A stretch of DNA of 32,000 bases, from positions 870,001-902,000 of the forward strand of contig OY760660.1 in NCBI GenBank assembly GCA_963663995.1, read 5' to 3'. Shown here in pieces: positions 1 to 32,000 of this stretch; within the stretch, counting starts at the first letter, position 1, and each line of letters opens with the position of its first letter. Both the position numbers and the translations under genes were made by a program. Source of the stretch: Erysipelotrichaceae bacterium. Lineage in GTDB: Bacteria; Bacillota_I; Bacilli_A; Erysipelotrichales; Erysipelotrichaceae. The notes below the pieces were generated by a model that saw nothing but the letters and a program-made list of their open reading frames with translations, was not told the DNA's origin and did no database searches.

Positions 1-954
1 GCTCTTATTGAGTCGTTTAATTGCTTTTTGTCTTTTTTAATTGAATCAACCAAATCTGTTAACTTTAAATTATATTTCTTTGTTTTTATAATTTGATTTA
101 AAATAGTTTCAGTTCTAGAGATATAGTTTTCGTTAAGGAGTCCTCGTTTAAATGAAATTCTATTAGCAACTATCATTCCAATCGCAACAGCAGTTCCATG
201 TGGTACTTTATAATTTGTTGCTGATTCGATAGCATGTCCAAAGGTATGGGCAAAGTTTAACAATACTCTCTCATTACGATCAAATTCATCTTTTTGAATA
301 TAATTTTTTTTAAAATTTAATGAAAAAGTATTATATTTTATGATAGTTTTTGAATCTCTCTTTAATAATAAATCAACATCTTTTTCAAGTCGATTTAACC
401 CCTCAAATCCATACATTAAGTTGAATTTAACAACTTCTCCTAGACCACTTAAATAATCCATTTCAAGTAAACTTTTAAAAAAAATTTGTATTTATATATA
501 TTTTTGTTGGTGGATAAAAAGTTCCTAATAAATTCTTAAAATTCTTGTAGTTAAGAGATGTTTTCCCTCCAATACAACTATCAGCTGATGCTAACAATGT
601 TGTTGGAAAAAACACCCAATCTATCCCTCGATATAACACATTCGCAATAAAACCAGTTAAATCTTGAACAATACCACCGCCAATTGAAACTAATCTAGCA
701 TTTCTTTTCCCTGGTATTTCAATCATCTTATCTAAAATATTAAATACTGTTTTTATGTTTTTATTTTTTTCAGTGGCTTTTAACAAAAATAATCTATTTG
801 AAGGTATGCCATCTAAAAAATCATTGCTATAAAGTGAATAGACTTTGCTATCAACAACATAAAATGTGTTTTTGTTATCATAAATGATGTCAAATATTGA
901 TGATTTTTTTGTAAATGTAACTTCGTAATTTTTTAGTTGTGATTTAATTTTCAT
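1..954 (-). pseudogene. 3-dehydroquinate-synthase-like gene (DHQS / sugar-phosphate-cyclase superfamily), split by a frameshift in an 8-nt homopolymer. Its 3' end leaves the window.
   Basis: ORF 475..954 has its true ATG at 954..952, forming ATGA with the upstream TGA. It encodes the nucleotide-binding half, including 'RLVSIGGGIVQDLTGFIA'. It stops at TAA 475-477, at the edge of an A8 run (477-484; T8 on the coding strand). My hand translation of the minus strand from 476 to 1, shifted by one base, is open to the window edge. It reads KSLLEMDYLSGLGEVVKFN...LNFAHTFGHAIESATNYKVPHGTAVAIGM...SIKKDKKQL. These are the metal-binding His motifs and the C-terminal DKK motif of DHQS-type enzymes. Confidence 0.75.
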
Positions 955-1616
955 TGAACTGAATAGCCCCCATCGATTACAATTTCTTGACCTGTAATAT
1001 ATGTATTTTTTTCGGAACATAAATAAAAAACTATTTCAGCAATTTCTTCTGGTTGAGCTAGTCTTTTTAATGGAATGGTTTCTGCTATTTTTCCTATTTG
1101 TTCTGTTGAATTATTTTTACTTGTTAGTTCTGTTAATGTAAACCCTGGGCATACTGTATTAACGAGTATATTTTCATTTGCTACTTCAAGAGCTAACGTT
1201 GTTGTGATTCCATGAATACCTCTTTTTGTTGCACTATAAATTCCTCTTCCAGGTTTTGAAACAACTGACCATATTGATGCAATATTTACAATCCTTCCAT
1301 ACTTTTGAGTTTTCATTTTTGGAACAAATGATTTAAGTAGATAGATAGGCGCGATTAAATTTATATTGAATGTATTTTCGATATCTGTTTCTTTAACATT
1401 TTCAATAAGATTAATTTCATTTATTCCAGCATTATTTACTAAAACATCATAGGTATCATTTTTATGATTCTCAATAAATTTTTTAATTGAGTCTATATTG
1501 CTTAAATCTAGTTCATTTCTTGTGGGTGCATAAACAAAATAACCATTACTTTCAAATATTTTTTTAATTTCTAATCCAATCCCTCTAGAACCACCTGTCA
1601 ATAAAACTTTTTTCAT
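951..1616 (-). CDS. Classical short-chain dehydrogenase/reductase (FabG-like); candidate ketoreductase of the sugar pathway (YerF-like role)
   Basis: Carries TGGSRGIG (TGxxxGxG) and YSATK (YxxxK). I place the start at ATG 1616, which has a GGAGA Shine-Dalgarno 6 nt upstream and lies 1 nt after the upstream stop. The ORF-track start at 1643 would overlap the upstream gene by 26 nt. Confidence 0.8.
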   Translation of the reverse strand: MKKVLLTGGSRGIGLEIKKIFESNGYFVYAPTRNELDLSNIDSIKKFIENHKNDTYDVLVNNAGINEINLIENVKETDIENTFNINLIAPIYLLKSFVPKMKTQKYGRIVNIASIWSVVSKPGRGIYSATKRGIHGITTTLALEVANENILVNTVCPGFTLTELTSKNNSTEQIGKIAETIPLKRLAQPEEIAEIVFYLCSEKNTYITGQEIVIDGGYSVQ

Positions 1617-1617
1617 T

Positions 1618-3414
1618 TTATTCTCCAAATTTAATACTTTCATATTCTTCTCGATCTAAGAATGGAAACATATCATCTATTCTTGGAGAAACTATCGTTC
1701 CATCTTCTAAAACTTTTGATGATAATTTTGGTTCAAAGTTTTGTTCTACATCTAAAATAACTTCGCATAGAATTGGACCTTTTTCTCTTAACACATTGTT
1801 TAATATTTCATCTAATTTGGAATGGTTATCAATTTTTTTATATTTTATATCATATGCATATGCAATTTTTTCCAACTCAGGAAAACTTACACCATTATCA
1901 GAACACACACCTATTAAATCTTTTTTAGTCAAGTTCTTTTGAGTTTGTCTAATCGAGTGATATCCATTATTATTTAGCACAAATAAAACAATATCTAAAT
2001 TGTAATGCTTAATAGTTTGTAATTCTTGTATATTCATTTGTAAGCTTCCATCGCCTTCAAAACAAATGATTTTTTCACCAGTTGCAATATTAGCTCCAAT
2101 CGCTGCAGGTAATCCATAACCCATTGAAGCACAACCTGAATTTGTATATAACCTTTGTCCTTTTTTGATTTTCGCCGCTTGAAATGATATAACACATGCT
2201 GAACCATTACTTGTTACTACTTTTTGATTTTCATTCAACAAATTAAAACATTTATCCATGAAAATATAGGGATTAACATACTCATTATTTTGATAATATT
2301 CTTTTCTTACTACTGGATATTTATTATTTGTTTCACGACACCACCTTAACCAATTGTCAAATTTATTGTCACAAGTATTTAGTGATAGATATTTATTTAG
2401 TGAAATCAAAACATCTTTTACATTAGCATGTATTGGAAAATCAATAGATAAAGTAGGTTTTAATAATTCATTTTGATCTATATCAACCATTATTTTAAAA
2501 GCGTTTTTTGCGAAATTTCTAAAATTATAGCTAATTTGTCTAATATTTAATCGACTCCCAAGAACTAGTAACAAGTCAGCATTTTCAACAACAAAATTGC
2601 CTCCTCTAGTTCCAATAGTACCTGGTCTTCCACAAAATAAAGGATGATCATCCCATAATGTATCATGTGCATTCCACGCTGTTACAACAGGAATATTTAG
2701 TTTCTCTATTAATTGAATAAACTCTTTATTTGCATCTGCTAATCTAATACCACTACCTACAAAAACAACAGGTTTTTTAGAATTGTTTATTTTATCAATA
2801 ATTTTCGGACTTAATAATTCATCGTAAATAGGTGTTTGTGTATCAGTATATACATTATTTTTTCTTATTAACTGATCTGTATCGATTATTGCTGCTTGAA
2901 CATCAAGTGGAATATCTAACCAAACTGGTCCTTTACGCCCAGAATTAGCCTCATTCCAAGCTTCTTCTAAGTGAAAGAGAATTTCATTTTCATGCATTAC
3001 AATTTGAGAATATTTAGTCATAGAGTTAACACAATCAGTTATATTAAACTCTTGATCACCTAATTGTCTTAGTTTTATATCAGTTGATTTAATTGTAGTT
3101 TCACGTTTAACTTGTCCAGATATGACAAACATTGGTATAGAGTCTAACCACGCACCTAAAACACCCGTTAAAGCATTTGTTCCTCCAGGACCGCTTGTTA
3201 CACAAACTAAAGGTAAATTCCCTGTCATTCTTGCATAAGATTCAGCAGCAATTGCACATGCTTGCTCATGATGTTGATAGTAACTCTTTAATTCTGGATG
3301 GTGTCCAAAAGAATCGTTTAGATGCATTGCACCACCACCTGTTATTGTAAATACATCTTTAACACCTTTTGATACGAAAAAATTCGCTATGAAATCTGAT
3401 ACTTTAATTTTCAT
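1618..3414 (-). CDS. Thiamine-diphosphate-dependent enzyme, acetolactate-synthase large-subunit-like (598 aa); candidate YerE-like two-carbon branching enzyme
   Basis: The ThDP-binding motif GDGSLQMNIQELQT...NNNGY is present. The N-terminal Pyr domain shows 'GGGAMHLND...HEQACAIAAESYAR'. The three-domain length is typical of AHAS/YerE-type enzymes. The gene overlaps the upstream gene by 11 nt. Confidence 0.8.
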   Translation of the reverse strand: MKIKVSDFIANFFVSKGVKDVFTITGGGAMHLNDSFGHHPELKSYYQHHEQACAIAAESYARMTGNLPLVCVTSGPGGTNALTGVLGAWLDSIPMFVISGQVKRETTIKSTDIKLRQLGDQEFNITDCVNSMTKYSQIVMHENEILFHLEEAWNEANSGRKGPVWLDIPLDVQAAIIDTDQLIRKNNVYTDTQTPIYDELLSPKIIDKINNSKKPVVFVGSGIRLADANKEFIQLIEKLNIPVVTAWNAHDTLWDDHPLFCGRPGTIGTRGGNFVVENADLLLVLGSRLNIRQISYNFRNFAKNAFKIMVDIDQNELLKPTLSIDFPIHANVKDVLISLNKYLSLNTCDNKFDNWLRWCRETNNKYPVVRKEYYQNNEYVNPYIFMDKCFNLLNENQKVVTSNGSACVISFQAAKIKKGQRLYTNSGCASMGYGLPAAIGANIATGEKIICFEGDGSLQMNIQELQTIKHYNLDIVLFVLNNNGYHSIRQTQKNLTKKDLIGVCSDNGVSFPELEKIAYAYDIKYKKIDNHSKLDEILNNVLREKGPILCEVILDVEQNFEPKLSSKVLEDGTIVSPRIDDMFPFLDREEYESIKFGE

Positions 3415-5047
3415 GTTTTAATTCCTCTCTCAATAAATCTTTAATTTCTAAAGTATATAAGCTTTTAGTTATAAAATTCAAATCTAAATTACTAAAATTT
3501 CTTTTTAGACTACTAATTGTATCAATATTGATTTCAATAGCTCTTTCTTTTGTAAATGAATAGTTCATATTAGGATGAACATAGTTTGATGTTATTGCCT
3601 TTGTATATCCATCAAAACCTGCTAAATTGATACTCTTGACATCTAAACTTTTTAATAATTTTATTGCCATTATTAATGGGTTATCCTTAAATTCAGCGTC
3701 TGTATCTATCAAACTACCAAAATCTAAAACAAAATCAAAATCGCCTTCACTTTTACGTATATTTGACATAGCAATAACTTTGAAATTTGAATTCTTGTTA
3801 TTTACTTGAGTTGATATTTGTACATATCGCTTTGAATTACTTAAAAATAAATAATTAATATTATATTCTGGAATGAAATTGAGTGATATTACAATTGGAT
3901 TCTTTAAATTAATAAATAAGTCTATTAAATCTTTTTGATTATTTATTGAGTTTCCTGGGCCGATTAAAAGTATATCTTTATGTGATAATTCACTTTGAAG
4001 TGTAGTAATAACACCAGCATTAATAAGCCTATTGGATTGATAATCAAAATATAATTTCTCAATCAACTTTTCATCATAGTCGAGTCGGCTTGATTCATTT
4101 ATTGATTTTAAGATGGTATCAATAGATGAAACAGACAATGTTTGCCGATCTAATAAATAGGTAACATAATTAGGATGGCAATGATTTGATGCGGCCATAA
4201 AGAGTTTTAGAGTATATCCCCAAGGTTTCTCTTTGAAAATATTAATTAAGGTTACATCTATGGCTTCTAATAGTTGAGTAATATCGTAATTCCCATTTAA
4301 ATTGTCATTCATATACATGGCAAGAAGTTCTGTTGGTGCATTGCCTGCCCCTTTACCCATTCCGAATACACTACCATCTACCATTAAACTTCGATCACTT
4401 TTTACATGATTTATCATTTCTATACAATTCGAATAGGCTAATTGAAAATTATTATGTGAATGAAAACCTAGATTTATTTTTAAATCTAATTTTTCATCAG
4501 CAATATCAACATAATTTAAAAGTCCTTCTCTATGTAATAAACCATAAGTGTCGACAATAGAAAATGCAAAAGGTGATACTTTATTCACTTTATCCATTAA
4601 CTCTATGAATTCATCAGTACTATAACTAGTTATTGAAACAGCTTGTACAAATACTTTATATCCTTTTCTTATCAATTCGGAACAAAATTGTAAAGCCGCA
4701 TCTGCTTTAGGTTTCTTGAAGATAACCCTTATTCCATCTAAATAACAATTCTTTGCATCATCAATCGCACTTATTGGACAAGTTCCAAAATCAATCATCC
4801 CAACAACCATTGTATTTTTCTTATCTAGATGAGATAGATTTTTTGTGTAGGATTTTGAATCTGGTTGAATGGTTCGATCAATACTGTATGCTTGTCTTTC
4901 ATCCATAAACCCAACTTCTATAATGTCTATATTAGCACTTACAATTCGTTCAAATATATTAGATATACTTTCCTTACCGAAATTCCATTCATTAACATAA
5001 CCACCATCTCGTAAAGTACAATCCAAAATTTGTATTTTCTTATTCAT
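3404..5047 (-). CDS. Fusion protein: N-terminal DRE-TIM (HMGL-like) aldolase / pyruvate-carboxyltransferase domain plus a C-terminal domain of about 200 aa of uncertain family (possibly MptE/DUF115-like)
   Basis: 'ILDCTLRDGG' lies at residues 6-15 and 'GFHSHNNFQLAYSN' (HxH metal site) follows; both are hallmarks of DRE-TIM metallolyases. The C-terminal part ('ILLIGPGNSI...', '...SINLAGFDGY') resembles the Rossmann-like MptE/Maf (DUF115) fold. That resemblance rests on my memory of family motifs only. Confidence 0.65.
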   Translation of the reverse strand: MNKKIQILDCTLRDGGYVNEWNFGKESISNIFERIVSANIDIIEVGFMDERQAYSIDRTIQPDSKSYTKNLSHLDKKNTMVVGMIDFGTCPISAIDDAKNCYLDGIRVIFKKPKADAALQFCSELIRKGYKVFVQAVSITSYSTDEFIELMDKVNKVSPFAFSIVDTYGLLHREGLLNYVDIADEKLDLKINLGFHSHNNFQLAYSNCIEMINHVKSDRSLMVDGSVFGMGKGAGNAPTELLAMYMNDNLNGNYDITQLLEAIDVTLINIFKEKPWGYTLKLFMAASNHCHPNYVTYLLDRQTLSVSSIDTILKSINESSRLDYDEKLIEKLYFDYQSNRLINAGVITTLQSELSHKDILLIGPGNSINNQKDLIDLFINLKNPIVISLNFIPEYNINYLFLSNSKRYVQISTQVNNKNSNFKVIAMSNIRKSEGDFDFVLDFGSLIDTDAEFKDNPLIMAIKLLKSLDVKSINLAGFDGYTKAITSNYVHPNMNYSFTKERAIEINIDTISSLKRNFSNLDLNFITKSLYTLEIKDLLREELKHEN

Positions 5048-5448
5048 ACGACCACCTTTTTCTTAAAGACCCAAAATTTATTTAATAAATAATTTAATGG
5101 AATTGAATAAACTAAATTAAAAATTGGAGCAATAGTCTCCGAAACATTAAAACCTTCTATCATAATAACTAAAGTTAAAGTGTTTATGAAGAAGGTGAAA
5201 GCGTAACTTATATATGTTTTTAACAATTCTTTAAAATTGAATTTATTACTAAAAAATACATACTTATGATTCCAATAATATGAGTTAAAAACACCGATTA
5301 TAAATCCAGATGTATTTGCAATAGCATAATGTACATTTAGAAAAATCAATAAATAATATACACAAAATGAAACAATAGTATTACTTAAACCTACTATTGA
5401 AAATTTAATAATTTCAACAATATCTAAACTATTTAATTTACTCAACAT
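5044..5448 (-). CDS. GtrA/GtcA-family small membrane protein (putative polyprenyl-phosphate-sugar flippase)
   Basis: 134 aa with four predicted TM helices. It has an N-terminal 'KFSIVGLSNTIVSF' and a C-terminal 'LNKFWVFKKK', typical of the GtrA family. It overlaps the downstream gene as ATGA and abuts the rfbH stop. Confidence 0.75.
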   Translation of the reverse strand: MLSKLNSLDIVEIIKFSIVGLSNTIVSFCVYYLLIFLNVHYAIANTSGFIIGVFNSYYWNHKYVFFSNKFNFKELLKTYISYAFTFFINTLTLVIMIEGFNVSETIAPIFNLVYSIPLNYLLNKFWVFKKKVVV

Positions 5449-6756
5449 TTATTTGGTTTTTTCCTCAAAAAAGGACTTAAATACAGACCCAATATATTCC
5501 ATTATTTTTTCATCAATACCAGGATATACCCCTATAAAGAATGTGTTGTTCATGACTGTATCGGTATTAGTAAGTTCACCAATTACTTTAATATCTTGGT
5601 CTAAATAAGCAGGTTGTTTTGTCATATTTCCAGCAAATAATTGTCTTGTCATAATTTTATTGCTTTCAAGATAATTAACAATTTCATTTTTATTAAAATA
5701 TTCATTTGAAATAACAGTAATTGGAAAACCAAACCAAGATGGATTTGAATTTACTTCAGCTTTTGGTAAAATCAAGAATTCTTTATATTTATCTAAAATT
5801 GTAGTTAATCTATTAAAATTCTCTCTGCGTTTTTCTATAAATAAAGGTAATTTTTCAAGTTGCGCACATCCAATAGCAGCTTGCATATCTGTAACTTTTA
5901 AATTGTAACCTATATGTGAATAAACATATTTATGATCATAACCATATGGTAATTCACCGTACTGTGTTTTAAATCTCCTACCACATGTATCATTTTGACC
6001 TGGATCACAGTAACAATCTCTACCCCAATCTCTATATGATTGAATAATAGTTTTTAATAATGGATTGTTTGTAAGTACTGCACCACCTTCGCCCATAGTA
6101 ATATGATGAGCAGGATAAAAGCTAACAGTTGAAATATCTCCAAATGAACCTACTTTTCTATTATCATAAATTGAGCCAACAGCATCACAACAATCTTCAA
6201 CTAAAAAAAGATTATACTTCTTACTAATTTCTACGATTTTTCCAAGATTAAATGGATTACCCAAGGTATGAGCTAAAACTATAGCTTTTGTTTTTGTAGT
6301 AATTGCTTTTTCTAATTGCTCTACATTTACATTATATGTTTCTAAATCAACATCTACAAAAACAGGGATAAGTCCATTTTGAATGATTGGATTTACTGTC
6401 GTTGGAAAACCGGCAGCTACAGTAATAACTTCATCACCTTTACGTAGTTGTCGTTCACCTAATTTTGATGAAGTTAATGCTGAAACAGCCAATAAATTTG
6501 CAGATGAACCTGAATTAGTGAGTAAACAATATCTGTTGTCCATAAATTTCGCAAAATCTTTTTCAAATTGAGCGGCATATCTACCAGTTGTTAACCAGAA
6601 ATCGAGTGACGAATCCACCAATTTCACAAGTTCATTATCATCAAAAATTCGACCAGCAAATGGTATTAATGTTTTTCCTTCAATAAATTCTTTTTTACTG
6701 AACTCTTCTTCATAATATTCTTTAACTAAAGATAATATTTGTTCTCTTTTACTCAT
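5449..6756 (-). CDS. rfbH: CDP-6-deoxy-L-threo-D-glycero-4-hexulose 3-dehydrase (E1; RfbH/DdhC)
   Basis: DegT/aminotransferase fold. His replaces the PLP lysine ([14 protein letters not shown]). The cysteine spacing is exactly C-X57-C-X1-C-X7-C (..EDCC..[57 aa]..[11 protein letters not shown]), which is the [2Fe-2S] motif characteristic of E1. The N-terminal 'FWLTTGRY' is typical of RfbH. Confidence 0.9.
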
Positions 6757-7825
6757 TTATTTCTCCTAAATATTCACTTATCTGTTTTAAAACTACTTCA
6801 TTTAAATCTGGAGTTTTAAGTTGGAAGTCAACAAACTCAACTACTTTTTCAATTGTTTTATCAATATCCCACTTTGGGACCCAACTAAATGTTTTATGAA
6901 ACTTTGAACAATCGAGCATTAATAAATTCGCTTCATGTTGCTGTGCTGCAACTTTACCATAGTTAACATTTATAGGATTCATTGAATTCATTTTTAAATG
7001 TTTATTAAATAAATCAACTATTTGCTTTGTTTTTACACAATTTTTCTCTTCCGGCCCAATATTATAAGAAGATGCAAGTTCAAAGTCACTTACTTGTTCT
7101 TTTGCAATCTTAAGATACGCTAATAACGGTTCTAAGACATGTTGGTAAGGCCGAATTGAATTTGGGTTTCTAATCTCTAGAATTTCTTTAGTTTCTAATG
7201 ATCTAATGCAGTCAGGAATTATTCTATTATCAGAAAAATCTCCGCCACCAAGAACATTTCCAGCTCGCATGGTTGAAATAGGTATTTTTTTGTCTTTTAA
7301 GAAAGATCTGTTATAGGTTGCAGTTACTAATTCAGAGCAAGACTTACTATTTGAATAGGGATCATAACCATCTAATACATCATTTTCACGATATCCCCAT
7401 ATCCATTCATTGTTTCTATAAACTTTATCAGTTGTAACATTAACAACTGATATTACACTTTTTGAAAGTCTCACACATTCAAGAACATTTGCCGTTCCCA
7501 TGACATTAATTTCGTAAGTTTCTCTAGGATTTTTATATGATTCTAACACTAATGGTTGTGCTGCCAAATGAAATACTACTTCAGGTTTAAACTCATCAAA
7601 AACACTTTTGAGTTTTTCAAAATCTCTAACATCAGCATAGATTTGTTTAATTTTTTTCTCTTGATTTAGCAATTTATATAAACTAGGCGATGTGTTTGGT
7701 TCTAATGCATACCCAATTATCTTTGCATCAAAATTTAATAGAACTTCTGATAGCCATGAACCTTTAAATCCAGTATTCCCAGTAATAAGAACCTTTTTAT
7801 CTTTATAAAACGATCTCAAACTCAT
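6749..7825 (-). CDS. rfbG: CDP-glucose 4,6-dehydratase
   Basis: Carries '[14 protein letters not shown]' (Rossmann) and 'YSNSK' (YxxxK). Length and context, between rfbF and rfbH, fit. I place the start at ATG 7825, forming ATGA with the rfbF stop; the ORF-track start at 7840 is a 5-codon extension. Confidence 0.88.
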
Positions 7826-8598
7826 TTCCAAACCTTCCATGGAGCATTATTTGTAGACCATAATTCTTCCAATAATAATTTATCTCTCATAGTATCCATA
7901 CATTGCCAAAAATCGAAATGTTGATATGCACCTAACTTGTTACTTTTCGCCAATTCAACGAGTGGTTCCTTTTCAAAAACCGTTTGATCACCTTCAATAT
8001 AATTAAAAATTTCCGGTTCAACTACCATGAATCCACCGTTTATCCATCCACCATCTTCTTTAACTTTTTCCTGAAAATTAATTATTTTTTGGTTATCGAT
8101 ATCCAAAACTCCAAAACGTCCACCAGGTTGAATTGCTGATATTGTTACAAGGTTGTCAGATTCTTGGTGATTGCTAAGAAGTCCATTGATATCAACATCT
8201 GCTACACCATCACCATAAGTTAATAAAAATGGTTCGTCGCCAATATAATCTTTAACTCTTTTAATTCGGCCACCAGTCATTGTATTAAGTCCTGTATCAA
8301 CGATTGTTACCTTCCAAGGTTCTGCATGATTATTATGAACAATTAAATCTTCACGATTGCCACTGAAATCAAAAGTTATATCAGAATTATGTAAATAATA
8401 ATTTGAAAAATATTCTTTAATTACATATTGTTTGTAACCAGCACAAATAATGAATTCATTAAATCCATATGAAGAATAATATTTCATAATATGCCATAAG
8501 ATTGGTTTTTCACCAATTTCTATCATAGGTTTTGGAACTAAATGTGACTCTTCACTAATACGTGTACCAAAACCTCCCGCTAAAATTACAACTTTCAT
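7822..8598 (-). CDS. rfbF: Glucose-1-phosphate cytidylyltransferase
   Basis: 'MKVVILAGGFGTRISEES...PKPMIEIGEKPILWHIM' is the canonical N-terminus of this enzyme. It is 258 aa. A GAGGGG Shine-Dalgarno lies upstream. It is the first gene of the minus-strand operon. Confidence 0.9.
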   Translation of the reverse strand: MKVVILAGGFGTRISEESHLVPKPMIEIGEKPILWHIMKYYSSYGFNEFIICAGYKQYVIKEYFSNYYLHNSDITFDFSGNREDLIVHNNHAEPWKVTIVDTGLNTMTGGRIKRVKDYIGDEPFLLTYGDGVADVDINGLLSNHQESDNLVTISAIQPGGRFGVLDIDNQKIINFQEKVKEDGGWINGGFMVVEPEIFNYIEGDQTVFEKEPLVELAKSNKLGAYQHFDFWQCMDTMRDKLLLEELWSTNNAPWKVWK

Positions 8599-8717
8599 TT
8601 AATTCCCCTCATAAGATATTTTCTTTATTATTTTATCATTATAATATTAGTAAAAGTAAAATAGAAAAAAATTAATCATCCTACACATTTCTTTTTAAAA
8701 ATTGCCTCATTTTAATA

Positions 8718-8726
8718 TGTTATAAT
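8718..8726 (+). promoter_or_regulatory. Candidate extended -10 promoter element (TGtTATAAT) for the plus-strand glycosylation operon
   Basis: TGTTATAAT lies about 30 nt upstream of the GTG start at 8757, with a GGGGG Shine-Dalgarno at about 8743-8747. The nearest -35-like hexamer (TTGCCT, 8702-8707) has only a 13-nt spacer, so the call rests on the extended -10 alone. Confidence 0.35.
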
Positions 8727-8756
8727 AATTCAAAATTAAGGTCTGGGGGTTCTTCT

Positions 8757-9719
8757 GTGTATAATTATAATAAAGAGATTACAATAATTGTTCCAACTTA
8801 CAATGAAGAAATTAATATTCCATTAATTTACCAAAGGATCTCAGATTTATTTAATACTAAATTACAGAATTACAATTATAAAATACTATTTGTTGATAAT
8901 AAATCAAAAGATAAATCAAGAAGTGTGATAAGAATGTTGGCACAAAAAGATAAACGTGTTCAATATATTTTTTATGTTAGAAACTTCGGCTTTTCAAAAT
9001 CAACATTTTATGCTTTAGGCCAAGCAGAAGGAGATGCTGCTATACTTTTATTTGCTGATATGCAGGATCCACCTGAATTAATAGAAAAATTTATTTTTGA
9101 ATGGGAGAATGGATTTCAAGTTGTTATTGGTATAAAAAATAAAAGTCAGGAAAATAGAGTAATATATAAAATCCGTTCTCTATACTATTACTTTATTAAT
9201 GAAATTACCGAAATTGACCACATAAATCAATTTACTGGATTTGGACTATATGATAGAAAAATGCTAAATATTTTTTCAAGGATTGATGACCCACTTCCTT
9301 ATTTGAGAGGAATTGTCGCTGAGTTGTCCCCAGAATGTAAAAGAATTTACTATGAACAAGAAAAGAGAAAATATGGTAAAACTTCCTTTAATTTCTGGAA
9401 TCTTTATGATGTGGCTATGTTAGGAATAACATCTTATTCAAAATCATTAATGCGTATCGCAGTAATTATCGGTACGTTAATATCGACTATTAGTTTAGTT
9501 ATCGCATTTATAACTGTTATATTAAAAACAATGAAAATTATTGATTATCCAGTGGGTAATGCTGCTATACTTTTTGGAGTTTATTTATTTGGCGGACTTA
9601 TTACACTTTTCTTAGGTATACAAGGAGAGTACATTGCAAATATAAACATTAGGACAATGCATCATCCTATTGTAATAGAAGATGAAAGGCATAACTTAAC
9701 TGGTAAAAAGAATGCGTAA
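8757..9719 (+). CDS. GT2 polyprenyl-phosphate glycosyltransferase (GtrB/CsbB/ArnC/DPM1-like) with two C-terminal TM helices
   Basis: Carries 'IIVPTYNEEINI' and 'FADMQDPPE' (DxD-type motif of DPM1-like enzymes). Two hydrophobic helices sit at the C-terminus (LMRIAVIIGTLISTISLVIAFI; ILFGVYLFGGLITLFLGI). The start codon is GTG. Confidence 0.8.
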   Translation: MYNYNKEITIIVPTYNEEINIPLIYQRISDLFNTKLQNYNYKILFVDNKSKDKSRSVIRMLAQKDKRVQYIFYVRNFGFSKSTFYALGQAEGDAAILLFADMQDPPELIEKFIFEWENGFQVVIGIKNKSQENRVIYKIRSLYYYFINEITEIDHINQFTGFGLYDRKMLNIFSRIDDPLPYLRGIVAELSPECKRIYYEQEKRKYGKTSFNFWNLYDVAMLGITSYSKSLMRIAVIIGTLISTISLVIAFITVILKTMKIIDYPVGNAAILFGVYLFGGLITLFLGIQGEYIANINIRTMHHPIVIEDERHNLTGKKNA

Positions 9720-10635
9720 AGTAATTATATCAGGTGGTACTGGTTTTATTGGTAGATGGCTCATTAAAGACTTACTAATGAATAATTATCAAGTTTTGGC
9801 AATTATTAGAAATAAAAATAAACTAGATAACAATTTTTTGACTAATCCAAACTTTTCATATATTGAAGGTGATTTAAGAAATTTAAATACAGATAAATTC
9901 CCAAAGAATAAATTCGATTGTTTTTTTCACCTGGCTTGGGAAGGTGTAAATTCTACTGATAAAAATATTTTAAAAATGCAAATAAGAAATATTGAAATGT
10001 CAATTAATGCAATTGAACTATGCAATAAATTAAATTGTGATAAGTTCATTTCCGCTGGGACTGTTGCTGAATATGTTTTCAGTAAAAACGTTCTTAATGT
10101 TGAGGAAAAACAAACACCAAATGATTTTTATGGTGCCGCAAAAACCTCAACACACTATTTCTTAAATGTTCGTGCAAGACAGTTAAATCAAAAATTTATT
10201 TGGGCAATTTTGCCCAGCACATATGGTGAATTTCGCAATGATAATAATATTATTACCTATACAATACAATCGTTGTTACACCGACGAAAACCTTCATATG
10301 GCAATCTGAATCAAATGTGGGATTTTCTATATGTTTCTGATGTTGCAACAGCATTAAGATTAATATCAGAGAATGGAAAAGATAATATGATATATGGTAT
10401 TGGTTCAGGAATTTATAAACCATTAAAAGATTATATAACTATAATTAGAGATCTTATTGATCCTCTTTTACCCTTAGGAATTAATGAAAAACCTGAAATG
10501 ACTCAACAAACACTTAGTTCTTGCGTGAATATATCACAATTATGTAATGATACTGGATTCAAACCTTTAATAAGTTTTGAAATAGGCATAAAAAAGACCA
10601 TAGAATATTGGAAAAATAAAAATGAAAATAACTAA
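9712..10635 (+). CDS. Extended SDR, NAD-dependent epimerase/dehydratase/4-ketoreductase family
   Basis: Carries 'ISGGTGFIGRWL' and 'YGAAK'. It is 307 aa and overlaps the upstream gene by 8 nt. Its size and family are those of CDP-paratose/abequose-synthase-type 4-reductases, but substrate cannot be assigned from sequence alone. Confidence 0.7.
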   Translation: MRKVIISGGTGFIGRWLIKDLLMNNYQVLAIIRNKNKLDNNFLTNPNFSYIEGDLRNLNTDKFPKNKFDCFFHLAWEGVNSTDKNILKMQIRNIEMSINAIELCNKLNCDKFISAGTVAEYVFSKNVLNVEEKQTPNDFYGAAKTSTHYFLNVRARQLNQKFIWAILPSTYGEFRNDNNIITYTIQSLLHRRKPSYGNLNQMWDFLYVSDVATALRLISENGKDNMIYGIGSGIYKPLKDYITIIRDLIDPLLPLGINEKPEMTQQTLSSCVNISQLCNDTGFKPLISFEIGIKKTIEYWKNKNENN

Positions 10636-11851
10636 GAATGATAATAACAAATTTGCAAGTATATTTCTATTTGTAGTAGTTTCTTCATTAATTTTGTGGT
10701 TTATTACAATATTATATGAAGGCATACAGTCTACTCAATATTCTATATTTTTTGATAAATGTAATGATTTGTTTGCTGATTTCACTAACATTAGTGGATA
10801 TAGTTCAACTCGAGATGTTTATTTAAACCCTATAAATGGACCAGGTCAAAAAGGGTATCCCCCTTTACCATATATAATTGCATATGTCTTTTCACGAATA
10901 GCAGTATTTGACACTGTATCATATCGAGATATATATGCTCAAAAAATGTTTTTAATTATTTTTGTTATATTTATTTCAATGTTACTAAGTTTAGTAAATT
11001 GGATAATTTCTGAAGAATTAAAAGGCTCTAAACTATTTCGGCTAACACTAGCTTTTGCATTAACATACTCAAATACTATGTTATTTTCAATAGAACGTGC
11101 AAATCTAATAATATTTACATTATTATTCTTGTTAGTTTATATTTTTTGGTATGATAATGATTCTAAAATTTTAAGAGAGTTTTCACTTATTAGTCTTGCT
11201 TTAGCGATATCCTTCAAATTAACTCCGGCAATATTAGGTGTATTTTTATTATTTGAAAAAAGATATTTCGATATTTTAAGATTAGGTATTTATAGTTTAA
11301 TTCTCGTATTTTTACCATTTTTGTTTTTTAATGGCGGGTTTAATAATATATCTGTTATGTTATATAATATGAATGAATTCTTTAAAACTTATTCTGACTT
11401 AGAAGGAATTGGGTTTAAGGCAATAATTTATAATTTAATTAGCTATTTTATTAAAGATTTCCAATTTTCAAATCTTACAAATAATATTGTTGATCTAATA
11501 TCAATTTCTTCTTCTATTTTATTATTATTTACTTCATGGATGAATAGGCAAAAATGGAAGAGAGTACTAACGATAACATTTGTACTTTTATTAATTCCAA
11601 AAATTTCACATCAATATAATGCACTATACTTATTACCTTCCTTGGTATTGTTTTTAAATGAGAAAAATCGAGGTAAGGGGGATTTTATAATATTAGTTTC
11701 ATTTATTATTATGTCTTCTGTTTATTATATTCCTAATTTCGATAAGTACTCTATTTCATTATTTATGATCTATATCTATTTAATGATGATTAGCATTGTA
11801 AATATTAATAACTTTCTTAAGAGTTTTTTAGTTAAAAAAAATTATAAATGA
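10622..11851 (+). CDS. Polytopic membrane protein, GT-C-fold glycosyltransferase candidate (DUF2029/GT87-like)
   Basis: About 10 hydrophobic helices. The first loop carries 'DLFADF...GYPPLPY', an acidic plus YPP pattern that I associate with DUF2029/GT87 and other GT-C enzymes. It overlaps the upstream gene by 14 nt. Confidence 0.5.
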   Translation: MKITKNDNNKFASIFLFVVVSSLILWFITILYEGIQSTQYSIFFDKCNDLFADFTNISGYSSTRDVYLNPINGPGQKGYPPLPYIIAYVFSRIAVFDTVSYRDIYAQKMFLIIFVIFISMLLSLVNWIISEELKGSKLFRLTLAFALTYSNTMLFSIERANLIIFTLLFLLVYIFWYDNDSKILREFSLISLALAISFKLTPAILGVFLLFEKRYFDILRLGIYSLILVFLPFLFFNGGFNNISVMLYNMNEFFKTYSDLEGIGFKAIIYNLISYFIKDFQFSNLTNNIVDLISISSSILLLFTSWMNRQKWKRVLTITFVLLLIPKISHQYNALYLLPSLVLFLNEKNRGKGDFIILVSFIIMSSVYYIPNFDKYSISLFMIYIYLMMISIVNINNFLKSFLVKKNYK

Positions 11852-11927
11852 ATTTTTGAGAGTATAAAAATAATTTTATTAACTTCAAATTAAAATGAAA
11901 TTTTAGATAATTAATTGTGGGTGAGGC

Positions 11928-14243
11928 GTGAAAAAAGTTAAGTTATCAATTTATTTATTTGGAATAATATTTATAATATTTTCCTTTATTAAAATTTACC
12001 ATCCAAATTATGGAATTATTCTTAAGTATGATTATTCTTGGGGTCACATTCCTAACTATCATGAATTCTTCAATTTACTAAAAAATGGTCTTCCATTATG
12101 GTCTTGGAATTTCTTTTTAGGAACAAATTATTGGGGCTCAAAAGTCATAGGAATAATGGGTGATATTTTTTCATGGTTTGCTTTTGTATTAAACTATTAT
12201 ATTAAAAACACAACTATATCAATGAGCATTCTACTAATCGTCAAATATATAATTGGTTACACCGGTTTTTTTCTTCTAAGTAAAACATTTACTAATAAAA
12301 TTTATATCAGATTAATTTCATCACTTTTCTTTATATTCAGTGGATGGAGCACAACATTTATTGAGCAAACATTTTTCACTTCATTTTACGTGATACTTCC
12401 CTTTATGTTTTATGGTGTTGAAAAATATCTTTTAGAAAAAAAATACTCGATTTATATATTATCTGTTGCGATATTAATATCTATTGATTTCTATTTATTT
12501 TGGCCAACATCAATATTATTGTTATTTTACTGGCTATATAGAAATTTAATAATATTTAAAATAAATAAAAGTAATTTCACTATTTTTATTAAAAATTCTA
12601 TTGTGTTACTTTTTTATACAATAATTGGATTATTGATATCATCTGTTTTTTGGCTGCCAGGAATGATGCATTTACTTAGTTCTGCAAGAATTGGTAATTA
12701 TTTATTTTCATATACAAATTGGAGTTTGATAAATATTACAAGTTTTTTTGTATTTTCTTTTATTCCAGTTCTAAAATATTTAAATGGATTTTTAAAAGAT
12801 AGTTGGTATTACTTTTACCAAATTGGTCTGTATTACGGATCTATTTTTTTAATCTTAATACCACATGTTTTTTATGTTTTTGAATCAAAAAAAGAGAGGA
12901 TTGTTAATTCAATTTTTATTTTGTTGATATATTCACTCTTACTATCACCGAAAATTGGTCTGTTTTTTCATTTTACATATAGTTTAAGATATACATTCGT
13001 TATAACATTTTTTGGTTTAATTATTGGGATTCAAATTTTAGATAAATTACATAAGTTAAATAAGTTTATTTTATTAATTGTACAAATGGTAATAGCTATT
13101 GCTTATATATATCTTACAAATGTAATTATTCCTGAAATTTATGGATTTAACATGTCCATAAACACAACTGAATTAATAATTTTAAAATATATTTTTATTC
13201 TTACAATTATTTACACAACAATTTTACTTTTTATAAATTCGAATTTAAAAAGACCAAATTTAATAAACGCACTTTCTATTGTTTTAATCTTTTTTTCTTT
13301 AATTGAACTATACATATCAACTGATTTTTCCATAAAGTCTCAAGACTTTTTAATTGAAAATGAAACTCCTCCTTTTGTTAGAGATTCAAATTATTTAGAT
13401 GCTTTAACTTTCTTAAAATCGACTGATACTACATTCTATAGAATTTATCAGGATGATCTAAGTATATCCAATATAAATTTAGTATATGATTTTAAAAGTA
13501 TCTCAACATATGACAGCACATACCAATATTCATTAATAAAATACTTAGATTGGACACGCCAATACCCTTACACAAATTGGGAGTTTAAATATCAAGAACC
13601 CTCATTTAATTTAATTATGGATACTAGATATGCGATTGTTAAATCATCAAATGTTGATAGTTATATGGTTAGCGACTGGTACACAACGGAAATTTATAAT
13701 AATGGAATGTATAAAATTCTTAAATACAAAGACGATGTAAGTATTGCGTATACATATAATTTTTGCTCCAGTTATAATGAGATCACTAATTTTGTAAGTC
13801 AAGATCAGTATCAACTATTTGAACTAGGTGATTTATTAAAACAAACTCTATATTTTAAAAACGGATGCGATATCGAACTACAAAAGTATACAAATCACGA
13901 AACATTCAATCGTAACTACTTTGATCCAATTTATTATTCTCAGAATTCAATGTTTTTTGACATCGATATTGAACAAAATCAACTCTTATTTTTCAGTATT
14001 CCATACGACGAAGGATGGTCTCTGTATGATAATGATAAAAAAATAGATTTTTATGAAGTTCAAGGTGGCTTTATAGGAATCCCAATTGATTCAGGCAATC
14101 ATAAATTACTCTTTAAGTTTAGACCAGAAGGTTTTAATCTAGGGCTTATATTAAGTCTAATAGGTCTTGTAATATTAATAATAAAAGTAATTGTATCTAA
14201 ATTTAGGTCAAAATCTAATATCAAAAAATATGTTAATAAATAA
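11928..14243 (+). CDS. YfhO-family membrane protein (GT-C-type extracytoplasmic glycosyltransferase)
   Basis: 771 aa with many N-terminal TM helices. It has an early loop 'LKNGLPLWSWNFFLGTNYWGS', a large C-terminal soluble domain and a final single TM anchor (LGLILSLIGLVILIIKVIV). This is the YfhO architecture. The start is GTG at 11928, with GGTGAGG just upstream. Confidence 0.6.
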   Translation: MKKVKLSIYLFGIIFIIFSFIKIYHPNYGIILKYDYSWGHIPNYHEFFNLLKNGLPLWSWNFFLGTNYWGSKVIGIMGDIFSWFAFVLNYYIKNTTISMSILLIVKYIIGYTGFFLLSKTFTNKIYIRLISSLFFIFSGWSTTFIEQTFFTSFYVILPFMFYGVEKYLLEKKYSIYILSVAILISIDFYLFWPTSILLLFYWLYRNLIIFKINKSNFTIFIKNSIVLLFYTIIGLLISSVFWLPGMMHLLSSARIGNYLFSYTNWSLINITSFFVFSFIPVLKYLNGFLKDSWYYFYQIGLYYGSIFLILIPHVFYVFESKKERIVNSIFILLIYSLLLSPKIGLFFHFTYSLRYTFVITFFGLIIGIQILDKLHKLNKFILLIVQMVIAIAYIYLTNVIIPEIYGFNMSINTTELIILKYIFILTIIYTTILLFINSNLKRPNLINALSIVLIFFSLIELYISTDFSIKSQDFLIENETPPFVRDSNYLDALTFLKSTDTTFYRIYQDDLSISNINLVYDFKSISTYDSTYQYSLIKYLDWTRQYPYTNWEFKYQEPSFNLIMDTRYAIVKSSNVDSYMVSDWYTTEIYNNGMYKILKYKDDVSIAYTYNFCSSYNEITNFVSQDQYQLFELGDLLKQTLYFKNGCDIELQKYTNHETFNRNYFDPIYYSQNSMFFDIDIEQNQLLFFSIPYDEGWSLYDNDKKIDFYEVQGGFIGIPIDSGNHKLLFKFRPEGFNLGLILSLIGLVILIIKVIVSKFRSKSNIKKYVNK

Positions 14244-16059
14244 ATGTTTCTAAAACCAAATTAACAGTAGTATTATGCTTATATATTTTGTAAACTCCTC
14301 CGACAACCGGGTAATTACTGTCATCAAATAATGAATATGCAAAATATTCAAATTCCCTGTTAATTGAATAGATATATAAATAGTCGTAATTTAAAAGCAA
14401 ATTAATAAAGTCTTCTTTATCAATGGTTTTTTCCCAATATCCTGATATATATTCATCAAATGATATATATTGATAATCCATATTTATTTTTCTTGGTAAC
14501 ATATAATATCTAAATTGATTTGTGATTAAATCAGATTCTTGTTGAGCTACTATAAAAATTCCTTGATCAAAAGTTGTTAATTCATTAAGTTTATTCGAAA
14601 TTGATTCTATTTTGGAAACTTGATATGGTTTTAAGTTCAATGAAAAAGAATCATTGCTCCAATTATTAGTTATTGATATGAAAATTACTATAAGTAAAAT
14701 AAAAATAGATTTTATATTTAGTAGTTCTATTCTTTGATTAATATAACTAAAAATTAAATATAATAACGAAAATAATAAATAGGTATTTAAGTATCTTGTT
14801 AATGAAAATAAATTCTCAAATTCATAACTAGAAAAACTATTGTTATATAAAATAAATAAAATATAGATATAAACAAATGAAAATAAAAATATCAGGTATA
14901 TTGATATTTCTAATCTTTTTGTTTTATCAAGAAATAGGTTTATTAATAAAATAAAAATATTTAGATAAAAGAATGAGAAAATCGAAGAAGAAAATAATAA
15001 TGGTTTTGCATATATATGATTAAAGAAATTACTTATTAGTACATTAGAATTTGAAGATAACTGATAAATTAAAATTTTAAAAGATTCAAAGATTGTAGAT
15101 AAATTAATATCGAATTGACCAGCTATAGATAAATTTTTAATATAAATAGACCATAAAATTGAAAAAGCATATGCAAAAATAATACATAAAATTAATTTTA
15201 GGTAATATACTTCATGTTTTATTAATAATTTAAACAAAAGAATAATTAATCCTAGAATTATAAAAATAATTCCTATTTGTTTAATGAACAGTATGGAAAT
15301 ACTTAATAAAAATATTTCAAAAAAACTAAATAAACTAAATTCATTATAATTATTCAAAATTCTAATATAGTAAGCTGCCGTTATTGCCATTATAAAATCT
15401 AAGTAAAGAGTTGAATAAAACTTTGCATCTTCTAGGTTAAATAAAATGACTGTTGTTATGGAAAAAATAAAAACGATAAAAATGCTTATTACATTTTTTA
15501 TTATATTTTTTGATTGTAATTTCTCACTAAAAATTGAAATAAAGAAAGAAAATTCAAGCAATTGAATAGCTCTAAACAAATATGACTCAGAATAACTTCC
15601 TTTTATCCAAATCCAAAAAAGCTCGATCAATGAAACTAGTGGCGGGTAATCTCTATGATATATTAATGTCGATATAGAGCTGGTATATAAATTATTTGTT
15701 CTATACATATCCTTAACCATATATGCCCAATGAGTAAAATCGTCCCAAGCAAAAATTTGCTTATTAATATTTATATACGTTACAAAAATATAAAATAGTA
15801 TAAAAAGCAACAAAGTTAAGTAAAAATTATTATTAAATAATTCTTTATGATGCTTTATCGCAATTATTAAACCAAATAACGAAAAACCACAATATAGTAA
15901 ATAACCAACGAAAATATTATTAAACAGACTTGTAATAAGACTAAAAATCCCTATAAATATAATACTCAAAGGTAAAAGTCTACCAAAAGATTTTTTACTC
16001 AACTGCATCAAGAGAATATTAAAGAAAGTGATTGTTAAAAAAGGTAAAATAATTCCCAT
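14233..16059 (-). CDS. Polytopic membrane protein with a C-terminal soluble domain; third GT-C-like glycosyltransferase candidate
   Basis: More than 12 hydrophobic helices. The first large loop reads 'WDDFTHWAYMV...YHRDYPPLVSL' (DD...YPP). I call ATG 16059 as the native start. The ORF-track start (GTG 16131) lies inside the IS30 inverted repeat. With the IS removed, the frame is closed by a TAG 8 codons upstream of the insertion point (+ strand CTA at 17358-17360), with no ATG, GTG or TTG before ATG 16059. Confidence 0.55.
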   Translation of the reverse strand: MGIILPFLTITFFNILLMQLSKKSFGRLLPLSIIFIGIFSLITSLFNNIFVGYLLYCGFSLFGLIIAIKHHKELFNNNFYLTLLLFILFYIFVTYININKQIFAWDDFTHWAYMVKDMYRTNNLYTSSISTLIYHRDYPPLVSLIELFWIWIKGSYSESYLFRAIQLLEFSFFISIFSEKLQSKNIIKNVISIFIVFIFSITTVILFNLEDAKFYSTLYLDFIMAITAAYYIRILNNYNEFSLFSFFEIFLLSISILFIKQIGIIFIILGLIILLFKLLIKHEVYYLKLILCIIFAYAFSILWSIYIKNLSIAGQFDINLSTIFESFKILIYQLSSNSNVLISNFFNHIYAKPLLFSSSIFSFFYLNIFILLINLFLDKTKRLEISIYLIFLFSFVYIYILFILYNNSFSSYEFENLFSLTRYLNTYLLFSLLYLIFSYINQRIELLNIKSIFILLIVIFISITNNWSNDSFSLNLKPYQVSKIESISNKLNELTTFDQGIFIVAQQESDLITNQFRYYMLPRKINMDYQYISFDEYISGYWEKTIDKEDFINLLLNYDYLYIYSINREFEYFAYSLFDDSNYPVVGGVYKIYKHNTTVNLVLETFIY

Positions 16060-16091
16060 GCTAGTATTATATCTTGATAAATAATTTAAAA

Positions 16092-16104
16092 AAAATAATT
16101 TTAA
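16092..16104. repeat. Left copy of the 13-bp direct repeat (putative target-site duplication) of the IS30 element
   Basis: AAAATAATTTTAA is identical to 17324-17336 and abuts the IS30 inverted repeat. Confidence 0.6.
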
Positions 16105-17323
16105 CCTAAATTGCAATATCAACCCGTCCACTTTTTGAAATAAAGAAAATCAAGAATCATTAAGTTGTTTGAATTTGATTGTAGTGGAAAAGAATGGATT
16201 CAGTGGGTGTTTGATAATTGAGTATCTTACGTGGTAAGTGGTTCATGGAATGAACCACTTGGTCGATCGTTAAGTCAGATATCGTTTTTAATGATTTACC
16301 TTTAGGAATAGAACGTCTAATTATTCCATTGTGTCTTTCATTCGTTCCTCTTTCCCAAGATGAATAGGGATGAGCGAAGTAAACATCACTTAGATCTTGT
16401 ATAAGCTCTGATAAACCTGCAAACTCTGAGCCATTATCACTGGTAATGGATTTAAAGATTTGTGGAAAATGCGGATGATCTAGGTTTAATTGTTTAAGTC
16501 CTTCATTAACGGCTTCTTCATATTTGCCTTTAATCTTCAGAATGATTTGATAACGAGTTAGCCTTTCTGTCATAGTAAGCAGAACGGGTTCATCCTTTTT
16601 CTTCTTTCCGATGACAGTATCTATTTCCCAATGACCAAATGTGCTTCTGTCATTGATTTCTTGAGGTCTACAATCTATCGATTGACCTAAGACTCTACGA
16701 TGTTTAGGTGCTTTCTTAGACTTTGTCTTTCGTCTAAGTTTCAACCATAGATTTAAGTTATTCAAATCCTTGATTAAACCTCTATCAATATAGTTGTATA
16801 AGGTCTTAGCACAGACTGCTTCAGACCGATCAAAATGTCCTTCTTTTAAAGCTCGTCCGACGACAATATCAGGTGACCACTTATCAACACTAATCTTTTG
16901 TGTAGCGTAATCTATAAAGGCTTTTACCTTAGCTAGCTTGGGCTGTGGTCGACTGTTTAAGCGATGTCGCTCATAAACGATTTGACCCGTCTCTGCGTAA
17001 TAGAGTTCAGTGGTATAAGTATAACCATTCACAATCTTCTTTTGAATCGCTGAACCACGTTTGATTTCGTCGTTAATCGTTGAGTGACTTCGATTAAGAT
17101 TTTTCGCGATCAGCCGATTAGAATAGCCACATCGCTTCTGTGTTTGAATTTCTATCCGTTCAGACAAACTTAAATGTTGTCCTTTAGTTCTAGTCGTTAT
17201 ATCATTGTGTTGCATCGTTCATAAGTCCTTTCTCATGTGTTTCGCAACTTAATGATACTAGGATTCTTATGAATGGTGCTTTTCTTTTTCTAACGGGTGG
17301 ACGAGTTCATTTTACAATTGAGG
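16105..17323 (-). mobile_element. IS30-family insertion sequence (about 1219 bp), apparently intact
   Basis: A single transposase ORF is bounded by imperfect terminal inverted repeats. These are CCTAAATTGCAATATCAACCCGTCCAC at 16105-16131 and the reverse complement of 17297-17323, CCTCAATTGTAAAATGAACTCGTCCAC (22/27 identical). A direct repeat AAAATAATTTTAA flanks the element. It is visibly richer in G+C than its surroundings. Confidence 0.85.
16160..17215 (-). CDS. IS30-family transposase
   Basis: N-terminal HTH region ('LSLSERIEIQ...GYSNRLIAKNLNRSHSTINDEIKRG'). DDE core reads 'GHWEIDTV', 'SDNGSEFAG' and 'HPYSSWERGTNERHNGIIRR..PKG', all hallmark IS30 motifs. Confidence 0.93.
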   Translation of the reverse strand: MQHNDITTRTKGQHLSLSERIEIQTQKRCGYSNRLIAKNLNRSHSTINDEIKRGSAIQKKIVNGYTYTTELYYAETGQIVYERHRLNSRPQPKLAKVKAFIDYATQKISVDKWSPDIVVGRALKEGHFDRSEAVCAKTLYNYIDRGLIKDLNNLNLWLKLRRKTKSKKAPKHRRVLGQSIDCRPQEINDRSTFGHWEIDTVIGKKKKDEPVLLTMTERLTRYQIILKIKGKYEEAVNEGLKQLNLDHPHFPQIFKSITSDNGSEFAGLSELIQDLSDVYFAHPYSSWERGTNERHNGIIRRSIPKGKSLKTISDLTIDQVVHSMNHLPRKILNYQTPTESILFHYNQIQTT

Positions 17324-17336
17324 AAAATAATTTTAA
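17324..17336. repeat. Right copy of the 13-bp direct repeat of the IS30 element; it overlaps a local 11-bp x2 tandem (AATTTTAATAT, 17329-17350)
   Basis: AAAATAATTTTAA is identical to 16092-16104. The sequence is AT-rich and low in complexity, so part of the match could be chance. Confidence 0.55.
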
Positions 17337-17396
17337 TATAATTTTAATATAAGAATTCTAATAAGTGAAAATGTAACAAAACTATAACTATTAGCT

Positions 17397-17404
17397 CAAA
17401 ACAT
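17397..17404. repeat. Left copy of the direct repeat flanking the IS3 element (CAAAACAT)
   Basis: Identical to 18872-18879 and immediately outside the inverted repeat. Confidence 0.7.
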
Positions 17405-18871
17405 GGTAGGGGCGTGCGGACATAAAGTTGGACTTTAATAACCGTATTTTTGTCGATTTTCATTAATACTACATGCAAATTTTATTTTAATTCTAGTTTC
17501 ATTAAACCACACTAGATAATTATTTAAATATTCAATAAATTCTTCGGCGTTAAAATCTCTAAAATCTAATCCATAAAAACATTCATTTTTTATATGACCA
17601 AATACACCTTCGCAAGCAGCGTTATCACCCGTACAACCTTTCTTAGACATAGATCGAATAATATTGTGTTCTTTGGTGATATTTATCCAGTTACTCCATC
17701 GATAGTGTCCACCACGATCAGAATGAAGTATCACATTATCAGACTTCTTTAATGTCTTACATGCATCTATTAGTGATTCATTAGCTAGTTGTGCGTCAGG
17801 ACGAGTGCTCGTATTCCAAGAAATAATCTTCCCATCAAAACAGTCAACGATTGAAGAGAGGTATACTTTTTCATTTGATAACGCGAATTCAGTTATATCT
17901 GTGAGCCATTTTTGATTTGGATAATCAGATTTGAAATCTCGATTAATAATGTTGTCTGGAGCTTCTGATATTTCACCCTGATATGAGCTATACTTTCTTG
18001 TTTTCTTTTTGTACTTTGGGTTTAGTTCCATCTGTTTCATAAGACGACGTATAACCTTCTCAGAAACAATGACTCCTTGATTGTTTAGACTAATCTTTAT
18101 TCTTCGATAACCATATACACAACGGTTTAATTCATAAATTTCTTTTATTTTTAAACACAAATTTTCATACTTATCACGACTTTTTAATTTCTTTAGATGA
18201 TAATGATATGAACTTTTTGGAATGTTCAATCGTTCTAGTAAATCTTTCAATGGATATTCTTTTTTTAAGGCATTGATTAACTGGATTTTTTCACTATTTT
18301 TTAGTTTTAGATAACCAATGCCTTTATCTTTTTTTATTAAATCTAATGCCTCTTTAAGAAGATCTACTTCCATTTTTAATGATTTGATTTCATTTAAAAG
18401 TGAATTGATTTCTTCTGTATTCGCTTGTTTTATTTCTTTGTTTTCTGTGAGATTTGGTTTGATAATCTTCTGCTTATCTTTATTCATTAGTCCAATTAAT
18501 CCTTTGGTTTCAATTATTCTACGCCAATTATGAATGCTTTGTCGACTAACTCCCATCTCCTCTGCCACATATCTAACATCTTCCCCATCCTCAAAACATC
18601 GTTTAATGATTTTTATTTTAAGTTCTGGTGAAATCGTTTTCCGTTTTAGATATGAATAAGAGTCTGTATTTTTAATCTGATTATTAGAGTTTGTTTTTTC
18701 ACGACTTAACCAAAGGTAAATAGTAGCTTTTGTGGGATAACCTAATTTCCTCACGACTTGTGTTGCGCTTCTTTCTTCTCTATAAAGTTCTAAAGCTATT
18801 TTAACTTGTTGTTTTGAATAAGTTGGCATATTTCTCCTCTTTGTCCAACTTTATGTCCGCACGCCCCTCTC
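17405..18871 (-). mobile_element. IS3-family insertion sequence (about 1.47 kb), apparently intact, with a single fused transposase ORF
   Basis: Perfect 26-bp inverted repeats: AGGGGCGTGCGGACATAAAGTTGGAC at 17408-17433 and GTCCAACTTTATGTCCGCACGCCCCT at 18843-18868. They extend to 29 bp with 2 mismatches. The flanking direct repeat is CAAAACAT. If the ends are instead drawn as TG...CA (17404/18873), the duplication is AAACA. Confidence 0.88.
17435..18829 (-). CDS. IS3-family transposase, OrfA-OrfB fused in one frame (464 aa)
   Basis: N-terminal HTH regions, a coiled-coil/leucine-zipper stretch (EINSLLNEIKSLKMEVDLLKEALDLI) and an rve DDE domain ('WLTDITEF', 'HSDRGGHY', 'DNAACEGVFGHIKNE'). An AGGAGA Shine-Dalgarno precedes the start. 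Confidence 0.9.
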   Translation of the reverse strand: MPTYSKQQVKIALELYREERSATQVVRKLGYPTKATIYLWLSREKTNSNNQIKNTDSYSYLKRKTISPELKIKIIKRCFEDGEDVRYVAEEMGVSRQSIHNWRRIIETKGLIGLMNKDKQKIIKPNLTENKEIKQANTEEINSLLNEIKSLKMEVDLLKEALDLIKKDKGIGYLKLKNSEKIQLINALKKEYPLKDLLERLNIPKSSYHYHLKKLKSRDKYENLCLKIKEIYELNRCVYGYRRIKISLNNQGVIVSEKVIRRLMKQMELNPKYKKKTRKYSSYQGEISEAPDNIINRDFKSDYPNQKWLTDITEFALSNEKVYLSSIVDCFDGKIISWNTSTRPDAQLANESLIDACKTLKKSDNVILHSDRGGHYRWSNWINITKEHNIIRSMSKKGCTGDNAACEGVFGHIKNECFYGLDFRDFNAEEFIEYLNNYLVWFNETRIKIKFACSINENRQKYGY

Positions 18872-18879
18872 CAAAACAT
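18872..18879. repeat. Right copy of the direct repeat flanking the IS3 element (CAAAACAT)
   Basis: Identical to 17397-17404. Confidence 0.7.
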
Positions 18880-18919
18880 CTTTAAATTTTTTTTATTAGA
18901 AATTATAAATATTGATAAA

Positions 18920-19993
18920 GTGTATAATATTAATGTGTTAAATAAAAATCTATTTGTTAAGGACTTAATACCTTTAAAAATAAATGATGAATTAATAAGA
19001 AATAATGATGAAAATTTAGAACTTTTTTTGTCTTTAATAATCCCTACCTATAATCGATTAGATTTATTAAAGGAATCTTTAGAAAGTGTTATAAATCAAA
19101 GACCAATAAACTTTAAATATGAAATCATTATAATATGTGATAATCCAAATGACACGGAAATTACAAATTACATTGAACAAATCGATATTCCAAATTTGTA
19201 TTTCTACTTGAACAAAAATAATGTTGGCTTATTTAATACTTTAAATTTAGGTGTCCAATTAGCACGTGGACAATGGGTATCTTTTTTACATGATGATGAT
19301 CTACTCAAAGAAAACTATCTTCAAGAGATTTATAAACTTATTCATAAACATAAAGATATAGGTGCCATCATGGTGAGTACCAAACAGATTGGTAATGTTG
19401 CTTATCGTTCAAGACTAAGAGAAACATCACTTTATAAATTTCTTAAACCTATTAAAGATAAATTGAGTTCAGGTAAAATGTATAAACTCAGAATCTTTGA
19501 TAATATCCTTTGGTGTGCTGATCAATATGGAGCACCAAGTTGTGGTAGTGTTTGGAATAGAAAGAAGTTTCTTAAGTTGGGTGGATATAATGATGAATGG
19601 TACCCATCAGGTGATTGGTTGTATATGGTTGAGTTTAATAAACACTATAAAGTCTATAAAACAACTGAACAATTAGGTTATTACAGATGGAGCGAGAATG
19701 CTTCTACTAAACCTGAAGTTATTAAAAAGTTTATTACTGATAATCTTTATCTAAGAGAATATTTTAGAGAATATTATTTTCTAGGAAAGATTATTTATCA
19801 TTTAACTAAAAAAGAACATTATAAACATATTATTGATGTCTTCTTAACTTTTGATAAGACAAACACTTTAAAACCAGAAGACTTCAATGATATACAAAAA
19901 TATTCACATAATAGTATTCGTTATCAAGTCTATTTAAATGGGCAAAGACTGTATTGGATAGTTCGTGTTATGATTAGTTTGGTTTTTGGATAA
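18920..19993 (+). CDS. GT2-family (GT-A fold) glycosyltransferase
   Basis: Carries 'LSLIIPTYNRLDLLKESLESVINQ' and the DxD motif 'FLHDDDLL'. The start is uncertain: GTG 18920 or in-frame GTG 18935, neither with a convincing Shine-Dalgarno. No ATG occurs before the catalytic domain. Confidence 0.75.
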   Translation: MYNINVLNKNLFVKDLIPLKINDELIRNNDENLELFLSLIIPTYNRLDLLKESLESVINQRPINFKYEIIIICDNPNDTEITNYIEQIDIPNLYFYLNKNNVGLFNTLNLGVQLARGQWVSFLHDDDLLKENYLQEIYKLIHKHKDIGAIMVSTKQIGNVAYRSRLRETSLYKFLKPIKDKLSSGKMYKLRIFDNILWCADQYGAPSCGSVWNRKKFLKLGGYNDEWYPSGDWLYMVEFNKHYKVYKTTEQLGYYRWSENASTKPEVIKKFITDNLYLREYFREYYFLGKIIYHLTKKEHYKHIIDVFLTFDKTNTLKPEDFNDIQKYSHNSIRYQVYLNGQRLYWIVRVMISLVFG

Positions 19994-19995
19994 CT

Positions 19996-21354
19996 ATGAT
20001 TAAAACAAGTCGAAATGATATTATATGGAACTATGGTGCTAATCTTTTAAATATATTTGTTAGTATCCTAGTCTTACCTTTAATCCTTAAAATGTTAAGC
20101 CCAGATGAACTGGGTCTTTGGTATGTTTTTATATCAATTAGTAGTTTAGTTCTACTAATTGATTTTGGTTTTTCTACAACTCTACAAAGACATATTACCT
20201 ATGCGGTTTCTGGTGTATCAGAAATTTTAGAAATAGGTGTACCTACTCAAACTTCTGATAAACCAAATTACCCTTTAGTCAAAGCTATTGTTATAGCAGC
20301 AAAAAGAATCTATAGATCTTTATCTTATATTGCAGGACTATTTTTAGTCATAGCAGGATTCATCTATGTTGTTGGCATCTTACAAATTAGAGATACAGAA
20401 TTAGTCATAGCATGGGCAATTTATGCCTTAGGTTCCTATTTACAACTCATGACAAATTTTTGGATCCCAATTCTAAAAGGAAGTGGAGCCATAAAAGCTG
20501 CTAATAAAGTCTTTATCTTTTCTAAATCATCCTACTTGGTCTTTGCAGCCATTGGTTTAGCACTACATGGTGGTTTAATCCTACTTACTACAGCTTATTT
20601 GTTGTCGGTTGTTTTAAACTGGATATGGGCACGTTATGAGTTAAACAAACATTTAGGCGAGGACTATCTTAAATCACAACCACAAGACTCCTATGACGCG
20701 AAAAAAGTATTTAGAATTGTATGGCCAAATGCTAAACGCATGGGACTCGTTAATTTAGGATCATGGGCTACTAATAAAAGTTCTACCCTTATTAGCTCAT
20801 ACTTTTTAGGCTTAGACGTTACAGGACAACTCGGAGTAAGTATCCAACTCTTTACGGTGGTAGGTAATGTTGCAAACTTACTTCTTAACAGTTATCTACC
20901 AGAACTTGCTTCAACAAGAACTAACAATAGCAACATAAGATTCAAATTACTCTTTGCTAGATCAATGCTTGTGCAATGGATATTGACCATCCTAGGTAAT
21001 TTAAGTATTATCTTTATTCTCCCACTATTATTAACTCTTGTTGGTGTAAGTACGACTTTACTACCAGCAAAATGGTTAGCCTTATTAGGTTTCATACTCT
21101 TCTTAGAACAGAACCATTCTAGCTTTGCGACACTTATTACTCTTTCAAATAAAATACCTTTTGTAACATCCTCATTAATTTCAGGAATTGCTATCTTTAT
21201 AATATCTACTATATTTATGTATTTTGATTTTGGCATTGGTGCATTAATTCTTACTCAAGGTATAGTTCAGTTAACATATAACAATTGGAAATGGCCTTAT
21301 GTTGTTATAAAAGAAAATAATTTAAACCTTAAAACATTTATTGAAATATTTTAA
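19996..21354 (+). CDS. Wzx-like (MOP superfamily) oligosaccharide/polysaccharide flippase
   Basis: 452 aa with about 12 TM helices. The N-terminus 'NYGANLLNIFVSILVLPLILKMLSPDELGLWYVF' is typical of polysaccharide-biosynthesis (Wzx) proteins. The gene starts 2 nt after the GT2 stop. Confidence 0.6.
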   Translation: MIKTSRNDIIWNYGANLLNIFVSILVLPLILKMLSPDELGLWYVFISISSLVLLIDFGFSTTLQRHITYAVSGVSEILEIGVPTQTSDKPNYPLVKAIVIAAKRIYRSLSYIAGLFLVIAGFIYVVGILQIRDTELVIAWAIYALGSYLQLMTNFWIPILKGSGAIKAANKVFIFSKSSYLVFAAIGLALHGGLILLTTAYLLSVVLNWIWARYELNKHLGEDYLKSQPQDSYDAKKVFRIVWPNAKRMGLVNLGSWATNKSSTLISSYFLGLDVTGQLGVSIQLFTVVGNVANLLLNSYLPELASTRTNNSNIRFKLLFARSMLVQWILTILGNLSIIFILPLLLTLVGVSTTLLPAKWLALLGFILFLEQNHSSFATLITLSNKIPFVTSSLISGIAIFIISTIFMYFDFGIGALILTQGIVQLTYNNWKWPYVVIKENNLNLKTFIEIF

Positions 21355-21394
21355 ATATGTAATAATAAAGTCTTTTTTAGAACGAATTTTTTGC

Positions 21395-21423
21395 TTGTTT
21401 CATTACTTAATTACCCCTATAAT
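21395..21423 (+). promoter_or_regulatory. Candidate sigma-A promoter (TTGTTT, 17-nt spacer, TATAAT) for the regulator/aminotransferase pair
   Basis: -35 TTGTTT at 21395-21400, a 17-nt spacer, and a perfect TATAAT at 21418-21423. It lies 22 nt upstream of the ATG at 21446, which has a GAGGT Shine-Dalgarno. Confidence 0.45.
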
Positions 21424-21445
21424 CTAATAAACGAGGTAAAAACAA

Positions 21446-21931
21446 ATGGAAAAACTCTTATCATTACTCAAAGAAAATGCACGTTACAGTGTTAAAGAAT
21501 TAAGTGTTCTACTTAATCAAAGTGAAGATGTGGTAGAGGCGGCCATTAAAGCCTATGAAACACAAGGTGTTTTAAAAGGCTATACCACAATTATTGATGA
21601 ATCTAAAATTGATGAAGCACCAGTTTATGCTTTAATTGAACTCAAAGTTGCTCCTAAAAAAGAAGCTGGCTTTCAAGACATTGCCGATCGCGTTATGTCA
21701 ATGGAAGAGGTTGAGTCAGTTTATTTAATGGCGGGTGTGTATGACCTAGCTGTTTTTGTTAAAGGGAAAACGATGCATGATGTAGCGATGTTTGTCGCCA
21801 AACGTCTAAGCACACTTGACGATGTTCTTTCTACCGCGACACATTTTGTATTATCAAAATATAAAGAAAGTGGTTTCATTCTAGATGATAAAAAAGATAT
21901 TGATCCTAGAGTAGAGTTATCTAAAGAATGA
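21446..21931 (+). CDS. Lrp/AsnC-family transcriptional regulator
   Basis: 161 aa. N-terminal wHTH ('LLKENARYSVKELSVLLNQSEDVVEAAIKAYETQGVLKGY') plus a C-terminal RAM/ligand domain. It overlaps the aminotransferase gene as ATGA, the same arrangement as Bacillus alaR-alaT. Confidence 0.85.
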   Translation: MEKLLSLLKENARYSVKELSVLLNQSEDVVEAAIKAYETQGVLKGYTTIIDESKIDEAPVYALIELKVAPKKEAGFQDIADRVMSMEEVESVYLMAGVYDLAVFVKGKTMHDVAMFVAKRLSTLDDVLSTATHFVLSKYKESGFILDDKKDIDPRVELSKE

Positions 21932-23094
21932 AGCATATAAACAACAAAATGCATCTCTTAAAACCAGGGATGCTTCATAAATATCTTGAGATATCATCAA
22001 ATCCTGATATCTTATCTTTAACTATTGGTGAACCTGACTTCCCTACCCCTTACCATATTCGTGAAGCTGGTATTAAAGCGATTGAAGATGGTAAAACTTT
22101 TTATACTCCATCAAAAGGATTATTATCTTTACGTAAAGAAATAGCTAACTTCTACGAAAGAAGTTATCACTTAACTTATGACCCGACTTCTGAAATACTT
22201 ACAACCATTGGTGCATCTGAAGGAATTGAATTAGCTTTACGAACACTCCTAAATGAAGACGATGAAGTTATTGTTGTTGGACCTGCTTACTTAAGTTATG
22301 AACCACTAATATTAATGGCTGGTGCTAAAGTTATTGAAGTTCAAACTAGCAGTCAAGATGGATTCAAACTAAAAGCAGACATACTAAAGGATAATATTAC
22401 AGATAAAACACGCATTATTGTCTTAAACTATCCTAATAATCCTACAGGTGCGATTATGACACTTGATGATTATATAGAATTAGAAAAAGTCTTAGTTGAT
22501 AAAGAAATTTATGTAATTTCAGATGAGATCTATAGTGAGTTAAATTATACAGGTTTACCTCATGCATCGATGGCTCAAATTCCGTCAATGAAAGAGAAGA
22601 CAATTGTATTAAATGGTTTTTCAAAAGCTTATTCAATGACTGGATGGAGACTAGGTTATATCTTAGCACACAAAGATTTAATAGATCTATTCGTTAAGTA
22701 TCATCAAAATGCGATTCTATGTCCACCTACGATTTCACAATTTGCAGGTATTGAAGCTTTAAAAAACGGTGATAGCGACATTGAACATATGCGTAGCCAA
22801 TATGATATGAGACGAAGATATGCAGTAGATAAACTTAACTCTATGGGTTTAACTGTTTCGAATCCTGATGGCGCATTCTACTTATTTACCAATGTCAAAG
22901 AAAAGACAGGTTTAGATTCTGAAACATTCTGTGAACAATTATTGGAATCGCAAAAAGTAGCTGTTATTCCTGGCATTGGATTCGGTGAAACAGGACGAGA
23001 CTTTATTCGTTTCTCATACTGTTATTCACTTGAACATATTAAAGAAGCCTTAGAAAAAATTGAAGTTTTCCTAAAACAACTAGCCAATGACTAG
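21928..23094 (+). CDS. Class I/II pyridoxal-phosphate aminotransferase (AlaT/AspC-like)
   Basis: 'NGFSKAYSMTGWRLGY' (PLP-lysine motif), 'NYPNNPTG', 388 aa. Confidence 0.85.
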   Translation: MKHINNKMHLLKPGMLHKYLEISSNPDILSLTIGEPDFPTPYHIREAGIKAIEDGKTFYTPSKGLLSLRKEIANFYERSYHLTYDPTSEILTTIGASEGIELALRTLLNEDDEVIVVGPAYLSYEPLILMAGAKVIEVQTSSQDGFKLKADILKDNITDKTRIIVLNYPNNPTGAIMTLDDYIELEKVLVDKEIYVISDEIYSELNYTGLPHASMAQIPSMKEKTIVLNGFSKAYSMTGWRLGYILAHKDLIDLFVKYHQNAILCPPTISQFAGIEALKNGDSDIEHMRSQYDMRRRYAVDKLNSMGLTVSNPDGAFYLFTNVKEKTGLDSETFCEQLLESQKVAVIPGIGFGETGRDFIRFSYCYSLEHIKEALEKIEVFLKQLAND

Positions 23095-23103
23095 TTGTTT
23101 TTT
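23073..23103. terminator. Candidate bidirectional hairpin terminator spanning the overlapping stops of two convergent genes
   Basis: AAAACAACTAG (23073-23083), loop CCAATGA, CTAGTTGTTTT (23091-23101), followed by further T residues on the plus strand. The 11-bp perfect stem has only 3 G:C pairs, so it is weak. Confidence 0.35.
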
Positions 23104-24983
23104 GTTATGCTGCATTCTATAAAATGTTCACTACATTCACTACTATTAAAATAATCATTCTCTATGATTTTTGGCCCAATAGTCAGTAATGTTTGAGCAT
23201 TTCCCAATCGATTAATCATTTCCTCATCACTCAAATCGTTAGGATTAGTAAACTCATCGTTAATTGAATTATAACTAAAATCACTAAACACAATATCCCC
23301 ATAATCATTAAAGTAAAAACCTTTGTAGGTTTCATCAAATAAATTATTTCCTAATACAAAATTCTTATTATATTGGAAACCCATTAAATCAAAAGTTGTT
23401 GGCAAAATATCTAGACTATTACTTTTTTTATCAATCGAACCAATAAATGAATCATTATTCCAAATGATAAGTGGTGTCTTCTTGCAGTTGTTATCCCCTA
23501 AATTACATAACTGTGATATGGTATCGGAACTTGAGAATGCCCCTTTTGCGTAATGATCACCAAAGATGATGATAACCAAGTCATCTATTCGACCACTATT
23601 CGTGAAATCAATAATCAAAGATCCTAAAGATCGATCAAAATCCATAATTTTTGCTAAATATACTTTTTCAGACTCTGGTAAATCTGGATATAATTCACTT
23701 AACCAATTATAATCATTCATAAATAATTCACTCATATATTCTAATGAATATGGTTGATGACCATTAAATGTGATCCAATAGCTAAAGAATTTTTCTCTCT
23801 CATATGATATCCATTTTATTGGGACTAAAAATCTTGAGTCTTCAATCTCTTGACCTTCAAAACCCATACGATATGAATCAAGGAAATCAAAACCAAGATG
23901 TGGTAACATATCATCTCTATTGTAGAACTCTGCATAATTATTATGAGCAGCCATAGACATATATCCATTTTCAGTAAACACGTTCGCTAATGTTACAGGA
24001 TACTCGACATCTGCATAGTTCATAAAAGTATTTTCACCTGTACTAACAGGTAATAGACTTGTATTTGCCATAAGTTCTGTATCACTAGTTGAACCAGCTA
24101 ACAATTGAGCATTAAACTCAGGGAATGTAAAGCCTTTTGTTTGCAATCGATAAAGATTAGGCGTGATTATTGGGTTAATAGCTAATTGCATCAATGATTC
24201 AGACTCAATCATTAACAAACTTTTACCTTCAAAAATACCAAAATATTGACTATCACTAATTTCGACTTTAGTACTTAACAAATTCGTTATTTCTTGATTA
24301 ATCTCTTCAGTATGTTCGGTATAAGGTTTAATCCATATTTCATATATGTCTTTCTGTAACAAACCTATAACGCCAAAATTTTCAACAAATTGTAGTGTGT
24401 TCGGGACTGTATTGTAAATATAATGTGTTGTTTTGTAGTATTGAAAAGGGTCAATACTATTTTTGTCTTCCAATATTGCTTGATTAAATTGGTAATATTG
24501 GTAATATAAAATACTTAAACTTAATAGAAATCCAACAGCGAAATAAACTAAATCACTCTTTCTTGATTTGCTCGTATAAAGATTTAAAATAATTGAGATA
24601 CTAATAAATAAGAGGAGTATCCATAAATATCGAAGATCATCTTTGATAAAAAACTCTTGCACACTTTCCCATGAGTTACGTATTTCTGATTGAGAACTTA
24701 ATAATGTTGTTAATCTACCATATTGACCAAAAGCTCTAAAATAAACAGATTGAGCCCACACATCTAATCCAATAATAATGAGAGTACTTGTAGACCAAAT
24801 TGTGTTAAACCATTTTGGAAACAACCAAATAACACTGCTAAAAAGTAATATCCACATAATAAATAACCAATTTGCATAATTAACATCTACACTTACAGGA
24901 GAATATAACCAGAAAGCAAACATTATAATCAAAATAATATGTATGATTCGATTAAATACTGGCTTTAATTTAAATTTCGACAT
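23091..24983 (-). CDS. LtaS-family protein (lipoteichoic-acid-synthase / phosphoglycerol-transferase-like; N-terminal TM domain plus extracellular sulfatase-fold domain)
   Basis: Five N-terminal TM helices are followed by a soluble domain with 'LLAGSTSDTELMANTSLLP', which matches the catalytic-Thr GxTSDxE motif of LtaS. 'IIFGDHY' is also present. I place the start at ATG 24983, preceded by GGGGAGAG. The ORF-track start (TTG 25004) adds 7 codons. Confidence 0.8.
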   Translation of the reverse strand: MSKFKLKPVFNRIIHIILIIMFAFWLYSPVSVDVNYANWLFIMWILLFSSVIWLFPKWFNTIWSTSTLIIIGLDVWAQSVYFRAFGQYGRLTTLLSSQSEIRNSWESVQEFFIKDDLRYLWILLLFISISIILNLYTSKSRKSDLVYFAVGFLLSLSILYYQYYQFNQAILEDKNSIDPFQYYKTTHYIYNTVPNTLQFVENFGVIGLLQKDIYEIWIKPYTEHTEEINQEITNLLSTKVEISDSQYFGIFEGKSLLMIESESLMQLAINPIITPNLYRLQTKGFTFPEFNAQLLAGSTSDTELMANTSLLPVSTGENTFMNYADVEYPVTLANVFTENGYMSMAAHNNYAEFYNRDDMLPHLGFDFLDSYRMGFEGQEIEDSRFLVPIKWISYEREKFFSYWITFNGHQPYSLEYMSELFMNDYNWLSELYPDLPESEKVYLAKIMDFDRSLGSLIIDFTNSGRIDDLVIIIFGDHYAKGAFSSSDTISQLCNLGDNNCKKTPLIIWNNDSFIGSIDKKSNSLDILPTTFDLMGFQYNKNFVLGNNLFDETYKGFYFNDYGDIVFSDFSYNSINDEFTNPNDLSDEEMINRLGNAQTLLTIGPKIIENDYFNSSECSEHFIECSITKNN

Positions 24984-25075
24984 CCATCTCTCCCCAAACA
25001 TCAATGTGATTCTAAACTATTATGAATTTAAAATGTTACAAAATTATTACTATTTTTTAATTTAATAACTTTAAG

Positions 25076-26803
25076 TCACTTATATTGAGTCAAAAATTTA
25101 TTGTTTAAATCATAAATATGATCACAACTATCTAATGAATCAACTCTGTGTGATACAACAATGATTGTCTTATGACCTTTTAATGAATTCAAAACATCTA
25201 AGATTTCTTTCTCTGTTTTATAGTCTAAAGCACTTGTAGCTTCATCAAAAATCAAGATATCTCGATTCATGTATAGAGCTCTTGCGATTCCTAAACGTTG
25301 TCTTTGTCCACCACTAAGTGAAAGACCTCTCTCTCCTACAATAGTTTCTAACTTATTAGGTAATTCCTTTTCAACCAAATCTAACAAAGAAACTTGTGAC
25401 AGTACATTTTTTATTTTAGTTTCATCAATTTCTGTTTTGTCATAACCTAATGCAATATTTTCTTTAATCGATGCATTTAAGATATATGTCTCTTGCGGTA
25501 TATACGCAAAAAGATTACTAGAAAGATTTAAATCTTTATGAGATACCAATTGATGATCAATTAATATTTGACCATCATTTGGTTGGTATAAGTTTAACAA
25601 TAAGTCTAATAGTGTTGTTTTTCCACTACCTGATGGTCCAAAAATTCCAATCATTTCATTTTTATGTATTTTAAGACTTAGATTTTCAAAAACAACATCA
25701 TTTCGATTCTTATAATTAAATGAAATATTCTTAAATTCGATATCATTATTAAAATGAATTTCATTCCCTTGTGTTTTAACAACTGTCTTAAATTCCAAAA
25801 TTTCTTCGAATTGCTTGAACACATCAATACTGGTTGAAAAACTATGTATCGCTGCATTTATTTTTAAAATAGAAGGCATCATTCGATAGATAGAGATCAA
25901 ATATAGACCTAATAATGGAATAATCGATTTAATATCCATTCCAAATAAACTCGCAAAAAATAGGATACCAATCACAAGTGTAAATACTGAAAGTTCAATA
26001 ATACTCTTTGGTAATTCAAAAACGATGGAATTTTTTATGTTTACTGCCTTAAAATGCTCAGAACTCATAGAAAAATTATTTAAAAAATAATGTTCTGTAT
26101 TTGTAACTCTTATTAACTTCATATTTGAAATAATATCATTCACAATTTTAAATCTTTGCCGGTTCTCCATGTTTGTTTCACGTCCAATTTTCCATAGAAT
26201 CCTCGTCGACAAAAATAAAAACAATGCTGCTAAAAGACTTAAGAAAAGAATAAGTATGATTGTTATTGTAGGATTTACAAAAATTAAAACGATTACAAAA
26301 AAAAGCAAAGTCATTATGTGAATAAAGAAATCCATCGTTGCGCCAATATATTGAACACTTATTTGTTGGCTATCCGATAATATGGATTTGCTTAAATCAC
26401 CAGTGTTCTTATTAGATAACATTTCATAAGGTAAATAAAGATACTTTTCTAAATACACTAGTGATAGTTCATGATATAAACGATAAACAAAACGACTTCT
26501 ATAAATAATTGCACCAAAGGATAAAACAGCTGCAATAATTTGTAAAACCAAAACAACAAGACCAATATTTATAATTGCTGACTTTTCAGATGATACTAAA
26601 AACAAGTTTCGTAAAACGATTGAGAATGAATTATTGCTTGTTTCATTCATTAATAAATCAATGTACGGAAAAACAAGCAATGATGAAAATACTGATATTA
26701 ATCCACTCAAAAACCCAATTATTATAACCCAGTTAAATGTTCGATAATCTTCTCTTTTTAAGTAGTTTTTTAAAAACTTAAAAACGATAAATAATTTATG
26801 CAT
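25076..26803 (-). CDS. ABC exporter, fused permease/ATPase (type I exporter, MsbA-like half transporter)
   Basis: Six N-terminal TM helices, Walker A 'GPSGSGKTT', signature 'LSGGQRQR', Walker B 'ILIFDEATSALD' and H-loop 'VSHR'. It overlaps the upstream gene by 8 nt. Confidence 0.88.
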   Translation of the reverse strand: MHKLFIVFKFLKNYLKREDYRTFNWVIIIGFLSGLISVFSSLLVFPYIDLLMNETSNNSFSIVLRNLFLVSSEKSAIINIGLVVLVLQIIAAVLSFGAIIYRSRFVYRLYHELSLVYLEKYLYLPYEMLSNKNTGDLSKSILSDSQQISVQYIGATMDFFIHIMTLLFFVIVLIFVNPTITIILILFLSLLAALFLFLSTRILWKIGRETNMENRQRFKIVNDIISNMKLIRVTNTEHYFLNNFSMSSEHFKAVNIKNSIVFELPKSIIELSVFTLVIGILFFASLFGMDIKSIIPLLGLYLISIYRMMPSILKINAAIHSFSTSIDVFKQFEEILEFKTVVKTQGNEIHFNNDIEFKNISFNYKNRNDVVFENLSLKIHKNEMIGIFGPSGSGKTTLLDLLLNLYQPNDGQILIDHQLVSHKDLNLSSNLFAYIPQETYILNASIKENIALGYDKTEIDETKIKNVLSQVSLLDLVEKELPNKLETIVGERGLSLSGGQRQRLGIARALYMNRDILIFDEATSALDYKTEKEILDVLNSLKGHKTIIVVSHRVDSLDSCDHIYDLNNKFLTQYK

Positions 26804-27836
26804 TTAGTACCTTTTCAATATGATAAGCAACATCACTTGCATTATCTGTTATAAACTCTCCGTGATAACAATCAATTTCAATAAGTTCTATACTTGAAAC
26901 ATGCTCTTTTATATAGGTATAACTTTTATAATTATTTTCCCTTAAGGCTAGATAATATTGAATTGAAAAATCATAAGATCTTCTTATCATTTTAGGAATA
27001 TAGCTAGCAATAATTGTTTTTACTTCTCGAGGAGTGAAATCTCTAGAGTTGTTGCTAATCTTTTCATTAATACTTCTAATTCTATTTCTCTTGTGGACAT
27101 GACGAATTGGTGAATTTACATAAAGAGTGTTAAGTTTAGATCCAAATAGTTTGACTAATCTTCCTAAATCCTTTCCTTTGCTTTGTTTAACAAACAAGTT
27201 ATACCCTTTTTTAAAGTCTAAATATTTATAATTATCTTTTCTAACAAACACTGTATCAAATAAAGCACAGAGTTTAATATCTCTATTTTTTTGATAAAGT
27301 TTATTTGAAATTTCTAAAGCCATTTGACCACCCATACTTAATCCTGCAAAAAAATATGGACCATTTGGATTAATTAATTCTATCTCTTGAATATAATCAT
27401 CAAGAATTTGATCCCAAGTAAGAGGAAATTCCCAATGTGACTCTTTGAAGTTAAAAACCAAGGTATAGATATCTCTATCTGTATTAATCGTATTGGCTAA
27501 TTGAAGATAAGTGATTGCTGTCCCATCTGGGTCATGACAAAAGATCAATGGTTCTTTATTAGATGTACCCTTCTTCAATAAAACTAGAAATTTAAGCTCA
27601 TTATTTTGAGGTTGCAGTTTAGCTTGAATAAAGTCAGCCTGCGATTCAACCGTTAGATATGGGAAAATTTCTTGCATGGGAAAATCTAAGTCAAAGATGA
27701 TTGAAATATCACTTATGACCTCTCCCAACTTAAGCGAATCACCACCAAGCGCAAAAAAATTATCAGTATTTTTAAAGTTACTTTTTTTTAATACATCTTT
27801 CCAAATATCAAATATCTTTAATTCAACTTCATTCAT
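26796..27836 (-). CDS. Carrier protein (PCP/ACP-like) fused to a thioesterase (alpha/beta-hydrolase) domain
   Basis: The N-terminal 'DNFFALGGDSLKLGEV' is the phosphopantetheine attachment motif (DxFFxLGGDSL). The downstream part has 'PLIFCHDPDGTAITY', the nucleophile elbow 'GLSMGG' (GxSxG) and a C-terminal 'CYHGEF' (catalytic His region). The start codon abuts the stop of the adenylating-enzyme gene. Confidence 0.8.
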   Translation of the reverse strand: MNEVELKIFDIWKDVLKKSNFKNTDNFFALGGDSLKLGEVISDISIIFDLDFPMQEIFPYLTVESQADFIQAKLQPQNNELKFLVLLKKGTSNKEPLIFCHDPDGTAITYLQLANTINTDRDIYTLVFNFKESHWEFPLTWDQILDDYIQEIELINPNGPYFFAGLSMGGQMALEISNKLYQKNRDIKLCALFDTVFVRKDNYKYLDFKKGYNLFVKQSKGKDLGRLVKLFGSKLNTLYVNSPIRHVHKRNRIRSINEKISNNSRDFTPREVKTIIASYIPKMIRRSYDFSIQYYLALRENNYKSYTYIKEHVSSIELIEIDCYHGEFITDNASDVAYHIEKVLNA

Positions 27837-29303
27837 TTATATTTCCTCAAATGTAATATCGATAGTACTTAAATATTGAAATAATTTATTTCTTTGTATT
27901 TTGGCTGATTCAGATTTAGGTAAACTCTTTACTTGATATAATCTTGTAGGTAGTTTGTAAGCTCGTATGTCTTTATTCATTAATAATTTTCTGATTTCAT
28001 AAATAGATATTTTCTCATCATTGCACGTTACAATAGCCACAGCGACATGTTCATGTTTATTATCTTTTAAATAAGGGAAAACCACAACTTCTCTCAATCT
28101 TTTATCTAATAAAAGTATTTTTTCAAGTTCATATGGAGATATTTTTTCGCCACCTTTATTAATAACTTCTTTCTTTCGACCAGTAATATACAAGTAACCA
28201 TCTTTTAAATAACCTAAGTCACCTGTTTTGAACCATCCATCATCGAAATATTCAGAATTATCAATGCCTTCATAACCATCAAAGACAGACTCGTGTTTAA
28301 CTTGTATTTCATCATCAACGATTCTAATCTGATGCAACATAGGTTGACCAACTGAATCTTGAATGTAACCTTTAGGTGAATCAATATTTGAGCAAATCGT
28401 TGTTGTCTCGGTTGCACCATATGTATGAATGATATGTGATTTATTAAATATTCTTTGGCATTGTTTATAAAGATCTTCTGATAAATATGAACCTAAAATG
28501 AGTAAATATTTGGGTTGTTTATCTAAAGTTAATTGGTGCTTATCAATAAAATTGAGCAAACCCATTAAATTAGAAGGTGCAATTCTAAAATCAGTTGGTT
28601 CCTTTTGTTGTAGCATCTTATAGATTAAATTGAAGTTAACACCATTACTAAAATAAGAAGTTGCTCCGACATAAATCATATTTAAGAACGTTTTCGAAGT
28701 ATTTGTACGAATCAACTGTGCAACTTGTAAACGTGAACGACTAGCATCATAACGAAATGAACTGACAAGCGTTTGATAGCGAGTGATGAGTTTATCAAAT
28801 GAATATGGAATCACTTTGTAATTAGAAGTTGTCCCTGAACTTTCAGCAACCATCGCAATATTACTTCCATTTTCAAATACTTTAGTTTTCTCAATTTTCG
28901 TTAGTTCAACTGAACTTATAGAAAATTTATTATAAATAATAAAATTTAATTTTTCATTTACCTTACTTAGTAGTCTATAGTAATGATCATTCGTTAAAAT
29001 ATAATCGATTTTGAAATGTTTGATTTTATCAATATTTACTTCGATAGAATCATTGATGGTAAATTGGATGCTACACCAATGATCAACTAAAGGTGCCGCA
29101 ACAAAAGGAATAAGTAAAGCATCTTCAGCAAGTACTGCTATACGAGCACGTCGAGGAATTAGCAACTCATTCATTTTTTCTACAAACAAATCATAAAACT
29201 GTGCAAGTTGCTCAAATGTGTATGCATCATCTAAACCAACCCCTAAGGCAATATGATTTTCTCTTTTTTTAATATGATCTTCAATAATTTCTCTAAAGGT
29301 CAT
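27837..29303 (-). CDS. Stand-alone adenylate-forming enzyme (ANL superfamily; A-domain / acyl-AMP ligase)
   Basis: Core motifs are 'SGTTSNYK' (A3), 'YGATETT' (A5), 'WFKTGDLGY' (A7), 'GRKKEVINKGGEKISPYELE' (A8) and a C-terminal 'LPKSESAKIQR' (A10 Lys). It overlaps the TAXI gene as ATGA. Confidence 0.85.
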   Translation of the reverse strand: MTFREIIEDHIKKRENHIALGVGLDDAYTFEQLAQFYDLFVEKMNELLIPRRARIAVLAEDALLIPFVAAPLVDHWCSIQFTINDSIEVNIDKIKHFKIDYILTNDHYYRLLSKVNEKLNFIIYNKFSISSVELTKIEKTKVFENGSNIAMVAESSGTTSNYKVIPYSFDKLITRYQTLVSSFRYDASRSRLQVAQLIRTNTSKTFLNMIYVGATSYFSNGVNFNLIYKMLQQKEPTDFRIAPSNLMGLLNFIDKHQLTLDKQPKYLLILGSYLSEDLYKQCQRIFNKSHIIHTYGATETTTICSNIDSPKGYIQDSVGQPMLHQIRIVDDEIQVKHESVFDGYEGIDNSEYFDDGWFKTGDLGYLKDGYLYITGRKKEVINKGGEKISPYELEKILLLDKRLREVVVFPYLKDNKHEHVAVAIVTCNDEKISIYEIRKLLMNKDIRAYKLPTRLYQVKSLPKSESAKIQRNKLFQYLSTIDITFEEI

Positions 29304-30283
29304 TCACTTAATACTCCAGCATCCATGTAAGCTCTTTTAGCCCCTTCTGAAAACGGAATAAGCTGTCCTTTTAATAAATCTTCTAGATTGTTGCTTTCAA
29401 TAGATGGAAGCACTTGTTTCATATAATCAAAATGTTCAATTATAGCTGTTACAATATTGTAAATAAGATCTTGATCTGCATGTGAATGAGATAATAACAC
29501 TGTATAAGTCTCAAAAGCACTGATATCAGTTGAAATAAAACTATAAGTATCACTTGATATTATTTTGGGGGAATATCCAGCTTTTGCAGCATATGTTTCT
29601 AATTTTTCAATATCAAAACTTAAAAGTGTCATATCACCTGAAGCAAATGTTTGAGAAATCAATGCACCTGGAACAGATGTGCTTAAAATATATCCATCTA
29701 AACTACCATCATTTAACATTTCTGCAATTTCACCTTGGTCAATATTTAATAACTCAACACCTTGATTTACTAAATCTTCTTCAGTCATATCATATGCTAA
29801 TAATGCTTGTTGCAAAAAAACTTGTGTTGCTCCGTCAGAATAGCGAATTTTCATGTTTTGATAATTATGTATAAATTCTTCAAAAGTAGTAATTCCTAAA
29901 TCAGATCTTAGAGCCAAATGAATAACGGATGAGTTGAATCCAGCTACAAAATTCAAATTTTCAAGTTTTTCATAATCAAACAAACCTTCGTTGTAATAAA
30001 CAGCTGTATTACTATTTGTGATTGCTAAATCTGCTTCTGCTTGTTCTAATCTAACTGGATTCCCTTTTGGTGATCCTAGTTCAATTTGAGTGACTGATCC
30101 AGGGAACTCATTTTCAATAGCACCCGCTATTGCATTCGCGAGCACAGCATAAGCTGTACCACCTGATCCTTCAATTAATGATAATTGCAGGGGTTCTACG
30201 ATCTTTTCCTCACTAACAGAACTTGAACATGCGCCTAAAAAGGTTAATAAAAAAACAATAAAGAATACTTTGATTTTATTCAT
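29300..30283 (-). CDS. TAXI-family TRAP transporter solute receptor, lipoprotein
   Basis: Signal peptide with lipobox 'FLGAC'. 'GSGGTAYAVLANAIAGAI...RLEQAEADLAITNSNTAVYY' matches the TAXI signature (GGTGG..Y..g.a.a......GEADlai.qsd.a.ya). It overlaps the permease gene as ATGA. Confidence 0.8.
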   Translation of the reverse strand: MNKIKVFFIVFLLTFLGACSSSVSEEKIVEPLQLSLIEGSGGTAYAVLANAIAGAIENEFPGSVTQIELGSPKGNPVRLEQAEADLAITNSNTAVYYNEGLFDYEKLENLNFVAGFNSSVIHLALRSDLGITTFEEFIHNYQNMKIRYSDGATQVFLQQALLAYDMTEEDLVNQGVELLNIDQGEIAEMLNDGSLDGYILSTSVPGALISQTFASGDMTLLSFDIEKLETYAAKAGYSPKIISSDTYSFISTDISAFETYTVLLSHSHADQDLIYNIVTAIIEHFDYMKQVLPSIESNNLEDLLKGQLIPFSEGAKRAYMDAGVLSE

Positions 30284-31992
30284 ATTAGAATCTCCTTTTT
30301 CTTTAATGAATATAAATAAATAATAATGAATAAACTGATTAATATAAAATAATAATTTGTCGTAAAAAATTGAATAAGTCCAGCACTGAAAACAATACTC
30401 TTTTTCAGAAAAATATATTTCTTATACTGAAACTCTAATGCATAAACGAGTAATATCGTCGCAATGATTAGTTTTGATAGAATAAATAAGAAATCTATCG
30501 AAAAACTAGGGGCTAAAATTGTAGGTTCTAATATGAAAGAAAAAGGAATTAAATACGCTACAAGGCTTAAAAACATCGCTTTAAAGGATACTTTTAAAAA
30601 AGACGCGTCAGCTATACTTGCTGCAGTAAGAGATGTAATGGCAACAGGTGGTGTTATCGAACCTAATGAAGCATAATAGAGAAAAAAGAAGTGGATAGGT
30701 AATAATTCATATCCTCTTTGTAATAAAATGGGTCCAAAGAAAATCGCACTAATAATATAGGTTGTTGGTGTATTTAGTGCTGTTCCAATGAATAAAATAA
30801 TTAAACCAATAACCGCCAAAGCTAAATAGAGATTCATTTGATAAATAAACGAAAAGTAAACCCCAAATTTAGAAACTAAACCCGTTAGATTTATGACACC
30901 AATGAATGTACCAGATGCTGCCATCATCGGTACGATAATCAATGTTCTTTTTATACCTTTAATCAATATTGAAGGTATAGTATTCCATTTAAAATCAGAA
31001 AATATTGTAAAAATAATAATAGTTAAAAGAATAGCCTCAAATGATGACTTCGAAATTGAACGACCACCACTAATTCTAAATACAAAATAGACTATAACGA
31101 CCAAAAAAGGTATTCCATCTTTCAAAATATCAATAAATGAATCCTTATTTTTTTCAATTTTAATATCTGTTTGAATTTTAGTAGCTCTTAAATCAACTGA
31201 AAGAAACAAACTAAAATAAAATAAAAGAGCCGGAATAATTGATGCCATTACGATTATACGATAATCGACTGCTATAAATTCTGACATTAAAAAAGCAACT
31301 GAACCAAGTACAGGTGGAGTAAAAGTACTTGCTGATGAAGCTGTACTTTCTATCGCAGCCGCAAAAACGGGAGAATACCCTTTTTCTATCATCGAAGGAA
31401 TAGTTATTGTTCCGGTTGCTGAAACATTACTTGCTCCACCACCTGTAATCATGCCAAATAAAGCAGAAGCAAGAACAGCTATTTTTCCAAAAGCTGATAT
31501 ACTCGAGTGTACAAAATATTCTAATAATCGAATGATAAATTTATCAAACCCCAAAGATATTAAAAAGGTACTAAACAAAAGAACGAAAACGAGTGTACCC
31601 GTAGCTGTACCCATGGTAACTCCCCAAATTCCATATCGACTAAGGAATAATGAATCAATAAAATCACTTAGCTCAAATCCTAAATGACCAAATCTTCCTG
31701 GAATAAATTGACCTAAAAAAACATACAAAATTGCGATAATATTTAGTGCTGGTAACCACCATCCGCCTTTTATTCTCGCACCTTCATTTATTACAATAAT
31801 CGTTAATAAACCCAATATAATTTGTGACAGAGAAACACTATCAACAAAAACTTCTCGCTCATACGATAGAAATTGAAAGTTTGAACATAAATAGATCGTC
31901 ACAATAATTGAAATAATTGAAAAAAAAATATTTTTATATTTCAATAAATTTTGATTCGATTTTAATTTTGAATTATTGCTGAAAAATATCAT
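30280..31992 (-). CDS. TRAP transporter fused permease (TAXI-type 4TM/12TM fusion)
   Basis: 570 aa and very hydrophobic (more than 14 helices). It lies immediately upstream of, and is coupled to, the TAXI receptor. The start at 31992 is only 8 nt from the window edge, so the 5' region and promoter are not visible. Confidence 0.75.
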   Translation of the reverse strand: MIFFSNNSKLKSNQNLLKYKNIFFSIISIIVTIYLCSNFQFLSYEREVFVDSVSLSQIILGLLTIIVINEGARIKGGWWLPALNIIAILYVFLGQFIPGRFGHLGFELSDFIDSLFLSRYGIWGVTMGTATGTLVFVLLFSTFLISLGFDKFIIRLLEYFVHSSISAFGKIAVLASALFGMITGGGASNVSATGTITIPSMIEKGYSPVFAAAIESTASSASTFTPPVLGSVAFLMSEFIAVDYRIIVMASIIPALLFYFSLFLSVDLRATKIQTDIKIEKNKDSFIDILKDGIPFLVVIVYFVFRISGGRSISKSSFEAILLTIIIFTIFSDFKWNTIPSILIKGIKRTLIIVPMMAASGTFIGVINLTGLVSKFGVYFSFIYQMNLYLALAVIGLIILFIGTALNTPTTYIISAIFFGPILLQRGYELLPIHFFFLYYASLGSITPPVAITSLTAASIADASFLKVSFKAMFLSLVAYLIPFSFILEPTILAPSFSIDFLFILSKLIIATILLVYALEFQYKKYIFLKKSIVFSAGLIQFFTTNYYFILISLFIIIYLYSLKKKEILI

Positions 31993-32000
31993 CGTAAAAT

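Follow-up and report, generated by a model that had tools for sequence, protein, structure and literature searches.

The window that we have analysed is a stretch of 32,000 nt from an Erysipelotrichaceae contig, and its left-hand end is occupied by eight consecutive genes on the minus strand, in the order RfbF–RfbG–RfbH–GtrA–aldolase–ThDP enzyme–SDR–DHQS-like (AroB-like). A sequence-only reading had described these as overlapping or abutting, and the list of open reading frames together with a reading of each junction bears this out. ATGA overlaps join RfbF to RfbG (7825-7822), GtrA to the aldolase (5047-5044) and the SDR to the DHQS-like gene (954-951); the alternative start of RfbG at 7840 gives a 19-nt overlap with RfbF. 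RfbG and RfbH overlap by 8 nt (6749-6756), RfbH and GtrA abut directly (5449/5448), and the aldolase and ThDP enzyme genes overlap by 11 nt (3404-3414). A gap of 1 nt separates the stop codon of the ThDP enzyme, ending at 1618, from the ATG of the SDR at 1616, which is preceded by GGAG 8 nt upstream. All eight are thus coupled in translation. Because TGA serves as stop codon within the overlaps, the genome does not follow code 4, the Mycoplasma-type code.

Exactly the same order is found in two other organisms (loci L004 and L083), so the arrangement is conserved and not the result of chance. In both, the operon continues into an extended SDR and a GT2, and a YfhO gene follows the GT2 in L004. 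In the window genes of these kinds lie in a divergent operon, and both promoters are presumably contained in the 158-bp region in between. No family was matched in an Rfam search of this region, and a consensus promoter scan of the AT-rich DNA gave 58 sites where 62 are expected, hence no signal above expectation.

Table 1. Features of the two divergent operons and the basis of their assignment.
Feature	Position	Strand	Basis
AroB-related (DHQS-like) protein, TIGR04425	1..954	-	frameshifted; window edge removes ~33 C-terminal residues
Classical SDR ketoreductase, 221 aa	951..1616	-	adh_short_C2 and motifs
YerE-like ThDP-dependent carboligase, 598 aa	1618..3414	-	three TPP_enzyme domains, ThDP motif, JanthE match
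Two-domain aldolase, 547 aa	3404..5047	-	fold and sub-cut-off family matches
GtrA-family small membrane protein, 134 aa, candidate polyprenyl-phosphate-linked sugar flippase	5044..5448	-	PF04138, 81.8 bits
rfbH/ddhC (E1), CDP-6-deoxy-L-threo-D-glycero-4-hexulose 3-dehydrase, 435 aa	5449..6756	-	NF011936 and motifs
rfbG/ddhB, CDP-glucose 4,6-dehydratase	6749..7840, start 7825 or 7840	-	TIGR02622 equivalog and ATGA overlap with rfbF
rfbF/ddhA, glucose-1-phosphate cytidylyltransferase, 258 aa	7822..8598	-	TIGR02623 equivalog and Pfam NTP_transferase
Intergenic region between divergent operons, 158 bp	8599..8756	.	read from sequence
GtrB/PgfS-like GT2, 320 aa, candidate polyprenyl-phosphate glycosyltransferase	8757..9719	+	PF00535
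Extended SDR, 307 aa, epimerase/dehydratase family	9712..10635	+	PF01370, 115.7 bits
Polytopic membrane protein, 409 aa, weak GT87/GT-C-like	10622..11851	+	PF09594, E 3e-5, just below cut-off
YfhO-family membrane glycosyltransferase, 771 aa, candidate extracytoplasmic transferase	11928..14243	+	PF09586, 188.8 bits

The genes for the CDP-4-keto-3,6-dideoxyglucose core that had been proposed are real, each product passing the cut-off of a curated equivalog and thus being assigned at the level of the family. RfbF scores 405.9 bits with TIGR02623 (cut-off 300), RfbG 433 bits with TIGR02622 (cut-off 278) and RfbH 726 bits with NF011936 (cut-off 423). The last of these agrees with the motifs from which RfbH had been identified as E1. 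The iron-sulfur spacing is C190-X57-C248-X1-C250-X7-C258, and His217 occupies the position of the Schiff-base (PLP) lysine of DegT-family enzymes. Together RfbF, RfbG and E1 would convert Glc-1-P and CTP into CDP-4-keto-3,6-dideoxy-D-glucose. The locus lacks a gene for the electron donor of E1, and neither the window nor any of the 83 related loci considered below encodes an E3/AscD-type reductase.

The 598-aa enzyme contains the ThDP motif GDG-X24-NNN at residue 454. Its best match in the PDB is JanthE (8rph) at 386 bits, compared with 241 bits for PpYerE and no more than 236 bits for AHAS, and in a neighbour-joining tree JanthE is the sister of the clade formed by all 83 locus sequences; the set compared did not include the sequences of YpYerE, ErwE and MMAR_2332. 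Might the protein nevertheless be an ordinary AHAS, or another non-sugar ThDP enzyme, present here by chance next to genes for an unbranched 3,6-dideoxyhexose? AHAS models are its best-scoring NCBIfam families, and it is no closer to PpYerE (30.8% identity) than to E. coli IlvB (30.7%). However, it fails the cut-off of every AHAS equivalog by a large margin (339 bits against 538 for TIGR00118), and JanthE scores 150 bits above any AHAS. Its gene has no ilvN, ilvC or ilvD among its neighbours, the linkage of its relatives to rfbFGH is conserved across phyla, and no equivalog of an abequose/paratose-type 4-reductase was found with the NCBIfam models. We regard such a non-sugar role as extremely improbable. 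The profile search, sequence comparison and tree against AHAS that the sequence-only reading had called for thus uphold its assignment of a YerE-like carboligase. From the homology to JanthE and YerE-like enzymes and from the gene linkage, the enzyme is predicted to decarboxylate a 2-oxo acid and to transfer the resulting acyl-anion equivalent to the ketone at C4 of the CDP-sugar.

The 83 loci were chosen by similarity to the ThDP enzyme of the window and so sample one clade; the inclusion of some truncated contigs makes the counts of absent genes too high. The rfbF/G/H genes adjoin the ThDP relatives in 46-51 of the 83, and by tblastn in 50-52 of the 82 loci fetched. The core genes and the linkage of a YerE-like enzyme to them make a 4-C-branched 3,6-dideoxyhexose the best prediction, and to this extent the earlier proposal of a yersiniose-type CDP-sugar stands; its C2 branch derived from pyruvate does not. 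That the operon yields a CDP-activated 3,6-dideoxy sugar bearing an additional carbon side chain is very probable. The sequence-only reading had taken this class of sugar to be known from a few Gram-negative O-antigens and not from an AT-rich Firmicute- or Mollicute-like genome. Such rarity is not supported, in view of relatives of the ThDP enzyme (46-64% identity) in at least 80 species-level genomes, many of them Bacillota, and of a statement in PMC12247030, citing Krug 2024, that more than 200 YerE-like clusters have been reported in silico. Within the searchable literature we found no report of a glycan from Bacillota containing such a branched sugar.

Three further kinds of gene recur around the ThDP relatives. 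An extended SDR is present in 71 of the 83 loci, and in 38 it directly adjoins the ThDP gene, more often than any other kind of gene. An enzyme forming a keto acid is found in 57, as a fused HMGL-type aldolase (36), an HpcH/HpaI aldolase (12) or a NeuB-family synthase (10). The AroB-like/SDR pair occurs in 20 of these 57 loci and in none of the other 26 (Fisher p = 2e-4). A HAD phosphatase is similarly enriched (20 of 57 against 2 of 26, p = 0.008), which points to a phosphorylated intermediate. Phosphatase and pair occur together in six loci, and are thus not simple alternatives.

The aldolase of the window is of the fused kind, and its two domains are always found together in the 36 loci. 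Residues ~1-320, the N-terminal domain, form a class II pyruvate aldolase of the DmpG/BphI type, with matches to HMGL-like Pfam and 4-hydroxy-2-oxovalerate aldolase NCBIfam models that both lie below cut-off. The AF2 model has a pLDDT of 86, and its best Foldseek matches are 4jn6, 1nvm and 3dxi (E~1e-14). The remainder of the protein, residues 321-547 (nt 3407-4087), is a C-terminal alpha/beta domain (pLDDT 84), weakly matching SteA and the MptE HPPK 8sd5 (E 5e-4, TM 0.47-0.50); weak Pfam matches to MptE-like and GT-D occur in only one or two of 32 homologues. DmpG/BphI-type aldolases furnish longer 4-hydroxy-2-oxo acid donors for erwiniose, caryophyllose and gastriose (PMC9306805). Erwiniose is made by the BphI-like aldolase ErwI, the ThDP enzyme ErwE, the reductase ErwF and ddh genes, and caryophyllose by the HpcH-type aldolase MMAR_2331 with MMAR_2332 (PMC9306805). 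The aldolase, ThDP enzyme and reductase found here match this published scheme for longer acyl-branched sugars, although the acetaldehyde dehydrogenase ErwJ of the erwiniose system has no counterpart. By fold and by analogy with the scheme, the N-terminal domain would condense pyruvate with an aldehyde, presumably a phosphorylated aldose, to give a 4-hydroxy-2-oxo acid (a 3-deoxy-2-ulosonate).

The sequence-only reading had instead assigned a C2 acetyl branch from pyruvate, with the 221-aa SDR acting as YerF to give yersiniose; the aldolase and DHQS-like protein would then be unrelated or act later. In accord with this, the ThDP enzyme is YerE-like and linked to rfbFGH, its closest characterised relative JanthE accepts pyruvate among many other donors (PMC12188165), and only the 1-nt gap separates the SDR from the ThDP gene to which it is coupled. 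But the ThDP enzyme of the window lies inside a subclade of the tree associated with the HMGL-type aldolase and AroB-like gene, those of aldolase-free loci cluster separately, and pyruvate is not accepted by ErwE, which likewise works with an aldolase (PMC9306805). The SDR is always directly upstream of an AroB-like gene and never found without one. It is absent from all 26 aldolase-free loci, the likeliest to be of yersiniose type, and 22 of these carry an extended SDR instead. With a conserved aldolase partner the C2 branch is probably wrong, as is the role given to the SDR, and we consider a yersiniose product unlikely. The sequence-only reading was right, on the other hand, to see in the aldolase and DHQS-like genes a chemistry that goes further than the Yersinia pathway. 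We favour a CDP-activated 4-C-acyl-branched 3,6-dideoxyhexose of the erwiniose/caryophyllose type, probably with a branch of more than two carbons, and judge it rather likely. Pathways of this kind are already known; here the genes for the side chain point to a chain longer than C2 and to the participation of some enzymes not yet described.

The 221-aa SDR scores 151.7 bits with adh_short_C2 and has the motifs TGGSRGIG, NNAG and YSATK; its start agrees with the gene call in L083, the closest relative. The DHQS-like gene contains a +1 frameshift in a T8/A8 run (477-484), and removal of one T joins its two reading frames. This is the sole indel relative to the intact 350-aa orthologue of L083, which has T7. 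Unless the additional T is an error of sequencing, the phosphate-removal/SDR step may thus not operate here. With its frame restored, the protein scores 399.2 bits with TIGR04425 (cut-off 400) and fails the true aroB model (257 bits, cut-off 305). Its nearest solved structures are genuine DHQS, and all the catalytic and substrate-binding residues of DHQS are kept, being at least 95% invariant in 138 TIGR04425 members.

We infer that the DHQS-like protein and SDR deoxygenate a phosphorylated 3-deoxy-ulosonate donor. The former would strip the terminal phosphate by NAD+/metal-dependent beta-elimination, as in dehydroquinate synthase, and the SDR would then reduce the resulting methyl ketone. The product would be an omega-deoxy polyhydroxy 2-oxo acid such as 3,7-dideoxyheptulosonate, the donor needed for the 1,3,4,5-tetrahydroxyhexyl branch of caryophyllose (PMC5706390).

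The same genes might instead serve two products, the aldolase making a DAHP-like ulosonate phosphate that the DHQS-like protein cyclises and the SDR converts to a quinate-like cyclitol acid, a separate substituent, while the ThDP enzyme draws on pyruvate or some other simple donor. In favour of this, the DHQS-like protein has lost none of the DHQS catalytic residues, not even those that act after phosphate elimination, its NCBIfam family is named 'phospholyase (cyclizing)', and the AroB-like/SDR pair occurs only where there is also an aldolase or synthase. Against this, no cyclitol-acid ligase or transferase is evident in the operon, and restriction of the pair to ThDP loci with a keto-acid-forming enzyme is expected if all feed a single donor. 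Moreover, linear elimination followed by reduction gives exactly the donor that caryophyllose requires (PMC5706390, PMC9306805). We consider two products unlikely. It does count against the linear donor that one would expect cyclisation from a DHQS-like enzyme, and that carbocycles do not serve ThDP enzymes as donors.

In the favoured pathway to a longer acyl branch, an extended SDR would reduce the branch carbonyl, in the manner of YerF or ErwF. That at 9712-10635 matches no NCBIfam equivalog above cut-off. It shares 68% identity with Epim1 of L083 but only ~36% with the canonical ThDP-adjacent extended SDRs. L083 has another extended SDR, encoded downstream of the AroB-like gene, that is 51-52% identical to the canonical ones. 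The product of 9712-10635 is one candidate for a YerF-like branch ketoreductase, though a diverged paralogue of the usual type; alternatively, the reductase could be encoded just beyond the left edge of the window, as in L083.

Export is probably by a route involving GtrA, the GtrB-like GT2 and YfhO. On gene content, the GT2 would load the sugar onto polyprenyl phosphate, GtrA would flip it across the membrane, and the YfhO or GT87-like protein would attach it to a wall polymer or surface protein. The top NCBIfam matches of the GT2 are PgfS (161 bits) and ArnC-type (92 bits), both below cut-off. Its family is found in 54 of the 83 loci, GtrA in 22 and always with a GtrB-like GT2, and homologues of the 409-aa membrane protein in 11.

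The first 8598 nt of the window carry eight minus-strand ORFs in succession, encoding RfbF, RfbG, RfbH, GtrA, an aldolase, a ThDP enzyme, a classical SDR of 221 aa and a DHQS-like (AroB-like) protein. The coupled operon proposed in the sequence-only reading is confirmed by the ORF list together with a reading of every junction on the reverse strand (table). TGA serves as a stop codon, and the genome is therefore not a code-4 genome. The G+C content is ~28% across the whole window, and a promoter and terminator scan was uninformative in DNA so AT-rich; Rfam and tRNA scans of the window gave no match.

Junctions between consecutive genes of the minus-strand operon
Junction	Position	Strand	Arrangement
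rfbF/rfbG	7825-7822	-	common ATGA
rfbG/rfbH		-	8-nt overlap
rfbH/gtrA		-	abutting
gtrA/aldolase	5047-5044	-	common ATGA
aldolase/ThDP enzyme		-	11-nt overlap
ThDP enzyme/SDR	SDR start 1616	-	1 nt past the ThDP enzyme stop; GGAG upstream
SDR/DHQS-like	954-951	-	common ATGA

We compared the window with 83 loci that surround relatives of its ThDP enzyme. A scan of one genome per species gave 80 loci, with ThDP enzymes of 46-64% identity and none above 64%, and a separate search gave two further loci, from Paenibacillus silvae. The closest relative, L083, has a ThDP enzyme 78% identical to that of the window, and both L083 and L004 have precisely the same order of genes as the window. Hosts of the 80 loci include Lachnospiraceae, Clostridia, Paenibacillus, Christensenella, Bacteroidales, Treponema, Smithella, Planctomycetes, Acidobacteria and one archaeal MAG. 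Window proteins were searched against the loci, all ORFs of the loci were clustered, and the cluster representatives were annotated with Pfam.

The sugar core is clearly assigned. RfbF, RfbG and RfbH all exceed their NCBIfam equivalog cut-offs (TIGR02623, 406 bits against 300; TIGR02622, 433 against 278; NF011936, 726 against 423), and orthologues of DdhA, DdhB and DdhC from the core pathway DdhA/B/C/D (RfbF/G/H/I) are thus all present. Within RfbH (E1) we confirm the [2Fe-2S] spacing C190-X57-C248-X1-C250-X7-C258 and the histidine replacing the PLP lysine, His217 lying at the DegT-type PLP-lysine position. There is no ORF in the window for a dedicated E3 (DdhD/AscD, a plant-type [2Fe-2S] and flavin reductase), and a motif scan found an E3/AscD-like ORF with the plant-type [2Fe-2S] motif in none of the 83 loci. 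A housekeeping reductase would have to stand in for E3 at E1, a substitution that is known for the E1 homologue SpnQ.

The 598-aa ThDP enzyme matches all three domains of its class (PF02776, PF00205 and PF02775), with a cofactor motif GDGSLQ...NNN at residue 454 that fits (G/C)DG-X(24-27)-NN, and the catalytic Glu within HHEQA at residues 48-52. Acetohydroxyacid synthase (AHAS) models top its NCBIfam list, all far under cut-off (TIGR00118, 339 bits against 538), and the window genes include none of ilvN, ilvC and ilvD. We therefore reject a biosynthetic AHAS (IlvB/IlvG/IlvI), for which every equivalog cut-off fails and the ilv gene context is absent. A search of the PDB returned JanthE (8rph) at 386 bits, then 5ahk, which we take to be PpYerE, at 241 bits and E. 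coli AHAS I at 236 bits. We rooted a rough neighbour-joining tree on E. coli IlvB; its first branch is PpYerE, and the 83 related sequences form a group to which JanthE is sister. The relationship to YerE advanced by the sequence-only reading is thus upheld in part: the enzyme is closer to JanthE than to AHAS, but PpYerE and IlvB are about equally distant (30.8% and 30.7% identity). Percent identity does not separate these two, and it is the match to JanthE, together with gene context, that carries the family assignment. These comparisons covered JanthE, PpYerE and AHAS. As for context, the gene shares its operon with those for CDP-4-keto-3,6-dideoxyglucose, and the same linkage to RfbF/G/H is found in 46-51 of the 83 related loci. 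The protein is a predicted carboligase of the YerE-like class, which would act on a non-activated ketone. For making chiral tertiary alcohols with long, functionalised donors, this clade of YerE-like enzymes offers candidate biocatalysts.

In the aldolase of the operon, the N-terminal domain has the DmpG/BphI fold (AF2 model, pLDDT 86), with Foldseek matches to 4jn6, 1nvm and 3dxi at E~1e-14. The best sequence match (86.5 bits) is also 3dxi, which structural genomics deposited for BVU_2661 of Bacteroides vulgatus under the title 'N-terminal domain of a putative aldolase'; thus this two-domain family has been solved in part, and the C-terminal domain has not. The family of the window protein (3404-5047) has RDGGY, with a nearly invariant Tyr17, where DmpG has RDGSH, containing His21. 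In DmpG/BphI this His is implicated in aldehyde channelling and catalysis. Here the Tyr17-type aldolase occurs without a dehydrogenase partner.

Foldseek on the whole aldolase model matched the TIM-barrel domain only, and the C-terminal domain (residues 321-547, 227 aa) was modelled separately (pLDDT 84). It is fused to the aldolase in 36 of 36 loci and contains invariant GPG and AGFDGY motifs. Its structural matches are weak, to SteA, SIS domains, a sialyltransferase and the archaeal MptE pyrophosphokinase 8sd5 (E 5e-4, TM 0.47-0.50), and Pfam gives weak MptE-like and GT-D matches in 1-2 of 32 homologues. It looks like a nucleotide-binding alpha/beta domain.

In the tree the ThDP enzyme of the window falls within a subclade whose loci carry this HMGL-type aldolase, and the aldolase-free loci cluster apart. 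Taken with the DmpG/BphI fold of the aldolase, this makes it more likely that the branch is longer than C2. Overall we favour, with some reserve, a pathway to a branched CDP-sugar carrying such a longer branch.

The sequence-only reading had proposed instead a C2 branch derived from pyruvate, with the 221-aa SDR as YerF. The window does share with the yersiniose A pathway of Yersinia pseudotuberculosis (DdhA-D, YerE, YerF) a CDP-3,6-dideoxy-4-keto acceptor and ThDP-dependent formation of a C-C bond at C4 followed by ketoreduction. However, yersiniose A requires pyruvate alone and no aldolase, whereas the window has a conserved keto-acid supply module; a C2 branch made without genes for 2-oxo-acid supply does not sit with the conserved aldolase and AroB-like/SDR module of the operon, nor with the position of its ThDP enzyme in the aldolase-associated subclade. 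Moreover ErwE, which has a BphI-like aldolase partner, accepts 4-hydroxy-2-oxo acids and rejects pyruvate (PMC9306805). The C2 branch with the 221-aa SDR as YerF is therefore improbable.

The type of pathway we favour is already published. According to Steitz et al. (2022, PMC9306805) the erwiniose cluster of Pectobacterium atrosepticum comprises the ddh genes, the BphI-like aldolase ErwI, the ThDP enzyme ErwE, the reductase ErwF and the dehydrogenase ErwJ. The same study extends the scheme to gastriose and to caryophyllose, the latter through two Mycobacterium marinum proteins, the citrate-lyase/HpcH-family aldolase MMAR_2331 and the ThDP enzyme MMAR_2332 (PMC9306805). All components of that 'unifying scheme' are in the window, namely a pyruvate aldolase, a YerE-like ThDP enzyme, an NAD(P)H reductase and deoxy-keto sugar genes. 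As in the erwiniose cluster, ddh genes would lead to CDP-4-keto-3,6-dideoxyglucose and a BphI/DmpG-type pyruvate aldolase to a 4-hydroxy-2-oxo acid; the YerE-like ThDP enzyme would couple the two, and a reductase complete the branch. The window departs from known clusters in having a fused aldolase, a DHQS-like/SDR module and a Gtr/YfhO route, and in lacking E3. Compared with the erwiniose cluster, the window lacks an ErwJ-like acetaldehyde dehydrogenase and ddhD (E3), its aldolase is fused to the extra alpha/beta domain, it adds the DHQS-like gene with its SDR partner, it has GtrA, GtrB and YfhO-type genes instead of O-antigen glycosyltransferases, and its host is low-GC and of Gram-positive type.

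Supply of the 2-oxo acid varies across the loci. The two-domain HMGL-type aldolase of the window is present in 36 of the 83, an HpcH/HpaI aldolase in 12 and a NeuB-family synthase in 10, and 26 have none of these. Among the tailoring genes, HAD phosphatases occur in 22 loci; the others are methyltransferases and the pair of classical SDR and DHQS-like gene. An HAD phosphatase is found in 20 of the 57 loci with an aldolase or synthase against 2 of the 26 without (p = 0.008). The phosphatase and the SDR/DHQS-like pair are ruled out as mutually exclusive alternatives, since six loci have both. The supply of side-chain precursor is thus modular, based upon three unrelated types of keto-acid-forming enzyme and tailored by phosphatase, methyltransferase or DHQS-like enzymes.

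In L068 (11827-13443) two tandem HpcH/HpaI aldolase paralogues (267 and 264 aa) have the ThDP gene on one side and the SDR/AroB-like pair on the other. The Paenibacillus silvae loci L001 and L002 (1-16095) carry a homologous cluster without that pair, in which a 625-aa HAD-phosphatase/FkbM-methyltransferase fusion and a 395-aa methyltransferase lie between the aldolase and ThDP genes, and the RfbH-like protein has 500 aa. That cluster adjoins csp-hpf-secA-prfB, a region that borders flagellin genes in Bacillus. L081, from a Methanomassiliicoccaceae archaeon MAG, has a near-full cassette of RfbF, RfbH, ThDP enzyme, extended SDR and fused aldolase, together with an AroB-like gene, SDR, GT2 and GT87-like gene; this is either an inter-domain transfer or a binning artefact.

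The loci also bear on the identity of the branch reductase. Assignment of the 221-aa SDR as YerF is probably wrong, because across the 83 loci this SDR goes with the DHQS-like gene and not with the ThDP enzyme, a departure, like the absence of E3 (DdhD), from the yersiniose A pathway. The two genes always lie side by side, with the SDR gene ahead of the AroB-like one. Of the 57 loci with an aldolase or synthase, 20 have the pair, against 0 of the 26 that lack such an enzyme (Fisher p = 2e-4). These 26 aldolase-free loci are the best candidates for yersiniose-type sugars, and they never carry an SDR of the 221-aa type, which further weakens the C2 interpretation; 22 of them have an extended SDR. 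Extended SDRs occur in 71 of the 83 loci, and no other type of gene is found so often directly beside the ThDP gene (38 cases). Co-occurrence therefore favours the extended SDR over the 221-aa SDR for the role of YerF. This is a statement about gene neighbourhoods in the 83 loci.

The window has an extended SDR at 9712-10635, but we reject this as the canonical partner of the ThDP enzyme, since it and the neighbouring GT2 (8757-10635) are a diverged paralogous pair. In L083 the AroB-like gene is followed, in the same operon, by genes for a 304-aa extended SDR and a 308-aa GT2, 51-64% identical to those adjoining the ThDP gene elsewhere. Given this position of the canonical pair, the YerF-like gene of the window genome may lie just outside the window.

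The DHQS-like gene, eighth in the operon, reaches a stop at 475, and another frame runs on to the window edge. This results from a +1 frameshift at 477-484, where there are eight A on the plus strand and eight T on the minus strand. Deletion of one T makes the protein colinear with intact 350-aa homologues. The extra base is the sole indel in 953 aligned nt against the closest relative, which has seven T and an intact 350-aa gene. The extra base may be a sequencing error, or may mark a pseudogene or slipped-strand phase variation.

The frame-corrected protein scores 399.2 bits on TIGR04425 (cut-off 400) despite lacking ~33 C-terminal residues, and an intact homologue, P0121 (68% identical), scores 421.6 bits. 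On sequence the protein is assigned to TIGR04425, which NCBIfam titles 'AroB-related putative sugar phosphate phospholyase (cyclizing)'. True AroB (TIGR01357) is rejected, at 257-258 bits against a cut-off of 305. The nearest solved structures are genuine DHQS (154 bits), with DOIS at 117 bits and EEVS at 94. A literature search on the family name found nothing, and when plasmids were searched by tblastn with the AroB-like protein, the only matches were to cyclases and true aroB genes, at ≤36% identity. Like AroB and the sugar phosphate cyclases, the protein has the fold and all the catalytic, metal-binding and substrate-binding residues; unlike AroB, its gene is never in a shikimate context in the loci and is always with a classical SDR in ThDP/aldolase sugar clusters.

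Residues that are ≥95% invariant among 138 family members coincide with the DHQS set. We take the correspondence of A. nidulans DHQS to the reconstructed window protein (in brackets) to be R130 (R109), D146 (D125), K152 (K131), N162 (N141), E194 (E173), K197 (K176), K250 (K215), E260 (D225, thus Asp for Glu), R264 (R229), N268 (N233), H271 (H236), H275 (H240), H287 (H252) and K356 (K309 or K310). With this catalytic set retained, the substrate is probably a carboxylated 3-deoxy-ulosonate phosphate resembling DAHP, such as a pyruvate aldolase acting on an aldose phosphate would give.

A role for the DHQS-like/SDR pair is suggested by caryophyllose. Its branch is 1,3,4,5-tetrahydroxyhexyl (PMC5706390), and the donor must therefore be 3,7-dideoxyheptulosonate. 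This is DAHP minus phosphate, with the methyl ketone reduced, and from that relationship we infer, tentatively and with low confidence, that the pair may be a deoxygenation module for the side-chain precursor. The DHQS-like enzyme would perform only oxidation, β-elimination of phosphate and re-reduction on an aldolase-made 3-deoxy-2-ulosonate phosphate, and the SDR would trap the methyl-ketone intermediate ahead of cyclisation. The module would deliver ω-deoxy polyhydroxy 2-oxo acids, which the YerE-like enzyme would graft onto the CDP-3,6-dideoxy-4-ketohexose. Against this, DHQS chemistry normally ends in cyclisation, the HAD phosphatase and the pair occur together in 6 loci, and the DHQS-like gene is frameshifted in the window.

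The M. marinum caryophyllose cluster resembles the proposed pathway in its long polyhydroxylated, terminally deoxygenated branch made from an aldolase-derived 2-oxo acid, and related loci use the same HpcH/HpaI aldolase family beside the ThDP enzyme, whereas the window aldolase is of HMGL/DmpG type. If the deoxygenation module were correct, it would explain the origin of the terminal methyl in caryophyllose-type branches. It would also place 12-carbon-class branched sugars on the envelopes of many gut and environmental Bacillota, Bacteroidota and spirochaetes, with a GtrA/GtrB/YfhO route using CDP-sugars. The DHQS-like/SDR pair is an uncharacterised family with a testable proposed role.

As envelope components, acyl-branched deoxysugars are both rare and strongly antigenic. 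The glycans described in the literature we found are from a few proteobacteria, a spirochaete and mycobacteria; for Bacillota, our literature search turned up no such sugar. In silico predictions of YerE-like clusters already number more than 200 (PMC12247030, citing Krug 2024). Together with at least 80 relatives, the window cluster indicates a wide spread of this chemistry among Bacillota, whose carriers include gut Lachnospiraceae, Clostridia and Christensenella, groups where no such glycan has been described.

The gene content further suggests how the sugar might be used. Divergent from the rfb genes is an operon for a GtrB/PgfS-like GT2, the extended SDR, a GT87-like membrane protein and a YfhO protein, and a GtrA/GtrB/GT-C trio is thus encoded together (PF04138; PF00535, with PgfS and ArnC-type best matches; PF09586, YfhO). 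GtrB-like GT2 genes are present in 54 of the loci, and GtrA in 22. This suggests transfer of the branched sugar to a wall polymer or surface protein through a polyprenyl-phosphate carrier. The arrangement resembles three-component systems for extracytoplasmic glycosylation as known in Firmicutes; such systems include GtrA/GtrB/GtrC, CsbB-GtcA-YfhO and PgfS/PgfM1/PgfE/PgfM2 of S. mutans. Shared with them is the clustering of a GtrA-family protein, a GtrB/PgfS-like GT2 and an extended SDR with membrane proteins of YfhO or other GT-C-like type. The known three-component systems take UDP-sugars, however, whereas the donor here would be a CDP-sugar, and the window GT2 scores far below the PgfS cut-off (161 bits against 500).

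The GT2-SDR-GT87 block, divergent from the rfb genes in the window, shares their strand in L083. Two transposase genes, one IS30-like with HTH_38 and rve domains (16160-17215, minus strand) and one IS3-like with HTH and rve domains (17435-18829, minus strand), separate the YfhO block from a second GT2 gene (18920-19993). Their position beside glycosylation genes hints that the locus has been rearranged. Two ORFs of the same neighbourhood, 14233-16131 (minus strand, 632 aa) and 19996-21354 (plus strand, 452 aa), have no Pfam or NCBIfam match. Further along, 23091-29303 (minus strand) encodes a 637-aa LtaS-like sulfatase-family protein, a 575-aa ABC exporter, a 346-aa carrier-protein/thioesterase fusion and a 488-aa AMP-binding enzyme, a predicted small acyl- or aminoacyl-activating cassette. 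At 29300-31992 (minus strand) a TAXI/NMT1_3-type solute-binding protein is encoded beside a 570-aa fused TRAP-type DctM permease.

Follow-up and report, generated by a model that had tools for sequence, protein, structure and literature searches.

Which activated sugar feeds a Gtr-type glycosylation system whose genes lie around and inside an operon for a CDP-sugar? The question is raised by a 32,000-nucleotide stretch of DNA from an Erysipelotrichaceae bacterium (GCA_963663995.1 OY760660.1:870001-902000; hereafter the window). A preliminary description had recognized in it a GtrA-like protein (5044-5448, minus strand), a glycosyltransferase of family GT2 (8757-9719, plus strand) and a YfhO-like protein (11928-14243, plus strand), distributed over two arms that diverge from a 158-bp spacer. 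All three open reading frames are present, and the AT-rich spacer (8599-8756) is exactly 158 bp long; promoter-like matches within it are no commoner than in shuffled sequence, and thus no promoter can be assigned. Characterized GtrB-type enzymes all use UDP- or GDP-sugars, with CDP not mentioned in the reviews PMC8035078 and PMC11127046, and our search of the literature yielded no report of a CDP donor for a Gtr-type system. Our analysis favors, with a probability of roughly 0.65, a three-component extracytoplasmic glycosylation system of the Gtr type in which the donor is a CDP-activated sugar, not a UDP-activated one.

The minus-strand arm begins with three genes assigned by equivalog models, namely rfbF for glucose-1-phosphate cytidylyltransferase (7822-8598; TIGR02623, 405.9 bits against a cut-off of 300), rfbG for CDP-glucose 4,6-dehydratase (6749-7840; TIGR02622, 433 bits against 278) and rfbH for CDP-6-deoxy-4-hexulose 3-dehydrase, or E1 (5449-6756; NF011936, 726 bits against 423). 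As judged from these family assignments, the three enzymes would convert glucose 1-phosphate to CDP-4-keto-3,6-dideoxyglucose. RfbH requires an electron-donating E3 partner, and no such reductase (AscD/RfbI) was found in the window or in the cassettes examined. The gtrA gene lies between rfbH and the gene for an HMGL-like pyruvate aldolase of the DmpG/BphI type (3404-5047, minus strand; PF00682, with PDB matches 3DXI and 1NVM), in the arrangement already described. The aldolase, whose C-terminal half of about 270 aa is uncharacterized, reaches 98 bits against the 4-hydroxy-2-oxovalerate aldolase model NF006049, under its cut-off of 229, and probably supplies a 4-hydroxy-2-oxo acid as acyl donor.

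The next gene of this arm, left unnamed in the preliminary description, encodes a YerE-like ThDP-dependent carboligase (1618-3414, minus strand). It matches the YerE-like enzyme JanthE (8RPH) over its full length with 386.5 bits, compared with 241 bits for the best acetolactate synthase, and falls under the cut-off of every acetolactate synthase model in NCBIfam. This enzyme is predicted to introduce the branch into a 4-keto-3,6-dideoxyhexose. It is followed by a classical, FabG-like SDR reductase (951-1643, minus strand; adh_short_C2, E 3e-44), a possible side-chain ketoreductase that is kept in L001, the locus most closely related to the window (77% identity), and in L085 (45%). The last gene, AroB-related and cyclase-like (1-1020, minus strand; TIGR04425), runs past the window end and is interrupted by a frameshift at a T9 run (near 476-484), its N-terminal part covering profile positions 1-157 (213 bits) and the next frame positions 156-315 (173 bits); in L001 it is unbroken (350 aa).

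The combined action of an aldolase, a ThDP enzyme and a reductase has been published for erwiniose and caryophyllose, and in the erwiniose pathway the aldolase ErwI is paired with the ThDP enzyme ErwE (PMC9306805). By analogy with this logic, and from synteny, the hydroxy-2-oxo acid released by the DmpG-like aldolase would be joined to C-4 by the YerE-like enzyme and then reduced by an extended SDR encoded in the plus-strand arm, possibly by the classical SDR too. The product would probably be an acyl-branched 3,6-dideoxyhexose of the erwiniose/yersiniose type. Pathways for yersiniose, erwiniose and caryophyllose comprise DdhA-D, YerE/ErwE/MMAR_2332 and YerF/ErwF, with or without the aldolase ErwI/MMAR_2331, and the window likewise holds rfbF, rfbG and rfbH, a YerE-like ThDP enzyme, a DmpG-type aldolase and at least one reductase in one cluster. 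Unlike the yersiniose and erwiniose pathways, the cluster is carried by a low-GC Gram-positive host and shows neither an E3 nor a homologue of the acetaldehyde dehydrogenase ErwJ. Furthermore, addition of the sugar in Gram-negative O-antigen pathways is attributed to a Leloir glycosyltransferase of the cytoplasm, whereas here the sugar genes are coupled to those for a polyprenyl-phosphate GT2, GtrA and a GT-C protein.

The GT2 (8757-9719) is a predicted polyprenyl-phosphate glycosyltransferase of the GtrB type, aligning over its full length with GtrB sll0501 (5EKP, 151 bits), ArnC (76 bits) and DPMS (58 bits), and it is 30% identical to GtrB of phage P22. It keeps the whole GtrB architecture, with a DXD-like ADMQDPP motif, an Asp aligned with that of the FRLMD motif of sll0501 and the C-terminal hairpin of two transmembrane helices noted previously, here predicted at 234-252 and 270-288. 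The clade to which it belongs is set apart from that of sll0501 by an invariant DNxSxD motif, for which the counterpart is NDGSKD in sll0501 and DDGSSD in ArnC, and by TGxG beside the catalytic region, a site that is invariantly GDxR in the sll0501 clade.

To compare gene neighborhoods, genes were scored within 10 kb of the GT2 in 80 species-representative loci of this clade (GT2 41-65% identical). RfbF was present in 34 of them (homologues at 55-84% identity), RfbG in 37 and RfbH in 42, and the ThDP enzyme (30-57% identity) and the SDR were each present in 51. At least one CDP gene (rfbF, rfbG or rfbH) occurred in 47 loci, and a CDP gene or a YerE-like ThDP gene in 66, or in 43 of the 45 loci whose flanks extend to the full 10 kb. 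Nineteen loci, such as L010, have the ThDP gene without rfbFGH within 10 kb, and the 14 with neither lie mostly on short contigs. The common order is rfbFGH…ThDP-SDR-GT2-polytopic protein, nearly all genes being co-directional. In contrast, not one RfbF, RfbG, RfbH, ThDP enzyme or SDR was found in the 80 control loci, which surround genes related to that of the UDP-Glc enzyme sll0501. In Fisher tests the p-value was 8e-19 when any CDP gene was counted, or 8e-7 when only full-flank loci were used, and these values overstate the strength of the evidence because species are phylogenetically non-independent and the test and control loci came from different collections, the control contigs being shorter.

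In L001, whose GT2 is 71% identical to that of the window, both arms are united in one co-directional operon (GT2-SDR-GT87-rfbF-rfbG-rfbH-GtrA-aldolase-ThDP-SDR-AroB-like). Other loci show YfhO-rfbF-rfbH-like-GT2-GtrA-SDR-rfbG (L003) or a contiguous rfbF-rfbG-rfbH-SDR-GT2 (L013). Thus, the linkage between CDP-sugar and GT2 that had been proposed for the window alone is supported by a single operon in the nearest relative and by the difference between clade and control. Comparative genomics strongly supports the use of a CDP-sugar donor by the GT2, and members of its clade are predicted to share this preference; the enzyme would load the CDP-activated sugar onto undecaprenyl phosphate on the inner side of the membrane. 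Since the same gene pairing is kept in dozens of other species, it points to a previously undescribed donor class for Gtr-type machinery.

The small membrane protein encoded by gtrA belongs to the GtrA family (GtrA_DPMS_TM; PF04138, E 5.8e-23) and, by analogy with this family, is a putative flippase that would turn the lipid-linked sugar across the membrane. Its gene lies within the CDP-sugar operon and occupies the equivalent place in L001 (71% identity). Sixteen open reading frames from related loci were confirmed by Pfam as GtrA family members, several of which lie between the rfbH and ThDP genes, and the family is detectable in about 20% of loci only.

Two genes between those for the GT2 and YfhO were overlooked previously. 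The first shares 8 nt with the GT2 gene and encodes an extended SDR with GGTGFIG and YGAAK motifs (9712-10635, plus strand; PF01370, E 2.9e-33). Although no specific family could be assigned to it, it probably acts as the last ketoreductase in the synthesis of the CDP-sugar, either YerF/ErwF-like or a 4-ketoreductase. In most loci, its homologues are found immediately 5' of the GT2 gene (about -925 nt) and 3' of the gene for the ThDP enzyme. Considering that the SDR and ThDP genes are contiguous in most genomes and lie here in opposite arms, the two arms appear to share one pathway.

The second encodes a GT87-like polytopic GT-C protein (10622-11851, plus strand). Its PF09594 score of 24.3 bits is just under the cut-off, and PF09594 was found in 15 of 15 detectable homologues. 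The AF2 model (pLDDT 86.5, pTM 0.88) has PimE (E 1e-6, TM 0.62-0.66), GPI-MT-I and ALG6 as its best fold matches, all of which use polyprenyl-phosphate sugars, and a 56% identical orthologue lies inside the L001 operon. From its modeled fold and this synteny, the GT87-like protein is the leading candidate for transfer outside the membrane, and more likely than YfhO to be the cognate GT-C.

The protein encoded at 11928-14243 is a YfhO-family GT-C glycosyltransferase, as first described (PF09586, E 2.4e-55), and its place as third component of the system fares less well. That YfhO is the cognate transferase, with the GT87-like protein serving another pathway, is possible but doubtful. Its gene is co-directional with the GT87-like gene and starts 76 nt 3' of it. 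YfhO proteins also account for 11 of the 59 polytopic neighbors of clade members, compared with 14 for GT87 and 3 for GtrII, the others including DUF6056, DUF6311 and PMT_2, and YfhO heads the L003 cassette. However, the closest YfhO homologues show no linkage to CDP genes. The nearest (56% identity) was found in the sample that yielded L001 but is encoded on another contig, adjoining a second YfhO; those at 46-48% identity occur in loci for other sugars. The GT87-like protein, by comparison, has its orthologue within the operon of L001. These closest homologues accompany homologues of a 632-aa protein with 10 predicted transmembrane helices (14233-16131, minus strand), which is encoded convergently with YfhO. 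This protein has no Pfam or NCBIfam match, and its N-terminal part is 33-39% identical to 622- and 629-aa proteins encoded directly 5' of YfhO orthologues (L090, L091). The two assignments are compatible, since both GT-C enzymes may use one lipid-linked donor on different acceptors, and YfhO may act in the system as an additional transferase or may belong to a different module. In the favored reading, the sugar would be attached outside the membrane to a surface polymer or protein, most probably by the PimE-like GT87 protein and possibly by YfhO also.

[quoted passage not shown] This would fit loci of the L010 type, in which large soluble GT2s, a priming Bac_transf protein and an LCP ligase come after the GT2 in place of a GT-C, as well as the occurrence of GtrA in a minority of loci. 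We consider it unlikely, given that the alignment with GtrB and ArnC is full-length and includes the polyprenyl-phosphate-binding juxtamembrane and two-TM region, that the polytopic proteins encoded directly 3' belong to GT-C families using polyprenyl-monophosphate sugars, and that gtrA is embedded among the sugar genes in the window as well as in L001 and several other genera. Least likely is that the GT2 is an ordinary UDP-sugar enzyme making Und-P-Glc, Und-P-GlcNAc or Und-P-Gal, with the two gene sets adjoining only because both modify one surface polymer and the CDP-sugar passing to the soluble second GT2 (18920-19993), which together with a Wzx-like flippase occupies 18920-21354 of the window, or to a transferase encoded elsewhere: the donors of all characterized family members, the presence of this second pair and the 19 clade loci without nearby rfbFGH are in keeping with it, but homologues of the second GT2 are not kept near clade members (weak partial matches only), the clade GT2 is the sole recognizable glycosyltransferase in the L013 and L014 cassettes, and the association with CDP genes is clade-specific and goes together with invariant differences in the active-site loop and the motif for nucleotide binding.

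A CDP-fed Gtr-type system would resemble the O-antigen glucosylation of Shigella and Salmonella phages (GtrA/GtrB/GtrC; prototype sll0501) in its GT2 with a GT-A domain and two C-terminal transmembrane helices, its GtrA-family protein and its downstream GT-C partner, and would differ in its donor, UDP-Glc there and a predicted CDP-(branched) 3,6-dideoxyhexose here. It shares its three-component logic and a YfhO-family protein with the glycosylation of LTA and WTA in Gram positive bacteria by CsbB/GtlA, GtcA and YfhO/GtlB (PMC8035078). Those systems use UDP-GlcNAc or UDP-Gal, whereas the window has genes for a CDP-type sugar and its better-linked GT-C is GT87-like; the likeness to teichoic-acid decoration in Bacillus and Listeria is one of analogy only. 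Protein O-glycosylation by Pgf in Streptococcus mutans (PgfS, PgfM1, PgfE, PgfM2) also combines a GT2, an SDR and two GT-C proteins, and PgfS is the best NCBIfam match of the GT2. We rejected orthology with Pgf, since the scores are far under the equivalog cut-offs (PgfS 161 bits against 500, PgfM2 68 against 1500) and Pgf has no CDP-sugar genes.

In the LOS cluster of M. kansasii, the DPM-like GT2 MKAN27435 is described as a DPM/GtrB-type membrane enzyme adjoining genes for a glucose-1-phosphate cytidylyltransferase and SDR proteins, as in the window; the authors proposed a polyprenol-P-sugar intermediate, with fucose as the sugar and the nucleotide undiscussed (PMC4403928). The three-component pentofuranose systems of Citrobacter youngae O1/O2 (Kelly et al. 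2024) show that a three-component system can accommodate unusual donors, and likewise carry an SDR gene in the cassette, their donor being formed from PRPP by a phosphoribosyltransferase-type enzyme rather than from a CDP-sugar by a GT2 of the GtrB type (PMC11127046).

The window, with a GC content of ~28%, contains two divergent gene arms which start at a 158-bp spacer (8599-8756). The minus-strand arm consists of rfbF (7822-8598; TIGR02623, 406 bits against a cut-off of 300), rfbG (6749-7840; TIGR02622, 433 bits against 278), rfbH (5449-6756; NF011936, 726 bits against 423), a GtrA-family gene (5044-5448; 134 aa, PF04138, E 5.8e-23), and the genes for an HMGL/DmpG-like aldolase with an extra C-terminal half (3404-5047), an acetolactate-synthase-like (YerE-like) ThDP enzyme (1618-3414), and a classical SDR (951-1643), followed by an AroB-related gene (1-1020; TIGR04425) which runs off the window end. 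The plus-strand arm encodes the GT2 (8757-9719), an extended SDR (9712-10635) whose gene overlaps that of the GT2 by 8 nt, a GT87-like polytopic protein (10622-11851), and YfhO (11928-14243; Pfam, E 2.4e-55). Thus, the genes named in the preliminary description, the 158-bp spacer, and a GtrB-like GT2 with two C-terminal TM helices were all confirmed in the sequence, although that description had left out the extended SDR and the GT87-like gene. A promoter and terminator scan of positions 1-16500 gave matches no commoner than in shuffled sequence, and is therefore silent on co-regulation of the two arms. The core reading of this locus, in which the GT2 is predicted to load a CDP-sugar onto polyprenyl phosphate, is well supported by the genes which accompany this GT2 in other genomes.

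In the closest relative, L001, whose GT2 is 71% identical to that of the window, the genes form one co-directional operon in the order GT2-SDR-GT87-rfbF-rfbG-rfbH-GtrA-aldolase-ThDP-SDR-AroB-like. This single operon indicates that the divergent arms of the window are a rearrangement of one unit. When the window proteins were run by tblastn against 80 loci of the GT2 clade (one genome per species, GT2s 41-65% identical to the query), homologues of RfbF, RfbG, and RfbH were found in 34, 37, and 42 loci, respectively, and homologues of the YerE-like ThDP enzyme and of the extended SDR in 51 loci each. At least one of the three CDP genes (rfbF, rfbG, or rfbH) was present in 47/80 loci, and a CDP gene or the ThDP gene in 66/80; with full 10-kb flanks, the latter proportion was 43 of 45. 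Nearly all of the linked genes share the strand of the GT2 gene and run rfbF-rfbG-rfbH-…-ThDP-SDR-GT2. For example, L013 contains a contiguous rfbF-rfbG-rfbH-SDR-GT2 cassette, L003 has the order YfhO-rfbF-rfbH-like-GT2-GtrA-SDR-rfbG, and L005 the order rfbF-rfbG-C-methyltransferase-?-GT2-polytopic protein. In L014, from a Lactonifactor isolate, a 616-aa polytopic protein ends the cassette and the GT2 is the sole recognisable transferase.

In contrast, no homologue of RfbF, RfbG, RfbH, the ThDP enzyme, or the SDR was found in any of 80 metagenomic control loci around relatives of sll0501, the UDP-Glc-dependent GtrB polyprenyl-phosphate glucosyltransferase (control GT2s 53-74% identical to sll0501 and 25-31% to the window GT2). 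The contrast between clade and control is absolute, albeit with Fisher p-values (8e-19, or 8e-7 with full-flank loci only) which are inflated by species relatedness and by the shorter control contigs. The coupling of the GT2 to a CDP-sugar, which had been proposed from the window by itself, is thus well supported as a donor prediction by conserved, clade-specific gene linkage. The gene context (47/80 versus 0/80), along with an altered nucleotide motif, predicts a CDP-sugar rather than a UDP-sugar as the donor.

The window GT2 aligns over its full length with sll0501 (PDB 5EKP; 151 bits, residues 4-307), and also with ArnC (76 bits) and DPMS (58 bits), and shares 30% identity with GtrB of phage P22 across 94% of the query. 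With a GT-A domain, this GtrB/ArnC/DPMS homology, and a two-TM hairpin predicted at residues 234-252 and 270-288, it is a Gtr-type GT2. All 83 clade members examined contain D-N-x-S-x-D, whereas sll0501 has N-D-G-S-K-D and ArnC has D-D-G-S-S-D at this motif. In a neighbour-joining tree including sll0501 and ArnC, the clade forms a single group apart from both. Positions separating the clade from the sll0501 clade, conserved in at least 90% of clade and at least 85% of control sequences, include N48 (D in the sll0501 clade), S82 (A), K127/S130 (R/R), and R140 (A). Furthermore, the clade has T160-G161-x-G163 where the sll0501 clade has G-D-x-R, adjoining the conserved Asp of FGLYD/FRLMD, while the DXD-like A-D-x-Q-D-P-P motif is common to both. 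These clade-specific residues are compatible with an altered donor site, with none of them assignable to cytosine recognition. Taken with the gene context, they lead to the prediction that the GT2 clade is a branch of the GtrB family with CDP-sugars as donors. Because the genome scan searched with peptide patterns typical of the clade, it delimits this clade rather than sampling the whole family.

The enzymes of CDP-sugar pathways are well characterised, and the cytidylyltransferase, CDP-glucose 4,6-dehydratase, and PMP-dependent 3-dehydrase E1 of the window each score above the NCBIfam equivalog cut-off. The ThDP enzyme matches JanthE (PDB 8RPH), a characterised YerE-like carboligase, over its full length with 386.5 bits, as compared to 241 bits for the best acetolactate synthase. 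The aldolase reaches 98 bits with 4-hydroxy-2-oxovalerate aldolase models, under the cut-off of 229, and matches 3DXI and 1NVM in the PDB; no ErwJ-type dehydrogenase is present alongside it. Candidates for the side-chain ketoreductase (YerF/ErwF) are the two SDRs (9712-10635 and 951-1643). In most loci, the gene for the extended SDR keeps synteny with the ThDP gene, and this synteny suggests the role of the SDR; comparison with PDB and NCBIfam families gave only generic matches to dTDP-glucose dehydratase and GalE-like proteins, and CDP-tyvelose epimerase at E 1e-4 only. YerE attaches a two-carbon branch onto CDP-4-keto-3,6-dideoxyglucose, whereas the branches introduced by ErwE and MMAR_2332 are longer and derive from 4-hydroxy-2-oxo acids supplied by a neighbouring pyruvate aldolase, with a reductase acting next (PMC9306805). 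The window contains the same gene set as the erwiniose and caryophyllose clusters, i.e. RfbF/G/H, a DmpG-type aldolase, a YerE-like enzyme, and reductases. Judged from this gene set, the product is likely a CDP-carried, erwiniose/yersiniose-type acyl-branched 3,6-dideoxyhexose.

RfbH-type dehydrases require an E3 partner, the [2Fe-2S] flavoprotein AscD/RfbI/DdhD. No E3 or ferredoxin-reductase-type protein was found among the scanned window ORFs or in the L010 and L014 cassettes, and no E3 (AscD/RfbI) in the L013 cassette examined. E3 may be encoded elsewhere in the genome, or another electron donor may be used in these anaerobes. The C-terminal ~270-280 aa of the aldolase (3404-4249, minus strand) have no significant Pfam match, with DUF5093 as a weak one only (E 0.005); L001 (542 aa) and several further loci retain this extension.

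The 5044-5448 protein belongs to the GtrA family and is a putative flippase. Its gene lies between rfbH and the aldolase or ThDP gene also in L001 and in several other genera (including loci L034, L038, L040, and L064), and GtrA-family membership was confirmed with Pfam among 16 ORFs for small membrane proteins from related loci. The detection of GtrA in a limited set of loci implies that the flippase gene is often unlinked, as in known systems.

Gtr-like systems typically have a variable GT-C partner. Among 59 polytopic proteins encoded within 3 kb of the clade GT2 on the same strand, many of them directly downstream, 14 are GT87, 11 YfhO, 3 GtrII, and several DUF6056, DUF6311, PMT_2, or PTPS_related proteins, and ~20 have no Pfam family. 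In the window both YfhO (by Pfam) and the GT87-like protein (by its structural model) have a GT-C fold. The GT87-like protein has only 15 detectable homologues, all of which match PF09594, and Asp53 in its first loop is invariant. Its AlphaFold model (pLDDT 86.5, pTM 0.88) has PimE (E 1e-6, TM 0.62-0.66), GPI mannosyltransferase I, and ALG6 as best fold matches, all of which use polyprenyl- or dolichyl-phosphate sugars.

The third component had previously been taken to be YfhO, but YfhO is probably not the main one. A 56% identical orthologue of the GT87-like protein is located within the L001 operon, whereas the closest YfhO homologue, also 56% identical, is on another contig of the same sample, beside a second YfhO. 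YfhO homologues with 46-48% identity are in loci for other sugars, where they are preceded by 622- or 629-aa proteins homologous to the 632-aa protein which is convergent with YfhO in the window. Considering the L001 orthologue and the PimE-like fold against this other company of YfhO, the GT87-like protein is the best-supported cognate GT-C transferase. YfhO may also draw on this lipid-linked sugar as a second transferase, or may form part of a separate module; since its gene follows that of the GT87-like protein in the same direction after just 76 nt, co-transcription is plausible. The 632-aa protein (14233-16131, minus strand), for which 10 TM helices are predicted, matches no Pfam or NCBIfam family. 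In two unrelated loci (L090 and L091), genes for homologues of its N-terminal part (33-39% identity) directly precede those for YfhO orthologues, which suggests that it belongs to a conserved YfhO-partner family.

With these components, the architecture of the window system corresponds to that of the Gtr/CsbB-type three-component pathway, and by analogy the window system would operate like it. Orthology to the Pgf system of S. mutans was rejected because the scores are far under the equivalog cut-offs (PgfS, 161 bits against 500; PgfM2, 68 bits against 1500). Reviews of three-component systems mention only UDP- or PRPP-derived donors (PMC8035078, PMC11127046), and no report of a CDP donor in such systems was found in the full-text literature searched, which excludes subscription-only papers. 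The nearest precedent is MKAN27435 of M. kansasii, a DPM-like GT2 whose gene adjoins that for a Glc-1-P cytidylyltransferase, and for which a polyprenol-P-sugar intermediate has been proposed with the nucleotide not discussed (PMC4403928). In M. marinum, mmar_2331-2333 (aldolase, ThDP enzyme, and GT) are all needed for caryophyllose incorporation.

To our knowledge, the donors for extracytoplasmic three-component glycosylation have so far been only UDP-, GDP-, or PRPP-derived. We consider it somewhat better than even, at a probability of about 0.55, that the GT2s recognised by DNxSxD and F(T/D)GFGLYD constitute a large, previously unrecognised clade of CDP-sugar:polyprenyl-phosphate glycosyltransferases, i.e. 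the first CDP-dependent branch of GtrB/DPMS enzymes, through which surface polymers or proteins would receive, on the outer side of the membrane, 3,6-dideoxy, C-methyl, and acyl-branched (yersiniose/erwiniose-like) hexoses. If so, this branch would widen the chemistry of lipid-carrier glycosylation, and its sequence signature would allow CDP-dependent enzymes to be predicted in genomes. Dideoxy and branched sugars of Gram-negative bacteria are strong antigens and phage-receptor determinants. If the reading holds, many gut Clostridia would bear rare dideoxy or branched surface sugars, and common commensal Firmicutes would display sugars which have so far been familiar chiefly from Yersinia, Salmonella, and Pectobacterium, as immunodominant epitopes of the O-antigen.

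Gut Clostridia (Lachnospiraceae, Oscillospiraceae) are where the clade is widespread, with scattered members in other phyla, including spirochaetes, proteobacteria, and CPR bacteria. Cultured members include Lactonifactor sp. BIOML-A5, Lacrimispora sinapis JR3, Oliverpabstia intestinalis, Holdemania sp., Agathobaculum desmolans ATCC 43058, and Oribacterium sp. C9. A sub-clade including L010 (Lacrimispora sinapis), L017-L022, and similar loci has the order ThDP-SDR-C-methyltransferase-Zn-ADH-GT2, followed by large GT2s, a priming Bac_transf protein, and an LCP ligase, with no rfbFGH within 10 kb; this arrangement resembles a pathway for another branched sugar, with more modifications, which would supply a wall-polysaccharide locus. 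A plasmid collection contained distant GT2 relatives only (at most 36% identity). A clade GT2 with 47% identity is encoded at 2435-3382 of a 4.8-kb contig from human faeces (L172; MT838861.1, 'UNVERIFIED Bacteriophage sp.'), where none of the other window proteins queried had a match and no CDP genes were found on the fragment; this GT2 gene may stem from contaminating bacterial DNA or may be a conversion gene carried by a phage.

The AroB-related gene at the window end contains a one-base frameshift in a T9 homopolymer (~476-484, minus strand), its two halves matching positions 1-157 and 156-315 of the TIGR04425 profile, and is intact (350 aa) in L001. The frameshift may reflect a sequencing error, mark a pseudogene, or result from phase variation by strand slippage at a surface-glycan locus. 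IS30-like (16160-17215, minus) and IS3-like (17435-18829, minus) transposase genes lie between the YfhO block and the genes for a soluble GT2 (18920-19993) and a Wzx-like flippase (19996-21354; NF041503, 418 bits), and the locus may have been rearranged by these elements. At 23091-31992, the minus strand encodes an LtaS-like protein with a sulfatase domain (23091-25004), an ABC exporter resembling PglK/MsbA (25076-26803), a fusion of carrier protein and thioesterase (26796-27836), an AMP-binding ligase (27837-29303), and a TAXI-TRAP transporter (29300-31992). As a group, these genes resemble a module for acylating and exporting an envelope polymer.

What the first reader, a model, noticed from the sequence alone, without database searches (positions are those of the whole stretch)
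25076..31992. An import, adenylate, tether, release and export operon: TAXI-TRAP transporter, stand-alone A-domain, PCP-thioesterase didomain and ABC exporter, with no condensation domain
Seen in sequence: five minus-strand genes are joined by ATGA overlaps (30280-30283, 29300-29303), direct abutment (27836/27837) and an 8-nt overlap (26796-26803), so they form one translationally coupled unit. Motifs are intact for all catalytic functions (A3/A5/A7/A8/A10; GGDSL; GLSMGG plus His; Walker A/B). Established knowledge: TRAP/TAXI systems import organic carboxylates such as amino acids, keto acids and dicarboxylates. ANL enzymes activate carboxylates. A-T-TE NRPS-like enzymes without C domains are known to dimerise aryl-alpha-keto acids into quinones or furanones, and Dlt-type A plus carrier pairs aminoacylate envelope polymers. 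Inference: the operon may scavenge an external acid, load it on a carrier, release, cyclise or transfer it with the TE, and export the product. I do not recognise this five-gene architecture, with uptake and export bracketing a split A/T-TE, as a described system. The 'SFRYDAS' stretch resembles the NRPS A4 FDxS motif, which hints at an alpha-amino or alpha-substituted acid. However, the A7 and A8 motifs look more like acyl-CoA ligases, so the substrate class is open.
Basis: partly seen in the sequence, partly recalled or inferred. Interest (0 to 1): 0.78.

Follow-up and report, generated by a model that had tools for sequence, protein, structure and literature searches.

The report
Importer-coupled adenylation and carrier-thioesterase module
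A low-GC Gram-positive bacterium couples a TAXI-TRAP organic-acid importer to a minimal adenylating enzyme and carrier-thioesterase protein; this four-function unit recurs in a small, unstudied family of gut and environmental bacteria, whereas the ABC exporter next to it is a local addition tied to cell-envelope polymer genes.

Summary
Five minus-strand genes (TRAP fused permease, TAXI lipoprotein, stand-alone ANL adenylating enzyme, PCP-thioesterase, ABC exporter) are joined by ATGA overlaps, a direct abutment and an 8-nt overlap, and all catalytic motifs are intact. A sixth gene, LtaS-like, follows with no terminator in between.

Comparison with relatives splits the unit in two. The part TRAP/TAXI + A + T-TE is conserved. 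It occurs in six other lineages, fused or split and in two gene orders, and identities to the window rise and fall together across the four proteins. Two further loci pair the A-T-TE with a different lipoprotein binding protein. The ABC exporter and the LtaS-like gene are absent from all of these, including the syntenic nearest relative.

The ABC is PglK-like, and the whole window is an envelope glycopolymer locus. The A enzyme belongs to the acyl-CoA-synthetase branch (nearest solved structures are oxalate-CoA ligases), and 'SFRYDAS' is not the A4 FDxS motif. The family is rare, with about 20 sequence clusters. Its hallmarks are a long, strongly basic TE lid, an Arg/Lys in the A4 pocket and a Ser or Cys nucleophile.

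No description was found in the literature or in curated family libraries. My best reading, largely inferred, is that a scavenged anionic acid is activated and transferred by the TE to an envelope acceptor. A small-molecule product remains a serious rival.

The parts
30280..31992 (-). TRAP transporter fused (DctQM-type) permease. About 13 hydrophobic segments. Possibly 5'-truncated by the window edge.
   Evidence: TIGR02123 361 bits (cut-off 321) and PF06808. Hydropathy scan. Identity to the permeases next to A-T-TE genes: 55% L001, 46% L102, 37-38% L003/L098/L099. The reading frame is open to position 32000.
29300..30283 (-). TAXI-family solute-binding lipoprotein (lipobox FLGAC). ATGA overlap with the permease gene.
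   Evidence: TIGR02122 122 bits (cut-off 84) and PF16868. Nearest solved structures are TAXI proteins: 8u79/1us4 (glutamate-binding protein of Thermus), 4ddd, 8s4j. Junction sequence.
27837..29303 (-). Stand-alone adenylating enzyme (ANL superfamily, acyl-CoA-synthetase-like branch), 488 aa. ATGA overlap with the TAXI gene.
   Evidence: PF00501 and PF13193. All NCBIfam matches fall below their cut-offs; the best are the fatty-acid-CoA ligase subfamily and MenE. Nearest PDB entries are oxalate-CoA ligases 8aff/6qjz/5ie0, E about 1e-27. Closest relatives are P0010 (44%, split) and fused A-T-TE proteins. Arg200 sits at the position of the first His of PLFHxHG.
26796..27836 (-). Carrier protein (PCP, Ser34 in GGDSL) fused to a type I thioesterase (Ser167, Asp194, His325) with a 130-residue lid of net charge +14. 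The gene directly abuts the A gene.
   Evidence: PF00550 and PF00975. Alignment A1 shows the invariant residues. Lid length and charge. AF2 model pLDDT 77, with Foldseek top hits EntF T-TE, AB3403, SulM, ObiF1 and Pks13 TE.
25076..26803 (-). Half-size ABC exporter (TMD-NBD), PglK/HepA/MsbA-like. 8-nt overlap with the T-TE gene. Not part of the conserved module.
   Evidence: PF00664 and PF00005. Best NCBIfam matches are PglK 302 bits, HepA 258 and MsbA 257, all far below their cut-offs. No homologue exceeds 34% identity over most of the protein. The near homologue P0135 lies in a polysaccharide locus. Absent from L001, L102, L003 and L099.
23091..25004 (-). LtaS-like membrane protein with an extracellular sulfatase-fold domain (catalytic Thr in STSD; GDH metal site). 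Last gene on this strand. The likely true start is the ATG at 24983, which follows a GGAG.
   Evidence: PF00884 and NF053595 lipoteichoic acid synthase, 99 bits, below cut-off. Nearest PDB entries are Listeria LtaS/LtaP and S. aureus LtaS. Motifs. No terminator lies between it and the ABC gene.
23073..23101 (.). Terminator-like hairpin shared by the converging LtaS-like and aminotransferase genes. Probable 3' end of the transcription unit.
   Evidence: 11-bp stem followed by a T-run.
21446..23094 (+). AsnC/Lrp-type regulator and class I aminotransferase, converging on the operon. These are syntenic neighbours and are not shown to belong to the system.
   Evidence: Pfam and NCBIfam matches. 71% and 73% identical to the genes that flank the module in L001, whereas the module proteins are only 36-55% identical.

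Best explanation
The window holds a conserved, self-contained four-function module to which two envelope genes have been added locally.

The module:
1. A TAXI lipoprotein and its fused TRAP permease import an extracellular organic acid.
2. A dedicated acyl-CoA-synthetase-like adenylating enzyme activates the acid and loads it as a thioester on the phosphopantetheine arm of the PCP-TE protein.
3. The TE (Ser167/Asp194/His325) takes over the acyl group.

I propose that the TE does not hydrolyse the acyl group. Instead it transfers it to a hydroxyl or amino group of an anionic, membrane-associated acceptor: a glycolipid, a phosphatidylglycerol-type lipid or a polyprenyl-linked precursor of a teichoic-acid-like polymer. 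The unusually long, strongly basic lid would provide the docking. In this genome the product would then be moved outward by the PglK-like ABC protein and used by the LtaS-like enzyme. The scavenged acid would thus end up as a substituent of a surface polymer. In logic this resembles D-alanylation by Dlt, choline decoration by Lic, and mycolate transfer to trehalose by the Pks13 TE.

Shown:
- Gene structure and translational coupling.
- Domain identities and catalytic residues.
- Conservation of the importer/A/T-TE module.
- Non-conservation of the ABC and LtaS-like genes.
- Envelope-locus context.

Inferred from family knowledge:
- TRAP-TAXI works in the import direction.
- A loads the carrier.
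- The imported solute is the A substrate.

Speculative:
- The substrate is anionic or a dicarboxylate.
- The TE acts as a transferase.
- The identity of the acceptor.
- The roles of the ABC and LtaS-like proteins.
For: Module conservation:
- TRAP permease, TAXI and A-T-TE (fused or split) are adjacent, usually overlapping, in L001, L102, L003/L004, L098 and L099. Two gene orders occur.
- L002/L100 pair the A-T-TE with a PhnD-like lipoprotein binding protein that overlaps it.
- Identities to the window co-vary across the four proteins, TRAP/TAXI/A/T-TE: 55/43/44/36, 46/35/41/34, 38/28/38/29, 38/27/32/25, 37/30/33/26.
- More distant A-T-TE genes lack TRAP/TAXI.

Family hallmarks:
- The Asp-to-His lid is about 123-139 residues with net charge +7 to +19 in nearly all members.
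- Arg/Lys occupies the A4 pocket position in 16 of 18 members, where outgroup A-T-TE proteins and oxalate-CoA ligases have His.

Envelope link:
- The whole window encodes glycopolymer synthesis: NDP-sugar enzymes, GtrA, two GT2, YfhO, a GT87-like protein and LtaS-like.
- The ABC is PglK/HepA/MsbA-like and its near homologue lies in a polysaccharide locus.
- A GT2 lies directly upstream in L098 and two genes upstream in L102. L002 sits among TupA-type ATP-grasp, epimerase, CpsD-like and hexapeptide-transferase genes.
- In L001 versus the window, the module has diverged far more (36-55% identity) than its flanks (71-73%), as is typical of surface-structure loci.
- Pks13 TE, a known acyl-to-sugar transferase (my own knowledge), is among the sequence and structural matches of the TE.
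Against: - No acceptor-specific enzyme is conserved with the module.
- L003/L004 and L099 show no envelope genes nearby.
- The GT2 genes near L098 and L102 are not orthologous to each other or to those in the window, so the glycan link could simply reflect insertion into variable regions.
- The ABC assignment to the PglK type is weak: 302 bits against a cut-off of 1000, with type I secretion and bacteriocin exporters scoring only a little lower.
- TE function (hydrolase, cyclase or transferase) cannot be read from sequence or fold. The lid is modelled with low confidence.
- The best structural matches also include cyclising and beta-lactone/beta-lactam-forming TEs.
- The substrate is unknown. 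TAXI ligands cannot be predicted at this distance (PMC11574862).
- No phosphopantetheinyl transferase lies in the window.
Confidence: 0.4

Rival explanations
1. Minimal NRPS-like biosynthetic cluster for a small molecule, essentially the first reader's model. The imported acid is loaded on the carrier. The TE then cyclises it (lactone or lactam) or joins two or three units, as iterative TEs do. The ABC exports the product in this genome; elsewhere it leaves by other routes or acts inside the cell.
For: - A-T-TE enzymes without C domains are known to make products by TE chemistry alone, for example aryl-alpha-keto-acid dimerisation (abstract of PMC9047271, listed).
- The module is self-sufficient and is conserved without any envelope gene in L003 and L099.
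- About half of the family has a Cys nucleophile. To my knowledge this is also the case for the beta-lactone- and beta-lactam-forming TEs ObiF1 and SulM, which are among the best structural matches.
- The ABC gene overlaps the T-TE gene by 8 nt.
Against: - No exporter is conserved with the module in any of the six TRAP-linked or two SBP-linked relatives.
- The A enzyme belongs to the acyl-CoA-synthetase branch, not to the NRPS aryl-keto-acid A domains.
- The ABC resembles lipid and glycan flippases more than metabolite or peptide exporters, and it is followed by an LtaS-like gene.
- This model gives no reason for the uniformly basic lid.
Confidence: 0.27
2. Nutrient assimilation or detoxification. 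The importer brings in a carboxylate, and thioester chemistry on the carrier converts it (epimerisation, lactonisation, or hand-over to CoA or another thiol) before it enters metabolism. This would be a carrier-protein version of vectorial acylation.
For: - TRAP-TAXI systems are typically nutrient uptake systems for glutamate, glutamine and alpha-ketoglutarate (PMC11574862).
- The neighbours in L102 and L003 are metabolic or redox genes.
- Some type I TEs epimerise their substrates; 7crn and the NocB TE are among the structural matches.
- An aminotransferase and an AsnC-type regulator flank the module in the window and in L001.
Against: - Using a carrier protein and a TE for catabolism is unusual and costs ATP.
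- The family is rare and patchy, not what one expects of a core nutrient route.
- In this genome the module is embedded in, and translationally coupled to, envelope genes.
- The aminotransferase/AsnC adjacency is explained by synteny between two related genomes and is absent elsewhere.
Confidence: 0.15
3. Chance juxtaposition. The TRAP-TAXI system imports an unrelated nutrient, and the A/T-TE pair serves a different pathway whose partners lie elsewhere.
For: There is no direct evidence that the TAXI ligand and the A substrate are the same compound. TRAP genes are common.
Against: The adjacency recurs in six other lineages, with overlapping start and stop codons, two gene orders, fused and split forms, and concordant divergence. 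More distant A-T-TE genes lack TRAP.
Confidence: 0.03

Closest known systems
NRPS-like A-T-TE enzymes (non-reducing type: TdiA, atromentin/polyporic acid synthetases, bacterial RalA)
   Same: Domain order is adenylation, carrier, thioesterase, with no condensation domain. The TE is the only product-forming catalyst. Automated tools would label both 'NRPS-like'.
   Different: - The known enzymes have NRPS-type A domains for aromatic alpha-keto acids and partner with an aminotransferase that makes the substrate.
- Here the A enzyme is acyl-CoA-synthetase-like (nearest solved: oxalate-CoA ligases), has Arg/Lys in the A4 pocket, and is split from T-TE.
- The conserved partner here is an importer.
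- The TE lid is long and strongly basic.
DltABCD D-alanylation of teichoic acids (and AlmEFG glycine addition to lipid A)
   Same: A stand-alone adenylating enzyme loads a small carrier protein, and the acyl group ends up on an envelope polymer. In this window the operon also encodes an LtaS-like enzyme.
   Different: - There is no MBOAT (DltB), no DltD and no AlmG-type transferase; a type I TE is fused to the carrier instead.
- The A enzyme is not DltA-like.
- The substrate is imported rather than made in the cell.
- An envelope destination is not shown.
FadD32-Pks13-MmpL3 (mycolate transfer to trehalose by the Pks13 TE, then lipid export)
   Same: An ANL enzyme loads a carrier, a type I TE acts as an acyltransferase to a sugar hydroxyl, and a dedicated membrane exporter follows. 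Pks13 TE is among the best sequence and fold matches of this TE.
   Different: There is no ketosynthase or chain assembly. The exporter class differs (ABC versus RND). Transferase activity is only hypothesised here.
TAXI-TRAP transporters (VcGluP/VC0430, Thermus GluBP, Proteus alpha-ketoglutarate TAXI)
   Same: A fused QM permease plus a TAXI binding protein, both above the curated NCBIfam cut-offs. Expected to take up an organic or amino acid.
   Different: Only about 20-25% identical to characterised TAXI proteins, and the ligand is unknown. Dedicated coupling to an adenylation/carrier/TE enzyme has not been described, as far as the literature searches show.
Lic pathway of Streptococcus pneumoniae (choline import, activation, transfer to teichoic acid)
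   Same: The logic is the same: scavenge an exogenous small molecule, activate it in the cytoplasm, and decorate a teichoic-acid precursor before flipping.
   Different: The chemistry is entirely different (kinase, cytidylyltransferase and phosphotransferase versus adenylation, thioester and TE). The analogy is conceptual only.

Membership tests
TAXI-TRAP transporter | TAXI-family solute-binding protein | tested here: met
   TIGR02122 122 bits against a cut-off of 84; PF16868; PDB matches are all TAXI proteins.
TAXI-TRAP transporter | Single fused Q-M membrane component encoded next to the binding protein | tested here: met
   TIGR02123 361 bits against a cut-off of 321; about 13 hydrophobic segments; ATGA overlap with the TAXI gene.
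TAXI-TRAP transporter | Binding-protein-dependent uptake of a defined carboxylate | not testable with these tools
   Needs ligand screening and transport assays.
ANL superfamily adenylating enzyme | Core motifs A3, A5, A7, A8 and the catalytic Lys of A10 | tested here: met
   SSGTTSNYK, YGATE, FKTGDLG, GRKKEVINKGGEKISPYE and SAKIQR all align with those of homologues and of solved ANL enzymes.
NRPS amino-acid-activating A domain | A4 FDxS motif with Asp235 binding the alpha-amino group | tested here: not met
   The A4-equivalent segment is AQLIRTNTS. Arg200/Thr201 align with His234/Asn235 of a DhbE-type enzyme and with the first His and following residue of PLFHVHG in oxalate-CoA ligases. 'YDAS' lies 12 residues upstream.
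Aryl-alpha-keto-acid dimerising A-T-TE (TdiA/AtrA/RalA type) | Domain order A-T-TE without a C domain | tested here: met
   Split here; fused in relatives P0011-P0018 and P0250.
Aryl-alpha-keto-acid dimerising A-T-TE (TdiA/AtrA/RalA type) | NRPS-type A domain related to those enzymes | tested here: not met
   The best matches are acyl-CoA synthetases (oxalate-CoA ligase, MenE, FadD). NRPS A domains match only the C-terminal subdomain, at about 45 bits.
Aryl-alpha-keto-acid dimerising A-T-TE (TdiA/AtrA/RalA type) | Product is a quinone or furanone dimer | not testable with these tools
   Needs biochemistry or metabolomics.
Type I (NRPS/PKS) thioesterase with upstream carrier | Carrier GGDSL Ser, an alpha/beta-hydrolase fold and a GxSxG / Asp / His triad | tested here: met
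   PF00550 and PF00975. Ser167, Asp194 and His325 are invariant, with Ser/Cys variation at the nucleophile. The AF2 model matches EntF, AB3403 and SulM T-TE didomains.
Dlt D-alanylation system | DltA-type ligase, DltC carrier, DltB MBOAT and DltD | tested here: not met
   No MBOAT or DltD-like protein is found among the ORFs of the window. The A enzyme does not match DltA models among the listed best hits. The carrier is fused to a TE.
PglK-type lipid-linked oligosaccharide ABC flippase | Equivalog-level similarity to PglK | tested here: not met
   NF050066 is the best hit but scores 302 bits against a cut-off of 1000. This shows similarity of type only.
PglK-type lipid-linked oligosaccharide ABC flippase | Location in a glycan biosynthesis locus | tested here: met
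   The window is a glycopolymer locus. The homologue P0135 lies among GT4, NeuB and epimerase genes.
LtaS (lipoteichoic acid synthase) family | N-terminal membrane domain plus an extracellular sulfatase-fold domain with a catalytic Thr and a metal site | tested here: met
   PF00884. The nearest PDB entries are LtaS/LtaP. STSD (Thr306) and GDH (482-484) are present. The equivalog model scores below its cut-off (99 against 970 bits), so the polymer made is unknown.

The most novel reading that the evidence does not exclude
The TRAP-TAXI/A/T-TE module is a previously unrecognised route for decorating the Gram-positive cell envelope with a scavenged, host- or diet-derived organic acid. The basic-lid thioesterase would act as an acyltransferase onto a membrane-bound teichoic-acid or glycolipid precursor. 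This would be a third activation logic beside Dlt (D-alanine) and Lic (choline). In this genome it would be completed by a PglK-like flippase and an LtaS-like enzyme.
Probability: 0.25. Interest if true: 0.8.

Novelty: new variant of a known kind. Interest (0 to 1): 0.6.

Why it matters
All the parts are familiar. A minimal adenylation/carrier/thioesterase enzyme with a dedicated high-affinity importer as its only conserved partner has not been described, as far as the literature and family libraries searched here show.

The arrangement says that the substrate is scavenged rather than made. This makes the chemistry unusually accessible:
- The TAXI lipoprotein can be screened for its ligand.
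- The same compound can be tested on the A enzyme.
- The fate of the acyl group can be followed.

If the TE grafts the acid onto envelope polymers, this would be a new way for gut Bacillota to remodel their surface with environmental metabolites. If it makes a small molecule, it defines a new, very compact class of precursor-fed 'NRPS-like' clusters that genome-mining tools flag but cannot interpret.

Tried and rejected
1. Source genome and close relatives. Exact look-ups of the T-TE protein failed. The genome-contig scan found only generic NRPS T-TE loci, and the source genome was not there.
2. The metagenome scan with the A alignment returned mostly ordinary acyl-CoA synthetases. It did show that distant A-T-TE genes lack TRAP/TAXI.
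3. Literature searches for TRAP/TAXI with adenylation, thioesterase or NRPS-like, and for teichoic acid with A/T/TE, found no description of such a system.
4. A riboswitch or leader that might reveal the ligand: no Rfam match next to any module.
5. Anti-phage defence: only generic ABC ATPase matches.
6. Plasmid-borne relatives: only generic NRPS T-TE at 26% identity or less.
7. GT2 as a fifth module member: the GT2 genes near L098 and L102 are not orthologous.
8. Aminotransferase/AsnC as pathway members, in analogy to TdiD or RalD. Their adjacency is explained by synteny with one related genome, and they are far more conserved than the module, so I did not count them.
9. FDxS/A4 reading of SFRYDAS: rejected by alignment.
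10. Predicting TE function from fold: the Foldseek matches mix hydrolysing, cyclising, epimerising and transferring TEs, so this was not informative.
11. Taxonomy from the IS elements: only remote IS30 matches in Bacillota plasmids.

Full report
**1. Observation**

The junction sequences confirm two ATGA overlaps (TRAP/TAXI and TAXI/A), a stop codon directly followed by a start codon (A/T-TE), and an 8-nt overlap (T-TE/ABC).

Profile searches identify:
- a TRAP fused permease (TIGR02123, 361 bits, above its cut-off);
- a TAXI binding protein (TIGR02122, 122 bits, above its cut-off) with a lipoprotein signal (FLGAC);
- an AMP-binding enzyme of 488 aa;
- a PP-binding plus Thioesterase didomain protein;
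- a half-size ABC exporter.

Three points need correction:
- A sixth gene, LtaS-like (23091-25004), follows on the same strand after a 71-nt gap. No terminator-like hairpin occurs before the bidirectional one at 23073-23101.
- The TRAP reading frame is open to the window edge, its profile match starts at model position 44, and its homologues are longer. The gene may therefore begin outside the window.
- 'SFRYDAS' is not the A4 motif (see section 4).

**2. Surroundings**

The whole 32-kb window is a cell-envelope glycopolymer locus. It encodes:
- a nucleotidyltransferase, a 4,6-dehydratase, a DegT aminotransferase, GtrA, a TPP-dependent enzyme, an HMGL-like enzyme and an SDR;
- two GT2 enzymes, an epimerase, a GT87-like membrane protein and YfhO;
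- two polytopic membrane proteins without a Pfam match;
- two IS transposases.

GC content is uniformly 22-35%. An AsnC-type regulator and a class I aminotransferase converge on the operon.

**3. What is conserved**

The T-TE protein has almost no relatives in the word-indexed search of 5.8 billion proteins: six hits, one of them itself.

The A enzyme has one split relative (P0010, 44% identity). It also has a tight group of fused A-T-TE proteins of 707-850 aa scoring 159-218 bits, well separated from ordinary acyl-CoA synthetases at 146 bits or less.

| Locus | Gene order |
|---|---|
| L001 | TRAP - TAXI - A - T-TE, then the same converging aminotransferase/AsnC pair |
| L102 | TRAP - TAXI - fused A-T-TE |
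| L003/L004 | fused A-T-TE - TRAP - TAXI |
| L099 | fused A-T-TE - TRAP - TAXI |
| L098 | GT2 - A-T-TE - TRAP - (TAXI cut by the contig end) |
| L002/L100 | PhnD-like lipoprotein binding protein overlapping the A-T-TE gene; no TRAP permease |

Identities to the window proteins rise and fall together across the four functions:

| Locus | TRAP | TAXI | A | T-TE |
|---|---|---|---|---|
| L001 | 55 | 43 | 44 | 36 |
| L102 | 46 | 35 | 41 | 34 |
| L098 | 38 | 28 | 38 | 29 |
| L003 | 38 | 27 | 32 | 25 |
| L099 | 37 | 30 | 33 | 26 |

This is what co-inheritance as one module predicts. More distant A-T-TE genes recovered from metagenomes have no TRAP or TAXI neighbour.

None of these loci has an ABC exporter or an LtaS-like gene next to the module. 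In L001 the T-TE stop is 40 nt from the aminotransferase gene.

The conserved unit is therefore importer (or at least binding protein) plus A plus T-TE. The ABC and LtaS-like genes are additions specific to this genome.

**4. The enzymes**

The A enzyme belongs to the acyl-CoA-synthetase side of the ANL superfamily.
- Its best curated matches are fatty-acid-CoA ligase and MenE models, all below their cut-offs.
- Its nearest solved structures are three oxalate-CoA ligases (E about 1e-27), followed by DHB-AMP ligases and MenE.
- NRPS A domains match only the C-terminal subdomain.

Residue-level alignments place AQLIRTNTS opposite PLFHVHG of the oxalate-CoA ligases and opposite the His-Asn segment of a DhbE-type enzyme.
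- Thr201 occupies the position of Asp235 in amino-acid-activating domains, so there is no sign of alpha-amino recognition.
- Arg200 replaces the usual His. An Arg or Lys occupies this column in 16 of 18 family members. The outgroup A-T-TE proteins P0038 and P0057 keep PLFHIHG.
- I read this, cautiously, as a hint of an additional negative charge on the substrate. That would fit the organic and amino acids that TAXI systems are known to carry: glutamate, glutamine and alpha-ketoglutarate (PMC11574862). The same paper shows that TAXI ligands cannot be predicted from distant homology, and our protein is only distantly related to the solved TAXI structures.

The T-TE protein is a standard carrier plus type I TE.
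- Ser34, Ser167, Asp194 and His325 are conserved.
- The AF2 model has pLDDT 77.
- Foldseek matches are EntF, AB3403, SulM, ObiF1 and Pks13 TE.

An exhaustive HMMER scan of 1.84 billion representatives finds only about a dozen that match over the whole length, including the lid. The thousands of other hits are multimodular NRPSs that match the carrier and the first half of the TE. Together, the family comprises about 20 clusters. They are split or fused and fall into two groups:
- a Ser-nucleophile group (GxSxGGRxALE), which includes the window;
- a Cys-nucleophile group (GxCxGGVLA).

In nearly all members the segment between the catalytic Asp and His is about 123-139 residues long and carries a net charge of +7 to +19. 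This is a distinctive long, basic lid. AF2 models it with low confidence.

**5. The ABC and LtaS-like genes**

The ABC has no homologue above 34% identity over most of its length. Its best curated matches are PglK, HepA and MsbA, which export lipid-linked glycans, envelope polysaccharide and lipid A. All score far below their cut-offs, and type I secretion and bacteriocin exporters are not far behind. One of its nearest homologues lies in a polysaccharide locus beside GT4, NeuB and epimerase genes.

The LtaS-like protein has the catalytic Thr (STSD) and the GDH metal site, and it matches Listeria and S. aureus LtaS structures.

**6. How it most likely works**

Shown:
- gene coupling;
- domain identities and catalytic residues;
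- conservation of the importer/A/T-TE module.

Inferred from established family knowledge:
- TAXI-TRAP systems take up organic acids in a binding-protein-dependent way;
- ANL enzymes adenylate carboxylates and, when partnered with a carrier, load them as thioesters;
- a type I TE takes the acyl group on its Ser or Cys.

Because the only conserved partner is an importer, the substrate is probably exogenous and is probably the TAXI ligand.

The fate of the acyl-TE is the open step. I favour transfer to an anionic, membrane-associated envelope acceptor (confidence about 0.4 for the whole model), for these reasons:
- the uniformly basic lid;
- embedding of the module in glycopolymer loci here and in L002;
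- GT2 neighbours in L098 and L102;
- translational coupling to a PglK-like ABC and an LtaS-like enzyme in this genome;
- module divergence far exceeding that of the flanking genes in window versus L001 (36-55% against 71-73%), as in surface-antigen loci.

The precedent for a TE acting as an acyl-to-sugar transferase is Pks13 (my own knowledge). The precedents in logic are Dlt and Lic.

Against this model:
- two lineages show no envelope neighbours;
- the GT2 genes are not orthologous;
- nothing in the sequence discriminates a transferase from a cyclase.

The Cys-TE subgroup and the self-sufficiency of the module favour it. The lack of any conserved exporter weakens it. An assimilatory or detoxifying role (0.15) and chance juxtaposition (0.03) are less likely.

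**7. Comparison with known systems and novelty**

The system is a bona fide TAXI-TRAP transporter joined to an ANL enzyme and a type I T-TE.
- It shares only the domain order with the aryl-keto-acid A-T-TE synthetases and fails their A-domain criterion.
- It is not a Dlt system: there is no DltB or DltD, and the carrier carries a TE.
- Its A enzyme fails the FDxS/Asp235 test for amino-acid activation.

No NCBIfam equivalog covers the A, T-TE, ABC or LtaS-like proteins. Four literature searches found no description of an importer-coupled A-T-TE.

I rate it a new variant of a known kind. The parts are known, but the conserved combination is undescribed and the family is rare and uncharacterised. 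Interest is 0.6. The finding is real and the ligand and chemistry can be tested directly. The mechanism beyond carrier loading is still inferred, and the most eye-catching element of the original claim, uptake and export bracketing the enzyme, is not a conserved feature.

Noticed in passing
window 951-8598 (-): A run of NDP-sugar genes: nucleotidyltransferase, 4,6-dehydratase, DegT aminotransferase, GtrA-like protein, HMGL-like enzyme, TPP-dependent enzyme and SDR. The set suggests synthesis of an unusual, possibly branched-chain or amino, deoxysugar.
   Followed up: partly
window 475-1020 (-): A 181-aa ORF that matches only the N-terminal domain of 3-dehydroquinate synthase and overlaps the upstream SDR gene by 70 nt. 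It may be a truncated or frameshifted gene, or a sugar-cyclase-like fragment.
   Followed up: no
window 16160-18829 (-): Two transposase genes, IS30-family (HTH_38 plus rve) and IS3-family (HTH plus rve), sit in the middle of the glycopolymer locus. Only remote IS30 matches were found in Bacillota plasmids.
   Followed up: partly
window 14233-16131 (-) and 19996-21354 (+): Two large polytopic membrane proteins (about 11 and 9 hydrophobic segments) with no Pfam match, inside the glycopolymer locus. They may be polymerase-, flippase- or ligase-type proteins of unknown family.
   Followed up: partly
window 5044-5448, 8757-9719, 11928-14243: GtrA-like, GT2 and YfhO genes occur together. This is the three-component set known for extracytoplasmic glycosylation of teichoic acids, near the LtaS-like gene.
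   Followed up: no
L001 1-6970 versus window 21446-31992: The genes flanking the module (aminotransferase, AsnC) are 71-73% identical between the two genomes, but the four module proteins are only 36-55% identical. This suggests either fast divergence or allele replacement at a fixed chromosomal site.
   Followed up: partly
L002 4365-9660 and L100 461-5233: A variant module. A PhnD-like lipoprotein binding protein overlaps a Cys-type A-T-TE gene. There is no TRAP permease. Conserved proteins of about 326 and 251 aa with no significant family match follow. L002 lies among TupA-type ATP-grasp and other exopolysaccharide-like genes.
   Followed up: partly
family alignment (P0011-P0018, P0250-P0385): The TE nucleophile is Ser in one subgroup (which includes the window) and Cys in the other. 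The two subgroups also differ in the residues around the nucleophile.
   Followed up: partly
L102 2941-3025 (-): A c-di-GMP-II riboswitch (55 bits, above the gathering score) lies upstream of a 496-aa protein without a Pfam match, about 2 kb from the TRAP/A-T-TE module.
   Followed up: no
L005/L006 8001-17161: Two distant T-TE didomain proteins occur with a stand-alone AMP-binding enzyme, a homoserine O-succinyltransferase-like protein, aminotransferases, a flavin monooxygenase-like protein and a TPP enzyme. They lie next to polysaccharide export genes. This is another carrier/TE set in an envelope-polymer context.
   Followed up: no
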